Source: Deltaproteobacteria bacterium (lineage in GTDB: Bacteria; Myxococcota_A; UBA9160; SMWR01). From it: DNA of 64,000 nucleotides. The notes under the pieces were generated by a model that was not told the origin of the DNA, did no database searches, and saw only the letters and a list, made by a program, of their open reading frames with translations. The position numbers were made by a program, and so were the translations under genes. Of the stretch, positions 1-64,000 are shown piece by piece (the first letter of the stretch is position 1; each line of letters opens with the position of its first letter). The DNA lies in NCBI GenBank assembly GCA_032128375.1, contig JAQBGU010000063.1, forward strand, positions 1-64,000. Reading direction: 5' to 3'.

Positions 1-1
1 C

Positions 2-2245
2 AAGAGCGCGCGTGAAAAGATCGCCGGGCGCATGATGGTGCTCGACCGGCGCTTCGCCGATGCGCTGCCGCTGGTCTTCGACTTCCTCGGCGTCGGCGAC
101 CCGCAGCGCCCGGCCCCGAGACTCGAACCCGAGGCGCGCCAGCGTCAACTGATGGCTCTGATGCGCGAGGTGACGCAGAGCGCGAGTGCGACGCAGCCGA
201 TGGTGATGATGATCGAGGACCTGCACTGGCTCGACGACGCGAGCGCCGAGTTCCTCGAGCAGATGGTGGATGCGAGCGCCGGCACCCGCAGCCTGCTGCT
301 GCTCAACTTCCGGCCCGAGTACCACGCGGATTGGATGCAGAAGTCGTGGTATCGGCAGATCCCGTTGACGCCGCTCGGACGCGATGCGATCGCCGAGCTG
401 CTGGCAGATCTGCTCGGCAATGACCCGAGTCTCGCCGCGCTGGCGGACCCGATTCACACGCGCACCAGCGGCAACCCATTTTTCACCGAGGAAGTGGCGC
501 AAACGCTGATCGAGTCCGGGCACCTCGAAGGAACGCGCGGCGCCTATCGGCTGGTGACGCCGATCGATCGGCTCGAGGTTCCAGCCACCGTCCAGGCGGT
601 GTTGGCAGCGCGCATCGACCGGTTGCCCGAGCGCGACAAGCGCCTCTTGCAAGTCGCATCCGTCATCGGCAAGGACTTCCCCGAGCCGCTGCTCGCGCAA
701 GTCGCCGATCTGGCTGCCGAGGATCTGAAAGACGCGCTGTCCGCGCTGAACCGCGCCGAGTTCATTCACGAGCAGGCGATCTACCCGGTCATCGAGTACG
801 CGTTCAAGCATCCGCTGACCCAGGAGGTCGCGCTGGGCAGCCAACTGCGCGAGCGCCGCCGCTCGGTACATGCCGCCGTGGCGCGAGCGATCGAGCAGCA
901 GGACGCCGCGCATCTCGACGAGCGCGCCCCGCTGCTGGCGCACCACTTCGAAGAGGCTGGTGAAGCCCTCACTGCCGCGCACTGGCATCGGCGCGCCGCG
1001 GAGTGGGTTGGCAGCACCGACCTCGCCGCCGCGACTCGCCACTGGGGTCGCTTGCGCGCGCTGTTGCGCGCGCTTCCAGACGATCGCGAAGCCGCCGCGC
1101 TCGGCATCGCGGCCTGTCAGCACTTGCTGAACATGGGTTGGCGGTTCGGGATCGAATCGGGCGAGGCGCACTCGTTGCTCGAGGATGGGCAGGCCCTCGC
1201 GAGCGCGACAGGTGATCGAATCGGCAACCTGAACGTATTGCAGGCCTATGCGCGCACGCGCAGCGCCGCGGGCGACGTGGCGGCGTACCTCGAGTCGGCG
1301 ATGCTGAACCAACGCGCGGCACTCGAGTTCGATGATGTTGCAGTACAAGCCAACGCATGCGGGTACCTGATGGACGCACTGGGCTTTGCCGGGCGACTTC
1401 CCGAGTCGCTTGCGCTGGCAGAGGATGGGCTCGCGCGCTTCCCTCGCGATATCCCGGCAGACCAGTGGATCATCGGCGCCAGTCCGCACAGCTGGTACTC
1501 CATCTGGCGTGGCTATTGCCTCAGCTGGATGGGGCAGCTGCCGGAGGGAATCGAAACGTTCGACCGCTGCCGTCGTCTTGCAGAGGAAGACGGCACGCCG
1601 GAGATCACAGGCTATGTGCTGTCTTTTGCCTGCGAGACGCACTATCTGGCCCACGACGCGGATCGGGCACTCGCGAGCGCTCGTCAGCTCGAGGAGCTCA
1701 GCCGAGACCTGGGCGAAATTCCGGCGATTGTCGGCCACACGCAACGCGCGCTTGCGTATGCACAGCTGGCAGCCGGGCGGCCTTCCGACGCCATCGAGCC
1801 GGCGCGGAACGCACTCGACATCTTCCGACGCATCGAGAGAAACCACGAAGGGATGGCAGCCACGCTGCTCGCCGAAGCGCTGCTCGCGACGGGCGATCTG
1901 CCGGCCGCACTGACTGCGGCGGACGAAGCGATCGCCGTCTGCCGCCGTTCGCTGCGCGGCAATTTCGAAGCCATCGCACACGGTGCCCGGGCGCGCGCAC
2001 TGCTGCGCGGCGAGGGCGAGGCCGCTCGGGTGGCCGTGAAAGCCGCTCTTGACGCCGCGGCTTTGTTGATCGAGAGCACGGGAGCGAGCACGCTCGCCCC
2101 CGCGCACTGCGAGTGGCGCGCCGAGCTGGCCGCAGTGCTCGGCGACGACGTCGCGCGCGAGCGTCTTCTGCGCGAAGCGCAGCGGGGCTACACTGAGTCC
2201 GGCGCCATCGGCCACGCCGAACGTCTGACCCGGGAACTCCCATGA
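2..2245 (+). CDS. Cyclase-STAND family protein, copy A (5'-truncated by window edge; NTPase C-terminal part plus TPR-like region)
   Basis: Frame is open from the window edge. Walker B-like MMIEDLHWLD, SGNPFF, ARIDRL and YAFKHPLTQEVALGSQL motifs are shared with the downstream paralogs; Ala/Leu-rich helical C-terminus. Confidence 0.9.
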   Translation, partial: KSAREKIAGRMMVLDRRFADALPLVFDFLGVGDPQRPAPRLEPEARQRQLMALMREVTQSASATQPMVMMIEDLHWLDDASAEFLEQMVDASAGTRSLLLLNFRPEYHADWMQKSWYRQIPLTPLGRDAIAELLADLLGNDPSLAALADPIHTRTSGNPFFTEEVAQTLIESGHLEGTRGAYRLVTPIDRLEVPATVQAVLAARIDRLPERDKRLLQVASVIGKDFPEPLLAQVADLAAEDLKDALSALNRAEFIHEQAIYPVIEYAFKHPLTQEVALGSQLRERRRSVHAAVARAIEQQDAAHLDERAPLLAHHFEEAGEALTAAHWHRRAAEWVGSTDLAAATRHWGRLRALLRALPDDREAAALGIAACQHLLNMGWRFGIESGEAHSLLEDGQALASATGDRIGNLNVLQAYARTRSAAGDVAAYLESAMLNQRAALEFDDVAVQANACGYLMDALGFAGRLPESLALAEDGLARFPRDIPADQWIIGASPHSWYSIWRGYCLSWMGQLPEGIETFDRCRRLAEEDGTPEITGYVLSFACETHYLAHDADRALASARQLEELSRDLGEIPAIVGHTQRALAYAQLAAGRPSDAIEPARNALDIFRRIERNHEGMAATLLAEALLATGDLPAALTAADEAIAVCRRSLRGNFEAIAHGARARALLRGEGEAARVAVKAALDAAALLIESTGASTLAPAHCEWRAELAAVLGDDVARERLLREAQRGYTESGAIGHAERLTRELP

Positions 2246-2697
2246 CGTGTCCGTCCTGCGCACACCCAAACAACCCCGGCGCCAAATTCTGCGAAGAATG
2301 CGGGACGCCGCAGAAGCAGACCTGCGCGAGTCATTCGCACGGTCAACCGGTGCGCATCGACCTCTACGACCCGCACCACCTCGCGGGCTGGACCCAATCC
2401 CGGGTCTCGTGCGGGCGCGCGTGCTCCGCATGATCGGGGGACCGGAGCTCTGGGAACAGCTCGATGACCAGATCAGTGAGACCCTCGAGGTCATCGAGCG
2501 CCGAGAACGGTCGGGATTCCTGCCACGGATCGGGCTCGAGAGAGCGGGACTCGCTCGCATGCGCGACGATGCGGACGGCATGGCGCGCGACCTGGCTGAA
2601 GCGCGCCGTCTGCTCGCGCAGATGGGCGTGATCGGCTGGGACACCTATGCGAGCTCGATCGAGACAAGCTCGATCGAGAAGAAAGGTCGACAAAGAC
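2242..2697 (+). pseudogene. Internally deleted cyclase-STAND paralog (zinc-ribbon start joined to C-terminal helix remnant)
   Basis: ATG overlaps the copy A stop (ATGA) and reads MTCPSCAHPNNPGAKFCEECG. Another frame reads ERAGLARMRDDADGMARDLAEARRLLAQMGVIGW, matching the C-termini of intact copies (ERAHLARGLGDEAGWERELREALRIYTEMDATGW). Confidence 0.7.
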
Positions 2698-5600
2698 ATG
2701 AGCTGCTCCGCCTGCGGCCACGACAACCCGACCGGCAACCGCTTCTGCGGGGGCTGCGGCGCCGCGCTCGAGCGCCTCTGTCGGGCGTGCCAGCACAGCA
2801 ACCCGCCAGACCATCGCTTCTGCGGCGGCTGCGGTGCCGCGCTCGAAGTCGCCTCGTCGCCGGCCGGCCCGGCTCTGGTCGCACGCGACTCGCTGCGCGC
2901 GCCGCGCGACTACACGCCGAAGCACCTCGCGGACAAGATCCTGCAATCGAAGTCCGCGCTCGAAGGCGAGCGCAAGCAGGTCACGGTGCTATTCGCCGAC
3001 GTGAAGGGCTCGATGGAGCTGGCCGAGCAGATCGGGGCCGAGCCAATTCACGCGGTCCTCGATCGCTTCTTCTCGATCCTTGCCGAGGGTGTGCACCGCT
3101 TCGAGGGTACGATCAATCAATACACCGGCGACGGCATCATGGCGCTTTTTGGCGCGCCCATCACGCACGAGGACCACGCGCAGCGCGCTTGTTATGCCGC
3201 GCTCGCGTTGCGCGATGCACTGCGCGAGTTTTCGCGGGAACTGAAGCGCCAGCACGGCCTCGAGTTCGCGACGCGCATCGGCATCCACTCGGGAGAGGTG
3301 GTGGTCGGTCGGATCGGCGACGACCTGCGCATGGACTACACCGCGCAAGGGCACACCGTGGGCCTCGCGCAGCGGATGGAATCGCTCGCGTCGGGCGGCA
3401 GCATCTACGTTTCGGATCGCACGGCGGCGATCGTCGGCGGCTACTTCGCGCTCGACGATCTCGGCGAGTTCCAGATAAAGGGCGCAAGCGCGCCGCTGCA
3501 TGTGTTCGAGCTCTGCGGCATCGGCGCGCTGCGCACGCGCTTCGACCGCTCGCGTGCGCGCGGCCTCTCGAAGTTCGTTGGGCGCGCGCAGGAGATGGGC
3601 GCGCTCGATGCCGCGCTCGACCAGGCGCTCGCCGGCCGTGGCCAGGTCTTCGGCGTGGTGGCAAACGCCGGCACCGGCAAGAGCCGGCTGTGTTTCGAGT
3701 TCGTCGAGTCGTGTCGAGCCAGGGGAATCATGGTCCGTGCCACGACCGGCGTGGCGCACGGTAAGGCGGTGCCGCTCTTGCCGGTGCTCGAATTCTACCG
3801 CGAGGTGTTCGGCATCACCGAGCGCGACGACGCACGCGCGGCGCGCCAGAAGATCGCTGGTGGCGTCGTCCAGAACGACGAGACACTCGTCACCTCGCTA
3901 CCGCTGATCTTTGATTTTCTCGGCGTGCCCGACCCCGAGAGGCCCGTGATGCTCGAACCCGGGCCCGAACGGCGCCACGCACTGCTCTCGGTGCTGAAGC
4001 GACTCGCGCTCGCGCGTAGCCGCCGCGAGCCGGCGGTAATCCTGTTCGAGGACCTGCACTGGATCGACGACGCGACGGAGTTGTTCCTCGAGAATCTCGT
4101 CGACGCGGCGGACGCGAGCCGCACGCTGATCGTGGTGAACTTCCGCCCGGAGTACCGAGCCGACTGGATGCGGCGTTCCTATTATCAACAGCTCGCACTC
4201 GCGCCGCTCGACGCGCGGGCATTCGCGGAGATGCTCGGCGACACACTCGGCCATGACCCGTCGCTGCGCGATGTGTCCAGCGCGATCCACGCCCGCAGCG
4301 GCGGCAACCCGTTCTTCGCGGAGGAAATCGCGCTTTCCCTGATCGAGTCCGGAGCGCTCGTCGGCACTCCCGGCGCATACCGACTGGCGCACGATGCGGC
4401 GTCGTTCGAGATCCCTGCGTCCGTGCAGCTCGTGCTCGCGGCGCGCATCGACCGGCTCGAGGAACGGGAGAAGAACGTCTTGCAGACCGCGTCGGTTATC
4501 GGGCGCGAGTTCTCGCTGGTGCTCCTGCGGCGCGTCGCGCACGTCGAGGCCGATGCACTCGATGACGCGCTCCGCGCGCTCGTCCAAGCCGAGTTTCTAC
4601 ACGAGACCGCGCTCTACCCCGAGGCGGAGTACGCGTTCAAGCACCCGCTCACACAAGAGGTCGCACTCGGCTCGCAGCTGGGTGAGCGGCGCGCGTTCGT
4701 GCACGAAGGCGTCGCGAAGGCACTGGTCGAGATCCACGCGTGCAGGCTCGACGAGCACGCGGCGCTGATCGCACATCACTTCGAGGCGGCCGGCAACCCG
4801 GCCGAGGCCGTGCGCTGGCACGAGCGTGCCGCCGCCTGGCTCGAGGGCCGCGACCTCCACGCCGAGCGTCACCACTGGATGCAGCTGCTCGAGCTGCTGG
4901 GAAATGAGCCGGCAACGACCGAACTCGCGCGCGCCGGACTGCGCGCATGCAATCGGCTGATGTATCTGGCCACATTCCTCGGGCTCGACCTCGCCCGCGC
5001 CGAGGCGCTCTTTCATCGGGGCCGTGCGCTGGCGTTGCGCCTCGACGAGCCCGCTCTCGAAGCCGGGCTGATCGCCTTCTTTGCCAGGCTTGCGATGTTC
5101 GCCGGGCAGTCGGAACTCGCGCGCGGGGGGGTCGAAGAGGCGCTCGCATTGGCGCCGCGCGTCGCTGACCCGGACCGCTACGCCGAGCTGATCCAAGCCG
5201 CCGCGGTCACGGTGACCTTTGTGGGCCGCTATTCGGATGCACTCGAGGTCGTCGAAACCGCGCTGGCCAGCGGCAAGGTCACATCGACTACGCCCGTCGC
5301 GCTGGCGCGCTTGACGGCGATGCACGCGAGCACCCTCACGCGCCTGGGTCGTCTCGCCGCCGCGCGATCCCAGCTCGATCGCGCGGCGGAACTCGTCTCG
5401 TACAATCCTGCGCAAGAGCTCGTCCTTCTCATTGAGCTGTTCTCGACACTCGAACTCGCCGAACGCGGGTATCCGGAGGGCTCGCTCGAGCGCATCGCAG
5501 TCCTCGTCGCGCGCGCGGATGAAACCGAGACGCACAATATCCGGAGCCACGCCCGCATCGGCTTGGCGCAGGCCCATCTCTTCGCCGGCCGGCCGGATGC

Positions 5601-6072
5601 GGCGCTCGAGGCGGTCGAGGCTGGCCTCGGGATCTCGAGCGAGACCGGCGTGAACCTCGGCCTGAATGCGACATTCACGGTTGTGCGCGCACGAGTTCTG
5701 TTGGCACAAGGCGAGGTTGTAGCTGCCCGAGAGCTGATCGAACGGATCGCCGCGACCTCTCTTCCGACTGCAGCGAGCAAGCACGACTGCCTGGTTGCGC
5801 TGGCGCAAGTGCTCGTCGCCTCGGACTTGCGCGGCGAGCGCGAGCGAATCGAGTCGAGCCTGACGCAGGCGGCCACCCTCTCTGAGAAGGTCGGCAGCCC
5901 CGGGCTGCAGGCGGTCGTGTGTACCGAGCGCGCCCATCTTGCCCGCGGGCTCGGCGACGAAGCCGGCTGGGAGCGCGAGCTGCGCGAGGCACTGCGCATC
6001 TACACCGAAATGGACGCGACCGGCTGGATGGAGCGGATCAGCGAGAAGCTCGCGTCGTTGATCGAAGCGTGA
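2698..6072 (+). CDS. Double zinc ribbon - class III nucleotide cyclase - STAND/AAA ATPase - TPR-like protein, copy B
   Basis: Four CxxC pairs (CSAC, CGGC, CRAC, CGGC); VTVLFADVKGS, NQYTGDG, GHTVGLAQRME; Walker A ANAGTGKS; Walker B ILFEDLHWID. Confidence 0.92.
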   Translation: MSCSACGHDNPTGNRFCGGCGAALERLCRACQHSNPPDHRFCGGCGAALEVASSPAGPALVARDSLRAPRDYTPKHLADKILQSKSALEGERKQVTVLFADVKGSMELAEQIGAEPIHAVLDRFFSILAEGVHRFEGTINQYTGDGIMALFGAPITHEDHAQRACYAALALRDALREFSRELKRQHGLEFATRIGIHSGEVVVGRIGDDLRMDYTAQGHTVGLAQRMESLASGGSIYVSDRTAAIVGGYFALDDLGEFQIKGASAPLHVFELCGIGALRTRFDRSRARGLSKFVGRAQEMGALDAALDQALAGRGQVFGVVANAGTGKSRLCFEFVESCRARGIMVRATTGVAHGKAVPLLPVLEFYREVFGITERDDARAARQKIAGGVVQNDETLVTSLPLIFDFLGVPDPERPVMLEPGPERRHALLSVLKRLALARSRREPAVILFEDLHWIDDATELFLENLVDAADASRTLIVVNFRPEYRADWMRRSYYQQLALAPLDARAFAEMLGDTLGHDPSLRDVSSAIHARSGGNPFFAEEIALSLIESGALVGTPGAYRLAHDAASFEIPASVQLVLAARIDRLEEREKNVLQTASVIGREFSLVLLRRVAHVEADALDDALRALVQAEFLHETALYPEAEYAFKHPLTQEVALGSQLGERRAFVHEGVAKALVEIHACRLDEHAALIAHHFEAAGNPAEAVRWHERAAAWLEGRDLHAERHHWMQLLELLGNEPATTELARAGLRACNRLMYLATFLGLDLARAEALFHRGRALALRLDEPALEAGLIAFFARLAMFAGQSELARGGVEEALALAPRVADPDRYAELIQAAAVTVTFVGRYSDALEVVETALASGKVTSTTPVALARLTAMHASTLTRLGRLAAARSQLDRAAELVSYNPAQELVLLIELFSTLELAERGYPEGSLERIAVLVARADETETHNIRSHARIGLAQAHLFAGRPDAALEAVEAGLGISSETGVNLGLNATFTVVRARVLLAQGEVVAARELIERIAATSLPTAASKHDCLVALAQVLVASDLRGERERIESSLTQAATLSEKVGSPGLQAVVCTERAHLARGLGDEAGWERELREALRIYTEMDATGWMERISEKLASLIEA

Positions 6073-9000
6073 ACTGCGCCGGCTGCCAGCGCGAGAACCC
6101 GGCGGACGCGGCCTTCTGCGCCGGATGCGGTCGCAAGCTCGGTCGCGTCTGCTCCAGCTGTCAGCGCGAAAACGACACCGATGCCAGCTTCTGCAACGGC
6201 TGCGGCGCGCCTGTTGCCGTGGAGACGTCGCGCCCGACGCCCACAGAGCGCTCACCGGCTGACTACACACCAAAACACCTCGCGGACAAGATCCTGCAAT
6301 CCAAGTCTGCACTCGAAGGCGAGCGCAAGCAGGTCACGGTGCTGTTCGCCGACGTGAAGGGCTCGATGGAGATTTCCGAGCAGCTCGACGCCGAGGAATG
6401 GCACCGCATCCTCGAACGATTCTTCCAGATCTTGACCGAAGGTGTTCATCGCTTCGAAGGAACCGTCAATCAATACACCGGTGACGGAGTCATGGCTTTG
6501 TTCGGCGCGCCGATCGCGCACGAAGACCATGCCCAGCGCGCGTGTTATGCGGCGCTGCACTTGCGCGAAGCACTCGCGGGTTACGCCACCGAAGTGAAAC
6601 GCGAACACGGTATCGGATTTCAAGCGCGCGTTGGCCTCCACTCGGGCGATGTCGTGGTCGGCAAGATCGGCGACGATTTGCGCATGGACTACACCGCTCA
6701 GGGTCACACGGTGGGGCTGGCTCAGCGCATGGAAAGCCTCGCTGAGCCGAACACCTGCTATCTCAGCGATGCGACGGCCCAGCTCGCGTCTGGCTATTTT
6801 GCGCTCGACGACCTGGGCGACTTCCGCATCAAAGGCGCGGTGGAACCCGTTCACGTCCACCGACTCGTTGGCGTCGGCACTTCGCGGACCCGATTCGATG
6901 TTTCCCGCATGCGCGGACTGTCGCGCTTCGTCGGCCGCGCGGCTGATGTTCGCACGCTCGAAGATGCGCTCGTTCAAACCGCAGCGGGGAACGGGCAGGT
7001 GGTCGGCGTGGTCGCCGAAGCGGGTACCGGCAAGAGCCGGCTCTGCTTCGAGTTCCTGGAAAGCTGCCGCGCACGCGGGATGCGCGTGTTCGAAGGTCAC
7101 GCGGTCGCCCACGGGCGCAACATCCCGTTTCTTCCGGTGCTGGAAATCTTTCGCGCCTACTTCAGCATTACGCCGCAGGACGACGACCGGGCTGCGCGGG
7201 AAAAAATTGCCGGCCGCATGGTCGTTCTCGACCAGAGCCTTGCCGATGCATTGCCATCCGTATTCGACTTTCTCAGCGTACCCGATCCGCAACGCCCAGC
7301 GCCTCAAATCAGCGCGGAGGCACGCCAGCGCCAGCTGGTCGGGTTGATGCGCCAAGTGGTGCAAAGCGAAAGCACCGCGACGCAGCCGACCGTGACGCTG
7401 ATCGAGGATCTGCACTGGCTCGATGCCGCGAGCGCCGAGTTTCTCGAGCACCTGGTCGACGCACGCGCGGGCAGTCGCAGTCTGCTGCTCCTCAACTTTC
7501 GGCCCGAGTACCACGCCGATTGGATGCAGAAGTCCTGGTATCGGCAGATCCCGCTGACGCCGCTCGGCGTCGACGACATCGCCGAATTGCTAGGCGACTT
7601 ATTGGGAGCGGACGCCAGTCTCGCGCATCTCGCCGCGCCGCTGCATGCCCGCACCGCCGGCAACCCCTTCTTCACCGAAGAGGTGGTGCAATCGCTGATC
7701 GAATCCGGCCATCTCGAAGGCGCGCGCGGCGCCTACCGTCTCACCACGGCGGTCGACCGACTGGAAGTGCCGGCGACCGTGCAGGCGGTGCTGGCGGCGC
7801 GCATCGATCGGCTCGCTGAGCGCGAGAAGCGTTTGCTGCAAGTTGCGTCGGTGATCGGCAAGGAGTTTCCGGAACCTCTGCTGGCCGCGGTTGCCGAATT
7901 GACGACCGACGATCTCAAGGAAAGTCTTGCCGCGTTGCGTCGGGGCGAGTTCGTTCATGAGCGGGCCATCTACCCGCTGGTCGAGTACGCGTTCAAGCAC
8001 CCACTGACGCAGGAGGTCGCGCTCGGCAGTCTGCTGCGCGAGCGTCGGCGGCCGCTCCACGCCGCCGTGGCGGGTGCCATCGAAGCGGGCGGCGGCAATC
8101 TCGAGGAGCGCGCAGCACTCCTGGCGCACCACTGGGACGAAGCCGGTCAGACCTTGCCTGCGGCGTTGTGGCACAGGCGCGCGGCAGAGTGGATTGGCGG
8201 CAGCAACTCCGCAGAAGCGACGCGTCACTGGCAACGCGTACGCGTACTCGCCGATCACATCAGCGAGCCGGAACTCGCGATCGAATTGGGGAATCGTTCG
8301 TGCCAGATGCTCGTCGAACTGGGGTGGCGACTCGGCGTGACCGAGCCAGAGGCCGAGGACCTGCTCAGCGACGGGGAGACGTGGGCACGCAAGCGGAACG
8401 ATCCGAGCGCACTCGCGAAGCTGTACAGCGGGGCTTCGATGCTCGTCGCGATCCCACTCGGTCAGATGAAGCGCGCCCAAAAGTTCGCACGGGAAGCACT
8501 GCAACTGGCCCAGGTGGCTGGCGATGAGCCGCTCATCTTCATGAACGAGCTTCGGGTCTGCCTGGCGAATCTGTGGGCGGGTGATCTGCGCACAGCGCGC
8601 ACGGCCATCGAGGCGGCGACCGCGCGCGAGCCCGCTGTGATGGACGCCGCATCGCCGATGCTCGCTTACGACGCCTTCGCGTACGCTCCCGGCCTTCGCG
8701 GACTGATCGCGCACGAGGAGGGGCGGCTCGAGGAGTCGATTCGCTGGCTCGAACAGGGCATCGCCCGCGCGCGCGCACGTGATGCGACCGAGGTGCTCGA
8801 CTGGCTGCTCGGCAACGGGAGCGAAAGCTGGCTCGACCTCGGCGATTTCGCGCGCGCGACCAGCATGGCTCGCGAGGCCATGGAAATCGCAGAGGGCATC
8901 GGGGATGTCACGACCCGCTGCCTGGCAGAGTGCGCGCTGTGTCGCGTGAGCGTGTGCGAAGGCAACCTCGAGACTGCGATCCCCCTGGCTGAGCGCTGGA

Positions 9001-9437
9001 TCGAGACGGCCAGCATCGGCGCCAAATTCCAGCTGCCCTGGGCCCTGAGCACGCTCGCGGTGCTCCGCTCCGGGTGCGGAGAGCCCGACGAGGCGCGCCG
9101 ACTCGCGCACGAGGCGCTCGCACTCGCGGAGTCGGGGGACTTGGGGACCGGGAAACTTTGGTCAGAGCTCGCTCTGGCGCGCATCTGCCTCGACGCGGAA
9201 GATGCCGCGGCGCGCGACGAAGCCGCCGGCTGGCTCACGAGCGCGGAACAGTCCTTGAACACCACCGGCGCCTTCTCGCGTTTGCCCGATCTGCTCGAGC
9301 TGCGCGCCGAGCTGGCTCAGCAACGCGCCGACGCACCCGGCCGCGAGGCCGCGCTCAGCGAGGCGCTGCGCATCCACAGACAAAACGGCGCCGTGGCTCA
9401 CGCCGAACGCATCGCGCGCGAGCTCGCATCTCGATGA
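6069..9437 (+). CDS. Double zinc ribbon - class III cyclase - STAND/AAA ATPase - TPR-like protein, copy C
   Basis: GTG start overlaps the copy B stop (GTGA). CAGC/CAGC/CSSC/CNGC; same cyclase motifs; AEAGTGKS; LIEDLHWLD. Confidence 0.92.
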   Translation: MNCAGCQRENPADAAFCAGCGRKLGRVCSSCQRENDTDASFCNGCGAPVAVETSRPTPTERSPADYTPKHLADKILQSKSALEGERKQVTVLFADVKGSMEISEQLDAEEWHRILERFFQILTEGVHRFEGTVNQYTGDGVMALFGAPIAHEDHAQRACYAALHLREALAGYATEVKREHGIGFQARVGLHSGDVVVGKIGDDLRMDYTAQGHTVGLAQRMESLAEPNTCYLSDATAQLASGYFALDDLGDFRIKGAVEPVHVHRLVGVGTSRTRFDVSRMRGLSRFVGRAADVRTLEDALVQTAAGNGQVVGVVAEAGTGKSRLCFEFLESCRARGMRVFEGHAVAHGRNIPFLPVLEIFRAYFSITPQDDDRAAREKIAGRMVVLDQSLADALPSVFDFLSVPDPQRPAPQISAEARQRQLVGLMRQVVQSESTATQPTVTLIEDLHWLDAASAEFLEHLVDARAGSRSLLLLNFRPEYHADWMQKSWYRQIPLTPLGVDDIAELLGDLLGADASLAHLAAPLHARTAGNPFFTEEVVQSLIESGHLEGARGAYRLTTAVDRLEVPATVQAVLAARIDRLAEREKRLLQVASVIGKEFPEPLLAAVAELTTDDLKESLAALRRGEFVHERAIYPLVEYAFKHPLTQEVALGSLLRERRRPLHAAVAGAIEAGGGNLEERAALLAHHWDEAGQTLPAALWHRRAAEWIGGSNSAEATRHWQRVRVLADHISEPELAIELGNRSCQMLVELGWRLGVTEPEAEDLLSDGETWARKRNDPSALAKLYSGASMLVAIPLGQMKRAQKFAREALQLAQVAGDEPLIFMNELRVCLANLWAGDLRTARTAIEAATAREPAVMDAASPMLAYDAFAYAPGLRGLIAHEEGRLEESIRWLEQGIARARARDATEVLDWLLGNGSESWLDLGDFARATSMAREAMEIAEGIGDVTTRCLAECALCRVSVCEGNLETAIPLAERWIETASIGAKFQLPWALSTLAVLRSGCGEPDEARRLAHEALALAESGDLGTGKLWSELALARICLDAEDAAARDEAAGWLTSAEQSLNTTGAFSRLPDLLELRAELAQQRADAPGREAALSEALRIHRQNGAVAHAERIARELASR

Positions 9438-10137
9438 CGTGCACGAGCTGCGGACACAAGAATGCTGCGAACATCCGCTTCGACGGACGCTGCGGCACCC
9501 CCAACCGCGCAGGTCGCTGGTTATTGCGCCCGCTGTTGCGGCCGCCCTGCGCTGGGTTTTGTGTCCGGTCGAACCCCCAACGAATTCGGCGAAGCCTGCT
9601 GCGGCGTGTGCGGCGCGGCACTCGAAGCTACTCCCGCGCAGCATCCGGCTCCAAGGCGGTGTTTGGCATTCCGCGCGTCGCGGAACGACGCGATCCGCGC
9701 GGTACGCGCCGGTGTGTCGATGCGGGAAATATGGGCCCGCTCCCAGCAGGTGCTCGTCGAATTGGCACCGGACACGCGGGGCCGGCAGGAGCACATGCGC
9801 ATCTCGCACCGCGGGACCCTGCGGCAACTCACGCAGTACGCGACCCGCGACGGGGCGCGCGTTCGAGACGACGTTTCTCTCGGTCGTTGCTGTGGACGAG
9901 CGGTGAAGGACCGGCGGGATGGACCTCTACGACGTCGATCGGTTCGACGAAGCGCGCGCTCGAGCTCTCGGACGACACGATCGGACCGATGAACCACGGG
10001 ACGTGATAGGATCGACCGCCGTGACTGACGGCCGCCCCTCCCCCCGCTGCAGTGCTTCCAACCGACCGGAGCAACCAATGGGCAAGACTGGCCACGCAGA
10101 ACCAACGGCAACGCTGCTCGCCGAGGCCTCCCGATGA
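9434..10137 (+). pseudogene. Decayed cyclase-STAND paralog
   Basis: ATGA overlap with copy C. Reads MTCTSCGHKNAANIRFDGRCG, then frameshifted CCGVCGAALE and cyclase-like NDAIRAVRAGVSM. Ends MGKTGHAE..LLAEASR* with an ATGA overlap into copy D. Confidence 0.65.
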
Positions 10138-13100
10138 ATCTCCTCGAACTCGTGCGCGACGTGCGGCGCCATCTCGAAGAAAATGGCCGTCTGTCGCTGC
10201 GCATGCTGCAGCGACAGTTCGAGCTCGACGACGAAACACTCGACGAGGTGATCGAGGAACTGGTCGACGTGCAGCGTATCGCCGTGCGCGAGGAGCGCGT
10301 GCTGGTCTGGTCAGGAGCGCCTGCGGGCCCGATGGCCCCTGCACTCACGACGCCAACCGCAACAACGGAACGCGACCCTCGCGCGTACACCCCGAAGCAC
10401 CTCGCCGACAAGATCCTGCAATCGAAGTCTGCGATCGAAGGCGAGCGCAAGCAGGTGACGGTGCTGTTCGCCGACGTGAAGGGCTCGATGGACCTGGCCG
10501 AGCAGATCGACGCGGAGCGCTGGCACCGGATCCTGGAACGATTCTTCCAGATCTTGACCGAGGGTGTGCACCGCTTCGAGGGCTCGGTCAACCAGTACAC
10601 CGGTGACGGCATCATGGCGCTGTTCGGTGCGCCGATCGCACACGAAGACCACGCTCAGCGCGCTTGTTATGCGGCGCTGCGGCTGCGCGAGGAGTTGCGA
10701 CGCTACTCCGACCAGCTGCGGCTCGAGCAAGGCCTCGACTTCGCGTTCCGCATGGGGATCAACTCCGGCGACGTCGTCGTGGGCAAGATCGGCGACGACC
10801 TGCGTATGGACTACACCGCACAGGGACACACTGTCGGGCTCGCTGCGCGCATGGAAGGCGTGGCGCCGCCGAACGGTGTCTGCATCAGCGAGGCGACCGC
10901 CAAGCTGGTGACCGGCTACGTGTCACTGCGCGATCTGGGCGCCTCGAATATCAAGGGCGCGAGCGAACCGGTGAACGTCTTCGAACTCGAAGGCATGGGC
11001 GAGATCCAGACGCGCTTCGACCTGTCGCGCTCGCGCGGCCTTACGCGCTTCGTCGGCCGCGACGACGACATGGCGGTCCTCCAGCAGGCGCTCGAGCAGG
11101 CGCGGCACGGAAACGGTCAGGTGGTCGGTGTCGTCGCGCAGGCGGGCACCGGCAAGAGCCGACTCTGCTTCGAGTTCGCCGAGCGCTGCCGTGCGAACGG
11201 ATTGACGCTGCTTGCCGGCTCCGGCGTTGCCCACGGCAAGAACATCCCGTTGCTCCCGATCTTGCAGATCTTCCGACAGTACTTCGGCATCGGAGAGCGA
11301 GACGGCGATCGGTTGGCGCGCGAGAAGATTGCGGGCCGCTTGCTGCTGATCGACGAGAGCTTCCGCGAGTTCCTGCCGGTGGTGTTCGACTTTCTGGCGG
11401 TTCCCGATCCGGAACGGCCGGCGCCGGCGATGGACCCCGAAGCGCGCCAGCGTCAGCTCTTCGGCGTGATGCGTAAAGTGTTCGCACAGGGCGAGAACGT
11501 CGCCGTCAACCTGGTCGAGGATCTGCACTGGATCGACGCGGGCAGCGAAGCCTGGGTCGAGCAGATGGTCGACGCGGCCTTGGGGTCGAAGACGCTGCTC
11601 GTCGTGAACTTCCGGCCCGAGTATCACGCTGCATGGATGCAGAAGTCGTGGTACCGGCAGCTCCCACTGCTGCCGCTCGGGCCCGAGGCGATTCGCGAGC
11701 TGCTCGGGGATCTGCTCGGCAGCGACCCGAGTACAAGCGGACTCGCGGACATGGTGCACGAACGCACGGCCGGCAATCCCTTCTTCGCAGAAGAGATCAT
11801 CCAGACACTGATCGAGTCTGGCAGTCTCGAGGGAAGGCGGGGTGCGTATCGACTCATCACCCCGATCGACCACCTGAAAGTTCCGGGTACCGTGCAGTCC
11901 GTGCTCGCCACGCGCATCGATCGGCTCGGCGAATCGGAGAAGCAGGCGCTGCAGGCGGCTTCGGTGATCGGCAAGGAGTTCGCCGAGCCGATTCTCGCGG
12001 CGGTGCTCGATTGGCCGGAGCGCGAACTCGCAGACGCGCTCCTCTCGCTCAAGAACGCTGAGTTCATCTACGAGCAGTCGCTGTACCCGGTGACCGAGTA
12101 CGCGTTCAAGCATCCGCTTACGCAGGAAGTGGCGCTCGGCTCCCAGCTCCGGGAGCGACGCGCCCGAACCCACGCCGCGGTCGCGCGCGCGCTCGAAGCG
12201 GACGCTCCGGACAAGCTCGACGAGAATGCGGCGCTGCTCGCGCACCACTGCGAGGAGGCCGGCGAGGGCGTGGCGGCTGCCCGCTGGCATCAGCGCGCAG
12301 CGGAGTGGCTGGCCGGGAGCAATGCCGTGGATGCGTACGCGCATTGGCGCCGTGTCTACGAGCTGGCCGGTGCTGCGCCCGAGGATCGCATGGCAGTGGC
12401 GCTGTCGGCGCTCGCAATCCCCACGCTGCTCAGCTCCGCCTGGCGTGTCGGCCTGACCGAGCAAGAGTGGGAGCGACTCGCGGACGAGGGGCGCGAGCTG
12501 GCCGGGCGCGTCGGTGATCGGCGCCTGCTGTTCAACATCGAGAACGGTCTTACGTCGGTGCGCACTCTGTGCGGCGACGTGTGCGACGCCGTCGAACCAT
12601 CGCGGCGCAGTGTCGAGCTCGCCGAGGAGCTGGGAGATCTGGAGTCCCGTGTGCTGGCTGCCGGCTCGGCCTGCGAAATCCTGTGGTTCAGGGGCGAGTA
12701 CCCCGAGGCGCTGCGCGCCTCGGTGGTGGTGGAGGAGATGGCTCGCGCCGATCTCAGCATCGGCGTCGCGCTGTCGGGGTTATCGCTCGGGAACTGGTCG
12801 ATCGCACGCCAGGGCTACATCCTTGCGTCGATGGGACGCCCCCAAGAGGCGAGCGCCCGGTTCGAGCGCGCCGAGCCGTACATGCGAGAGCACGGCGAGT
12901 TCGATTCGCTGAGCCTGCTCAGCGGCTTTCGGGCGGAGGTGGCCTGGTTTTGCGGGGTGACCGACACCGCATTCCACCAGGCGCGACAGGCGATCGAGTT
13001 CGCGGAGAGAACGGGCAGTCCCTTCTCCAGGGTGTATGCGCTCTCGGGCCTCGGCCTCGCCCATCTCGCGGCGGGCCATCCGAACGAAGCGCGAGAAGTG

Positions 13101-13541
13101 CTGGACGAGGCCGTCGCGTTGTGCCGCGGGCGACAAGTCATGCGTATGTACCTCGCCTCTCTGCTCGGCTCGCTCGCGGAATCGCACTTACGCACAGGCG
13201 ACCTCGAGTGTGCCCTCGCGCTCAGCGAAGAGGGAACCGCCTACGCGCTGCGGGCGGGCACAGCCGTCAACGGGCTGCACGCGGAACGGGTCGTGGCAGC
13301 GACGCGAATCGCACGCGGCGAGTCCCGCGAAGCCGCCGGAAGTCTCGACCGCTGCGACGCGCTCGTACAGTCGACCCACGCCGCGGCCTATGCTCCCTTC
13401 GTCGCCGAGCTGCGCGCCCGCCTCGCAGCAGCGCAGGGGGAGGACGCGACCGAACGGTTGCAAGAGGCACAGCGGCAATTCGCGTCCGTCGGCGCCAACG
13501 GTCACGCGGACCGCCTTGCGCGGGAGCTTGGCGCCCGATGA
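10134..13541 (+). CDS. HTH-like N-terminal domain - class III cyclase - STAND/AAA ATPase - TPR-like protein, copy D
   Basis: About 60-aa Cys-free N-terminal domain (GRLSLRMLQRQFELDDETLDEVIEEL); FADVKGS, NQYTGDG, GHTVGLAARME; AQAGTGKS; LVEDLHWID. Confidence 0.92.
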   Translation: MNLLELVRDVRRHLEENGRLSLRMLQRQFELDDETLDEVIEELVDVQRIAVREERVLVWSGAPAGPMAPALTTPTATTERDPRAYTPKHLADKILQSKSAIEGERKQVTVLFADVKGSMDLAEQIDAERWHRILERFFQILTEGVHRFEGSVNQYTGDGIMALFGAPIAHEDHAQRACYAALRLREELRRYSDQLRLEQGLDFAFRMGINSGDVVVGKIGDDLRMDYTAQGHTVGLAARMEGVAPPNGVCISEATAKLVTGYVSLRDLGASNIKGASEPVNVFELEGMGEIQTRFDLSRSRGLTRFVGRDDDMAVLQQALEQARHGNGQVVGVVAQAGTGKSRLCFEFAERCRANGLTLLAGSGVAHGKNIPLLPILQIFRQYFGIGERDGDRLAREKIAGRLLLIDESFREFLPVVFDFLAVPDPERPAPAMDPEARQRQLFGVMRKVFAQGENVAVNLVEDLHWIDAGSEAWVEQMVDAALGSKTLLVVNFRPEYHAAWMQKSWYRQLPLLPLGPEAIRELLGDLLGSDPSTSGLADMVHERTAGNPFFAEEIIQTLIESGSLEGRRGAYRLITPIDHLKVPGTVQSVLATRIDRLGESEKQALQAASVIGKEFAEPILAAVLDWPERELADALLSLKNAEFIYEQSLYPVTEYAFKHPLTQEVALGSQLRERRARTHAAVARALEADAPDKLDENAALLAHHCEEAGEGVAAARWHQRAAEWLAGSNAVDAYAHWRRVYELAGAAPEDRMAVALSALAIPTLLSSAWRVGLTEQEWERLADEGRELAGRVGDRRLLFNIENGLTSVRTLCGDVCDAVEPSRRSVELAEELGDLESRVLAAGSACEILWFRGEYPEALRASVVVEEMARADLSIGVALSGLSLGNWSIARQGYILASMGRPQEASARFERAEPYMREHGEFDSLSLLSGFRAEVAWFCGVTDTAFHQARQAIEFAERTGSPFSRVYALSGLGLAHLAAGHPNEAREVLDEAVALCRGRQVMRMYLASLLGSLAESHLRTGDLECALALSEEGTAYALRAGTAVNGLHAERVVAATRIARGESREAAGSLDRCDALVQSTHAAAYAPFVAELRARLAAAQGEDATERLQEAQRQFASVGANGHADRLARELGAR

Positions 13542-13838
13542 ACTTCTCCCGGCTGCAGCCACGAAAATCGCGATGGCGCGAGGATCTGCGGGATGAACGT
13601 CTCGTCCTCCAGTGGGGCGCTATCCGAGTCGAATCCAAATCTGCAAATCCTGAACGGCGAGGTCACGCACAGCGCGCCAATCCCGGCCGCATCTGACCAC
13701 TGCGGCGACGTCGTCAGCTGGACCGTACCGAGCGCGACTGCCTCCGCGACGCTGTTCGCGGCGGGCTATGCGAAGCCCGGCGGCACATCGAAGGCGAACA
13801 TCCTGGTCAGCCCAGCGTCTTTCGCTTCAACCCGCTGA
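13538..13838 (+). pseudogene. Zinc-ribbon start remnant fused to a fragment resembling a choice-of-anchor V/reeler-like domain
   Basis: ATGA overlap with copy D. MN, then +1 frame PGCSHENRDGARICG, continuing as MNVSSSSGALSESNPNLQILNGEVTHSAP..SWTVPS..ATLFAAG. Confidence 0.45.
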
Positions 13839-13947
13839 ACATTCCGGAGCCCGGCGCGGGCGTCAGCGCACTGATCGCACTCGCGACCATCAGCGTGCTC
13901 GCTCGGCGAAGTCAGCCGATAGGCCCGAACTGAGTTTTGGTTTGCAC

Positions 13948-14382
13948 TCAAGCGACCTCGTCGCTATCGGGTTCCGGGTGGTCGGCGCGCAGGTGGTCGC
14001 AGAAAGCGCGGCAGGCGTCGGTCGCCGTGAAGATCCCGACGAGTTTCGATTTCCGCACGACCAGGACTGAGCCGATGTGGGAGTTGGCCATCTCGTTCAG
14101 CGCGTTGTCGAGTCGCTCAGAAGTCTCCACCACGTAGGGGTCGTGAACCATCACGTCGCCCACGAACCGTTCGCTGCCAGGCGACACACCGAGCGCCGGA
14201 TCGAGCGACCGCTTCAGGTCGCGATCGCTCAGCACGCCGACGAGCTTGCTTCCCCGTTTCACCGGCAGATGGTGAACCTCGTGTTCGGCCATCATCTGAC
14301 GCGCCACCCGCAACGGCGCATCCACATCGATCGCGTACGGGAAAGGCGTCATCACAGACTGAACGGTCGGAAACTTCTTCAC
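13948..14382 (-). CDS. CBS-pair domain protein
   Basis: VQSVMTPFP, HHLPV..LVGVLSDRD, VGDVM, IGSVLV..LVGIFTATD; GAGGAG RBS before a GTG start. Confidence 0.9.
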   Translation of the reverse strand: MKKFPTVQSVMTPFPYAIDVDAPLRVARQMMAEHEVHHLPVKRGSKLVGVLSDRDLKRSLDPALGVSPGSERFVGDVMVHDPYVVETSERLDNALNEMANSHIGSVLVVRKSKLVGIFTATDACRAFCDHLRADHPEPDSDEVA

Positions 14383-14445
14383 TGGGCAGACTCCTCGACT
14401 GCGATTGTGCAAATTGCGTTGCGCGCTGTCATGTTCGTGAACGTT

Positions 14446-17130
14446 CTACGGCCTCCCTGTGTGCTTTGGCAGCGTACCGGACTGCAGTCGGCGACGTGCT
14501 CGGAGCTCGAGAAGTGCCGGCAAAAGCACCAGGTTCGCTGCGAATGTCCACAGCATGCCGATCGTCAGCAGCACACCGAGCGATGAAACGCCTCTGTGGC
14601 GCGAGATCGAGAGGGTTCCGAAGCTGGCGACCGTAGTGACGGCACTGAGCGCAACGGCACGAGCGGTCGTGCTGTGGAGCATGGCCTTCGTGTCGCCGCC
14701 CAGTTCGCTTGCCCGTTGCACCATGTGAATCCCGCTGTCCACCCCGATGCCGAGCAGCAAGGGCAGCACGATCACGTTGGCGAAGTTGAAGGAGACCGGA
14801 AGCAGCACGGTCGACACCTGAGTCAGCAGCACCGCCAGGCATAGCGGGACCAGTGTGATCAGTGTGTCGCCGATGTTTCGCCACAAGCCCAGCAGCACCA
14901 GGGTGATCGCGATGCCAGACCACAACAGGGCGTCGCGGAGTGAGGCCCAGGTTGCGCGCGCCGATTCGACGAGGTTGACCGGCAGGCCCGTGATCTCGCT
15001 CCAGATCGGGCGCACGGCCTCGACGAAGTCGACCATCGCCTCGTGATCCCACAGGTCGTCGGCCGGATACACCTGAATCCGCGCGTGCCCGTCTTTGGCC
15101 AGCATGCGCTGTTGCAATCCGATCGGCAGTTCGTCCTGCCTGATCGCACCCACTTCGATGTTCGCGCGCAGCCGCGCAAACTGATCCGGCAGCGGGTCGA
15201 GTAGTGCGTCCGCATACGCGCGGACTTTCGCGGAATCGCTGGATGCGGAGACGTAGGGATCGAGAGATTCGCGCAGTGCCCGAATGCTCTCGCTGAGCGC
15301 TGAATCGGACGCGATCGGCTCGGTCGCCAGAAAATCGCGGAGCTGTCGCAGCGCCCCGACCTGCTCCTCGGCCGAAACTTTTCTGCGGGTCACCTGCTCC
15401 GGGAGCGCGAGAAAGAGTGCTGTGTCGGCGAGCAGTTCGAGCTTGTCCTGCTGGTCGCTGGGTACGAAGTCCGTCAGGGTCACCACTTCGTCGACCTGCG
15501 GGAGCTCGCGCATGTCGTCCGCAAGCGCAGTGGCGCGTTCGAGCGAAGGTGCGAGTGCGTCCAGAAACCACGGAGTCGTCGCTTGGGACTCGAGCAAATC
15601 CTTGAAGGCCTGCACCGATTCGGTCTCCGGATTTCGAAACGAGATCACGTTGGTGTCGAGGTCGACGCGGGGCAGCAGTAGGGCCACACCGATCGCAAGT
15701 ACGCCGGCGACCGCGCAGACCAGGCCCGGGTGACCCAGGGCGGGAAGCCCGAATGCCGCTGTCTGATCTCGCCGGCCGAGTCGCTCGAGTGCGCTCGGGC
15801 CGACGATCAGTCGCAGCAGGGCTGGGAACAGCGTGAGGGTCTGCAACAAGATGGCGAGCATGCCGCCGGCTGCCGCGACCCCCAGGTCTGACACACCGCG
15901 GTAGTCCGTTGGCGCGAAGGCGAGAAAGCCCAGCCCGGTGGTGGTGGCGCACAGGACCAGCGCGCTGCCCGTTTCTCGGGTAGCGCGAAGCAGTGCGCCA
16001 TTGGGCGTCTTCTCGGTCACCGCCGCATCGACGAAGTGCATGCCCAGGTGAATCATGAAATCGATACCAAGCCCGACCACGAGCACGCCAAAAGTGATCG
16101 ATATCGGGTTCAGGTCGCGCACGGCGGCCGCCGAGAAGGCAGCGGACCAGACGATTCCCACGATCAACGTGAGCGCGGCCGCGGCCACCAGCCGCACGGA
16201 TCGGAACGCATACAGTAAGACCAGCACAACCAGTAGGAAGGAGAGTGCGCCCGCGACCGCCGTGTCCTTCGCAAGGCCCAGCATTTCTTCATGATTCAAC
16301 GCCGGATAGCCCGTGATGCGCACGCTTGCGCCGAGCGCCGGACCGAGCTCCAACTGGTCGACGGTCGCGCGCACCGCATCGATCGCTCGTTCCGCACCCA
16401 GCACCCTCTCCATGTCGAGGATCGGATCGACGACGATCACACTACGCGTCGACGGCTCGATCCCAGCGGCCGAAACCAACAGCTCTTCCCATGAATGAGC
16501 AGAGCGATCTCCCGCCTGGATTGCGTCGGCCACCTCGCGCAGGTGGTCGAGTACCGTCGGCCAGCCTTCGCTGTCGGACACGTCGACGTCGTCCTGTTCG
16601 AGACCGAGTTGGATCACGTCGGCGAGGGTCGGAAGGCTGAGATTGTGCGCGAGTTCGCCGAGCACGGGTTGCAGGAGCGCCATGTGGTCGGCGAAGTTGT
16701 CGAGATCGTCGAGGCTCCCATAGAGCAAACCGTGGCGCTCGAAGAAGCGGTCCTCGCCGGGCTGAAAGGCGCGTAAGAAGACCTCGCGTTGCGAGTCGAG
16801 CGCGGGCAGCAGGCGCGCCGCGGCTTCGCGGGTGGCTTCTGGTGTCGGACCGTCCACCACCACCAGCAGCGAATTGGTGAGCACCGGAAAGTATTCCGAG
16901 AAGCGCACGATGGCCTTCTGGAAGCGCAGATCGGCCGAGAAGAGCGCGTTCGGGTCCACATTGAAGCTGAGGTTGCGAGCGGCGTAGACGCCGAGCCCAG
17001 CGGTGATCAGCAGCATCACGACCACGGTCAGGGTCGCGCGACGCGCGGTGGCCTCCACCCAGCCGATCAGCAGGCGATCTAGCAGTCGAGAGTCGCTCGG
17101 GAGGGGATCGGCGGGCATTCGCTCAGCCAC
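14446..17130 (-). CDS. MMPL/RND transporter, HpnN (hopanoid/sterol-associated) type
   Basis: 894 aa with two RND repeats; GLGIDFMIH, LLLGIGVDSGIH, TDYRGVSDLG, FFERHGLLY. Confidence 0.85.
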   Translation of the reverse strand: MAERMPADPLPSDSRLLDRLLIGWVEATARRATLTVVVMLLITAGLGVYAARNLSFNVDPNALFSADLRFQKAIVRFSEYFPVLTNSLLVVVDGPTPEATREAAARLLPALDSQREVFLRAFQPGEDRFFERHGLLYGSLDDLDNFADHMALLQPVLGELAHNLSLPTLADVIQLGLEQDDVDVSDSEGWPTVLDHLREVADAIQAGDRSAHSWEELLVSAAGIEPSTRSVIVVDPILDMERVLGAERAIDAVRATVDQLELGPALGASVRITGYPALNHEEMLGLAKDTAVAGALSFLLVVLVLLYAFRSVRLVAAAALTLIVGIVWSAAFSAAAVRDLNPISITFGVLVVGLGIDFMIHLGMHFVDAAVTEKTPNGALLRATRETGSALVLCATTTGLGFLAFAPTDYRGVSDLGVAAAGGMLAILLQTLTLFPALLRLIVGPSALERLGRRDQTAAFGLPALGHPGLVCAVAGVLAIGVALLLPRVDLDTNVISFRNPETESVQAFKDLLESQATTPWFLDALAPSLERATALADDMRELPQVDEVVTLTDFVPSDQQDKLELLADTALFLALPEQVTRRKVSAEEQVGALRQLRDFLATEPIASDSALSESIRALRESLDPYVSASSDSAKVRAYADALLDPLPDQFARLRANIEVGAIRQDELPIGLQQRMLAKDGHARIQVYPADDLWDHEAMVDFVEAVRPIWSEITGLPVNLVESARATWASLRDALLWSGIAITLVLLGLWRNIGDTLITLVPLCLAVLLTQVSTVLLPVSFNFANVIVLPLLLGIGVDSGIHMVQRASELGGDTKAMLHSTTARAVALSAVTTVASFGTLSISRHRGVSSLGVLLTIGMLWTFAANLVLLPALLELRARRRLQSGTLPKHTGRP

Positions 17131-17163
17131 ACGATTGCCCGTAGCTCCGGGAACGGGGTGGGT

Positions 17164-18201
17164 TCACACGAAGTCCGCGCTCGATTCTCCAGCTGCTTCG
17201 ACCCGAGGCTCCGTTTGGAGTTCCCGGTCGGCGTCCAATTCGGGGTAGAACTGACGGCACCAGCGGCGGTAGCTCGCGATGGCTCCCTCGCTCTTGGCGA
17301 GCGACGGACGCACGAGGTGGCGCTTGTGACGCCAGACCGCGATGTCCTGGGCGACTTCGTTGCACAACATCCGGATCGCGACAAAACGGGTGACGCGAGA
17401 GAGCGGCTTGAACTGGCTCCGACACGAGGCGCCCAACACGAGGTCCACGTTCTCGGCGTCGACGGGAATCGGCAGCACGAAGAGTCGAATGTCGGTAGCG
17501 AACTCCGGGATATGGCCGTCGACCTGCGAATAGCCGAGTCCGCGCGCGGTGACATCAAAGTGCACGGTCATGGTGACCTTTGGCAGCAGAGTCTTTTGAA
17601 TCGATCTGCGGATTCCGTACTGCGCACGGAGCACGGGCCCGTCGAGTTCGATTTCGCCACCCGTGTTGGCGGCTGGAAAGCCGTGTGTGTTGAGGAAGTG
17701 CCCATAATCGACGCTGTTTTCGGTTGTCTCCTGGGGATGGCCCGGGAACGAGAAGCGCCTCCACGCGATCGCGTTGAAGCCGGTCCCGGGTAGCGGCGGA
17801 ACTTCCCATGCTGGCTGTCTTGCCGCCGCGTCGTGCCAGATGAGGATCATCCCACTCTGCTCGCGCACCGTCCATTGCGAAAGTGACGCCCTGGGCGGTT
17901 TGTCTCCGTAAGCGGTGCGCACGCACTGGCCGGCGAGCCCGTAGCTGAAGCCGTGGAACTGGCAGGTGAGCTCCTCGCCGTGGATGCGTCCCTGGTATCC
18001 GAGGTGCGCCCCCATGTGAGGACAGAACGCGTCGACCACCCGAACCGCGCCAGCCTGGGTGCGATACATCGCGAGATCGCGATCGAAGTAGCGACGCGGA
18101 ACAATCTGTCCGGGTCGCAGCTCCTCGCTCATTGCGATGACGAACCAACCGGTCGGAATGGCCGGGAAGGGAAATTGATTCTCTGCCGATTCGCTCGCCA
18201 A
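17164..18201 (-). CDS. Rieske [2Fe-2S] oxygenase, KshA/neverland/SdmA-like (probable sterol substrate)
   Basis: CPHMGAHL..CQFHG Rieske motif; ENSVDYGHFLNTH mononuclear iron motif; QDIAVWRHK..YRRWCRQFY tail. Confidence 0.85.
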   Translation of the reverse strand: MASESAENQFPFPAIPTGWFVIAMSEELRPGQIVPRRYFDRDLAMYRTQAGAVRVVDAFCPHMGAHLGYQGRIHGEELTCQFHGFSYGLAGQCVRTAYGDKPPRASLSQWTVREQSGMILIWHDAAARQPAWEVPPLPGTGFNAIAWRRFSFPGHPQETTENSVDYGHFLNTHGFPAANTGGEIELDGPVLRAQYGIRRSIQKTLLPKVTMTVHFDVTARGLGYSQVDGHIPEFATDIRLFVLPIPVDAENVDLVLGASCRSQFKPLSRVTRFVAIRMLCNEVAQDIAVWRHKRHLVRPSLAKSEGAIASYRRWCRQFYPELDADRELQTEPRVEAAGESSADFV

Positions 18202-18211
18202 GCCTTTCTCC

Positions 18212-18274
18212 TTTCCGTTATCCGCTTTCCGTTATCCGCTTGCCACTTTCCGCTTGCCGCTTGCCGCTTTCCGC
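18212..18274. repeat. Degenerate heptamer tandem repeat, 9 units
   Basis: tttccgt tatccgc tttccgt tatccgc ttgccac tttccgc ttgccgc ttgccgc tttccgc. Confidence 0.85.
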
Positions 18275-19122
18275 GCCAACCGCAGCGAGGCGACATCAGG
18301 TCTGCGCGGCCCATGCTGCGCGCCACACACCTCCGAGAGATGGCGAGTGGGCGGCCATTATAGGAAAACGAAATGCCAGCGCTGCCATACTGGAGAAGCG
18401 TCGCGACAGCCTAGCGAATCGGGAACAGACCCATGAGCCCGGCCTCGAAACGGCGGCTCATGGACCCGATCGCGCGTCGCCTCGCGACCGGCCTCCTGCC
18501 CGATCCGATCCAGCTCCCGGACTCCCCATCCGGCATTCTCTTCCGCCACCACACGCCAACTGTTAGTCGCCGCGCGGTTGCGCTCGAGGAATGCACGAAC
18601 CGTCCGAGTCCAGCCAGCCAGTCTGCGAAGCCGAGACGATCCCTTGCCGCGACGCTGCACCGCAGCACGCTGCGGACGACTGCGACCATCAGCGTTGGAA
18701 ACGCTGCCAACGCACTGGTCGATGACTTCAATCAACCGGGTCGAAGCGTGCGATCCAGCGAAGCGCGCCAGTTCGAACGCCGCAAACAGACACTGAATCA
18801 GATCAGTTGCGGCATTCGCCAGCATCAATCAAGAGTTCAGCACGAGCGCACGTCAGAGTGCGATTCTCCACGCCTAGGCTTCAATTTCACGGTTCGAAGA
18901 AGGACCTACGCCTATGGGTGCACGACGATTGCCGAATCGTTCGCGGCGGCCCTTGCTCGATCCCATCTCGATCCCCATGCGCTAGTGAGATTCTCCAATG
19001 ACGGCCATCAGTTCTTCGCTGACGGGCGACACCTCCCCCAATGAGCATCCGGCGGGAAATTCTGTGTCAACATTCGATCCCCGCATCGCGCCCTGATTGA
19101 TCCGACCCAATATTATGTCGAG

Positions 19123-19911
19123 CTACTGGGTGACGGCGTCCACTGCGTGCTGGATCGAGCCCATGGCAGCAAGCGTGGCGCGCCGGCCGGCTTCGAAAAT
19201 TTCGCGATGGTGCTTGGTGTCGAACAGGCCGTACTCGATGAGATCCGGACAGCTCAGCATCACATCGCACTCGTGGAATTTCTGCTTGGAGGATATGTGC
19301 ATGCCGACTGCCAGCGCGCGCTCACAAACGGCAAGCACGCCGCCGAGATCTGCCAGTTTCACGCTGCGCAGCGGAGTTGCATAGTGGCCAACCACGACGT
19401 CGCAGCGACCGCGCAGTGGCTCGATGGGGAAGTTGTTGATCACGCCTCCATCCACGTACCAGCGGCCATCGACTTCGGTCGGCGTGAAGACCATGGGCAT
19501 CGAGCACGAGGCCAGAATGGCGGGGATCAGCGCGCCCGACTCGAAGATCTTGAGTCGAGCGTTGATGATGTCTGTCGCGGTGAGAAAGAGTCGGATCTTC
19601 AGCGTTTCGAAGGAGTCGTCCGGGAAGTATTCGCGAAAGCTGGCTACCACCTTGGCGGTGTCCAGAATCCCGGCCTTGCGCACCGTGACGGCGGAAAGCC
19701 GCAACGGGCTGGCCTTGCTGAAGAACTCGAGCATTGTCTCCGTTGAGTGTCCCGCAGCCGCCAGCGCGCCGACAATGGCTCCCGAACTCGAGCCCGCGAT
19801 GCAATCTGGTTCGAGACCGTGGCTCCGCAGAGCGTCGATCACGCCGATGTGGGCGATGCCTCGCGCACCGCCCCCGGACAAGACCAATCCGAGCGTCACC
19901 TTGGCACTCAT
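19123..19911 (-). CDS. Patatin-like phospholipase (NTE/RssA type)
   Basis: GGGARG, GSSSG nucleophile elbow and DGG motifs. Confidence 0.93.
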   Translation of the reverse strand: MSAKVTLGLVLSGGGARGIAHIGVIDALRSHGLEPDCIAGSSSGAIVGALAAAGHSTETMLEFFSKASPLRLSAVTVRKAGILDTAKVVASFREYFPDDSFETLKIRLFLTATDIINARLKIFESGALIPAILASCSMPMVFTPTEVDGRWYVDGGVINNFPIEPLRGRCDVVVGHYATPLRSVKLADLGGVLAVCERALAVGMHISSKQKFHECDVMLSCPDLIEYGLFDTKHHREIFEAGRRATLAAMGSIQHAVDAVTQ

Positions 19912-20315
19912 TTCGCTCGTTAGACCTTCGAGGTGCGATGCGAGAGCAGGCGTCCGATTGTCGCGACCTCTCCGCTGGGCAGGTCGAGTACGGCGTCGAT
20001 CGCGAGCGAACCGACTCCGCGCTCGCGCATGCGACGGGCCGCCGCCCGCATTGTCTCACCACTTTTTCCGACTGACATGTAAGCTTCCCTCCGAAGAGAC
20101 CCAATTACGCCTCGCGGTCGACACCAGGGTAGCGCGTGGCGTCTGGGTGCGATCGATCACGCAGCGATTCTGTCGTCTGACAGAAGATTCGCGCCAATGG
20201 AATGCTTCGATACGAAAGAACCCGCTTCGATCCGTTCATCGTCGAGAGCTTGCGACTCGATGGGCTGGCATTGTAAACCAGGCGGAAGAAGTGCGAGGCG
20301 AAGCTCTGGCCGACC

Positions 20316-20347
20316 GGGGCCTATCGTGGGGCCTATCGTGGGCCTAT
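20316..20347. repeat. 12-bp tandem repeat GGGGCCTATCGT, 2 copies plus a partial copy
   Basis: Read directly, just downstream of the NTF2 gene. Confidence 0.7.
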
Positions 20348-20361
20348 GGAGACAAAGCGCG

Positions 20362-20772
20362 TCAAGGCTTCGGCTGTTCGAACCTCGAGCCCTCGAGCGT
20401 CCAGTAGCCGCGCAGGTTCGTGAGCAGACCTTCGTCGTTCACCGCGTAGGTGAAGATCCCGTGGACGATCATCGTTGCGCCGTTCGGGAACGAGGTGCGC
20501 AGCGTCATCACGTGGGCCGACTCGCTTCCCGCTACGAACGACTCGTGGGTCTCGATGCGGATCGTGTTGGGCGCCATGTTCTTGTCGAAGAATGCGCCGA
20601 GCGCTTGCTTGCCGCGGATGCCCTCGCCGCTGGGGTTGGTGGGTCCCACACCGATCGGGTCCTCGAAGTGCACGGAGTCGGCCATCAACGCCATCCACGC
20701 CTCCTTGTCGTTGGCCTGAACACAGCGCCACGAGTTCCTCGCCGCAACCAGCGCCGGGTGGTTTTCGTCCAT
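20362..20772 (-). CDS. NTF2/SnoaL/ketosteroid-isomerase-like protein (resembles mycobacterial Rv0760c)
   Basis: PALVAARNSWRCVQANDKEAWMALMADSVHFEDPIG..NPSGEGIRGK..LRGYW; GGAGG RBS. Confidence 0.85.
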   Translation of the reverse strand: MDENHPALVAARNSWRCVQANDKEAWMALMADSVHFEDPIGVGPTNPSGEGIRGKQALGAFFDKNMAPNTIRIETHESFVAGSESAHVMTLRTSFPNGATMIVHGIFTYAVNDEGLLTNLRGYWTLEGSRFEQPKP

Positions 20773-20821
20773 CACTTGTTCCTCCGATTCCTCTTGTTGC
20801 TCAACTACCTCTTGGACCTGT

Positions 20822-22867
20822 TTATACTGCGCGCGCCGCACGCGCACCCTCCTCGACGGCCTTGCGGATGAGCCCCAGTCCCGTGCAATCACCGACGGCG
20901 TGTATCTGCGGCACGCGGCCGTTCAGCGCGTCAGCGAGTGCGGTGTCCGCCTCCACCACGCCAGCCAGGATCACGCTGTCTGCCGCGATCCTGGCGCCCC
21001 GGGCCAACACGACGACGTCGGGCTCGATTCGCTCGACGTCCACCCCGGTGTTCACGGCGACGCCCAACCGGTCGAGGCGATCCATCTGCTCGGTGCGCCT
21101 CTTCATTCCTACCTCGGGCGCAATCTCGGGGCCGGCTTCGAGTACCGTGACCTGGCGCCCGCGCTCGGCGAGGAACTCAGCCAACTCGATCCCGGCAAGA
21201 TCACCGCCGACGATGACGACGCGGCGGCCCAGTGGCATCCACCAGCGCGTGAGTGCACGAAGCGGGGCAGCACGGGCGAACCGCCGTAGGGGGCGGCCTA
21301 ACAGCTGCACCCCCCAGCGTTGCCAGCTGGCGAGTTTGTTCTCCGCACCGCCCGGAAGCCGGCCGGTGAGCAGCTGTCGCAGAAGCTGCCCGCTCAGCAC
21401 ATGGGCGAGTTCCTGGCCGGTGATTTTTGGCGTCACCAGTCGGCCGCCGGTCGCAACGACGACGGCATCGGGTTCGAGTGCCACGATTGCATCCGGACCG
21501 AGCTCGCGGTTCAGCTTCACGTCGACGCCCAGGCGCGTCACTTCGCTCACGAGGTAATGGAGGAAAGACTCATTGTCCGCATGCACCATCGAGGCTATCA
21601 CGAGGGCGCCGCCCAATAAGCCCTCGCGTTCGTAGAGGGTCACGCAGTGCCCGCGCGAGGCAGCCACGCGGGCGGCTTCGAGGCCCGCCGGTCCGCCACC
21701 GATGACCACCACGCGCTTTGGGGTCTCGACGCGCCCGGTGTCGAGCTCGTGCTCGTGGCCGGTCTCTGGATTGACCGCGCAGCTCATGCGGCCGGTCTCC
21801 ATGGAGTCGATGCAATTCTGGCAGGAGATGCAGCGGCGCAGCTCGCGCGTGCGGCCGGACCTGGCCTTCTCCGGGAGGTCTGCATCGGCGAGCAACGGAC
21901 GACCCATCACGACGAGATCGGCGCGCTGCTCGCGAAGGATATCCTCCGCCAGCTCCGGGTCATGGATGCGGCCGACCACCATCACCGGCACATCCACGAC
22001 GGCCTTGATGGCGGTTGCGGCGGCGACGTTGTGGGCGTTCCCGTAGTGGGAACCGGTCACCATCTGGGTAGTCAGCCGGTCGATCACGCCTCCGCTCACG
22101 TGGAAGGCGTCCACGCCGGCAGCGACGAGCTTTGGAGCGATGCGTTGCGTGTCGTGGAGGTCGCGTCCACCGGGCACCCGCTCGTCACCGGAGATGCGCA
22201 GAGTGAGCGGGAAATCGGCACCGGTCGCGGTCTTGATCGCGCGTACCACTTCCGCGATCAGCCGGATGCGCCCGTCTTCGTGATTGCCCGAGTAGACATC
22301 CGTGCGGCGGTTGCGGCTCGGAGTGAGGAACGAACCCAGCAGCATGTAGCCGTGGGCTGCGTGCAGTTCGATGCCGTCGTAACCGGCCTCGCGCACACGC
22401 ACGGCGGCGGCGGCGTACTGGGCGATGATGTCCGGAAGTTCCTGGGCCGCGAGTTCGCGGCACGGAACGCCTGTCAGGTACGACGCGATAACCGAGGGTC
22501 CAATGTTGGGTACCCCGCAGAGATATGGCGCCAGCCCATCTGGCCCCGGATGCACGAGCTGCGGTTGAATCTTTGCACCGTGGGCGTGGACGCGGGCGGT
22601 GAGCTCCCGGTGTGCGTCGAGCACCTCGTCGCGGGCGAAGTCGATGGAGTTGGGTACCTCGCGGTGCTGCGCATCGATCGTGCAGGCGCCCAGCGTGATG
22701 AGCCCGACACCACCGCGTGACCGAGCTTCGAAGAAGGCGATCGTGCGCGGAGAAGGTACGCCATCCTTTGTCGCGTAGCACGTCTCCATGGGCGACATCA
22801 CCAGCCGGTTGCGCAACTCCAACGTGCCGATCTTCACCTGCGAGAAGAGATGGGGATACCGCGTCAC
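20822..22867 (-). CDS. NADH:flavin oxidoreductase / 2,4-dienoyl-CoA reductase-like (OYE barrel plus FeS/FAD domain)
   Basis: LRNRLVMSPM, GIELHAAHGYML, CISCQNC..CAVNP, GGGPAG; GTG overlaps the upstream stop. Confidence 0.9.
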   Translation of the reverse strand: MTRYPHLFSQVKIGTLELRNRLVMSPMETCYATKDGVPSPRTIAFFEARSRGGVGLITLGACTIDAQHREVPNSIDFARDEVLDAHRELTARVHAHGAKIQPQLVHPGPDGLAPYLCGVPNIGPSVIASYLTGVPCRELAAQELPDIIAQYAAAAVRVREAGYDGIELHAAHGYMLLGSFLTPSRNRRTDVYSGNHEDGRIRLIAEVVRAIKTATGADFPLTLRISGDERVPGGRDLHDTQRIAPKLVAAGVDAFHVSGGVIDRLTTQMVTGSHYGNAHNVAAATAIKAVVDVPVMVVGRIHDPELAEDILREQRADLVVMGRPLLADADLPEKARSGRTRELRRCISCQNCIDSMETGRMSCAVNPETGHEHELDTGRVETPKRVVVIGGGPAGLEAARVAASRGHCVTLYEREGLLGGALVIASMVHADNESFLHYLVSEVTRLGVDVKLNRELGPDAIVALEPDAVVVATGGRLVTPKITGQELAHVLSGQLLRQLLTGRLPGGAENKLASWQRWGVQLLGRPLRRFARAAPLRALTRWWMPLGRRVVIVGGDLAGIELAEFLAERGRQVTVLEAGPEIAPEVGMKRRTEQMDRLDRLGVAVNTGVDVERIEPDVVVLARGARIAADSVILAGVVEADTALADALNGRVPQIHAVGDCTGLGLIRKAVEEGARAARAV

Positions 22868-24324
22868 TGCCAGGGCTCCGCCGCGGCCACGGTACGCCCG
22901 GCCAGGCGGCCGAAGAAACTGCCATCGCCAATCGAAAGCCCACTGGCGTAGTTGCGTCCCTCTCGGCACAGACCCGCAGTGCAGCGCCCGGCAGCGTAGA
23001 GGCCGGGGATCGCGTTGTTGTCGGGGTCCAGCACGTCGCCGCTGGCTCGTACCGACAGACCACCCAACGTGAACACACCAAATATCGAGCCCCCAGTGCT
23101 GCAATCGAGCGCACCGAATGGCGGCTCGGTCAGCGGCTTCAGGTGCTTTGCCGCTTTGTGGAAGAGCGGATCCTCTCCCCGCTGCGCGGCGCGGTTGTAA
23201 TACCTGAGCGTGGCCACCAGGGTGTCGGGCGGCAGCTCGAGGGCGCGCTCCAACGCTCCGAAGCTGTCTTCCACCGCGGCGAGTTTGTGGAAGGCCTGGG
23301 TCTGCCCGTAGATCTCGTCATCGACGATCAGCCATGCACGACCGTCGGCCTTGTTGAGGATGGCGTCGCTGGTGCGCCCCAAGTACGAATCTTCATTCAC
23401 GAAGCGCCGTCCCTGGCCATCGACCAACACGCCCTTCAGGTGTGAAGCGGGCGGGTAGTAGGCATTGAGGACGAGGCCTTCGTTCATGTTGATCGCCTCC
23501 GCCCCGACGCTCAGCCCCATGTTGATCCCCGATCCGTCGTCGGCCTCTGTGCCCACCTTGTAGTTGCACTGGAGCAGCTGCGGTGCGTGCTTCGCCAGCA
23601 TCTCCCTGTTGAAGACGAAACCGCCGGTTGCGAGGATGACACCGCGCCGAGCCTTTACGAAGAACGGCTCGCGCTCACGCAGGGCCGACACGCCGACCAC
23701 GCGTCCCGCGTCGTCGACGACGAGCCGCTCGACGCGACACTCGTTGAGGACGCTGGCGCCAGCATCCAGCGTGCCCTGGAGAATCGCCTCCATCAGGAAG
23801 CCGCCGGCCTCTCCCTCGCGGGCGGGCTTGTGACCGCGTGGCACCGGGCGCGCTTCCTCGCGGTGGGGCCAGGCCTCTTCATTGCCGCTGTAAGTGAGAC
23901 AGTCATCGGTGAAGGGGTGGGTGGTCTTTTCTTCGAGGAAGGTTTCGTTGTAGTCGACGCCGAGTTCGCGAAACCAATCGAAGTGTTCGAGGCTACCCTC
24001 GCAATACAGCCGAACCCGCTCCGGGTCGGCGTGCTCCCCGGCCGCCAGAGTAACGAACGCCTTCATGTGTTCGACCGAGTCCTCGAACCCGCAGGCGCGC
24101 TGGATGTCGGTTCCACCACCGAAGTAGGTAATGCCTGTCGAAAGCGCGGTGGCGCCACCTCCGCGGGTCATCCGCTCTAACACCACCGTGTCGGCACCCG
24201 CTCGCGCCGCTTCGATGGCCGCAGCACCTCCCGCGACGCCCTGCCCGACAACGACGACATCGTGCTCCGCATTCCAGCAAGCGACCTGCCGAAGAGGCAG
24301 CGGTCGCGTGATGGCATCACTCAC
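22864..24324 (-). CDS. FAD-dependent oxidoreductase, 3-ketosteroid dehydrogenase (KstD/delta4-5alpha)-like
   Basis: DVVVVGQGVAG, VILATGGF, RRFVNED, FTLGGL, IPGLYAAG, YASGLSIGDGSFFGR. Confidence 0.8.
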   Translation of the reverse strand: MSDAITRPLPLRQVACWNAEHDVVVVGQGVAGGAAAIEAARAGADTVVLERMTRGGGATALSTGITYFGGGTDIQRACGFEDSVEHMKAFVTLAAGEHADPERVRLYCEGSLEHFDWFRELGVDYNETFLEEKTTHPFTDDCLTYSGNEEAWPHREEARPVPRGHKPAREGEAGGFLMEAILQGTLDAGASVLNECRVERLVVDDAGRVVGVSALREREPFFVKARRGVILATGGFVFNREMLAKHAPQLLQCNYKVGTEADDGSGINMGLSVGAEAINMNEGLVLNAYYPPASHLKGVLVDGQGRRFVNEDSYLGRTSDAILNKADGRAWLIVDDEIYGQTQAFHKLAAVEDSFGALERALELPPDTLVATLRYYNRAAQRGEDPLFHKAAKHLKPLTEPPFGALDCSTGGSIFGVFTLGGLSVRASGDVLDPDNNAIPGLYAAGRCTAGLCREGRNYASGLSIGDGSFFGRLAGRTVAAAEPWQ

Positions 24325-24612
24325 TGGGCTGCTTCTTCAAAGGCCTCGCAGGCGCAGCAGAGCGAAAACGGCACTCGTCGACCTTCAGCATTCCAACTCC
24401 TCCGCCCACCGGTCTGATGCTGACGGCCCTTTGAAATTCAGAGCCCGAGACTCGGCACCGGGGTCCGGGATACCGGTCGAAGCGTAGATCCTTCGAAAAC
24501 CGGTTGCGATCTCGACAAGGTATTCCGCAGAGAAACTGCACCGCGGAGCCGGCAGCGACGCCGTCTGTAACCATTCGCCAAACTGGCATTCCGTTCGCCG
24601 GACTGACATGCT

Positions 24613-25320
24613 GTGTCTTTCGAAAACCGCAAACCGCGTTCCGCCGACACGACACCCAAGGAGCGGAATCGTGAAGACCGTGGAGTCAACCCACTGACCG
24701 CGCTACCTGTTTCGCCGGTTCGCCACCAAATCGCCTGCCCCGCCTGCGATCTCCTGCTCACGCTCACGCCCCTCGAGGACGGCGAGCGCGCCGACTGTCC
24801 GCGCTGCGGCCACTCGCTGACAGCGCGGGTACCGGCGGCGCTCGATCGGACGCTGGCATTTGCGATCGCCGCGGCGGTCTTTCTCGTCATGGCCAATATG
24901 TTCCCATTCCTCGCGTTGAAGCAGAGCGGTCTCGAGAACGTGATGACGCTACCCGAAGCTACGCTGCAGCTCTCGCGTGACGGTTTCACAACGCTCGCCA
25001 CGATCTTCGTCGCCATGACTGTAGTCATCCCCGCCGTTCTGCTCGCGGTCATGGTTTCGTTGCTCGTACCGCTGCGGCAAAGCAGTGGTGGTCGCTGGCT
25101 CGTCCATGGCGCTCGCTGGCTGTATCGGATGAGTCCGTGGAGCATGGCCGAGGTCTTCATTATCGGCGTGATCGTGAGCCTGGTGAAGATCGCCGCCATG
25201 GCGACGGTTCTACTCGGGATCTCATTTTGGTCCTATGCTGCGTTCACCGTCTGCCTGACGGCCGCGCTGTCGAGCCTCGATCGCGAACAGCTTTGGAGCA
25301 CGATCGAGAGCGCCCAATGA
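24613..25320 (+). CDS. pqiA: Paraquat-inducible protein A (N-terminal half type); start uncertain
   Basis: CPACD..CPRCG zinc site; WSMAEVFIIGVIVSLVKI; transmembrane segments. Confidence 0.9.
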   Translation: MSFENRKPRSADTTPKERNREDRGVNPLTALPVSPVRHQIACPACDLLLTLTPLEDGERADCPRCGHSLTARVPAALDRTLAFAIAAAVFLVMANMFPFLALKQSGLENVMTLPEATLQLSRDGFTTLATIFVAMTVVIPAVLLAVMVSLLVPLRQSSGGRWLVHGARWLYRMSPWSMAEVFIIGVIVSLVKIAAMATVLLGISFWSYAAFTVCLTAALSSLDREQLWSTIESAQ

Positions 25321-25940
25321 CGGAATACCCCGCAAATTCTGCCGCGAGCCGCGGGTTGGCTACTTGTCATCTGTGCCTCAAGCTCGCGCCCGTCGCGCTA
25401 CACGCGTGTCCGCGCTGTGGCAGCGCGCTGCATTTGCGCAAACCGCACAGCCTGGAGCGTGTCGTGGCTCTGCTCATCACCGCCGTTGTCTGTTACATCC
25501 CCGCCAATATCCTACCCATCATGGTCACGAACCAACTCGGGTCTGCGGAAGCCAGCACGATTCTGGGCGGCGTGGTGCTGCTGTGGCACCACGGTTCGTA
25601 CCCGATCGCCGCGGTGATCTTTATCGCGAGTGTGTTCGTGCCGCTCGCAAAGATGCTGATCTTGGCCTGGTTGGTCTGGAGCGTCGCGCGCCGGCAAGGC
25701 ACCAGCGCCCGCGAGCGAACCGTGCTGTTCCGCGTGACGGAGTTCATGGGTCGCTGGTCGATGGTCGACGTCTTCGTGGTAGCCATTCTGGTGGCGCTGA
25801 TCCAACTGGGCGGCATCCTCGTGATCAAACCCGCGGCAGCGGCGCTGGCCTTTGCGGTGTTGGTGATCGTCACGATTCTGGCGGCCGAGAGTTTCGACTC
25901 GCGACTGATGTGGGACCATGTGGGAGACGCTGATGGCTGA
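25317..25940 (+). CDS. pqiA: Paraquat-inducible protein A (C-terminal half type)
   Basis: CHLC..CPRCG; IPANILPIM; GRWSMVDVFVVAILVAL; FDSRLMWD. Confidence 0.92.
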   Translation: MTEYPANSAASRGLATCHLCLKLAPVALHACPRCGSALHLRKPHSLERVVALLITAVVCYIPANILPIMVTNQLGSAEASTILGGVVLLWHHGSYPIAAVIFIASVFVPLAKMLILAWLVWSVARRQGTSARERTVLFRVTEFMGRWSMVDVFVVAILVALIQLGGILVIKPAAAALAFAVLVIVTILAAESFDSRLMWDHVGDADG

Positions 25941-27549
25941 CGCCGAAGCCGTCGTCCGAAAGAGACGCCGACTGTCTGCGATCTGGTTCGTTCCTGCGAT
26001 CGCGGTCGCTCTGGGCCTTTGGATGGTCGTCTACACGTATCTGAGCGAAGGCCCAAGAGTGACGATCGAATTCGTGACAGCCGAAGGCATCGAGGCTGGC
26101 AAGACGAAAATCAAGGCTCGCAGCGTGGAGATCGGGCTCGTCGAAAGTGTCGCGCTGTCGGAGGACATGAGCCACGTCATCGTCGTCGCGCAACTCCAAA
26201 ACTTCGCCGAGCCGCTGCTGAATGAAGAAACGAACTTCTGGGTCGTGCGCGCGCGTGTGGGTGCGGGTGGGGTTTCGGGCCTGGGCACCATTCTTTCAGG
26301 GGGCTACATCGAACTCGCGCCCGGCCAAGGCGCCGCGCACAGGCGAGATTTCGTGGGGCTCGAAAACGTTCCGGTGACACCGGCTGGAACGCCCGGCGTG
26401 AAGATCACCGTCGTGAGTTCGCGCGCAGGTTCCCTCAACGTCGGGGACCCGGTAATCTACAAGGGCTTCACCGTCGGGCGGGTCGAGAGCGACGAGTTCG
26501 ACGTGGAGACGGAGACCGTCCGCAACGACGTCTTCATCAACGCCCCGTACAACGACCTCGTGACAACGAACACCCGCTTCTGGAACGCGTCGGGGATCTC
26601 CTTTAGCGCCACCACCGAGGGGATCAAGGTGAGCTTGGGTTCGCTCGAGAGTCTGGTGATTGGGGGGCTGAGTTTTGGACTTCCAGAGGACCTGGAGCCC
26701 GGTGAGCGGAAGATCGAAGGAACGCTGTTCAAGCTCTACGCCAGTGAGGAGGAAGCCAACGAGAGCCCGAACCGCCACTACGCGGAGTACGTAGTCTCCT
26801 TCACGCAATCGGTGCTCGGGCTGAACAAGGGCGCACCCGTGCGGTACCGCGGAATCCGCGTCGGTACCGTTCAGCGCATCATGATCGACGAGATCCTCGA
26901 CCCCGAGGGGGGGGAAAGGGGCCGTCCGATTCCCGTGCTCATCCGCGTCGAACCGGGCCGGTTCGGGCTCGGCGACACGCCAGCCGGCGTCGGGCGAATC
27001 GTCGAAGTGGTGGAAACGGCGGTCGGACACGGTTTCCGGGCGACACTCGAGAGCGGGAACCTGCTGACGGGAAACCTGTACGTCGGACTCGATTTCCACC
27101 CCGAGGAGGCGGCCGCCGGCATCGGCGAATTTGCGGGCCGTCCCACGCTTCCGACGATCCCAGGCGGGCTCGCGCAGATCGAGCAGAAGGTCGCCAAGTT
27201 GCTGGACAAGCTCAACGCAATCCCGCTCGAGCCGACCGTAGCCTCGGCTGACCGTACACTGCGGGAGGTCGAGCGCACGTTGTCCGCGCTGCGCACGTTG
27301 CTCGCAAGTGATGCTACGCAACAGCTTCCCGCGTCGATCGACGCAGCCATCGAACAGTTGCGGGTTGTGCTACAGGGCTTTTCGATGGAGTCCCCGCTGT
27401 ATGAGGACCTGAGCCGCGCAGTCAACGAACTGAACAGCACGCTTCAGGGCGTGAATGATTTGTCGCGCACCCTCGACCAGCGGCCGAGTAGCTTGATCTT
27501 CTCGCGCGATCGGCCGAACGATCCGCAACCGACAGCAGGCAAACCATGA
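25933..27549 (+). CDS. pqiB: Intermembrane transport protein PqiB (three MCE domains)
   Basis: SAIWFVP, EGIEAGKTKIK, FWVVRARVG, TRFWNASG, GAPVRYRGIRVG; helical C-terminus. Confidence 0.93.
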   Translation: MADAEAVVRKRRRLSAIWFVPAIAVALGLWMVVYTYLSEGPRVTIEFVTAEGIEAGKTKIKARSVEIGLVESVALSEDMSHVIVVAQLQNFAEPLLNEETNFWVVRARVGAGGVSGLGTILSGGYIELAPGQGAAHRRDFVGLENVPVTPAGTPGVKITVVSSRAGSLNVGDPVIYKGFTVGRVESDEFDVETETVRNDVFINAPYNDLVTTNTRFWNASGISFSATTEGIKVSLGSLESLVIGGLSFGLPEDLEPGERKIEGTLFKLYASEEEANESPNRHYAEYVVSFTQSVLGLNKGAPVRYRGIRVGTVQRIMIDEILDPEGGERGRPIPVLIRVEPGRFGLGDTPAGVGRIVEVVETAVGHGFRATLESGNLLTGNLYVGLDFHPEEAAAGIGEFAGRPTLPTIPGGLAQIEQKVAKLLDKLNAIPLEPTVASADRTLREVERTLSALRTLLASDATQQLPASIDAAIEQLRVVLQGFSMESPLYEDLSRAVNELNSTLQGVNDLSRTLDQRPSSLIFSRDRPNDPQPTAGKP

Positions 27550-28157
27550 CGAAGACCCTGTTGCTGCTCCTCGTGACGATTGCGGCCGGTTGTGCGAGCC
27601 CGCCGCAGGAGACCACGCGCTACTTGCTGCGTTCGGAGAGTTCCACTCGAGCTGGGGTGATACCGGACGCAAACCTCGTCGGGATCGCCCAGGTGCGCGT
27701 CGCGACGTATCTCGATCAGCCGGGCATGATCGTCGAGACGGCCCCGCGCGAGGTGCATTCCGCACGCCTCAACATCTGGGCGGAGCCGCTCAGCGAAGGC
27801 GTACGCCACTACCTGCGCTCGGCCCTGTCCCGGGATCTCGGCTATCAAGTGAGCGATGAGAACGCGAGCCGCAACCAGTGGTCGTACGAGGTGCAGGTGG
27901 AAATCAACGAGTTCCACGGAACCCTCTCGGGCGAGGCGCGGCTCGTGGCCGCCTGGAGCATCGTGACCTCAGCGTCCTCCGAACCGGTCCGAGGGTTGCA
28001 CCACAGCGACAGCGAAACCCTTTCGGAGCCTGGCTACGCTGGCCTCGTCGACGCGCAGACCCGACTGCTCGATCGCCTCGCCGCCCGAATCGCCGGCGCG
28101 CTGAGAGAACTCCAGGCCCATCGCGAGCTATCCGGGATCGACGACTCCATCGATTGA
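27546..28157 (+). CDS. pqiC: PqiC family lipoprotein
   Basis: Lipobox IAAGC; YLDQPGMIV..WAEPL; overlaps the pqiB stop. Confidence 0.88.
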   Translation: MTKTLLLLLVTIAAGCASPPQETTRYLLRSESSTRAGVIPDANLVGIAQVRVATYLDQPGMIVETAPREVHSARLNIWAEPLSEGVRHYLRSALSRDLGYQVSDENASRNQWSYEVQVEINEFHGTLSGEARLVAAWSIVTSASSEPVRGLHHSDSETLSEPGYAGLVDAQTRLLDRLAARIAGALRELQAHRELSGIDDSID

Positions 28158-28188
28158 TCGACTCACCTCGGGTCAGCCGATCGCCTAC

Positions 28189-28255
28189 GAGCCCGACCCC
28201 AGATGGGTCGGGCGACGACGTGGAAGCTTGCGCCGCGCAGCGGCGAACGCGCAAC
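28189..28255 (+). repeat. 67-bp double-hairpin REP-like element, copy 1
   Basis: About 8 mismatches to 34684-34750; stems GCCCGACCC/GGGTCGGGC and CGCCGC/GCGGCG. Confidence 0.85.
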
Positions 28256-29548
28256 TAGCCGCGCAGCATTCGTCGCTGTTCGAACTGGAATGCGGCGCCA
28301 CGGCTGATCTTCGCGAGTTTCAGTTCCTGCGGCACGGATTGGGGATCGGCGGCACGATTGATGACGATATCCCATGCGAATCGCGCGCCACGCGGATCGC
28401 TCACCGGATGGCATCTCGCATAGGGGTTCACCGCTCCCGCGATTGCGTCGAGGGCGGGATGGACGGCCTGCGACAGCCCCGCGAACCAGCTGTGGGGAGT
28501 CGCGTTCTTCGAAGGCGGAGCAATCGCCAATTGCTATGCGTGCGGTCTGTGGTCCAGTCACCTCGACTCGAAAATTCACATAACCGCGCGGATGGAAGCA
28601 CGGATGCATCTGGAAAACCTTCGCGATCGCGTCGATATCGTCGCCGACGATTCCAAGAGGCGCGCGAAGGCGTTCCGCAGTCAGCGCTGCGACGCCCGTC
28701 CACTGGGCCGCACCGAGTTCGCTCGCGACGCCTGCCCCCGCTCGCTGATCCGCGCAAAGCATGAATGCGCGAGCGAGCAGATGGCTCTGCACCGCAGCCT
28801 CCTGCGCAACCACGACAAGAGCGCGGTGGGATAGGTCTTCGAGTTGGAATCCGGGATCAAACGCTCCTGAGTAGTCAGCCCAGCCGCCCGGCTCGCCATC
28901 TGCTTTCGGAACCTGGACCTGCGTCTGTGCAATCTTTGCGCCCGCTACGATCTCGAGATTCGGGTGCTGTTCGTAGGGCTCTGCTTCTGCATCGATGAAC
29001 ACCTTCCAACGACACGCTGGATAGCGACCGGCGGGGTCGCGTGGCGGACGGTGGATCGCACGCATCTTCATGCAGGGATGGGCGGCCGCGGCCGTCGCGT
29101 CGAAGGTCGGGTCCTCGATGTCGTGACACATCGCCTTGACCCGATCCTCACCGAACGGCTCCACATCCAGCAGGGCCCCGCAATGTGCGAGCCAGAATTC
29201 GCCATAGTCCGGTCGGTCGAGCCGAAACTGGAAATCCATGAACTGGTGCGGTGCACCAATGTCGAGCTGAAGATTCTTGAAGACCGTGCCGACCTCGCTT
29301 CCCTCGAAATTCAACGCGCGTTGCATCCGCTTCGAGTAGATCGGACTCGCCGCCATCCACTCCTCGATCGCAAACCGCACGTAGGCATCGCCACCACAGT
29401 GTTTCACAACGAGCGGCATGCCGACACGATCCTGGAGATGGCCGTTCAGCAGGTACTCGCGGCCGAGATGTGCGAGTGCCTGGCGCGAAAAATCGGCGAG
29501 TGTGGCGTCGGCATCGAAGGGTCCTGAATAGTCACGGCGCAGTGTCAT
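28255..29548 (-). CDS. Conserved hypothetical protein with an internally duplicated domain; +1 frameshift near 28494-28497
   Basis: Two repeats, DYSGPFD..LADFSRQAL and DYSGAFD..LEDLSHRAL. Removing one base of the G4 run gives ..ERDSHSWFAGL..EQRRMLRG*, ending at 28255. Confidence 0.75.
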
Positions 29549-29552
29549 GACC

Positions 29553-29624
29553 TCAAACCTCGGCTCGGAACCCGGACAGCCGGCTCAGCATCTCTTCCAT
29601 CTCGTTGTGGGAAAACGCAGACAT
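29553..29624 (-). pseudogene. 23-aa ORF, possible truncated start of an NTF2-like (Rv0762c-type) gene
   Basis: AGGAG RBS and ATG a few nt after the cyp51 stop; MSAFSHNEMEEMLSRLSGFRAEV*. Confidence 0.35.
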
Positions 29625-29628
29625 TCTG

Positions 29629-31293
29629 TTACTCCTGGCTCTCGAGGTTCGCTTCCCCAACGGCGATGGAAAGAGCTCGGCTCGGGCAATGGCGGACGGC
29701 GTTCTCCACACTTGCGCGCAGAGACGCGGCCGGGTTTTCGGACCGAACAACGACTTTGTTCTGCTTCTTGTCGATTCCAAACACCTCGGGAGATTCGCTG
29801 ACACAAACCGCGTGCCCCTGGCACAGATCGAGATCAACTAGGATGCGGAATGCGCCGGCGGCTTGCTCGGCGCCTGCCGCCGACTCTGCGGCGACCGCGG
29901 TCGCAGTCGCCGCCGGGCTTCGACGCCGATAGCGCGCCCGACACGGCTGGGCGAGTTGCACGACCATTTTCGAGTGATCGTTGCGGTAGCTGTCTGCCGG
30001 CTGCGTGAGTTCGAACTCGAACGCTCTGAGCAGATCGCTGAAGATCGCCTTCAGCTGCATCATCGCGAATGCCGACCCGACGCAGCGATGGCGACCGGCG
30101 CCGAACGGAATCCACGCGAACGGCTGCCGATCCTCCTCGCGCCCATCCTCATAGCGGCTCGGATCGAAGCGGTCGGGCTCTGGGAAACACTCCGGCATCC
30201 GATTCGACACGGCGGGAGAAACCCCGACGAGCTTGCCCGCCGGCACCGTCCAACCCTTGTAGTGAAAGTCGTACATCACCTTCCGCATCAAAATGATCAG
30301 CGGCGGATGCAGCCGAAGCGCCTCCTGGATCGAGTGCTCGAGCTTCGGGATCTCGCGAAGCGCTTGATAGCTGACGTCTCGACCATCCGCGTAGATCTCG
30401 TCGAGTTCACCGACCACGCAGCTCATCACGTCGGGATTTTTCAACAGCTCGATCAGCGTCCAAGCGGCCGTTCCCGATGTGGTGTGATGTCCGGCGAACA
30501 TCATCGAAATGAACATCCCCGTGATCTGGTCGATCGTGTAGCGCGGCTCTCCGTTTTCGTCCTTGATGGTCAACAGAATGTCGAACAGCTCTCGACGAAT
30601 ACGGGGGTCCGCGCGCCGTTTCTCGAAAACACCGTCGAGCAGCTCTACCAGCTGGCGACGCGCCTTGTCCCGTGCCCAGAATGCCGGGATGGGTAAGTTG
30701 GGATTCACGTAGGCGATCGCGTCGGTGCCCTTCTCGAGTTCGTAAAAGGTCTGGAAATACTCCGCTGTCAGCTCCTCGCGGAACTCCTTGCCAATCAAGC
30801 AAGCGCTCGAGGTGTATATCGTCAGCTCGGCGAAGAAGTCGAGCAGATCGATCTCTCCCTGGTCATCGAGCGTCGCGATCATCCGCCGCACTTCCGACGC
30901 GATGGTCTCCGCGTGTGCCTGCATGAACTTCGCCGTCAACGACTGGTTGCGGAGCGCTTGTTTGCGTTGTTCCGGCGTGCCATCGAACACGACGCCCTCG
31001 CCGAAGACAGGCGTCATGAACGGGTATGCGGCCGCCTGGTCGAGTTGCTCGTCCGTGCCGCGGAAGAACGCCTCTTGTGCTTCCTCGCCCATCATCATGA
31101 CGACACGATTGCCGGCGAAGTTGATCTCGCCGATCTCGCCGAGTTCGTCGCGTACCCGTTGAAAGAGTTCGATTGGCTTTTTGCGGAGTTCGAGCAGATG
31201 GCCGAGCAGCGGCCATGCCCCCGACAGGACCGGCACGGGGCTGCCACCCCGATGTTCGCTTCTCACGGAATCGACTGCGACCGCCGTACTCAT
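29629..31293 (-). CDS. cyp51: Sterol 14-alpha-demethylase CYP51 fused to a [3Fe-4S] ferredoxin
   Basis: AYPFMTPVFGEGVVFD, MMFAGHHT, EALR, FGAGRHRCVG, YRNDHSKMVV; Ala-rich linker; CQGHAVC..CP ferredoxin. Confidence 0.92.
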   Translation of the reverse strand: MSTAVAVDSVRSEHRGGSPVPVLSGAWPLLGHLLELRKKPIELFQRVRDELGEIGEINFAGNRVVMMMGEEAQEAFFRGTDEQLDQAAAYPFMTPVFGEGVVFDGTPEQRKQALRNQSLTAKFMQAHAETIASEVRRMIATLDDQGEIDLLDFFAELTIYTSSACLIGKEFREELTAEYFQTFYELEKGTDAIAYVNPNLPIPAFWARDKARRQLVELLDGVFEKRRADPRIRRELFDILLTIKDENGEPRYTIDQITGMFISMMFAGHHTTSGTAAWTLIELLKNPDVMSCVVGELDEIYADGRDVSYQALREIPKLEHSIQEALRLHPPLIILMRKVMYDFHYKGWTVPAGKLVGVSPAVSNRMPECFPEPDRFDPSRYEDGREEDRQPFAWIPFGAGRHRCVGSAFAMMQLKAIFSDLLRAFEFELTQPADSYRNDHSKMVVQLAQPCRARYRRRSPAATATAVAAESAAGAEQAAGAFRILVDLDLCQGHAVCVSESPEVFGIDKKQNKVVVRSENPAASLRASVENAVRHCPSRALSIAVGEANLESQE

Positions 31294-31336
31294 ATCGTGC
31301 CGCCCGCGGATCGAGCGAAATGCCGGTTTGGGCTGA

Positions 31337-31996
31337 TCATGATTCCTCCGTCTGTCGTCGCCGGCGAAGCTCGCGGGCAAGCGTTTCCTTCAGAAATCCC
31401 AGCTCCATTCGCCGCTGCGACGGAGTGGGTCCCTCCAGTTTTTTCATGGCTGCGAGACCCGACATGACCGAGATCGCGTAGTACTGGACGGCGATTGTTC
31501 TGCGCGGTGGCAAGCCCGCTTCGCCGAAAAAGCGAGCCCAGAGGTTTCCCCACACCTTGAGAGTCGCGTCCCGCAGCGGGTGATCTGGCGAAGACCAATC
31601 GACCGGCGGGATATTGAGCAGAATTTCGAACGTGCATCTGTATTGGTCACTTCCGAAATGCTTCCATGCCGCGTCGATGAAGAGAGCCACCCGCTCATCG
31701 AGTGACGTTTCGTCAACGGAAATGCCTGATAGTCCGGCCGCAAACTGGTTGAACGAGTCGACGAGAACCGCAGCCAGGATGCCGTCCTTGTCTCCAAAGT
31801 GGTGCTGGGCTGCCCCCCAGCTGACGCCGGACCGGCGGCTGATCTCCGCAGCTGTGGCTCGCTGAAAGCCGACCTGCATGATGGCCTCGACGACCGCTGC
31901 CTTGATCAGACGCTGCGTCTCGGCCGTGCGTTCGGCGTGACTCCGCCTTTCCCGGTGGGGCTTGGGGATTTCCAGTTGCTCGCTCATGGCCTGCAT
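31337..31996 (-). CDS. TetR/AcrR family transcriptional regulator
   Basis: GFQRATAAEISRRSGVSWGAAQHHFGDKDGIL helix-turn-helix. Confidence 0.92.
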   Translation of the reverse strand: MQAMSEQLEIPKPHRERRSHAERTAETQRLIKAAVVEAIMQVGFQRATAAEISRRSGVSWGAAQHHFGDKDGILAAVLVDSFNQFAAGLSGISVDETSLDERVALFIDAAWKHFGSDQYRCTFEILLNIPPVDWSSPDHPLRDATLKVWGNLWARFFGEAGLPPRRTIAVQYYAISVMSGLAAMKKLEGPTPSQRRMELGFLKETLARELRRRRQTEES

Positions 31997-32065
31997 GATC
32001 TCCCTTGCCCGTCGAGTATGCACCCGTTGCGGGCTGAACATCCTGCTGCAGATTCCGCAGTAATA

Positions 32066-32095
32066 CAATTTGCAATTCAATTGAATTATATATTG
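32066..32095. promoter_or_regulatory. AT-rich palindrome, putative TetR operator
   Basis: Perfect 14-bp palindrome AATTCAATTGAATT (32074-32087) flanked by CAAT..ATTG, in the divergent intergenic region upstream of tetR. Confidence 0.6.
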
Positions 32096-32169
32096 CCAAC
32101 ACCCGCTCCGCGATAGCCACGGGCGAGCTGCACGAACGTGCCGTTGTACACTGAGAATGGGAGCGAAGC

Positions 32170-32898
32170 GTGCACGACCCGAGACCGACACCCGAAGCGA
32201 TACGCCGCGTCGCGATCCTTGCGCCAATGAGAAGCGAGCTCAGGCCACTCGTGAAGCTATTCAGCCTCACCCGGTCACGGGGGCGGGAAGGTCTTCTCCG
32301 GGGAGCTGCCGGCGGCATCGAGGTGGTCGCAACGCTCACCGGCATGGGTATGCGATCGGGAGCGCAGGCTGCCGAGCGCATTCTACATGCGACGTCGCCC
32401 GACCATCTGATCGTCGTCGGCATCGCCGGAGGAATCGGCGGGAACGTCGCCATCAACGACTTGATCGTCCCGGAACTCGTGTTGAATCTGGAGACGGGCG
32501 AGAAGTTTCAGCCCACTCCTCTGGGTGTCGCGCGACAGCGCGGAACTCTTGCCTCGTCCGACGCGCTGCTCGAGGCGCCCGCTCAGGCCAGGAAGCTGAA
32601 TGATCAAGGGGTGATCGCGATCGATATGGAGACCGCCGCCATTGCTGCCGTCTGCGAACGACGTGGCTACCCGTGGTCGGTGTTTCGAGCGATCAGCGAT
32701 CGGGCCGATGACGGAAGCACGGATGCGGCGGTACTCGGCCTCGCCGACTCCGAAGGCAACCCGAACCTGGCAGCGGTGGCCCGCTTCGTGCTGACGCGAC
32801 CTCAGCGCATTCCACAACTGGTGCGCCTCGCGCGCGGCGCGAATGCGGCCACCCGGACGGCCGCCCTCGCCGCGTTCGATGCTCTGCATCGCGATTGA
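32170..32898 (+). CDS. Nucleoside phosphorylase / MTA-SAH nucleosidase family protein (HpnG-like C-terminus)
   Basis: TGMG, VGIAGG, AIDMETAAIA, FRAISD. Confidence 0.8.
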   Translation: MHDPRPTPEAIRRVAILAPMRSELRPLVKLFSLTRSRGREGLLRGAAGGIEVVATLTGMGMRSGAQAAERILHATSPDHLIVVGIAGGIGGNVAINDLIVPELVLNLETGEKFQPTPLGVARQRGTLASSDALLEAPAQARKLNDQGVIAIDMETAAIAAVCERRGYPWSVFRAISDRADDGSTDAAVLGLADSEGNPNLAAVARFVLTRPQRIPQLVRLARGANAATRTAALAAFDALHRD

Positions 32899-33048
32899 CC
32901 GACTATGTCGGCTCCGAAGCCTGGGTCGCCCCTCGGCGCCGACCGTGCCCGAATCCGTCGTCTGCGCGGTGACATGGCGATGCCGATCATGCCTGGATGT
33001 CGATCTCGCGCGCGCCACGGTCAAGCCTGGTAGCGTCTGAATCCAACC

Positions 33049-33501
33049 ATGGACTACTTCGACCCCACCTCCTACGCGTACTGGAAGACAGTTGGAGTCG
33101 CGGTGCTGTGCGGCGGCATCGTCGGTCTCGAACGGCAACTTCGCGGCAAGCCGGCGGGCGTTCGCACCAGCATCCTGATTTGTTTGAGCACAGCTGTATT
33201 CATCAATCTCGGCGCGGCGCTCACGGGTGAGCGCGCGGATCCGACTCGCGTACTCGGAGCGCTCGTGACCGGAGTCGGGTTCCTGGGTGCGGGAGTCATG
33301 TTCTCGCGCGAGGGCGTGGTTGTTGGTGTAACGACGGCGGCCGTGATCTGGATACTCGCCGCGATCGGCGTCGCGACAGGGCTCGGACGCTTCCACGGCG
33401 CGATCGCATTGTCTCTCACCACGGTCGCGGTTCTTGTCGGTATCGAGCTGCTCGAGTCCAGTGTCAAGTGGCTCGCCCGCGGCGTGCACCGGAGGACGTA
33501 A
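33049..33501 (+). CDS. MgtC/SapB family membrane protein
   Basis: GLERQLRGKPAGVRT, DPTRV, GVGFLGAG, TTAAVIW. Confidence 0.93.
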   Translation: MDYFDPTSYAYWKTVGVAVLCGGIVGLERQLRGKPAGVRTSILICLSTAVFINLGAALTGERADPTRVLGALVTGVGFLGAGVMFSREGVVVGVTTAAVIWILAAIGVATGLGRFHGAIALSLTTVAVLVGIELLESSVKWLARGVHRRT

Positions 33502-33614
33502 GCTCAGGCGCGCACTGTCACTTGGAACACTGAGATGGAACCAGCGCGGCAGCCTTTTGCCGTGTGCGCCCGACGCGGACACTGGATAGCCTGCGCGCTC
33601 CCAATCAATCGGAC

Positions 33615-34683
33615 ATGAAATCCATGCGCATCATCAACAGCCCGACGATTCCCCTCGTTCTGCTTTGCTGTGCCTTCATCGGCGCGAACACGTGCCCGCC
33701 ACGGCGCAGTCCGTCGACCGTGCCGCGCTACGCCAGACCGCCAAGGCAATCTTCCAAACTCTCCCCGACGAGGCCGCAAACCCGGCGAATCCCACGAGCG
33801 ACGCCAAGATCGCGCTCGGCCGAATGCTCTACTACGAAACGCGCCTGTCGAAGAATCACGATATCTCGTGTAATAGCTGCCACGGCCTGTCCAGCTGGGG
33901 CGTAGACGGCGAGCCCACATCCCCGGGCATCGCGGCCAGCGCGGCGGCCGGAATTCTCCCAGCGTCTACAACGCGGCATTCCATGTGGCCCAATTTTGGG
34001 ACGGCCGAGCTGCGGACGTCGAAGCGCAGGCCGGCGGGCCGATCCTCAATCCCATCGAGATGGCCATGCCCGACGAAGCCAGCGTCCTCGCCGTGATCGG
34101 GTCGATTCCCGATTATCCGCCGTTGTTCGCCGCCGCTTTTCCGGACGACGCCGACCCCGTCAGCTATGCCAACCTCGCACGCGCTATCGCCGCCTTCGAG
34201 CGCCGGCTCGTCACGCAGGGACGATTCGACCAGTTCCTCAACGGCGACGATGCGGCCCTGACGGATGCTGAAATGCAAGGCCTCCAGACCTTTGTGTCCA
34301 CCGGATGCATCACCTGCCACATGGGGCCGACGATCGGTGGCTCGATGTACCAGAAGCTCGGACTCGTCGAGCCCTACCCCACCAAGGACAATGGCCGCGA
34401 AGACGCGACCGGCAACACCGCCGACCGCGGCTTTTTCAAGGTCCCGTCGCTGAGAAACATCGCGGAGACCAGTCCCTATTTCCACGACGGTTCGATAGCG
34501 ACATTGGATGACGCCATCCGCCCGATGGCCAAACACCAGCTCGGAAAGACCCTGGACGCTGCGGAGGTGAGTGCCATCCGAAATTTCCTGCTTGCGCTCA
34601 CTGGCGACGTCGATGCCAATTACATCGCCATGCCCGTGCTGCCCCCGAGCGGGCCGACCACACCCGCGCCCGATCCGAACTAG
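33615..34683 (+). CDS. Di-haem cytochrome c peroxidase (CcpA/MauG family), split by two -1 frameshifts (about 33700 and 33926)
   Basis: [54 protein letters not shown], distributed over three frames. Confidence 0.85.
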
Positions 34684-34750
34684 GAGTCCGACCCAAGATG
34701 GGTCGGACGACGCGGCGGAAGCCTTCGCCGCGCAGCGGCGAACGCGCAAC
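34684..34750 (+). repeat. 67-bp double-hairpin REP-like element, copy 2
   Basis: Stems GTCCGACCC/GGGTCGGAC and TTCGCCGC/GCGGCGAA; starts immediately after the peroxidase stop. Confidence 0.85.
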
Positions 34751-34842
34751 GAACTGCCGATTCGACGGGCGACGCCGCCGTGCGGAAATCACCGCCCGGT
34801 CGATCGGCGAAGCCTCAAGGGAATTTGGCCCTCGTCCGATTC

Positions 34843-35727
34843 ATGGACATGCGAGGTCGTATTCGCGCACTCCAGAGCGCCTTGTGGAAGCTCCCGCCGG
34901 TGGAGGCGTTTCGCAACCGGAAGCGAGCCGGACGAGAAGCGATCGACTTCGCGCAGGCGCCCCCAGGTGAGATACCCATTCTCGTCTACCAGATGACGAA
35001 CGTGGGATCCTTGACTGTGGTCCGGACACTCGAGTCCATTCGGCTCGATCGAACCGTGCACCACGTACACCACATGACGGCCCCGAAGACCCGGACCGGA
35101 ATTCGTCGCCATCTACCGGTCGGAATTGGGCTTCCGTACGATTCATTGCTCGGTCACGCGCTCGGCGACAAGATTCGGCAAGCCGACTCCCCTCAGATCC
35201 CGGTCATCACGCTGGTCCGCGACCCGATCGCGCGAGAACTCTCCGAATGCGTCCAGGCCGTCGTCGCAGACCCGAGCCTGCGGGGTGACGCTGGGCTCGA
35301 CGCCGATCGGGTGCTGCAATACCTGGAGCGACGCTTTCGTCTCGAGAGTGTATGTCAAGGAGCGAAAGCCTGGTTCGATCAGGAAGTCAAGCAGATGCTC
35401 GGTATCGACGTATTTGCCTTGCCGTTCCCGAAGCAGGCCGGGTATGCGATGTATCAATCGAGGCGGGCTCGCGTTCTACTGCTGCGCATGGAAGACTTCG
35501 ATCGAGTGCTCGGACCGGCACTCGCCGAGTTTCTCGACCTGCACGAGGTACCCAAAATCGTTCCGGCGACCGCCCCGGATTGCGACGAATACAACAGCGT
35601 AGTGGAGAAATTCCGTCTTCCCCGGGCCGAGGTCGAGCGCGTCTACGCAGACCGCCTCACGCGGCACTTCTACCCAGCCGAGACCATCGAACGCTTCACC
35701 GAACGCTGGACGCGCCCGATTCCCTGA
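34843..35727 (+). CDS. Putative capsular polysaccharide synthesis / sulfotransferase-like protein (NKWYS-type)
   Basis: LVYQMTNVGS, VITLVRDPIAR, WFDQEVKQMLGIDVF, LLLRME. Confidence 0.7.
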   Translation: MDMRGRIRALQSALWKLPPVEAFRNRKRAGREAIDFAQAPPGEIPILVYQMTNVGSLTVVRTLESIRLDRTVHHVHHMTAPKTRTGIRRHLPVGIGLPYDSLLGHALGDKIRQADSPQIPVITLVRDPIARELSECVQAVVADPSLRGDAGLDADRVLQYLERRFRLESVCQGAKAWFDQEVKQMLGIDVFALPFPKQAGYAMYQSRRARVLLLRMEDFDRVLGPALAEFLDLHEVPKIVPATAPDCDEYNSVVEKFRLPRAEVERVYADRLTRHFYPAETIERFTERWTRPIP

Positions 35728-35749
35728 GTTCGCACACTGCCCTGCCCCC

Positions 35750-36592
35750 TCAATCTTCGTCGTGTGCTTCCTTGACGCGGTAGTCGCCGAACGGCTCGTC
35801 TCGTTGCTGTAGCGCTTGCTTCAGACCCTGCTTGCGCGTATTCGCCATGAACTCGTGCATGCTCTTCTGGTGTGTACCGAGCGCGCACAATTCGGAGCCC
35901 AAGCGGATTCCAGTGTGCAGTCCCATGATTTCCATCTGCCGGTGGACGACACGCTTGTTCAATTGGACCAGATCGGGTGGTACTCCAACCACGCGCTTGG
36001 CGACCTCGAGAACCTTCTGTTCCAGTTGATCGGCCGGATACGACGCGTTCGCCCACCCCAACGCGGCTGCTTCGATACCGGAAATCGAATCGCCGGTAAT
36101 CATCATCTCCATCGCCTTGCGCATACCCACGAACCAGGCGTGAAAGTGATTGTCCGGAACCCCAAATCGGACTGCCGGATACCCCATTTCCGCATCGTCG
36201 GCCATGTAAACCAAGTCGCAGCAGGTGGCGAGTTCGCTGCCACCGGCGAGGCAGTAGCCGTGCACTTGTGCGATCACCGGCTTGCCGAGTTCCCAGATGC
36301 TCATCCATCCTTGCGTGACGCGTCGCGGCCAATGGCCATCACCACCTGGCGTATACCACGGATATTCCTGGCCCTCGTTACCAGCACCCAGCTCGTAGCC
36401 GGATGAGAAGCATTTCCCAGCTCCGCGAACGATCATCACGCGGACCTCGGGATCCGCGTCTGCGGCTTTCAGCTCCTCGATGATGCCACCGCGTAGCGCG
36501 TGGTTCAGCGCATTGCGTTTTTCGGGCCGGTTCAATGTAATCCGACGAACTCCGGGAGCCGGATCGTCGACCAGGACGACTTTCGAACTCAC
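35750..36592 (-). CDS. Enoyl-CoA hydratase/isomerase (crotonase) family protein
   Basis: ITLNRPEKRNAL, FSSGYEL, KPVIAQVHGYCLAGG. Confidence 0.93.
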   Translation of the reverse strand: MSSKVVLVDDPAPGVRRITLNRPEKRNALNHALRGGIIEELKAADADPEVRVMIVRGAGKCFSSGYELGAGNEGQEYPWYTPGGDGHWPRRVTQGWMSIWELGKPVIAQVHGYCLAGGSELATCCDLVYMADDAEMGYPAVRFGVPDNHFHAWFVGMRKAMEMMITGDSISGIEAAALGWANASYPADQLEQKVLEVAKRVVGVPPDLVQLNKRVVHRQMEIMGLHTGIRLGSELCALGTHQKSMHEFMANTRKQGLKQALQQRDEPFGDYRVKEAHDED

Positions 36593-36771
36593 TGGGTTTC
36601 CTCCAGGGCGTGTCGATAAAAGTAGGGGACGCCGACGGTAGCAGCGAACTCGGCGGAATCGGCGACTCGGTAGCGCAGCCAGCCCAAAACTGCGGCGTTG
36701 CCGGCTTGTCGGTTCGGCGTGCTAAATACAACCCAGAACGGATGGCGGACAGCAGACTCAGGGGGAATTCG

Positions 36772-37164
36772 ATGCAAAGAATCGTGCGAATCGCAGCCGC
36801 CGTTCCCGGTGTGCTCATGCTCATCACGGGTCTCCAGTGGCTACTGAGACCCGAGTCGGCCGCGCAAGGGTTGGGTATGCCACTACTCGAAGGGGTGGCC
36901 CGCAGTACGCAGATCGGAGATCTGGGCGCATTCTTCTTCGCCACCGCCGCGATGATCCTGCTGGGCGCAATCCAGGCCAACGCCCAATGGCTCTGCGCTG
37001 CGGCCATGCTGCTCGGTGGCGCGGCGTTGATGCGAACCGCCTCGTGGATGCTCCACGGTGCAGCATTCGCGACCCGGTTCGTCGTGGCCGAAGTGGTGAT
37101 GACCGCGATCCTGCTCGTCTGCGCATCGAAAATCGATCCGGATCCAGACGTCGCGCACCGTTAG
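36772..37164 (+). CDS. Small membrane protein with about four TM segments (DUF4345-like)
   Basis: Hydrophobic segments; PESAAQGLGM..STQIGDLGAFF. Confidence 0.7.
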   Translation: MQRIVRIAAAVPGVLMLITGLQWLLRPESAAQGLGMPLLEGVARSTQIGDLGAFFFATAAMILLGAIQANAQWLCAAAMLLGGAALMRTASWMLHGAAFATRFVVAEVVMTAILLVCASKIDPDPDVAHR

Positions 37165-37184
37165 TTCGGTCCGATCGTGCCGGG

Positions 37185-39761
37185 CTATGCCCCGATCGGA
37201 CCGATTTCCTCTGGCACGCTGACCACACAGATGTGTGAGATGTCGGCCGACGAGCGCCCGACGCGGAGTTCGTACGAGCCCGCATCGATGTACCAGCCCT
37301 GCTCGGGTCGCCTGGCGGAACCCGCGCCGGGCCCCATGGCCGCCATCGCGAAAAGCCGCGCCCGCACCAATTCGTATCCTGGATCGGCTGGATCCCAGTG
37401 TGCAAACGCGCGTGGTCCGAGTTCGAATGTCGCATCGGATGTCTCGCCCGGATCGAGCCACAGCTTCGCGAACGCGCGCAGCTCGAACGACGGTCGAAAC
37501 AGGCTCGGGTGCTTGGGGGCTACGTAGCACTGCACGACTTCGCAGCCTCGGCGCAACCCCGTGTTCGTGACCGGAACTGCGACCGAGATCGGATCGCCGC
37601 AGTACGCATCGGCCGATAGCCGAGGGATGCCGATCTCGAAAGTCGAATACGATAGACCGTGACCAAACGGGAAGCGCACAGGCAGTTCGCGCGTCGAGTA
37701 CCAGCGATAGCCGACCAACAATCCCTCCCCGTAGCGAAGCTCGGAATTCTCGCCCGCGAAATTCCCGAACGCGGGGTTGTGCTCCTCGCGCAACGGCAGT
37801 GTCGTCGGTAGGCGCCCGCCCGGTTCGGCCGAACCGAGCAAGACATCGACGAGCGCGTCGGCCATCTCCTGGCCACCGAACCAGATCTGCAGGATCGCAG
37901 CGGCCTGGTCGCACCAATCCATTGCGACTGGCGAGCCGGTGTTCACGCACACGACGCTGCGCGGGTTCGCCGCACAGACACGGCGAATCAACTCGTCCTG
38001 TTCGCCCGGAAGCTGCATCGATTCGCGGTCGCGCCCCTCAGTCTCCCAGTCGCCGTTGGTTCCCACCACCAACACGGCAACATCCGCTGCAGCGGCGGCC
38101 GCGACCGCACGCTGCATCATATCTTCGGGCAAGGGCGGGCGATGCCCGACCACCACTCCGCGCAAGAGTCTTGCGCTGCCACAGGTGAAATCGATCGACA
38201 ACTCGACCGGCCTGCCCGCGAGCAGTTCGACCGCTGCCTCTATTTCGCGACTCCCCATACCGAAGAACGCCGAGCCGGGTCCCGGTGGGCTCTCGATCCC
38301 GTCGAGCACGATGTCGCCATCGATCTGGACTCGAGCCAATCCGGCTTGAATCAGTGTGAACGTGTGAACGCCCGATTCAGTCGGCGTAAACGTCCCGACC
38401 GCTCGAAATGAGAAATCCTGGGGGACGCCCTCACCCGGTGGCCCGAAAAACAGGATCTGTCCGTTCCGATTCGAACCCAGATGCACCGGTTCGCCTTGCC
38501 AATCGACGTTTCCGAAAAACGCGATCTCGAGTCCAGTGCTGGCGTCGGGCTTCATCAGAGAATCGGCGTGGAGCGGAGGAACGGATTTCTCGGTCCAACA
38601 ACCGCGCTCGTGGGTGATCTCGACAGTCTCGCCGAGTCGCTTGCGCAGCGCCTCCAGCGGAGTCACTTCGTAGTGTGCGCGCAGCGTGGCGGAGCCGCCG
38701 CCCATGATGTGACAGCGGTCCGCGTTCGGACCGATCAGCGCGATTCGCCGCAAGCCAGCGGTCGCGAGCGGGAGCAACTCCTCGTTTTTCAGCAGCACCA
38801 TCGAATCCGTCGCCACTTCACGGGCGAGTTCGCGGTGTGTGGGCAGATCGATGCTGCGTTCCGCCTGTTCTTGACGAGAACCTCGAACAGAGTCGATAGC
38901 ATCGTCGAGTGCGCCCAGGCGTTTCCAAACCCCGAGCATGCGCGCGACCTGATCGGTGACGATCGATTCATCGAGTTCGCCGGCCCGTACGGCCTCCGCG
39001 AGTGCCGCGCCGAAGAAACGTCCGGGGCCAGGCATCTGCAGGTCGAGACCCGCCCGGGCCGAATCGAGCGTAGACCCGACCGAGAACCAATCGGTCAACA
39101 CGAATCCCTCGAAGCCCCACTCGTCTCGGAGCACGCGGGTCAACAGCCACGCGTCCTCTGAACAGAACGTTCCGTTGAGTCGGTTATAGGCCGTCATGAT
39201 GCCAAGCGTGCCGCCTTCTTTTACCGCCAGCTCGAAGGGCACCAGATAAATCTCCCGCAGTGTCCGCGCATCGACGACTGAATCGATCGTGTTGCGCTCG
39301 TGCTCGGCGTCGTTCGCGACAAAATGCTTTGCCGTGGTTGCGACTCCTTCAGATTGCACACCGCGCACGAACCCCGCCGCGATCTTTCCCGACAGCAGCG
39401 GATCCTCCGAGTAGCACTCGAAATTCCTGCCGCCCAGCGGTGACCGGTGAAGGTTTATCGTGGGTGCGAGCAATACCCGACAAGCCTTCGTCCGCGCTTC
39501 CTGGCCTAGCATCACACCGATGCGCTCGATCAGCGACGGGTTCCAGGTCGCCCCCAACGCGGACCCGCACGGAACACAGACGGCGGTGGCATCCCCGACG
39601 CCCAGCAGCGACGAACCGCGCGCGCCGTTGGGACCATCGGTCACGCGGATCGATGGAAGATCGAGCCGCGCGATGGCATGGGTGGACCACATGTCCGCGC
39701 CGGCGGTCAAGTGCGCCTTCTCGTCGAGCGTGAGCTCTGCCAGAGCCTTTTCGAGGTCCAT
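37185..39761 (-). CDS. Glycoside hydrolase family 3 beta-glucosidase (PA14 insert, Fn3-like C-terminus)
   Basis: TDGPNGARG, GGRNFECYSEDP, KHFVAND, LTDW, LLKN, FPFGHGLSY. Confidence 0.95.
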   Translation of the reverse strand: MDLEKALAELTLDEKAHLTAGADMWSTHAIARLDLPSIRVTDGPNGARGSSLLGVGDATAVCVPCGSALGATWNPSLIERIGVMLGQEARTKACRVLLAPTINLHRSPLGGRNFECYSEDPLLSGKIAAGFVRGVQSEGVATTAKHFVANDAEHERNTIDSVVDARTLREIYLVPFELAVKEGGTLGIMTAYNRLNGTFCSEDAWLLTRVLRDEWGFEGFVLTDWFSVGSTLDSARAGLDLQMPGPGRFFGAALAEAVRAGELDESIVTDQVARMLGVWKRLGALDDAIDSVRGSRQEQAERSIDLPTHRELAREVATDSMVLLKNEELLPLATAGLRRIALIGPNADRCHIMGGGSATLRAHYEVTPLEALRKRLGETVEITHERGCWTEKSVPPLHADSLMKPDASTGLEIAFFGNVDWQGEPVHLGSNRNGQILFFGPPGEGVPQDFSFRAVGTFTPTESGVHTFTLIQAGLARVQIDGDIVLDGIESPPGPGSAFFGMGSREIEAAVELLAGRPVELSIDFTCGSARLLRGVVVGHRPPLPEDMMQRAVAAAAAADVAVLVVGTNGDWETEGRDRESMQLPGEQDELIRRVCAANPRSVVCVNTGSPVAMDWCDQAAAILQIWFGGQEMADALVDVLLGSAEPGGRLPTTLPLREEHNPAFGNFAGENSELRYGEGLLVGYRWYSTRELPVRFPFGHGLSYSTFEIGIPRLSADAYCGDPISVAVPVTNTGLRRGCEVVQCYVAPKHPSLFRPSFELRAFAKLWLDPGETSDATFELGPRAFAHWDPADPGYELVRARLFAMAAMGPGAGSARRPEQGWYIDAGSYELRVGRSSADISHICVVSVPEEIGPIGA

Positions 39762-40304
39762 GAGTATTCTCCAGGGTCGTGTGGGCGCTATCGAGTTGAC
39801 GGTAGCTACTCCTTACGGAACGGAAAAATCCACCCGCCTCGCGCGTTGCTCAGTGACGGGCATCCGAGCTGCGATCAGGTCGCCCGCCCCTCGAGTAGTT
39901 GCGGAATCAACTGGTCGAGGGAAACGGGCAACATTTCGAACTGAATCTCGGGCTCACCACGCGTCGGTGGGTACTTGTCGTTCAGAGCGCCAACGAACGC
40001 TCGCACCATCTCGAACTGGTAGCCCCCCGGTTCTCCGTTCTGAATGAAGTAGTCGAACGAGTTCTTCGATGTGAGAACCCGCAGGTAGCGGTCGTGCAGT
40101 ACGCGCTCGAGCCCCCCACATACTGTGCGGTGAGATGCTTACCCAATGGATGTGGAGCCTCTCGCGTCTTTTCGCCGATCTCGGTGACGCTGCTTTCGGG
40201 CTCGTTTCCACCGCAGCCCGCCGCGAGCCGCAGCCAGGCGGCGAACAGCCAGCTCGCAGCGGCACGTCTCCGGCGAGTGGCGAAGGGCATTGTGTGGATC
40301 CGAC

Positions 40305-40388
40305 CTCTACGGGCTCTCTCTACGGGCTTTCTCTACGGGCTCTCTCTACGGGCTCTACGGGCTCTACGGGCTCTACGGGCTCGATGGG
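40305..40388. repeat. Tandem repeat of CTCTACGGG (7 exact plus 1 degenerate; first units spaced by 4 nt)
   Basis: Read directly from the sequence. Confidence 0.9.
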
Positions 40389-40499
40389 CCCGCAACGCCA
40401 CAGGCTCTGAAGTGAGGGTGCACGAACTCGATCGCGGTGTATGGTAGTGCCGAACGCGATGTGACAGTAGACCCGGGGCGGGAGGTGGATAGAGTGCGG

Positions 40500-41003
40500 A
40501 TGCTCAAGGCGTTGGCGGTAGCCGTTGGATCGTTGGTTCTCGTAGTGGGAGTCGGGATAGCGATGGCGCGGATGGGCGATGGCCCGATCATGATCATTCC
40601 CGGTGGCCCACTCATCGCAGGCGAATTGGTAACGGGTGATGAACCGGATTGGAGTTTCGCGCGAGATACCGACGTGATGGAATTCCAATTGGAAAACCCG
40701 CCACAGTCTCGCGTCATCTGGCTGCTCGTCCACGACAAGAAGCTCTTCATCGTGAGCGGATACATGAACACGACCGTCGGGAAGGTGTGGAAGAAGTGGC
40801 CCGCGCAGGCCGTACTGGATGGACGGGCCGTGATCCGGATCGATGGAAAACGCTACGAGCGAACGGCTACGCGCATAGTCGACGACCCCACTTTGATCGG
40901 CGCACTCGCGGCCGAAGCGAGCCGAAAATACGGCGTCGCGATGACAGCCGATATGGCCGACACCGGTGATGCCTGGTTCTTCGCGCTGACGCCTCGGAGC
41001 TGA
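40500..41003 (+). CDS. Exported/membrane-anchored hypothetical protein (DUF2255/split-barrel-like)
   Basis: N-terminal hydrophobic segment; DGP..IPGG, W...DGRAVIRIDGKRY, KY, WFFAL; paralog at 48195-48704. Confidence 0.7.
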   Translation: MLKALAVAVGSLVLVVGVGIAMARMGDGPIMIIPGGPLIAGELVTGDEPDWSFARDTDVMEFQLENPPQSRVIWLLVHDKKLFIVSGYMNTTVGKVWKKWPAQAVLDGRAVIRIDGKRYERTATRIVDDPTLIGALAAEASRKYGVAMTADMADTGDAWFFALTPRS

Positions 41004-41093
41004 AGACGCGATTTTCGGAGGTTTCGGAGACTTCGAAGCTTTCGCATCTGCACCTCGATCTCTCCGCGCGTACCGGTCACGAAAAGCTCCCCG

Positions 41094-41528
41094 CTACTGC
41101 GACTTGCCGGCCTCCTCGAGCTGGCGCATTTGTTCCCAACCCACGTAATGCGTGAAACCGGCGTCGCTGAAAAACAACACCGGACCGTCGCAGATGAACA
41201 GATACTCAGTGTCTTCGAGCGCGGTGGTCGTTTCGTGGACCATGCCGTTGGCTTCGTAGACGTAGTCGCCCGCTTCCAGAATGCCGTCGCGAACTTCGAG
41301 TCGCCCCTTCAACACGAACGTGTGTGCCGCGCTCAAGTGCTTGTGCGCATCTGCGACATAACCTTTGTTCCAGCGGAACAAGGCCGCCCATCTGCCGGAC
41401 TCGGCGCCGGTCCACAGCACCTTGATCCAGGAGGTCGCACCGGTGGCAACCCAATCCCGATCCTTGGCGGCGACGAGCGTATCCATGACTTCGGAATTGA
41501 AGGGTGAAATGTCCTGCGGTAGTCCCAT
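41094..41528 (-). CDS. Cupin (ChrR/2,4'-dihydroxyacetophenone dioxygenase-like)
   Basis: AHKHLSAAHTFVLKG..GDYVYEANGMVH. Confidence 0.85.
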   Translation of the reverse strand: MGLPQDISPFNSEVMDTLVAAKDRDWVATGATSWIKVLWTGAESGRWAALFRWNKGYVADAHKHLSAAHTFVLKGRLEVRDGILEAGDYVYEANGMVHETTTALEDTEYLFICDGPVLFFSDAGFTHYVGWEQMRQLEEAGKSQ

Positions 41529-41745
41529 GTCGTGTCCTCGCGTGCGAGCGGGAAGCCAAAGGGCTCCCGATTCCAATCCTTGAGGATAGGGGTTCTGACC
41601 CCAATCACCGGATCAGCGCTCCAGATTTCCGACCCGCAGACCGATACAGAGAGCGCGGTAGTTGGCCAGACATGCCGCTACCGGATGATCGTCCCGTATT
41701 TCTCGGCCACGGTTTCCCGGTCACGCCCCCGAGATAGGAATTGCG

Positions 41746-44538
41746 ATGATTCGCGTCGCCGCGCTGGGGCTGACCGCCGTGACGGGCTTTTCGGCCCTTG
41801 TCTACCAGGTCGCGTGGCAAAAGTATCTGGCGGCACTGTTGGGTTCTCACAGCGAAGCGACTGCCGCGGTACTCGGGATTTTTCTGGGCGGATTGTCGCT
41901 GGGTTACTGGCTGTTCGGACGGCTGGCCCAGCGGTTGGGCGGCCCCGGGGGCGCCGATGTCGAGCCGCGACAACTCCTGGCAGTCTACGGCCTCGTGGAA
42001 GCGGGCGTGGGTGCATACGCGTTGCTGTTTCCGTGGCTCTTTCGCGCGGCACTCGCGCTATCGCTGTCGGCCCCGCAAGGTATCGCCGGCCTCGCGTTCG
42101 GCTTCGACGTGCTGCTCGCGGCAGTCCTGATCGGACCGCCAACGCTTCTGATGGGCGGCACGATCCCGCTCCTGACCCAGGCCCTCGCGCGGGGCGCGAT
42201 CGACGCGACGCGTATTCACGCACTGGTCTACGCCACCAACAGTGCCGGTGCGTTCGTCGGCGCGTTGGTGGCCGGTTTCTGGCTGCTGCCCGCATTCGGA
42301 CTGAAGACGGGCGTCATTTCGATGGGCATCATCAACCTCGCGGTGGGTCTGGCATTCGTCGGACTCGCCCGCTTCCAATCCAATTCCCGATTCGCCCGAA
42401 AACTCCCAGCGAACGAGCCGGTACAGGCGACGCGACGGGTGACATTCACCGCGGTCGCTCTGCTCTCGGGGTTCTCGTTGATGACGTTGCAGGTCGTCTT
42501 CAATCGCATCGCGGCATTGTCGTTCGGTGATTCGCATGTCGCGTTCGCGATGATCGTCGCTTGCTTCGTTCTGTGTATCGCGATGGGGAGCCTCGCGGTG
42601 GCCGGCTTCGACCGGATCGATCGCCGGGTACTGATCGGCTGCCAGTGGGCGCTGGTCGCTGCACTGGCATTGCTGTATCCACACATCGAAGACGCCCCGT
42701 ACTGGGCACATCGACTCCGCACCTACTTCCCCGCCCCAGGCGGAAGCCTGCTGCTGTACCACGCGCTGAGTTTCGTGTCGATCTTCGCGGTGTTGTCGAT
42801 TCCGCTGAGTCTTGCGGGCGCCACCCTCCCGCTGATCTTTCACCACCTGCGAAACGAATGGGGCGACCTCGGCGCCGTCGCGGGGCGGTTGTATGGCTGG
42901 AACACGCTGGGTTCGCTGCTGGGAGCGCTGATCGGTGGCTACGCGCTGTTGAATTGGCTCGATCTACACCACGTCTACCGCATCGCACTGCTCGCCTTGA
43001 TCGCCGCCGCCGGCATCCTCACGCTCACTTTGACGTCGCAGCGCACGATTGTGTGGGTCGCCGTCGTCGGCTGCATGGTTCTTGCGATCTCGCAACCGGC
43101 CTGGGCACCCAGAAAACTTTCGGCCGGCCTGTTCAACCTGCGCAGGGCATTCACACATTCGCGCGGGGGTCCAGCGGAATTCTTTGATCACTATCTGAAC
43201 GAGAGACCAGCCGACTTTCTGGTATTCCACAGCGACGGCCCAACCTCGACGGTTTCGGTCGAGCAATTCGAACGCGATGGCCAGACCATCTCGATCCTGA
43301 AGACCAATGGGAAGTCCGAGGGGGCGATACCGCTCGACAATCCGACTACATCGATGCTCGCGCTGGTCCCCGCAATCCTACAAGCGGCTCCCAAGCGCGC
43401 CTTCGTGATCGGATATGGGACCGGCGAGACGGTCGGCACGCTGGCGGGGATCGACTCGCTCGAAGAAGTCGTGGTCGCCGAAATTTCGCAGGGCGTCATC
43501 GACGCCGCACCCTGGTTCGAGGACCACAACGGACACGCACTCGCCAACCCCAAGACGCGGCTGTTGCGCACCGATGCCTATCGGACCCTCCTGCGCACCA
43601 GCCAGCGCTTCGACATCATCGCGTCCGAGCCGAGTAACCCGTGGGTGAGCGGCGTCGAACTGCTCTTCAGCCGCGACTTCCTGGAGGTGGCGCGCGACAA
43701 ACTCACACCCGACGGGATTTATGCCCAATGGTTCCAGACCTACCAGATGGACGAGCGGACCGTCGCACTCGCGCTGCAGACCTACCGCCAGGTGTTCGAC
43801 GAAGTCTCGGTCTGGTACATGCGCGGCACCGACTTGTTGATCCTGGGATACAAGCGCGCCGACCCGGGCGGCCCCAACCCATTGGCCGACCTGGAAGAAC
43901 GCTGGCAGCGCGCAGATTATCAAGACGCCTTCGCCAGGATTTCGATCGATTCGCTCGGCGAGTTGCTGGCACACGAATTGTTCCCGCTTGGTGTCATCAC
44001 GGCGGCGGAACTCCCCGACGAAATTCACACACTCGAACATCCGATTCTCAGCCACTACGCGGTCCGAGCGTACTTTCGAGGCGAGCCTGCAAGACTGCCA
44101 GCCACCCATTCCGATGAGCCGGCAGCCGTCGGGGCGCGCAATTCGCTGCTGCGCCGTTACATCGAGCATCGCGGAGGCCTCTCCGACGACGAGCGATACG
44201 CAGTGTTGGAAGAAACCTGCGTCTACCAGATGGCGCTGTGCGCGACGCTGATCGCGAAGTGGGGCATCGATGCGCCCGGTTCCGACGGATACAGGCGAGC
44301 CATCGACGCGGCTCGCGCGAGCCCCTATCACGCCCCCTTCGCCAGGATCGAAATCCAATCGCGGATCGCGCTACTGCTCGGGGCGCAAAACGGCGTCGCA
44401 ATGAAGACGCGAGATCAGCGGCTGCGCATCGCCAAGTTCTATCGCCGCTTCTATCACCACGCGGCGCCGTTTGTGCCCGAGATCCTCGATCGGGTCGCCG
44501 GACGGCGCCTCGAAGCGCTGCACGCTGCCATTCCGTAA
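41746..44538 (+). CDS. Fused MFS-like membrane domain / spermidine synthase-like methyltransferase
   Basis: GFSALVYQVAW, YATNSAGA, YGWNTLG, VIGYGTGET, FDIIASEPSNPWVSGV. Confidence 0.9.
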   Translation: MIRVAALGLTAVTGFSALVYQVAWQKYLAALLGSHSEATAAVLGIFLGGLSLGYWLFGRLAQRLGGPGGADVEPRQLLAVYGLVEAGVGAYALLFPWLFRAALALSLSAPQGIAGLAFGFDVLLAAVLIGPPTLLMGGTIPLLTQALARGAIDATRIHALVYATNSAGAFVGALVAGFWLLPAFGLKTGVISMGIINLAVGLAFVGLARFQSNSRFARKLPANEPVQATRRVTFTAVALLSGFSLMTLQVVFNRIAALSFGDSHVAFAMIVACFVLCIAMGSLAVAGFDRIDRRVLIGCQWALVAALALLYPHIEDAPYWAHRLRTYFPAPGGSLLLYHALSFVSIFAVLSIPLSLAGATLPLIFHHLRNEWGDLGAVAGRLYGWNTLGSLLGALIGGYALLNWLDLHHVYRIALLALIAAAGILTLTLTSQRTIVWVAVVGCMVLAISQPAWAPRKLSAGLFNLRRAFTHSRGGPAEFFDHYLNERPADFLVFHSDGPTSTVSVEQFERDGQTISILKTNGKSEGAIPLDNPTTSMLALVPAILQAAPKRAFVIGYGTGETVGTLAGIDSLEEVVVAEISQGVIDAAPWFEDHNGHALANPKTRLLRTDAYRTLLRTSQRFDIIASEPSNPWVSGVELLFSRDFLEVARDKLTPDGIYAQWFQTYQMDERTVALALQTYRQVFDEVSVWYMRGTDLLILGYKRADPGGPNPLADLEERWQRADYQDAFARISIDSLGELLAHELFPLGVITAAELPDEIHTLEHPILSHYAVRAYFRGEPARLPATHSDEPAAVGARNSLLRRYIEHRGGLSDDERYAVLEETCVYQMALCATLIAKWGIDAPGSDGYRRAIDAARASPYHAPFARIEIQSRIALLLGAQNGVAMKTRDQRLRIAKFYRRFYHHAAPFVPEILDRVAGRRLEALHAAIP

Positions 44539-44784
44539 CGGCTGCGTGCGATCTGGACCGACGATTGTGATCGCCGGCACGCCAAGAAGTGGCACACCCA
44601 CCCATCGAATCGGGGATTCGCGAAAGAAATTCTCGCGCACTGCTTGATTCTTCCAAGCACACTGCAGTTCTGCACCTGGCCTGCGATCGATTTGCCGGGT
44701 CGCGAACTTCCACGCGTTGGGAGGTTCTCACCTCAATCCGCGTTGCGGCCGAAGAGTCTGATGAAGAGTCTGAAGGGAGAGCGG

Positions 44785-45963
44785 ATGCGCGGCCTCAACA
44801 TCGCGTTGATCATTGCCATCACAGTCGCCGGGACACTTCCCGCGGCTGCAGCCAGTTTCACGGGCGGTGTTGTGATACCGGCCGGCGCGACAGTCGAAGA
44901 CATGGTGACGGACGGAACGCTCGCCGGTACGACGATCGTCGGCACGTTCCCGACGGGTGGCGGCACCAATGAAGGCTTTCGGATCGACGATGTCGACTAC
45001 ACGAGCCTGGTCGATCTCCCTGCCAGCAATACCGAGGCGCATGCGGTAGCAGGCGACAGGTCCATCGTCGTCGGCAAGAGCGACGTGGGTGGGCAGCACG
45101 CGGTCTACTGGGACAACAACGACAACATCATCGCGCTTACGACAGCAAAAAGTGACGCCATTGGCGTAAACTTCGACGGAAGCGTAATCGTCGGCAAGAC
45201 GAAATCAGGCGTCGACACAGCCGTCAAGTGGGTCATCGATGGCGGCGGCGGGATCACCGAGACGATCCTCGGAGACCTGGGTGGCGGCAAGAGCGAAGCT
45301 CGCGGTGTCTCCGACGACGGAAACTGGGTCGTCGGCAAAGGCACCAACCTCGCCGGTGACAAGGTCGCGCTGATGTGGGATAGCAGTGGGGCTATCACAG
45401 AGATCGGTGACCTCGTGGGCGGAAAGGGCGATGCAGTAGCCAACGACGTCAACAGCGACGGTACGGTTGTCGTCGGCATGGCCGACATCGCGGGAGGCAA
45501 AGTGGCCTTCCGCTGGGAAAACCTGGGGGCGACCACGGTGATGGTCTCGCTCGGGACCCTGGGCAGCGGGGACTCAGAAGCGACCGGCGTGTCGGCGGAC
45601 GGTTCGATCGTCGTCGGAACGTCAGGCAACGGCGCCGCTGAGGAAGCCTTCATCTGGACGCAGGCCGACGGGATCCGAAGCCTCAGGGAGTACCTGATCA
45701 CCGAGTACGGCCTCGCGGTCGAGCTAGCCGACTGGACATTCGAAAGCGCCAGCATTTCAGCTGACGGTCAAACCGTCGTCGGCATCGGAACCAATGCCGG
45801 GGTGACCCAGTCGTTCCTCGCCCAGATACCCGAACCGTCCACCTACGCCATGCTGATGTTCGGACTGATCGGGCTCGGATGGGCTGGCCGGCGGCGGCCG
45901 CTAACGGCGCGAACTTCTTCGAATCTGCGCGGTCCTCGTGCGGAAGCATCGCGATTGCTCTGA
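44785..45963 (+). CDS. PEP-CTERM protein with HAF-type extracellular repeats
   Basis: Signal peptide; repeats such as SEARGVSDDGNWVVG and SEATGVSADGSIVVG; IPEPSTYAMLMFGLIGLGWAGRRR. Confidence 0.88.
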   Translation: MRGLNIALIIAITVAGTLPAAAASFTGGVVIPAGATVEDMVTDGTLAGTTIVGTFPTGGGTNEGFRIDDVDYTSLVDLPASNTEAHAVAGDRSIVVGKSDVGGQHAVYWDNNDNIIALTTAKSDAIGVNFDGSVIVGKTKSGVDTAVKWVIDGGGGITETILGDLGGGKSEARGVSDDGNWVVGKGTNLAGDKVALMWDSSGAITEIGDLVGGKGDAVANDVNSDGTVVVGMADIAGGKVAFRWENLGATTVMVSLGTLGSGDSEATGVSADGSIVVGTSGNGAAEEAFIWTQADGIRSLREYLITEYGLAVELADWTFESASISADGQTVVGIGTNAGVTQSFLAQIPEPSTYAMLMFGLIGLGWAGRRRPLTARTSSNLRGPRAEASRLL

Positions 45964-46271
45964 ACCGCACTGCTTGGCACTGCGACCACTGCTCGATTCC
46001 GCTCCGGATTCGAAGCGGCGGGGTTCGAAGGCCAACGCTCGTCCGGAGGCACACGTCCCGCCAACTGGCGGGATCTGTCACTGCGATCCGACTTGTTCGC
46101 GTGGATCGATTTCCTGGGCCGAGAGCAGCTCGACGACTGTGTCGCCGTATCGGCGCGCGATCGGATCCTGGACGCAGTCTGCCTCGATGTTTGATCACTC
46201 ACCTGTTGGGAATTCGATTACCGCTGCGTAGAATCGCCCCTTTCCCTGGTTCGCAGCGCAGGACACCGACG

Positions 46272-47228
46272 ATGAGAGTGCTGATCGATACCGACCCCGC
46301 GATGGGTTCGCTAGGCGGCGACCCCGAAGACGGTTTCGCGATCCTATTGGCATTGAACTCGCCAGAGCTGACGGTCGATGGGATCACGGTCGTTGCCGGC
46401 AACGTGCCAGTCGACAAGGGTTATTCGAACGCGGTGCACCTACTGGTGATGGCCGGCCGCAACGAAGTGCCGGTGTACCGTGGCGCCGCTGGGCCGGTAT
46501 CGCCCAAGAGGACGGCGCAAATCCGTTGGCTCGAAAAGCGTGGAGAATTGGAGCAGATCTCGCCCGCCGCGAGCCCACCCAACGGCGAAGCAGATGCGGC
46601 GGAATTCATGGTCCGGCATGTTTTGGACTCTCCCGGCGAGATCACATTGATTGCGATTGGTCCGCTGACCAACGTGGCCCTCGCGCTCCGACGCGAGCCC
46701 CGCTTCGCGCAATCCGTTTCGCGAATCGTCATGATGGCGGGCGCGGCCAAGGTTTCCGGAAATGTGACACCCTCCGCGGAGTTCAACTGCTGGATGGATC
46801 CCGAAGCCGCCGCGGAAGTTTTTGCATCGGGGATCGAGATCACGATGGTCGGCCTCGATGTCTGCGAGCAGACCCACCTGCGTGAGGAGCCGCTGTTCGA
46901 ACTCCGCCACAGCAGCTCGCCGCTGGGCCGATTCGTCGGGACGGCAGCGCTACCGTTCATCGCATGGCGACGCCGGTTTTCCGCAAGCGACGATCTCCAC
47001 CTCTATGATTCGTTGGCTGTCGCGACCGCATTTCGACCCGAAATTCTGACGCTCGAACCGGCCTGGGTAGCCATCGAAACGGCGGGCAGCCACACCGCGG
47101 GCGAGACCGTCGTGTGGCTGAATCCAGTCCTGCGCAAAGAGCCGAACGCAAGGGTCGGGCTTTCACTGGATTCCGCCGCATTCGAGACCCTATTCGAACA
47201 GCGGGTGATTGCACCAATGCGCGAATAG
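46272..47228 (+). CDS. Inosine-uridine preferring nucleoside hydrolase
   Basis: VLIDTDP..EDGFAIL, GNV, IGPLTNVAL, AEFNCWMDPEAA, VGLDV, LYD. Confidence 0.92.
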   Translation: MRVLIDTDPAMGSLGGDPEDGFAILLALNSPELTVDGITVVAGNVPVDKGYSNAVHLLVMAGRNEVPVYRGAAGPVSPKRTAQIRWLEKRGELEQISPAASPPNGEADAAEFMVRHVLDSPGEITLIAIGPLTNVALALRREPRFAQSVSRIVMMAGAAKVSGNVTPSAEFNCWMDPEAAAEVFASGIEITMVGLDVCEQTHLREEPLFELRHSSSPLGRFVGTAALPFIAWRRRFSASDDLHLYDSLAVATAFRPEILTLEPAWVAIETAGSHTAGETVVWLNPVLRKEPNARVGLSLDSAAFETLFEQRVIAPMRE

Positions 47229-47280
47229 CTGCAACGTCAAGCGGGGTCGCAGCCGCTCGGCCGATGTGCGATTGACTACA

Positions 47281-47310
47281 CAGCAACAGGCAGCAACAGG
47301 CAGCAACAGG
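47281..47310. repeat. 10-bp tandem repeat CAGCAACAGG x3
   Basis: Three exact copies. Confidence 0.85.
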
Positions 47311-47372
47311 CTGGCTCTCGAACGGAGCCGGCTCCTTTCAAGAGCCAGCTTCGCCCGACAGGAGAACACGAC

Positions 47373-47618
47373 GTGTCAGACATGGTTCGACTCGCGATCG
47401 ACTTCGAGAACCCGAGCCCCGAATGGTGGGAGAGCGGTGGACACGACCTTTGGGAAGCGATCCTCGAGGGCTTCGACAACAACGACGCGGTCGTCGACCG
47501 CTCGATCGCTGATTCGTGGCTCGCCGAAGCCGCGAAGCTACCGGGCTGGGAGGGCGGGCCCGTTTTTTCTCCGCACCCCATCTGTATCAAGGAAGTCAAC
47601 GAAGACGAACTCCTGTGA
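47373..47618 (+). CDS. Small acidic Trp-rich hypothetical protein (81 aa)
   Basis: AGGAGA RBS, GTG start, protein-like composition with GC-ending codons. Confidence 0.6.
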   Translation: MSDMVRLAIDFENPSPEWWESGGHDLWEAILEGFDNNDAVVDRSIADSWLAEAAKLPGWEGGPVFSPHPICIKEVNEDELL

Positions 47619-48194
47619 GTGTTCGTGACCCTTGTGCCAGTTCGCTGATGCGCTAGCTGCCCTCTGCTCGGTCTGGCCCCTTCCACTCTCAATAACTAAC
47701 CCGAGCAATTCATTCCCGAACAAGAAGAGCTCGCGGCGAACGAACGATCGGCGATGTCGGCCGAAGAAATGCCAGATCTCATCCGGCGCATCGATGTCTC
47801 GGTTGGTGGAGCCGACGTACTTCGCGGTCAACCATCGCGACCCCAACTCCGGACCACCCGGGACGCTGTGGGCTCCATTGTGAACCGCATACAGGACCAC
47901 TTCATCTCCACCGGGGACCCCCCAGTGGCTGCGCGTGACTGTCGAGCCGTCGTCTGGGTCACGGTCGGGAAAGGTTGACCTCCGGCTCGTCAGCGACAGC
48001 GTTTACCGCGAGCCAATGCGCGACAGTTTCGCGCGTCGAACAGGCCCGAAACAGCAGCGCCAGCAACGCGCCCACAAGAATCGCAATCCCACGAAGCATC
48101 GGGTGGTCTCCATGTGGTGAGGGCACGCTGAGAACGTCTGCGCTGATTCGATGTGCGTTGATTGCGTGTGTCGTCAGTTTGCGGGCAATCTGTG

Positions 48195-48704
48195 TCAGCC
48201 CGGAGCCGGTCGAAGTTCGAACCACCACACTTGCGCGCGAGACGCCCAGCCGTCGGGTTCGATCGCGTACTTGGTGGCGATCGCGCGGCGCAACGTCTCG
48301 ACCCGCTCGGTGTCCGTGACCCGCACAGCATGACAGCGATAGATCTGTCCATGCACGCGCACGCGAACCCGCGGGTCAGCGAGTACTTGATGTGGCCAGC
48401 GTTTGATCGGAGTCAGGAAGTCCGCCGGGAGATACACCGACCCGCCGACCACGACGTTCCAGGTCGTGATCGAGCGCGGCTGCGGCGCGCGAACTTCTAC
48501 CTCCACTTCGGCGAGATCGGCGAATCGGCTTGCGGGCAGCTCCGAGCACGAGCGCTCCGGGACGCCCGTCAGGAAAGCACCGCCCGGTATCATTGCCCAC
48601 GGACCATCCATTCGGGCCGCGAACGATCGACCGATTGCCAGAGACAACAGCAGCGCGCCGAGCGCGACGGCGATCGCTCGCGTCCGGCGGAGGCCGCGCT
48701 TCAT
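48195..48704 (-). CDS. Exported/membrane-anchored hypothetical protein (same family as 40500-41003)
   Basis: DGPWAMIPGG, KRWPHQVLADPRVRVRVHGQIY, TKY, WWFEL; ATGA overlap with the upstream gene. Confidence 0.75.
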   Translation of the reverse strand: MKRGLRRTRAIAVALGALLLSLAIGRSFAARMDGPWAMIPGGAFLTGVPERSCSELPASRFADLAEVEVEVRAPQPRSITTWNVVVGGSVYLPADFLTPIKRWPHQVLADPRVRVRVHGQIYRCHAVRVTDTERVETLRRAIATKYAIEPDGWASRAQVWWFELRPAPG

Positions 48705-50197
48705 CCGACCGCGCGGCGCAGCGCCTGGCCGGGTCTCGCACCGGTGTGCTCCCCGTCGCGCACGACTTCGGTGCCGTTGACGAACACCCGAACGATGCCG
48801 TCGGGATACTGGTTGGGGTCTTCGAAGGTCCCGCGATCGATGATCGCGTCCGGGTCGAACAGCACCAGATCCGCGAACGCCCCCGGGCGGAGTTCGCCGC
48901 GATCTTGCAGACCGAACTTGCGCGCCGACATGCCGGTCATGCGATGAATGGCGTCTTCTAGCGGGAACAAACCGAGATCCCGTGCGTAGTGTCCAATCAC
49001 CCGTGCGAAGGTCCCGTACAACCGCGGGTGGGGTTTGCCTTCCAGGGTGGGGATTCCATCCGAGCCGATCATCGTCGTAGGATGACACATGACGGTGCGG
49101 ACATCGTTTTCGTCCATCGTGTGCAATACGACCGTGGCACCGGGCTCACTTTCCAACACGCGAAGGGCGATGTCAGTCCCCGTGACCGACAGCAGCGCTC
49201 CCAACTGGTGGAGCGTCTTGCCCTCCCATTCCGGGTGGCTCGACGTCGATGCGATCACGATGCGCTCGAGAGCGTTCGGGTCGTCGATCAGCGCTTTGTC
49301 CTGGTCCTGTGCGACGGCTGATAACACGGTACTCCCAGCGGTGTATGGATACTGATCCGCGTGCACATCGACACCGCGACGTCGCGCGGCCTCGATCAGC
49401 GCGATCGAATCCCGAACCCGCCCCCAGTTGGCGGGCCCACTCGCTTTGTGGTGAGAAATCTGAACCGACACACCGGCTCGCTCGCCGATCTCGATTGCCT
49501 CCGCGACGGCCTCGAGCAGGCGTGCTCCCTCGTTTCGCATATGTGTCGCGTACAGCCCTCCCGATTCCGACATCCGCGAAGCGAGCGATACGATTTCGTC
49601 GGTCTGCGCGTGTCGGCTGGGCTCGTACACCAGCCCCGTCGACAAACCGACGGCGCCGGCTTCGAGACCTTCGCGCAAGTGAGACTCCATGCGCACCATT
49701 TCGTCCGTACTCGGCACGCGCTTCGCCCCACCCATCGCCTCGAGCCGTAGCGTCCCGTGCCCGACCAGGACAGCCACATTTACGCTGACTGGATTCGCGT
49801 CGAGGTGAGCGAAGTAGCCGGCATAGCCGCTCCACTGAGGTAGCGTGTCGTGGGGATGAAACGCACGCGCCATCAGCGCTGCCTGCTCGTGGGGCGCGGC
49901 TCCGAATCCGCAGTTTCCCACCACACACGTGGTGACTCCGCCGCGCACCTTGAAGGCCATCTCAGGATGCAACACGGCCGCGAAATCGTCGTGGGTGTGG
50001 ACGTCGATGAACCCGGGCGACAAGGCCAGGCCTTGCGCGTCGATCTCGATCGAACCTCGCCGCGGAACTTCGCCCACGCGATCGATCCGCTCCCCGCGAA
50101 TCGACACATCCCCGACGGTCGGCGGTACGCCTGCCCCTGGGGTGCCTGCGGCGATACCGGTATACAGGGTCGCATTGCGGATGACGATGTCGCTCAC
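48701..50197 (-). CDS. N-acyl-D-amino-acid deacylase (D-aminoacylase)
   Basis: PGFIDVHTHDD, GVTTCVVGNCG, THMRNEG, ISHHK, GSDG, HPRLYGTF. Confidence 0.93.
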   Translation of the reverse strand: MSDIVIRNATLYTGIAAGTPGAGVPPTVGDVSIRGERIDRVGEVPRRGSIEIDAQGLALSPGFIDVHTHDDFAAVLHPEMAFKVRGGVTTCVVGNCGFGAAPHEQAALMARAFHPHDTLPQWSGYAGYFAHLDANPVSVNVAVLVGHGTLRLEAMGGAKRVPSTDEMVRMESHLREGLEAGAVGLSTGLVYEPSRHAQTDEIVSLASRMSESGGLYATHMRNEGARLLEAVAEAIEIGERAGVSVQISHHKASGPANWGRVRDSIALIEAARRRGVDVHADQYPYTAGSTVLSAVAQDQDKALIDDPNALERIVIASTSSHPEWEGKTLHQLGALLSVTGTDIALRVLESEPGATVVLHTMDENDVRTVMCHPTTMIGSDGIPTLEGKPHPRLYGTFARVIGHYARDLGLFPLEDAIHRMTGMSARKFGLQDRGELRPGAFADLVLFDPDAIIDRGTFEDPNQYPDGIVRVFVNGTEVVRDGEHTGARPGQALRRAVG

Positions 50198-50472
50198 GTG
50201 AGTTTCCCCCTTTCAGGTTTTTCTGCGTTGTTCGCGGCTCTGGCGGTAACGCAGTCTAGGGCGAAGCGCTTCCGGTTTCTTCTGCATGCATCGGGCCGGG
50301 CTCGATCGCAGTGACGAAGAGCCTCTGGACTTGGCTGGGGGCCAGAAAACGAAAGCAACGCGGAGCGCGCGCCGGCGCGATGCCGAACGCACCCTCGTAC
50401 CATCGAAGCGCTCGAGTTGATTCAGGACGACGGCAAGCGCCGAGTGCGGTTGCAGCGGCTGATCGACGAGCG

Positions 50473-52029
50473 CTAGTTCGGATAACTCACCTTCCACAGC
50501 CAGGTTCGTTTGAAGACCCTTCCCGCGAACGGCCGGCCGCTGAGCTCGATCACACGTTGAAAACGCAGCGACGGATCGTGGTAGACACGTCGAAAGGTAG
50601 CAGCCTGCGTCGGGTCGTGTTCAATCAGGTACGCGATGTCAAGCTCCCGCATGTAACCCGCGATGTCGCGATCGCGATGGGCTGCGAGCGCGCCGGGGTT
50701 CACGACGCCGTCGAGGTTGATGACCTCTCGATCGGTAAAAAAATTGTAGACACCGGCATTGAACGAGCCGATTCTCGCCGTGTCGGGTAGGTCGCGTAGC
50801 ACTTTGTTGGCCACCAGCGCGGCCTGGTACTTGTCGTATTCGTGGGGCGCAATCGGGGCGCTGCCAGAAGTCAGCGAGAACGCGAGCACGCAGACGGTGG
50901 TGATCGCCAGCGCAAGTCGACCGCCGGGCACGACGGCAAGGGTCGCCCGGGCCAGCAGCGGAACACACAACGCATAGACGGGGATCGCCAGGTAGAGCCC
51001 GTACCAGATTCGGAATCCCCCTAAATAGAAGATGTAGTATGCGGCCCATGTCACCGACCCCAGTCCGACCACCGCGGCAAAACGCCCCAGCCCAGACGGC
51101 TCGCGTGCGGGCCGGAAATGAACCAGCGCGCACAATACACCGATCGCAGTAGCCAGTGCCCAGACGGGAGTGCGCCCACCCGCGAAGTACTGGTTGAAGT
51201 ATCCCAAAACAACGGCCGCGCTGGACGCCCAGCCATCGAGGGCCGACAAGTGCGTTTCGTTCGCTGCGCGCAATACCCGCAGAGCCGCGCCGCTGGTCGG
51301 AAACGCACTGCCGGTCAGCGCCAGGATATAGCCGATCCAGATGAGTGGCAGTCCGAGAGCCGTCAGAGCTAATGCCGAAACCGCGCGAAAACGCCGATTG
51401 CGAACCGCGGTAGCGAACACCAGCACAGCAGCAGGGGCCAGCCACAGCGGTGCATCCATTCGCGCCCAAAACGATACGCCCAAACACGCACCCAGCGACG
51501 CCATCGCGCGGACCTGCCCACTCGCGTCGTCGGCGACCAAGCGCACGAAGCGGTCGAAAAACACGAGCACGGCCAGCACAGCCAACATCGTCTCGACACC
51601 GGTCATCGCGAGAGCGTGGATCTTCGCATTCGCGGCCCAGCCCATCGCGCAAATCAGTGCGACCGGCTGCGGCGCGACCCGATTCACGCACCGGTAGAGC
51701 ACCATGACGCAGGCCGAATTCGCCAGCGCGAGCACGGCCAGGCAGCAGAGGATCGCCGTTGCCGGCTCGAAGCGCGGCTGGATCAACGAGGCCAGCATCG
51801 CGTAGAGCGGGTGGAAGCCGCTGCTTGCTATCCCGGGATTGAACTCTGGAAAGTGTCGCGCGATGACGAAGTAGTAGAAGGCGTCATCCACGAGGTATTG
51901 CACGAGGAGATAGTCGATGCCTCGAGCCGCATCCACGGCGAATCGCAAGAGCGGCGTGACTGCGCAAACCGCCAATAGGATCTCGCCGATCGCCCGACCG
52001 CGTCGAACATCAGCGCCGAGCTGTGCCAT
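50473..52029 (-). CDS. Multi-TM membrane protein, GT-C glycosyltransferase-like
   Basis: DDAFYY, SGFHPL, GVET, WARMD, NAG..VINLDGVVN. Confidence 0.7.
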   Translation of the reverse strand: MAQLGADVRRGRAIGEILLAVCAVTPLLRFAVDAARGIDYLLVQYLVDDAFYYFVIARHFPEFNPGIASSGFHPLYAMLASLIQPRFEPATAILCCLAVLALANSACVMVLYRCVNRVAPQPVALICAMGWAANAKIHALAMTGVETMLAVLAVLVFFDRFVRLVADDASGQVRAMASLGACLGVSFWARMDAPLWLAPAAVLVFATAVRNRRFRAVSALALTALGLPLIWIGYILALTGSAFPTSGAALRVLRAANETHLSALDGWASSAAVVLGYFNQYFAGGRTPVWALATAIGVLCALVHFRPAREPSGLGRFAAVVGLGSVTWAAYYIFYLGGFRIWYGLYLAIPVYALCVPLLARATLAVVPGGRLALAITTVCVLAFSLTSGSAPIAPHEYDKYQAALVANKVLRDLPDTARIGSFNAGVYNFFTDREVINLDGVVNPGALAAHRDRDIAGYMRELDIAYLIEHDPTQAATFRRVYHDPSLRFQRVIELSGRPFAGRVFKRTWLWKVSYPN

Positions 52030-52201
52030 TGGGCTCCATCGTTTGCGAGTCGATCCATCGGCCGGCCAGCGGCCCCGGCGCCAGGGGCCCATTGTACTGG
52101 CCCACGCGCGAATCGCATTCGGGACCGCAGGGGCAGCGGCTAGAACGAGTGCAGATCGGGTGAAGTGGGGAATGCCAGTTCACCGTCCAGAAGCCGAAGC
52201 A

Positions 52202-53950
52202 CTACTCGAGGTGGCGGATCCGTCCCTCGGCATAGTGGAATCGGAGCTTCTTGTCGAAGTCGTGGAACATCACAGTCGAAACGCCCTGTTTCTCCATCTG
52301 GACTCCGATTTCGAAGGCTTCCTGCTGCTTGAGCTTGGTGGGAACGCGCGCCCACATGGCGTTCACCGTACCGTGGAAGGTCGTCAGCGAACTCTCAGTG
52401 GTGGTGTATCCACTTGTCAAGTACGGCGTGATCTGTGCGAGCTGTTCATTGGTATATTGCGTGGCGTTCGACTTTCCATTGCCCCGACTGATCATCACTG
52501 CGCCGGCGACCACCGCAAGCAAGACGCACACGGTGATTCCAACGATGCCAGATCGGCCGCCACGCTTGGCTGGCTGCTTGCCCGGTTTCCGTTTCGTTCG
52601 CCGACCGGCTTCGGCTTGGCGCGTCCGCTGGGCTCGACGCCCGGGTCGGGCGGGTTGCACGCTTCGAGCCGCGGGTGTTTCGCTCGCGTCGCCCACGGTC
52701 TTGTTCGACGCGGAACCGACCGCATCGGCTCCTCTCGCGATCGAACGCCGAATCAACAAGTCTTCGTCAAAAAGTGGGTTCAGATAGCGCGCGCGAAGCT
52801 CGGCGAGTTGCTGCGCCTGGTCGAATTCACGGCTGCGTGTCAGTTCGCGGATGCCGGCCTGCGCCAGCTTGTCGATCTCTCCAGACGAAGATCGCCTCAA
52901 CCACTCAGCATCGATTCCGAGCAGTTCGAGATCGTCGGAGGCCTCGTCGACGTGACGCACGACGAGGCCGATCGTCACCACGCTTCGAACGATTCGGGAA
53001 ACCCGGGAATTGGATCGATCCCGGAACGCGTCTTTTTCGAACGCGCTCAACTTCGAGATCTCGGCTGCCCCAGCCACCCGGTGCGCGGGGTCGTCGATCG
53101 CCGGGCCACGCGCCAGCCGAATCTTCAGCGCCGACTCGACGGCTTCGAGTTCGAACGAACCGAACGCAGGAAGCGCGTTCGAACCAGCGCTTTGGCTCCG
53201 CGAATCTGGATTGATTTCTTCGGATTCCGAAATCACCTCGAGTTCGGCCTGGTCCAGCGAACGCCGCACCTCTTGTTGCTGCAGCAGTCGATTGCCGACG
53301 ACTACGTTGAAAGCGACGACGCTTCGCAACACGTGGGGTATCAACAGCTGGTTCACAGCAGCGCGCTTCAGCTCACGAACTCGCTGAACCATATCGCCGA
53401 GCGGTTCCCCACTGGCGAGCGCTTCCGACATTTCGCCAATCTTTGTCGCCAGAGTCTGTGATTCTTCCGTCGCCTCTTGTGCAGCTTCTGCACAGATCTC
53501 GTGCAGGTACACGGAAACCGATGAGGGGTCGCGTTCGATCTGCCTCCGACCGGCTGTTTCGGTAGTCGCAAGCAGTGTCACGATGTAGTCGACCAGATCG
53601 GACCAGCGCTTGTCGGGGTCCGACAAGCAGACCTGGAGGAGCGACTCGAGGTCGCCAGGCGCTTCGACTCGAACCGCCGGCAGCGTCGCGCGAAACTGCC
53701 AGAACGAGGACCGGCGGATAATCGCCAGCATCTCGGTGCTGACTTCAGCAAGCGCGCCGTCGATCTTGGCGCGGATCTGGTCCGCGCTGCCTCCGGCATC
53801 CACTCCCTGCTGGATCCAACCGCGGATCTGGCGAAAACGCGACTCGATATCGAACGTACCCAGCACGTCGGGTTCGGGCGAAAGTGCGCGCAATGCTCCC
53901 CGAAGCGTTGCGTAGTACTTGGCTGCGGCTTGACTGTGGTTGGACAGCAC
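52202..53950 (-). CDS. Hypothetical protein, helical N-terminal region with one TM helix near the C-terminus
   Basis: 582-aa ORF; basic linker, TM segment GIVGITVCVLLAVVAGAVMI, then a domain of about 90 aa. Confidence 0.7.
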   Translation of the reverse strand: MLSNHSQAAAKYYATLRGALRALSPEPDVLGTFDIESRFRQIRGWIQQGVDAGGSADQIRAKIDGALAEVSTEMLAIIRRSSFWQFRATLPAVRVEAPGDLESLLQVCLSDPDKRWSDLVDYIVTLLATTETAGRRQIERDPSSVSVYLHEICAEAAQEATEESQTLATKIGEMSEALASGEPLGDMVQRVRELKRAAVNQLLIPHVLRSVVAFNVVVGNRLLQQQEVRRSLDQAELEVISESEEINPDSRSQSAGSNALPAFGSFELEAVESALKIRLARGPAIDDPAHRVAGAAEISKLSAFEKDAFRDRSNSRVSRIVRSVVTIGLVVRHVDEASDDLELLGIDAEWLRRSSSGEIDKLAQAGIRELTRSREFDQAQQLAELRARYLNPLFDEDLLIRRSIARGADAVGSASNKTVGDASETPAARSVQPARPGRRAQRTRQAEAGRRTKRKPGKQPAKRGGRSGIVGITVCVLLAVVAGAVMISRGNGKSNATQYTNEQLAQITPYLTSGYTTTESSLTTFHGTVNAMWARVPTKLKQQEAFEIGVQMEKQGVSTVMFHDFDKKLRFHYAEGRIRHLE

Positions 53951-54111
53951 GTGGGTATGGCATCCCGATCGAGTTCAGACGCGACGAGTCGGTCGCGAGG
54001 GCCTCAATGGAATCGGTCGGATTCCGCTGCCGCTTGAGGCTTCAATCGCATGCCATTCGATCTTTCCGATCCGCTCATATCGAATGACCGAGGGTTCTTC
54101 TAGCGCGTCGA

Positions 54112-55230
54112 TTAGAGGCCGATCAACCCGGCCAGCGCCTCGCGGTGATGTGACGGATCACCAAAGAGCAGCTCGCTGGCCTTGGCGCGCTTGAAGTAGA
54201 GATGGGCGGGATGCTCCCAGGTGAAGCCCATGCCGCCGTGAATCTGAATGTTCTCCGCGGCCACGTGGAAGTAGGTTTCCGAACAGTAGGATTTCGCGAT
54301 CGCACACGATGCGGACGCGTCCTGCGCGCCCAGCGCGATTTCGAAGCACGCCTGATACGCGGCGGATTTCGCGAATTCCACCTCGACCAACATGTCGGCG
54401 CACTTGTGCTTGATGGCCTGGAACGACCCGATCGGTCGGCCAAACTGCAATCGGGTCTTGGCGTAGTCGACTGCCATGTCCAAGCACTTCTGAGCGCCGC
54501 CCGTCTGTTCCGCGGCCAGCGCGGCGATGGTTCGAGCCAGCACGGTCGCGAGCGAGGCCGCCTGGTCGCCCTGGCTGATCTTCTTGGCTGGCGTCTTCGA
54601 AAATTCGAGTGTCGCGAGTTTGCGGGTGAGATCCAGCGCAGGAATCGACGTCCGCTCGAGACCCGCGGCATTGGCCTCGACGCGAAACAATTCGACCCCA
54701 GCGTCGGTCTTGGCCGCCACCAGAATCACGTCGGCCGTGTGGCCGTCGATCACGCAGCGCTTCGAACCATCGAGCTGCCAGTCGTTGCCGTGTTGGCTCG
54801 CGCGCATCTCGATACCGCCGACGTCCCAACGCCCGTTTTCTTCCACGTGAGCGAGTGTCGCGATGGTCTGGCCCGCAGCGATTCCGACCAGCAGATCTTT
54901 CTGGGCGGCTTCGCTCGCGCATTCGAGCACGGCGTTGCTGGCCAATACCGCTGTGCTGAGAAACGGTGAACACAAGAGCGCGCGCCCCATCTCCTCCATG
55001 ACCACGAGCAGCTCGACATAACCCACACCCGCGCCGCCGAACTCTTCGGGAATGATCAAACCGGCCAGGCCCATTTCTTCGGCCATCTGCGCCCAGACTG
55101 CGCGGTCCCAGCCGGTCTCCGTGGCCATTTGCGCGCGTACATCCTGCTCGCTGGATTTGTCGGCCAGAAACTGGCGAAGGGTGGCGCGCAGTTCGTCGTG
55201 TTCGTCTGTGAAACTGAAGTCGATCGCCAT
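54112..55230 (-). CDS. Acyl-CoA dehydrogenase (probable non-catalytic subunit of a heteromeric pair)
   Basis: RLQFGRPIGSFQAIKH, IQIHGGMGFTWEH; AGGAG RBS. Confidence 0.9.
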   Translation of the reverse strand: MAIDFSFTDEHDELRATLRQFLADKSSEQDVRAQMATETGWDRAVWAQMAEEMGLAGLIIPEEFGGAGVGYVELLVVMEEMGRALLCSPFLSTAVLASNAVLECASEAAQKDLLVGIAAGQTIATLAHVEENGRWDVGGIEMRASQHGNDWQLDGSKRCVIDGHTADVILVAAKTDAGVELFRVEANAAGLERTSIPALDLTRKLATLEFSKTPAKKISQGDQAASLATVLARTIAALAAEQTGGAQKCLDMAVDYAKTRLQFGRPIGSFQAIKHKCADMLVEVEFAKSAAYQACFEIALGAQDASASCAIAKSYCSETYFHVAAENIQIHGGMGFTWEHPAHLYFKRAKASELLFGDPSHHREALAGLIGL

Positions 55231-55337
55231 GCTGTTCTCCTGCTCCACTCGCTGACAGTGTCGATCGTGAGTGGTCCGATTGGTCGAGTTCGCTGCGTCG
55301 GGACGTTTGCTGGAGCGCGGCGGATCCGTCTGCCGGA

Positions 55338-56564
55338 TCAGCTGCGCGGCACGTCCTTCCACGGGACTTCTTTGTCGACGCGCGGTTCGCCGGGCAACCC
55401 GAGCACGCGTTCACCGAGGATGTTGCGCATGATCTCGGAGGTTCCACCCTCGATCGAGTTCGCGCGCGATCGCAAGAACTGGTACTTCGCGAGGGACTCC
55501 GGGCTGTCCGTTCCGCCGAACCCCTGACGCAACTCGTAGCCCGCCTCGAAACTGAGGCCATCGTTTCCCAGCACGTCGATGCTGGTTTCCCAGAGTCGCT
55601 TGTGGATTTCGGCCTGTGCGAGCTTCGCCACCGAGCCTTCCGGCCCGGGATTTCCGGCTTTCATCGCCGCGCGTGCGCGAATCGAGGTGACGCGCAGCAG
55701 CTCAGTTTCGATGTAGCGCCGTGTGACCGTGTCGCGAAGGATCGCTTCCCCCGCGGTCGACAACTGACCTGCCGCTCGCCCCTTCCACAGTTTGAGCAGC
55801 GGCGAGATCGAACCGGCGCCCTTCTTGGTCGATCCCCCGCCGCCGATCGCCACGCGTTCGTTCATCAGCGTCGTGATCGCGACCCGCCAGCCCTGCCCTT
55901 CTTCGCCGAACATCCGATCGTGCGGGATTCGCACATCATTGAAGAAGACTTCGTTGAACTCGGCTTCGCCGGTAATCTGATACAAGGGGCGCACTTCGAC
56001 GCCCGGCGTCTGCATGTCGAGCAGGAAGTAGGAAAGCCCGTCGTGCTTCGGTACGTCCGGGTTGGTCCGTGCGACCAGCATGCCCCACTTCGCAACATGG
56101 GCGAGTGTCGTCCAGACCTTTTGGCCGTTGACGACCCACTCGTCTCCGTCGCGCACCGCCGTCGTCGCGAGACCCGCGACGTCCGAACCGGCGCCCGGCT
56201 CGCTGAACATCTGGCACCAGATGTCCTCGCCGGAAAAGACGCGCGGTAGCAACTCCTTCTTGAGCTTTTCACTGCCGTACGTGACCAGCGTCGGCGCCCC
56301 CATGCCGATTCCGATTACGCCGATCGGCGGATCCGGGTAGGTGACCTTGGAGTTCTTCGCGATTTCGTCGGCAACGACCTGATTGAACTTCGGGCTCAAT
56401 CCGAGCCCGCCGTAGCCTTCGGGGAAGTGGACGAAGGCGAGTCCGTGATCGTATTGGGCGCGCCTGAATGTCACAGCATCGACCCTTTCGGGATGGACCT
56501 GCTCGAGCAGCTTTCGGGTGCGCTGCCGAATTTCGTCTTCGCCAATCTGGGGGCTGTCGCTCAT
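55338..56564 (-). CDS. Acyl-CoA dehydrogenase (probable catalytic subunit of a heteromeric pair)
   Basis: WCQMFSEPGAGSD, NGQKVWT, EFNEVFF, TLMNER, SIEGGTSEIMRN. Confidence 0.93.
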   Translation of the reverse strand: MSDSPQIGEDEIRQRTRKLLEQVHPERVDAVTFRRAQYDHGLAFVHFPEGYGGLGLSPKFNQVVADEIAKNSKVTYPDPPIGVIGIGMGAPTLVTYGSEKLKKELLPRVFSGEDIWCQMFSEPGAGSDVAGLATTAVRDGDEWVVNGQKVWTTLAHVAKWGMLVARTNPDVPKHDGLSYFLLDMQTPGVEVRPLYQITGEAEFNEVFFNDVRIPHDRMFGEEGQGWRVAITTLMNERVAIGGGGSTKKGAGSISPLLKLWKGRAAGQLSTAGEAILRDTVTRRYIETELLRVTSIRARAAMKAGNPGPEGSVAKLAQAEIHKRLWETSIDVLGNDGLSFEAGYELRQGFGGTDSPESLAKYQFLRSRANSIEGGTSEIMRNILGERVLGLPGEPRVDKEVPWKDVPRS

Positions 56565-56674
56565 GCTCTCCTCCGATACTGCGTTGGGCCCGGCATCATA
56601 ACGGTTATTCCCGGCGCGCGGCACGGCCTCGCCTTCCCGTACGCAGCCCTCTAGCATCCGCGTCCGGAGGCCCC

Positions 56675-57574
56675 ATGAACTTTGAGACTCTCATCTTTGA
56701 AATCGAGCGCGGGCGCGCCAGAATCACGCTGAATCGGCCCGAAAAACGCAACGCGCTGTCCTACCAGCTGCAGTCGGAACTCTACGAAGCGCTTTGGGAG
56801 GCCGACAACGACACGGAGGTCCACGCCGTCATCTTGCGTGGCGCCGGCAAGTCGTTCTGCGCGGGCTACGACCTCGCGCCGACTCCCAGCAGCGGCCCGC
56901 CCCGCGGCGACCCGGACCGCAGCTATCGCGGCTTCCGCGGCTTCGAGGACGACACCTGGCAACTCGAGCGCCAGCAGCGGCTGCGCATGGCGATCTTCGA
57001 CATGCACAAGCCGGTGATTGCACAAGTCCACGGCCACTGCCTGGCCGGCGGAACCGACATCGCGCTCCTGTGCGATATGGTGATTGCCGCCGACGACGCG
57101 GTTTTCGGCTTTCCGCCGGCCCGCGATCTCGGTGCGCTGCCCAACAACATGTGGCTGTACAACGTCGGGCCGCAGTGGGCGAAGCGCTTGACGCTGACCG
57201 GTGACACCATCACCGGCACCGAAGCGGCACAGATCAACCTGGTTCTCAAGGCCGTGCCGCTGGAACATCTCGAAGCCGAGGTGGAAGGGCTCGTAGACCG
57301 GATGGCGCAGATCGACATCGAGCTGCTCTCGGCCAACAAGCGCATCGTCAACATGGGCCTCGAACTCATGGGCGCACGCACCCTGCAGCGCATCGCGTGT
57401 GAGAACGACGCACGCGGTCACCAGACGCCGAGTGCGCGCGGCTTTACCAAATTGGCAATCGAGAAGGGCTTGAAGGAGGCCATCCGGGAACGCGATGCGA
57501 AGTTCGGCGATGGACGAGCGCGTGTGCAGGGTCCCGAGATTCGCGACGAACGCGGGTTTCTGATCGACGATTGA
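56675..57574 (+). CDS. Enoyl-CoA hydratase/isomerase (crotonase) family protein
   Basis: ITLNRPEKRNAL, FCAGYDL, KPVIAQVHGHCLAGG; GGAGG RBS. Confidence 0.93.
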   Translation: MNFETLIFEIERGRARITLNRPEKRNALSYQLQSELYEALWEADNDTEVHAVILRGAGKSFCAGYDLAPTPSSGPPRGDPDRSYRGFRGFEDDTWQLERQQRLRMAIFDMHKPVIAQVHGHCLAGGTDIALLCDMVIAADDAVFGFPPARDLGALPNNMWLYNVGPQWAKRLTLTGDTITGTEAAQINLVLKAVPLEHLEAEVEGLVDRMAQIDIELLSANKRIVNMGLELMGARTLQRIACENDARGHQTPSARGFTKLAIEKGLKEAIRERDAKFGDGRARVQGPEIRDERGFLIDD

Positions 57575-57691
57575 AGTCGACGCGACGGGCGGTCGTCGGT
57601 GAAGGGACATCTGGCGAACTACCTCGAACGCCTTCGCTCAACATCGCGAACATGGTGCGCGACGATTCGAGGCGCGCTACCCGGAGACCGC

Positions 57692-57716
57692 GCGCGCCTG
57701 AAGGCGCGCAGTTTTT
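57692..57716 (+). terminator. Possible intrinsic terminator between convergent genes
   Basis: GCGCGCC-TGAA-GGCGCGC hairpin followed by AGTTTTT. Confidence 0.45.
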
Positions 57717-57736
57717 CGCTCCTCGGAGCGGCCGAA

Positions 57737-58864
57737 TCAGAGCGCCCCGTACAGCGCGGCCAGCGGACCGAACGCCCGCGTGTCGCCCAGCGTGTTCTGC
57801 GACATCTTGTTCATCACGTACGCGACACCCAGCTGTGCATCGGGATCGATCACCACCAGCGAGCCGCCCCAGCCTCCCCAGAAGAACGTTCGCGGATTCG
57901 GCCCTACCGGTAGATCGGTCGAAGTCAGCCCGAACCCGCACCCCCAGCGAATCGGAACGCCGAGCACCAGGTCCGTTCCGTAGTGCTGCTCTTCGATCGC
58001 TTTGGCGAGCGTGGCTTCGGACAGCAGCGTCGAACGGCCACCCGCGACCGCCCCTGCGATGCGCGCGACGGATCGCGCGTTGCCGTGACCGTTGGCGGCG
58101 GGGATCTCGGCGCGACGCCACTCGATGCGGTTTGCAACGTCTCCAGTGAGCGCCGGGTTTCCGATGGCCCGCGCAGCGACCGAAGTGGGGTCGGTATTCT
58201 CAGCTCCTGCATGCGCGCCGGGCGGAATCAGCAGGCCGACCCGCGCGTCGTGCTCGGCGCCGGTTCCGATATGGAAATCCGCACCCAGCGGCTCTGCGAT
58301 CTGCTCGCGAAAGAACTGGCCGATCGTGTCGCCAGACACCCGACGCACGACTTCGCCCAGCAGATAGCCGTGCGTGATCGCGTGATAACCACTCTGCGTT
58401 CCCGGCTCCCACCAGGGTTTCTGAGCGGCCAACAGTGAAACCGACTCGTCCCAGTCGAACAGGGTCTCGATCGAAATCGGTGTATCCCAACCCGGCAATC
58501 CCGACGTGTGGCTGAGCAACTGGCGAACGGGAATTTCCTGCTTGCCCTGCTGCGCGAACTCCGGCCACAAGCTGGCGACAGGAGCATCGAGATCGAGTTT
58601 CCCGCGATCGACGAGCAGCAACGTCGACAAGGCCGCCATCATCTTGGTCGTCGAAAAGACGTTGACGATCGTGTCGCTCTCCCACGGCCGCGTCTTGGCT
58701 CCATCGGCATGGCCCGCCCACAGGTCGATCACGCACTCCCCGCCGACGACGGCCGAAAACGACGCGCCGACTTCGACCCCCTGTTCGAAGTTCTTGCCGA
58801 ACGCCTCCCGCACCGCCGCGAACCGGGTGTCGCATTCGCCTTGAATTTCGATCGGGTCAGCCAT
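57737..58864 (-). CDS. Serine hydrolase, beta-lactamase-like family VIII esterase
   Basis: FSTTK (SxxK), LLSHTSGL, GYHAIT, WGGWGG. Confidence 0.93.
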   Translation of the reverse strand: MADPIEIQGECDTRFAAVREAFGKNFEQGVEVGASFSAVVGGECVIDLWAGHADGAKTRPWESDTIVNVFSTTKMMAALSTLLLVDRGKLDLDAPVASLWPEFAQQGKQEIPVRQLLSHTSGLPGWDTPISIETLFDWDESVSLLAAQKPWWEPGTQSGYHAITHGYLLGEVVRRVSGDTIGQFFREQIAEPLGADFHIGTGAEHDARVGLLIPPGAHAGAENTDPTSVAARAIGNPALTGDVANRIEWRRAEIPAANGHGNARSVARIAGAVAGGRSTLLSEATLAKAIEEQHYGTDLVLGVPIRWGCGFGLTSTDLPVGPNPRTFFWGGWGGSLVVIDPDAQLGVAYVMNKMSQNTLGDTRAFGPLAALYGAL

Positions 58865-58898
58865 GCGCCTTCTCCTGGTAGCTTTTTCCTCGTACCTT

Positions 58899-58922
58899 TC
58901 TGACTCTGACTCTGACTCTGAC
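58899..58922. repeat. Hexamer tandem repeat TCTGAC x4
   Basis: Four exact copies in a divergent intergenic region. Confidence 0.85.
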
Positions 58923-59021
58923 AATCTGCGTACTTCTGAGTGATCTCGCCGCGTGCGTCACGCGCCCAGGCGTGGCAGTGTAGAGGCTCCGGGGTAGAAT
59001 CAAGTCAACCAAGGAGCCCCC

Positions 59022-59960
59022 ATGTCCGAGCCCGCCGCGCCGATCGACCCGCTTTCGCAAATGATGATGAACAACATCCCCGAGACGGTGGAGGACATGC
59101 GCAACCTCCTCGACGCTTTCGGCGCCATGCTCAACGGCGGCCTGCCGGAAGTCGGCGCTTTCCACGAGAAGGTGGCCGTCGAAGGCTGCCCGTCCGAGGT
59201 CACCGCCGATGTGATCGTTCCCATCGGCGAAGGACCGTTCCCGGTACTCGTCTACCTGCACGGCGGTGGTTGGATTTGCGGTAGCCCGACGACACACAAG
59301 AAGCTCGCTCATCGCTTCGCGGAGGCGGGGTACCTGGTCTTCAACGTCGACTACCGCATGGCGCCGGAGTTCCCGTTTCCGACACCGTTCGAGGACTGCG
59401 TCGAATCCATCCGCTGGGCCGCGCGGGTCGCTGATCAGTATGGTGGCGACTCGAGTCGGCTCGCGGTCGGCGGAGATTCCGCGGGCGGCAACCTCTCGGC
59501 CGCGGCGGCCATCGCGCTGGCCGATGATCCGACGGTGACGATCTCTGCCGCGCTGCTGATCTACGGCGTGTTCGACTTTGCGACGATGGGCGCCGAATCG
59601 GCACGACCCGCGGAGGGGGTCACCGAAGAGATGGCGGCGGCCGGACCGAAACTCGTCGAGCTCATGATCGGCTCGTATCTCGGTCCGGAATCGGAACGCA
59701 AGAAGCTGTTGGGCGACCCGCGCGTCAGCCCAATCCATGCCGCGGACCGATTGCCGCCGTCGCATATCGTCTGCGGTGGTGCCGATCCGCTCGTCGAACA
59801 GGCCAAGGTCCTGAGCGAGACGCTCAGAAAAGCTGGAGTCGATCACGAACACGTCATCGTGCCCGACATGCCCCACGGCTACGCTCAGATGGAATTCTTC
59901 CCGCAGGCGCGTGAGAGTATCGATCGGATGGTCGCGTTCTTGAATCAGCGACTCGGTTGA
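59022..59960 (+). CDS. Alpha/beta hydrolase, HSL (family IV) esterase
   Basis: YLHGGGW, DYRMAPE, GDSAGG, DPL, HG. Confidence 0.94.
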   Translation: MSEPAAPIDPLSQMMMNNIPETVEDMRNLLDAFGAMLNGGLPEVGAFHEKVAVEGCPSEVTADVIVPIGEGPFPVLVYLHGGGWICGSPTTHKKLAHRFAEAGYLVFNVDYRMAPEFPFPTPFEDCVESIRWAARVADQYGGDSSRLAVGGDSAGGNLSAAAAIALADDPTVTISAALLIYGVFDFATMGAESARPAEGVTEEMAAAGPKLVELMIGSYLGPESERKKLLGDPRVSPIHAADRLPPSHIVCGGADPLVEQAKVLSETLRKAGVDHEHVIVPDMPHGYAQMEFFPQARESIDRMVAFLNQRLG

Positions 59961-60008
59961 ACGAGTCGAATTCGAGAGCTCGCGAAAACGCATCTCCTAT
60001 CTACGACA

Positions 60009-61196
60009 TCAGTCTTGGCTCGGCTTCCGACAGTCGAGTAGTTCGGGTCGTTCGCCTCTTCGCCCCCATACCACTGCGTTCTGGCGCCACCGGAAGCCCA
60101 GGCGGAGCGCTTCGTACCGGTCGACTCCGAACGCGAGAAAACTCTCCTCGGGCGTCCAGCCGGCTCTGCGCGGCCACCCCTTGCCAGCGAACACCGGCGA
60201 GTTCTTGCGGGAGAGCTCGCGTCGCAGATCGCGGTTGCGCTGTTGGTTGTCTTGCTCGTTGGATTGCTTCGATTCTGGATTCCAGGCCGTGATGAAGACC
60301 CAGCAGTCGAATCCGCGTTCGTCCAGCAACGCGTCGAGGGGGGCGCATAGACTGCCAAGCCGGATGACCACGCCGGGCAGCGTGACCGCCGCATAGTCGG
60401 TCTCGCGATAGGCATCCCAGAGCGCGGCGTCAGCGCCGGCCGGCCTTGTTGCCAGCTCGCTTGCCCCGGTTTCGCCCGAGCCGGACTCCATCAGGCGAAG
60501 CAGACTGTGCAGCAACTTCAGCTCACCAATCGCGGGCCTCGCCCTGCCGAACAGGCGGCGAAATTTCGCGAAGGTCACGGCGCGAAGGTTGTCGCCGGTG
60601 AACTTGCGCAGGTCGAGTGTTCGCTCGAGGTGTTGATAGAAGAACTCCATCTCGCTCTGGCTCGGGTACTGGCCGTTATCGCTCGCCTGGCTGCCCCGCA
60701 GGCCCTCGCGCGACGCCACCAAGACCTCGTAGCAAAGCAGTTGCACTGCGGAGGCGAGATTCAACGAAGAAAACCCTGCACTGGTTGGAATTCGCATCCA
60801 GAAGTTGCAGCGGTCGAGATCTTCGTTGGCGAGACCCGTTCGCTCCGGCCCAAAGATCGCAGCCACCGAGGCGCCGCTCGAGGACTCCTCGACGAGCATC
60901 TTTGCGGACTCGCGCGCATCGAGCACAGGTAGCGGGTGCGACCGCGTGCGCGCGGACCCGCCAATCACGAGCTGACAATCGTGGACCGCCTCAGCTGCGT
61001 CCTCCAGTACGATCGCGCCCTCGAGAACGTCCGCCGAACCGGCGGCTCTTCGCTCCGCTTCATCGCTGGGAAACTCCGATGGCCGAACCAGATAGAGCCT
61101 GGACAAGTTCATCGTCTTCATCGCGCGAGCGACGGCGCCGATATTGCCGGGGTGTTGCGGATCGATCAGAACGATCCGGATGTCATCGACGGGCAC
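60009..61196 (-). CDS. trmJ: tRNA (C32/U32) 2'-O-methyltransferase TrmJ fused to a C-terminal DUF3293-like domain
   Basis: IRIVLIDPQHPGNIGAVARAMKTM, FGPERTGL, SLNLASAVQL; then AYRETDY..FITAWNPES..EESFL..QNAVVW. Confidence 0.82.
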   Translation of the reverse strand: MPVDDIRIVLIDPQHPGNIGAVARAMKTMNLSRLYLVRPSEFPSDEAERRAAGSADVLEGAIVLEDAAEAVHDCQLVIGGSARTRSHPLPVLDARESAKMLVEESSSGASVAAIFGPERTGLANEDLDRCNFWMRIPTSAGFSSLNLASAVQLLCYEVLVASREGLRGSQASDNGQYPSQSEMEFFYQHLERTLDLRKFTGDNLRAVTFAKFRRLFGRARPAIGELKLLHSLLRLMESGSGETGASELATRPAGADAALWDAYRETDYAAVTLPGVVIRLGSLCAPLDALLDERGFDCWVFITAWNPESKQSNEQDNQQRNRDLRRELSRKNSPVFAGKGWPRRAGWTPEESFLAFGVDRYEALRLGFRWRQNAVVWGRRGERPELLDCRKPSQD

Positions 61197-61743
61197 GAGA
61201 CCTCGAGCGGCGAAAATGCGCCGGTAGTTGCAAACCGGCATTGAGCCTCTGGAATGCCGAGCCAGAAGTCAAGCCGAACCAGTGCGGGGCTGTCCCGACA
61301 TCCGGTGTCGAAAACCATCCAAGCGGGCCCGAGAGTTGGGTGACGCCCATTGCCCGGTACAGGCCGGCGGGCCTCGTCGAAATGTCGCTCCCTCGTGTCG
61401 ATGTCGCCGCAGAACTTCATTGTCGCCGGATCGTCGAATCCGCATGCCGCGCGAGCAAGTGCTCCCGAGTCCTTCGCGACGTGATCGGACGATATGGAAC
61501 TCCCAGCACACGCGTGACCTATGCATGCGTTCGTCGGGTCGCCAGGCCGTCTTCTGCCGATGGGTCCTTGGCTATTCAGAAGCAAATTCTGGCGTTCTTG
61601 TGAGTGGCGAACGCAACAGACGGTTTGCGATCGAGCAATCCAGGTACCGGGAGCCGAGGTCGATCGGATTTCGTTCGGACTCTCGAAAGCTACGATTCGC
61701 TCGATCGTCCGGTTCGTCGGGTGCCTCGTGCTGGGTCACGCTG

Positions 61744-61986
61744 CTATTCCAGCCCGTGCAGCCTTGCGGCGGTGTCGTGCATGACCTTGCGCAACACGTC
61801 CGTCGGAATGTCGCCCAACACGCGGTCGGCGTAGAGTCGTGGCTGAGTACCGACGCTGGCGGGGCCGGGCGCCTGACACGTCGGGTGTGGATAGTCGGTC
61901 TCGAACAAGATGTTGTCGGGGAACATTTCGAGAGCCGTCTTCACTCCGCGCACCTCGAATGCCTGTGAATTTCGGACTGGGGACAC
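61744..61986 (-). pseudogene. C-terminal fragment of an amidohydrolase_2 family protein
   Basis: DNILFETDYPH..RKVMHDTAARLHGL; there is no room for the N-terminal part. Confidence 0.65.
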
Positions 61987-62034
61987 TAGCCTACAGTTCC
62001 ATTCGGGCTTCGGGAACCATCATCAGGAGGAAGC

Positions 62035-64000
62035 GTGGCCTCAGATCGCGAAGAATTTGGCGGGAAAATCGGGCGGACCGTGGCGGAATCTTCGCCGTGG
62101 TGGCCCGACGCACCGAAGCCGCGCGACGGGAGTCCCAACGTCGTCGTGCTGTTGTTCGATGACACCGGTTTTTCGCATTTCGGCTGCTACGGGTCGACGA
62201 TCGAGACGCCGAATATCGACCGGTTGGCGGATGGAGGTCTTCGCTACACGAACTTTCATACCACAGCACTCTGCTCACCGACGCGCGCTTGCCTGCTGAC
62301 GGGACGCAACCATCACTCGGTCGGTATGCGCGCGGTCTCGAACTTCGACACCGGTTTCCCGAACATGCGGGGTTTCATTCCGACCAGCGCGGCGACCCTC
62401 GCCGAGATGTTGCGCGGCCAAGGCTACGGGACGTTCGCCACCGGCAAGTGGCACCTCGCACCGATGGAACAGTGCTCGGCGGCCGGACCGTTCGACCACT
62501 GGCCGCTGCGGCGCGGCTTCGATCAGTTCTACGGTTTTCTGCAAGGCGAAACCGATCAGTTTCACCCCGAACTCACCCGTGACAACCACCACATCGAGCC
62601 GCCGGCCGGTCCCGAAGCGGGCTACCACGTCAGCGAAGACATCATCGACCGGTCGATCGGCTACATCCGCGATCAAAAGTCGCTGCTGCCCGAGAAACCG
62701 TTCTTCCTGTACTGCTGCTTCGGTGCGACCCACGCGCCCCACCAGGCGCCCCAGGCCTTGTTGGAAAAGTACCGCGGCCGCTTCGATGCCGGCTGGGACC
62801 ACGCTCGCGACACCTGGTTCGCGCGCCAGAAGGAACTGGGGATCGTCCCGCCAGCAACGCAATTGGCTCCGCTCAACCCGGGCGTGCGGCCTTGGAACGA
62901 ACTCGATGCAGATGAGCAGGCTTTCGCAGCCCGCTTGCAGGAGGCATTCGCCGCGTTCCTGGATCACACCGATCAGCAGATCGGACGGCTCGTCGCGTTT
63001 CTCGAAAGCCTCGACGAACTCGACAACACTCTGGTGTTACTACTATCGGACAATGGAGCCTCGCAGGAAGGTGGCCCCAGCGGTGTTCGCGATGAATTCA
63101 AATACTTCAACGGCGTGCCCGAGGACATCGCGTCGGCGGTCGAGCACCTCGACGAGATCGGCGGCCCGCACAGTCACTCGAACTACCCGTGGGGCTGGGC
63201 GCAGGCGGGAAACACACCGCTCAAGCGCTACAAGCAGAACACCCACGCCGGCGGCGTGCGCGACCCGTTGATCATTCATTGGCCAGACGGTATCGCCGAC
63301 CGCGGCGGGATCCGCCACCAATTCCATCACGTGACCGACCTCTTGCCTACGGTGCTCGATGTGATCGGCATCGACGCACCCGGGATTTTCAACGGCGTCG
63401 CCCAGCAACCCGTCGCCGGGGTCAGCATGACCTATACGTTCGACGATCGATCCGCCGCGACTCAAAAGAAGACCCAGTACTTCGAGATGTTCGGACATCG
63501 CGGCATCTGGCACGACGGTTGGAAGGCAGTGGCATTCCATCGACCCGGGACCGACTTCGAAGACGATGAATGGGAGCTGTACCACCTCGACGAGGATTTC
63601 TCCGAGTGCAACGACCTCGCCAAGCAACGCCCAGAAAAACTGCGCGAGCTCATCGAGCGCTGGTGGGCCGAAGCGGGTCAGCACAGCGTGCTTCCACTCG
63701 ACGACCGAACCGTCCAACTCTTCGCGGGGTCGCGACGGCCCGGAACCACCCGCGCGCGAAACCCGTTCATCTACTATCCGCCGATTTCGCACATTCCTTC
63801 CGACGCCAGTCCACCGCTGGGAAATCGCTCGTGGCGGCTCAGCGCCGAGATCGATCGCGCAAGTTCCGATCAGCAGGGGGTATTTGCAGCCGTCGGTACG
63901 ATCAATTGCGGGCTGACTTTCTATCTCAAAGACCAACACCTGGTGTTCGACTACAACTGGTTCGGAGAGCACACGAAAGTCGTATCGAATACGCAAGTCC
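62035..64000 (+). CDS. Arylsulfatase (runs off window end; absent from the ORF track)
   Basis: AGGAGG RBS, GTG start; PNVVVLLFDDTG, TPNIDRLA, CSPTRACLLTGR formylglycine motif, GKWHL, SDNG. Confidence 0.93.
   Translation, partial: MASDREEFGGKIGRTVAESSPWWPDAPKPRDGSPNVVVLLFDDTGFSHFGCYGSTIETPNIDRLADGGLRYTNFHTTALCSPTRACLLTGRNHHSVGMRAVSNFDTGFPNMRGFIPTSAATLAEMLRGQGYGTFATGKWHLAPMEQCSAAGPFDHWPLRRGFDQFYGFLQGETDQFHPELTRDNHHIEPPAGPEAGYHVSEDIIDRSIGYIRDQKSLLPEKPFFLYCCFGATHAPHQAPQALLEKYRGRFDAGWDHARDTWFARQKELGIVPPATQLAPLNPGVRPWNELDADEQAFAARLQEAFAAFLDHTDQQIGRLVAFLESLDELDNTLVLLLSDNGASQEGGPSGVRDEFKYFNGVPEDIASAVEHLDEIGGPHSHSNYPWGWAQAGNTPLKRYKQNTHAGGVRDPLIIHWPDGIADRGGIRHQFHHVTDLLPTVLDVIGIDAPGIFNGVAQQPVAGVSMTYTFDDRSAATQKKTQYFEMFGHRGIWHDGWKAVAFHRPGTDFEDDEWELYHLDEDFSECNDLAKQRPEKLRELIERWWAEAGQHSVLPLDDRTVQLFAGSRRPGTTRARNPFIYYPPISHIPSDASPPLGNRSWRLSAEIDRASSDQQGVFAAVGTINCGLTFYLKDQHLVFDYNWFGEHTKVVSNTQV

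What the first reader, a model, noticed from the sequence alone, without database searches (positions are those of the whole stretch)
2..13592. Tandem array of NLR-like cyclase-STAND-TPR proteins with a conserved signalling core and divergent sensor ends
Seen: four long paralogs and three remnants lie head to tail, and most junctions are 4-nt stop/start overlaps (ATGA at 2242, 9434, 10134, 13538; GTGA at 6069). The cyclase and NTPase parts are very similar (for example YTPKHLADKILQSKSA.EGERKQVTVLFADVKGSM and YAFKHPLTQEVALGS). After AxxWHxRAAxW, about 400 aa of TPR-like sequence cannot be aligned by eye, except for a shared terminal helix. Known: STAND NTPases with repeat sensors act as ligand-triggered oligomerising switches (animal/plant NLRs, bacterial Avs antiviral STANDs), and class III cyclases need dimerisation. 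The single-gene architecture is itself known. Inference: this is a co-translated receptor repertoire in which different sensors feed one cyclic-nucleotide output, resembling an NLR gene cluster. The role could be immune (phage or competitor sensing) or environmental.
Basis: partly seen in the sequence, partly recalled or inferred. Interest (0 to 1): 0.78.

Follow-up and report, generated by a model that had tools for sequence, protein, structure and literature searches.

The report
Tandem array of cyclase-STAND-TPR sensor genes
Four neighbouring genes and the wrecks of two or three more each join a cyclic-nucleotide-making enzyme to an ATP-driven switch and a different repeat "sensor"; the protein type is common and annotated but unstudied, and it looks more like ordinary signalling than phage defence.

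Summary
The array is real. Genes A (cut by the contig start), B, C and D are zinc-ribbon (D: other head) – class III cyclase – MalT-type STAND NTPase – TPR proteins. Two internally deleted copies are firm and a third stub is marginal. Per-run contigs of three samples of one study support the junctions.

The paralogs are old: synonymous sites are saturated. Cyclase identity is 72-75% and TPR identity 18-28%.

The sensors are conserved types, not free-running variable ends:
- A's TPR has 60-66% orthologues in 36 other genes.
- B and C have 47-49% orthologues.
- D has none above 37%.
- In orthologue pairs TPR dN/dS is 0.25-0.60, against 0.02-0.22 for the core.

On the core tree the sensor types are polyphyletic, so cores and sensors have been recombined between array members. 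Arrays (33 of 72 related loci) and 4-nt overlaps (18 of 48 junctions) are a family habit. The NTPase-TPR part matches 10,517 cluster representatives at E≤1e-30.

I found no defence neighbours, no linked cNMP effector and no Avs model hit. Best reading: a repertoire of signal-sensing cyclases that evolves by birth and death. An immune role is not excluded.

The catalytic site is conserved but non-canonical (Lys→Gln, Asn→Gly). This scan has already noted similar clusters on other DNA.

The parts
2..2245 (+). Gene A (partial, 747 aa): second half of the STAND NTPase plus TPR sensor of type T1. The 5' end is lost at the contig start.
   Evidence: TPR is 60-66% identical to the 36 other members of cluster T1. 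NTPase is 80-84% identical to them.
2242..2690 (+). Remnant 1: an internally deleted paralogue. Zinc-ribbon head at 2242-2385 (ORF stops at 2433); C-terminal tail at 2454-2678 in another frame.
   Evidence: E 9e-8 and 1.3e-7 to B; DZR above cut-off. Bridged by contigs of runs X1-X3.
2698..6072 (+). Gene B (1124 aa): double zinc ribbon, class III cyclase, AAA_16 STAND NTPase, TPR sensor of type T7.
   Evidence: Guanylate_cyc 86.7 bits, AAA_16 69.7, DZR 42.1. Orthologues L012_782 and L048_3 have TPR 49%.
6069..9437 (+). Gene C (1122 aa, GTG start overlapping B's TGA by 4 nt). Zinc ribbons are residues 1-49, cyclase 82-267, NTPase about 286-715, TPR 716-1075, terminal helices 1076-1122. Sensor type T9 on a T1-like core.
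   Evidence: AF2 model of residues 275-1122 has pLDDT 91.3. Foldseek top hits are PH0952, Avs3, Apaf-1 and MalT.
9434..10137 (+). Remnant 2: a decayed, internally deleted paralogue. Zinc-ribbon pieces at 9434-9496 and 9600-9707. The frame ending at 10137 keeps the C-terminal GHAE motif and the ATGA overlap with D.
   Evidence: Bridged by contigs of X1-X3.
10134..13541 (+). Gene D (1135 aa): a non-zinc-ribbon head of about 60 residues (weak FeoC-like winged-helix hit, E 0.002, below cut-off), cyclase, NTPase, and a TPR sensor without a close relative.
   Evidence: Best TPR match is 37% among the loci and 34% in the 5.8-billion-protein search.
13538..13640 (+). Remnant 3 (marginal): an ATGA start overlapping D's stop, then a frame-shifted zinc-ribbon-like stretch at 13554-13637.
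   Evidence: E 0.04; no Pfam hit. A fourth-sample contig skips 13575-13904.
2910..3019 (+). Stretch of about 110 nt at the start of B's cyclase domain with conserved synonymous sites. The matching stretches are 6263-6372 in C and 10385-10494 in D.
   Evidence: Identical-codon fraction is 0.76-0.83 against 0.46-0.47 expected. Contig depth spikes at these places.

Best explanation
The locus is an operon-like tandem array of paralogous one-protein sensor enzymes.

Proposed mechanism, by analogy with MalT-clade STAND proteins:
1. Each protein rests as an ADP-bound monomer that is closed by its TPR arm.
2. A cue specific for that copy's TPR domain (a metabolite or a protein) opens it.
3. ATP binding then drives oligomerisation.
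4. Oligomerisation brings the N-terminal class III cyclase domains together into active dimers, which make a cyclic nucleotide. cAMP is most likely, but cGMP or another product is possible because the site is non-canonical.
5. The signal is read elsewhere in the genome by cNMP-binding proteins.

The different sensors therefore feed one output.

The array evolves by birth and death. Old duplicates are kept as distinct, conserved sensor types, copies are lost by internal deletion, and the signalling core and the sensor are recombined between neighbours.

Shown here: domain make-up, motifs, fold, age, orthology, recombination, strain-level variation and genomic context. Inferred: ligand-triggered oligomerisation, the product, the cues, and the physiological (non-immune) role.
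For: Domains. Guanylate_cyc, AAA_16, DZR and TPR are found in B, C and D; D lacks DZR.

Motifs in the 93-row family alignment (counts are over the rows with a residue in that column):
- Both metal Asp residues are kept: 90 of 90 and 91 of 91.
- Arg is kept in 92 of 92.
- Walker A Lys is kept in 92 of 92.
- Walker B Asp is kept in 93 of 93.

Fold. The AF2 model has pLDDT 91.3 and pTM 0.76. Foldseek gives PH0952 STAND-TPR (6mfv, E 7e-12), MalT (8bob_C, TM 0.59 over the target), Apaf-1 and Avs3. The TPR profile hits AfsR, MalT domain III and PH0952.

Selection.
- Between the paralogues, cyclase dN/dS is 0.22-0.29.
- In orthologue pairs dN/dS is 0.02-0.22 for the cyclase, 0.08-0.18 for the NTPase and 0.25-0.60 for the TPR.

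Conserved sensor types. T1 has 37 members at 45% TPR identity or more.

Recombination.
- TPR types T1, T2 and T3 are polyphyletic on the NTPase tree.
- The AU test rejects T3 as one clade (delta lnL 231, p 3.6e-57).
- L018_13247 is 81% (NTPase) and 25% (TPR) identical to its T1 neighbour, but 57% and 60% identical to another T3 gene.
- The L015 neighbours have 100% identical cyclase domains and 26% TPR identity.

Family habit. 33 of 72 related loci hold 2-4 copies, and 18 of 48 junctions are 4-nt overlaps.

Context.
- The window neighbours are CBS, MMPL, a KshA-like Rieske protein, patatin, OYE, PqiAB and a P450.
- The ORFs scanned around 28 long loci (148 of the 156 within 3.3 kb) are mostly metabolic.
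- The genome has 10 cNMP-binding matches, 9 of them over the cut-off.
Against: - No activity, ligand or oligomer was tested.
- The substrate Lys is Gln in 79 of 91 rows and the transition-state Asn is Gly in 88 of 92 rows (alignment to CyaB 3r5g). Activity and product are therefore uncertain.
- The distribution is patchy. A T1-type TPR was found at 55% in G018 but at 36% or less in G001, G002, G006 and G009. D's sensor has no orthologue. Copy content differs between related sequences. These are traits also seen in defence genes.
- PIN-domain genes lie within 3.3 kb in 9 of 28 loci.
- A 2026 preprint predicts that one clade of cNMP cyclases fused to STAND NTPases is immune. I could not place this family against its Table S1.
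Confidence: 0.6

Rival explanations
1. Immune repertoire. The copies are NLR/Avs-like receptors whose TPR domains recognise phage or competitor proteins. The cyclic nucleotide they make activates cNMP-binding effectors encoded elsewhere, a Pycsar/Pucsar-like pathway working in trans.
For: - The STAND plus TPR fold is close to Avs3 (8dgc, E 1.5e-9).
- Turnover is NLR-cluster-like: there are wrecks, sample-level deletions and sensor/core recombination.
- The TPR evolves 2-4 times faster than the core.
- D's sensor is unique and the presence of T1 among relatives is patchy.
- PIN toxins lie near arrays in 9 of 28 loci, with AbiEii and PemK in one locus each.
- The preprint predicts an immune clade of cyclase-STAND fusions.
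Against: - PADLOC gives no Avs or other defence model apart from generic PycC cyclase hits.
- There is no killing effector in the proteins and no cNMP-binding gene on the contig. Only 3 of 28 loci have one within 3.3 kb.
- No restriction, CRISPR or phage genes are nearby.
- The cyclase is slow-evolving (72-75% identity between saturated paralogues; dN/dS 0.02-0.29). The preprint's immune cyclases have long branches.
- T1 is conserved in 37 genes.
- TPR dN/dS is below 1.
Confidence: 0.15
2. Helper/sensor network. The copies act together in mixed oligomers or mixed cyclase dimers. The widely conserved T1 copy serves as a common partner and the variable copies serve as specific sensors, so the array computes combinations of cues.
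For: - T1 is present in many arrays beside varied partners, often as the last gene.
- Cyclase domains of neighbours are kept very similar or identical (L015 100%, L018 90%; window 72-75%). That would keep a dimer interface compatible.
- 4-nt overlaps would give coupled synthesis.
Against: - No interaction was tested.
- Many loci hold a single copy (39 of 72), although 16 of those 39 loci are under 10 kb long.
- The cultured-host homologue examined is a single gene.
- In the window T1 (A) is first, not last.
Confidence: 0.12
3. Decaying or non-catalytic paralogues. The Asn-to-Gly and Lys-to-Gln changes have disabled the cyclase, so the domain is only a nucleotide-binding or dimerising module, and the array is on its way to loss.
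For: - The non-canonical site: Gly in 88 of 92 rows and Gln in 79 of 91.
- Two or three wrecks in the array.
- Further broken copies elsewhere in the genome: C26 and C206 have internal stops and C60 is truncated.
Against: - Both metal Asp residues and the Arg are kept in every row that has a residue there.
- The cyclase is the best conserved part, under strong purifying selection.
- The same substitutions are fixed across a family of thousands, which suggests a working variant chemistry.
- From recall, not from a call: Rv0386 is active with Gln in place of Lys.
Confidence: 0.08

Closest known systems
Mycobacterial Rv0386 / Rv1358 / Rv2488c multidomain class III cyclases (cyclase, MalT-type ATPase, TPR, LuxR HTH)
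   Same: The order is the same: N-terminal class III cyclase, AAA_16/MalT-type P-loop NTPase, TPR (passages of bioRxiv 10.1101/2024.03.06.583649). Gln stands in place of the substrate Lys, as reported for Rv0386 (a passage mentions the Gln-Asn pair; Castro et al. 2005 is recalled).
   Different: There is no C-terminal LuxR helix-turn-helix (no such Pfam hit), so the only output is the nucleotide. The N-terminus is a double zinc ribbon. The second substrate residue is Thr, not Asn. The transition-state Asn is Gly. The genes stand in tandem arrays.
MalT-clade STAND NTPases with TPR sensors (E. coli MalT, Pyrococcus PH0952, Streptomyces AfsR)
   Same: The fold of the NTPase-arm-TPR part is shared: 6mfv is the top Foldseek hit, 8bob_C has TM 0.59, and the TPR profile hits 8jke, 1hz4 and 6mfv. 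The Walker A and hhhhDD-type Walker B motifs are present. The working model (inducer on the sensor, ATP-dependent multimerisation) is taken from MalT and is recalled.
   Different: The effector is a cyclase, not a DNA-binding domain. By sequence alone the NTPase domain matched no solved chain at E of 0.01 or better; all best stretches lay in the TPR.
Avs (antiviral STAND) and bacterial NLR-like defence proteins
   Same: They share a tripartite effector-STAND-repeat sensor layout. Avs3 is the second Foldseek hit.
   Different: There is no PADLOC Avs hit, no nuclease, protease or NADase effector, and no defence-island context. Arrays of diversified paralogues are not a described Avs trait (recalled).
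Pycsar / Pucsar cyclase-effector defence systems, and the predicted 'Immune clade 1' of cyclase-STAND fusions
   Same: The cyclase is also class III. PADLOC PycC models hit at E 1.6e-23 to 3.7e-22. The preprint notes cyclases fused to STAND NTPases and loci with several cyclases.
   Different: The PycC hit is no stronger than the generic Pfam hit. There is no adjacent cNMP-binding TIR or membrane effector. The STAND types named in the preprint are NACHT and AP-ATPase, not AAA_16/MalT-type. Its Table S1 could not be read.
Plant and animal NLR gene clusters
   Same: Tandem paralogues with a conserved nucleotide-binding core and divergent repeat sensors, pseudogene wrecks, copy-number differences and sequence exchange between members.
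   Different: This is an analogy only. Here the sensor types are old and conserved across genomes, with net purifying selection. No immune function is shown.

Membership tests
Class III nucleotidyl cyclase (Pfam PF00211) | Profile match above the curated cut-off | tested here: met
   B 86.7, C 83.5 and D 73.7 bits against a cut-off of 21.9. The best solved relative is P. aeruginosa CyaB 3r5g, E 6.6e-25.
Class III nucleotidyl cyclase (Pfam PF00211) | Two metal-binding Asp residues | tested here: met
   C D95 and D139. Asp in 90 of 90 and 91 of 91 rows with a residue.
Class III nucleotidyl cyclase (Pfam PF00211) | Substrate-defining Lys plus Asp/Thr | tested here: not met
   The Lys position is Gln in B, C and D and in 79 of 91 rows (Lys in 12). 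The second position is Thr in 91 of 92 rows.
Class III nucleotidyl cyclase (Pfam PF00211) | Transition-state Asn-Arg pair | tested here: not met
   The Asn position is Gly in 88 of 92 rows (Asn in 2, His in 2). Arg is kept in 92 of 92.
Class III nucleotidyl cyclase (Pfam PF00211) | Dimer-dependent cyclase activity | not testable with these tools
   Needs an enzyme assay.
STAND NTPase, MalT clade | Walker A GxxGxGK[ST] and Walker B hhhhD[DE] | tested here: met
   GTGKS with Lys in 92 of 92 rows. In the [DE]-D-L-H-W stretch the Asp is kept in 93 of 93 rows. AAA_16 scores 63-82 bits against a cut-off of 32.6.
STAND NTPase, MalT clade | NBD, helical and winged-helix module followed by an arm and a repeat sensor | tested here: met
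   AF2 model pLDDT 91.3. Foldseek hits: 6mfv E 7e-12, 8bob_C, 1z6t, 8dgc.
STAND NTPase, MalT clade | Inducer- and ATP-dependent multimerisation | not testable with these tools
   Needs biochemistry.
Rv0386-type cyclase-ATPase-TPR-LuxR proteins | C-terminal LuxR-type helix-turn-helix | tested here: not met
   No HTH family among the Pfam hits of A-D at E of 0.01 or better. The proteins end in TPR helices.
Avs / antiviral STAND | Match to a defence-system model | tested here: not met
   PADLOC gives only PycC models, plus one weak TPR model for D. A has no hit.
Avs / antiviral STAND | Cell-killing N-terminal effector and defence-island context | tested here: not met
   The effector is a cyclase. 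The neighbours are metabolic.
Pycsar / Pucsar | Adjacent cNMP-binding effector (membrane or TIR) | tested here: not met
   None among the 18 neighbour ORFs scanned. There is no PF00027 match on contig C63. 3 of 28 related loci have a cNMP-binding gene within 3.3 kb, none with TIR.
Pucsar preprint 'Immune clade 1' (cyclase fused to STAND) | Cyclase domain falls in that clade; long branches | tested here: inconclusive
   Its Table S1 was not readable. The cyclase here is slow-evolving, unlike the long branches described.
TIGR03903 TOMM kinase/cyclase fusion | Score over the cut-off of 705.75, with an N-terminal kinase | tested here: not met
   172-278 bits. The matches begin at profile position 281 or later (575 for A), so there is no kinase part.

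The most novel reading that the evidence does not exclude
The arrays are a bacterial counterpart of NLR gene clusters in function as well as form. They would be a repertoire of non-self sensors whose signalling core is kept uniform by exchange between neighbours while sensor cassettes are swapped in and out. Their shared cyclic-nucleotide output would fire cNMP-binding effectors encoded in trans. The oddly conserved DNA at the start of the cyclase domain would be the recombination joint.
Probability: 0.1. Interest if true: 0.8.

Novelty: new variant of a known kind. Interest (0 to 1): 0.38.

Why it matters
STAND-switch cyclases are one of the largest unstudied groups of bacterial signalling proteins. 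The NTPase-TPR part alone matches 10,517 cluster representatives at E≤1e-30.

This locus shows how the family diversifies:
- Old sensor types are kept side by side.
- Cores and sensors are exchanged between neighbours.
- Copies are lost by internal deletion.

It also flags a conserved, non-canonical catalytic site (Gln, Thr, Gly) whose product is unknown.

Homologues at 39-44% identity sit in cultured Cupriavidus and Burkholderia, with further matches in Sinorhizobium and Rhizobium. Both open questions can therefore be tested at the bench: what do the proteins make, and is the role signalling or immunity?

Tried and rejected
- dN/dS between the four paralogues: dS is saturated (0.74 to above 2, some undefined), so the TPR values of 0.45-1.05 mean nothing. 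I used orthologue pairs instead.
- Copy number at the same locus in relatives: not possible. The best MMPL neighbour orthologue is only 59% identical, and its contig shares no other gene with the window.
- RNA element in the conserved 110-nt stretch: folds are no better than shuffles (z +0.33 to +0.80). A GCGCTCG/CGAGCGC hairpin is paired in 84% of cells but has no compensatory change and equals the shuffles. Rejected as unsupported.
- Rfam: one sub-threshold RT-3 hit at 2398-2553 (24.3 bits against a gathering score of 40.5). Taken as chance.
- Promoter and terminator scan: no more than in shuffles (1 against 0.6; 9 against 7.7).
- Expression: no RNA holder listed.
- A's missing 5' end: the contig-end fragment C7:3-656 is 67-73% identical to several types and cannot be assigned.
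- Single-linkage TPR clusters at 35% chained 79 genes together. I replaced this with a 45% threshold.
- PADLOC PycC hits are read as generic cyclase homology.
- Submitter labels of the related MAGs span 14 phyla and some are implausible, so I drew no taxonomic conclusion.
- PMC2447327: only its reference list is held. PMC13092281: its passages are irrelevant.
- Phage records hold only a bare cyclase domain.

Full report
WHAT IS THERE

The window is the first 64 kb of contig C63 of a 6.2-Mb metagenome-assembled genome (249 contigs, 91% complete, 2.9% contamination). G+C is 63-69% over the first 14 kb. Four long genes lie head to tail on the + strand:
- A, 2-2245: 747 aa visible, with its 5' end cut by the contig start.
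- B, 2698-6072: 1124 aa. An in-frame ATG at 2647 would add 17 residues.
- C, 6069-9437: 1122 aa, GTG start.
- D, 10134-13541: 1135 aa.

Pfam gives Double zinc ribbon, Guanylate_cyc, AAA_16 and TPR families for B and C. D has the same domains without the zinc ribbon. A shows the rear of AAA_16 plus TPR. D's first 60 residues or so give only a weak FeoC-like winged-helix hit (E 0.002, below cut-off).

JUNCTIONS AND REMNANTS

Only GTGA at 6069 joins two intact genes.
- rem1 is a collapsed copy. A zinc-ribbon head at 2242-2385 (DZR above cut-off; E 9e-8 to B) runs up to the first residues of the cyclase domain. A C-terminal tail at 2454-2678 follows in another frame (E 1.3e-7 to B).
- rem2 (9434-10137) has two decayed zinc-ribbon pieces (each E 1e-5). 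It ends with the family's C-terminal GHAE motif and an ATGA shared with D.
- rem3 is marginal (E 0.04; no Pfam hit).

So at least six, perhaps seven, copies once stood here, and two were lost by internal deletions that kept both gene ends.

INDEPENDENT CHECK OF THE ASSEMBLY

Three runs from three samples of one study hold 95-97% of the sampled words. One of them may be the window's own source. Their per-run contigs cover 754-2961, 4049-6341, 7518-10419 and 13040-14200 with 0-4 differences. They therefore bridge rem1, the B/C overlap, rem2 and rem3.

A fourth sample holds a relative that differs at about 3-7% of letters. One of its contigs joins 6058 to 8763 with 38 other letters between, so most of C is missing there. 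Another contig skips 13575-13904, the rem3 region. These are single contigs at depth 9-13. I read them as copy-content differences between related genomes, not as proof of a particular event.

AGE AND PATTERN OF DIVERGENCE

Amino-acid identity between copies:
- Cyclase: 72-75%.
- NTPase: 41-78% (54-78% in the comparisons of 200 residues or more).
- TPR: 18-28%.
- Last about 45 residues: 34-62%.

Synonymous divergence is saturated in every domain (dS 0.74 to above 2). The duplicates are therefore old, and paralogue dN/dS in the TPR is meaningless.

In orthologue pairs with dS 0.2-1.1, dN/dS is 0.02-0.22 for the cyclase, 0.08-0.18 for the NTPase and 0.25-0.60 for the TPR (seven pairs). The sensor evolves two to four times faster but is under net purifying selection. 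Site-level tests were not run.

ORTHOLOGUES

A scan of one genome per species gave 501 confirmed relatives, of which the best 80 were kept as 72 loci. Of 114 distinct TPR domains, 37 form one cluster (T1) at 45% identity or more.
- A belongs to T1: TPR 60-66% and NTPase 80-84% identical to the others.
- B has two orthologues (TPR 49%, NTPase 77%).
- C has one (L002: TPR 47%, NTPase 83%). A 398-residue fragment in the representative library is 78% identical to its TPR.
- D has none. Its best match is 37% among the loci and 34% in the word-indexed search of 5.8 billion proteins, where 6 hits had E≤1e-10 among the 8000 candidates scored.

The sample of loci was seeded with C, whose core is T1-like, so T1 is over-represented.

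Among five relatives searched with A's TPR, only G018 (same order) has a 55% match. G001 (same genus, 78% complete), G002, G006 and G009 give 36% or less.

RECOMBINATION BETWEEN CORE AND SENSOR

On a tree of the NTPase part (93 rows, 340 columns, quick IQ-TREE):
- A and C both sit in one clade (SH-aLRT 99) that holds T1 (24 rows), T2 (4), T3 (3) and T9 (2).
- Other T2 and T3 genes lie elsewhere on the tree.
- Holding the six T3 genes together costs 231 log-likelihood units (AU p 3.6e-57). The group was named after the tree was seen.

Pairs make the point:
- L018_13247 (T3) is 90% (cyclase), 81% (NTPase) and 25% (TPR) identical to its T1 neighbour. It is 78%, 57% and 60% identical to the T3 gene L023_6585.
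- The L015 neighbours are 100%, 76% and 26% identical.
- In the window, A and C are 76% identical in the NTPase and 24% in the TPR. Identity drops sharply near C residue 710.

So the 'conserved core, divergent sensor' picture is partly made by exchange or conversion between array members. It is not only a matter of different rates.

FAMILY HABIT AND SIZE

- 33 of 72 loci hold 2-4 copies within the stretch fetched (up to 10 kb on each side). 16 of the 39 single-copy loci are under 10 kb long.
- 18 of 48 junctions are ATGA or GTGA overlaps.
- Arrays mix different types.
- All 21 genomes searched (G000 and 20 relatives) have a match at E≤1e-30, though several match only the cyclase domain. Arrays appear in G018, G011 and G009.
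- The own genome has about ten family genes or fragments, several of them broken.
- The NTPase-TPR part matches 10,517 cluster representatives at E≤1e-30 and 54,642 at E≤1e-10.
- One source names the proteins 'class 3 adenylate cyclase/tetratricopeptide (TPR) repeat protein'.
- 294 plasmid or chromid records match. The listed best ones are from Cupriavidus and Burkholderia at 39-44% identity, and most records are from Sinorhizobium and Rhizobium. They are annotated 'adenylate/guanylate cyclase domain-containing protein'. The one region I opened holds a single copy.

CATALYTIC AND SWITCH MOTIFS

These were read from the alignment to P. aeruginosa CyaB and from the 93-row alignment, counting the rows with a residue in each column.
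- Kept: both metal Asp (90 of 90, 91 of 91), Thr at the second substrate position (91 of 92), Arg (92 of 92), Walker A Lys (92 of 92) and Walker B Asp (93 of 93).
- Changed: the substrate Lys is Gln in 79 of 91 rows, and the transition-state Asn is Gly in 88 of 92.

B, C and D all carry Gln, Thr and Gly. A conserved but non-canonical site argues for a working, unusual chemistry. The product is unknown.

FOLD

The AF2 model of C residues 275-1122 (56-row alignment) has pLDDT 91.3 and pTM 0.76. Foldseek ranks the STAND-TPR protein PH0952 first (E 7e-12), then Avs3, Apaf-1, MalT, CED-4 and NLRP7. The sequence profile hits Pins/LGN, AfsR, MalT domain III and PH0952 in the TPR part only.

CONTEXT

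Downstream in the window lie a CBS protein, an MMPL transporter, a KshA-like Rieske oxygenase, patatin, an old-yellow-enzyme fusion, PqiA/MlaD genes and a P450-ferredoxin fusion.

Around 28 long loci I scanned 148 of the 156 ORFs that lay within 3.3 kb. They are mostly metabolic. Recurring items:
- PIN-domain genes: 11 ORFs in 9 loci.
- Other cyclase genes: 5 loci.
- cNMP-binding genes: 3 loci. Two of these are small proteins beside a metallophosphatase and one is a P450 fusion.
- AbiEii and PemK: once each.
- No restriction, CRISPR or phage genes.

PADLOC gives only PycC models (E 1.6e-23 to 3.7e-22 at best), which is no better than the generic Pfam cyclase hit, and no Avs model. The genome has 10 cNMP-binding matches (9 over the cut-off), none of them on C63.

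LITERATURE

- Passages of bioRxiv 10.1101/2024.03.06.583649 describe Rv0386 as cyclase plus MalT-type ATPase plus TPR plus LuxR HTH, and mention a Gln-Asn pair.
- The Pucsar preprint 10.64898/2026.08.12.744502 (passages and section 5) predicts an 'Immune clade 1' of cNMP cyclases fused to NACHT or AP-ATPase STAND modules, with long branches. Its Table S1 could not be read, so I cannot say whether this family is in that clade.
- Passages of PMC7159879 list cNMP cyclases as effector domains of other conflict systems.
- Four searches listed no paper on tandem arrays of zinc-ribbon-cyclase-STAND-TPR genes. That holds for the library searched only.
- The MalT activation model, the Avs and Pycsar papers, and Castro et al. 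2005 on Rv0386 are recalled, not read here.

EARLIER NOTES OF THIS SCAN

Similar clusters were already noted on other DNA. The closest is e1-2170476: an old cyclase-STAND-TPR cluster with swapped N-terminal heads and a P450-cNMP-binding neighbour. Here I saw alternative heads and one P450-cNMP fusion in L066.

VERDICT

The locus is an array of MalT-clade STAND-switch cyclases with distinct, mostly conserved TPR sensor types. It evolves by birth and death and by exchange between neighbours. Ordinary signal sensing is the best-supported role (0.6). An immune role (0.15) is not excluded, but no test run here favours it.

Noticed in passing
window 2910-3019, 6263-6372, 10385-10494: The first 40-80 codons of the cyclase domain keep their synonymous sites. 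The identical-codon fraction is 0.76-0.83 (next 40 codons: 0.63-0.72) against 0.46-0.52 expected. The DNA is visibly near-identical between B, C and D over about 110 nt. The same two windows are raised between unrelated loci (0.60-0.64 against 0.48-0.57 in the other windows), with odd codon choices such as GAA at E83 in 62 of 85 rows. Contig depth spikes to 130-310 against about 20 at these places. rem1's deletion starts at the start of this stretch. A hairpin explanation failed. The cause is unknown.
   Followed up: partly
L005:15045-22838, L009:15520-24726, L032:18615-23372: Giant ORFs of 1,586-3,069 aa lie downstream of T1-type copies. Their first 700 residues or so match the zinc-ribbon-cyclase-NTPase core at about 200 bits. 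Earlier notes of this scan describe such giants with NTF2/SnoaL arrays.
   Followed up: no
L018:3671-4875 and L034:13386-14677: A small cNMP-binding protein (157-169 aa) sits beside a calcineurin-like metallophosphatase next to cyclase arrays in two loci. This could be a receptor plus phosphodiesterase pair.
   Followed up: no
9 of 28 related loci (for example L011:9447-9872, L012:4603-4998, L032:9575-9991): PIN-domain (VapC-like) genes lie within 3.3 kb of arrays: 11 ORFs in 9 loci. I did not test whether this exceeds their genome-wide density.
   Followed up: no
L015:9902-13354 and L015:13296-16715: Two neighbouring copies with different sensors (TPR 26% identical) have 100% identical cyclase domains. 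This looks like a recent conversion tract.
   Followed up: partly
window 6058-8763 and 13574-13905: In a fourth sample, contigs of a relative that differs at about 3-7% of letters join these points. They lack most of gene C (38 other letters lie between the joined ends) and the rem3 region.
   Followed up: partly
G000 contigs C26:5912-9095, C60:5206-7302, C206:9341-10234, C7:3-656: There are further family copies elsewhere in the genome. One is split by a TGA, one is truncated at about 700 aa without a TPR, one is a 300-aa fragment with a stop, and one is a contig-end fragment.
   Followed up: partly
window 2398-2553: A sub-threshold Rfam hit to RT-3 RNA (24.3 bits against a gathering score of 40.5, E 0.025) lies inside remnant 1. 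Probably chance.
   Followed up: no
window 14446-31380: The neighbours suggest lipid or steroid-like metabolism: an MMPL transporter, a KshA-like Rieske oxygenase, patatin, PqiA/MlaD/ABC-auxiliary genes and a P450-ferredoxin fusion.
   Followed up: no
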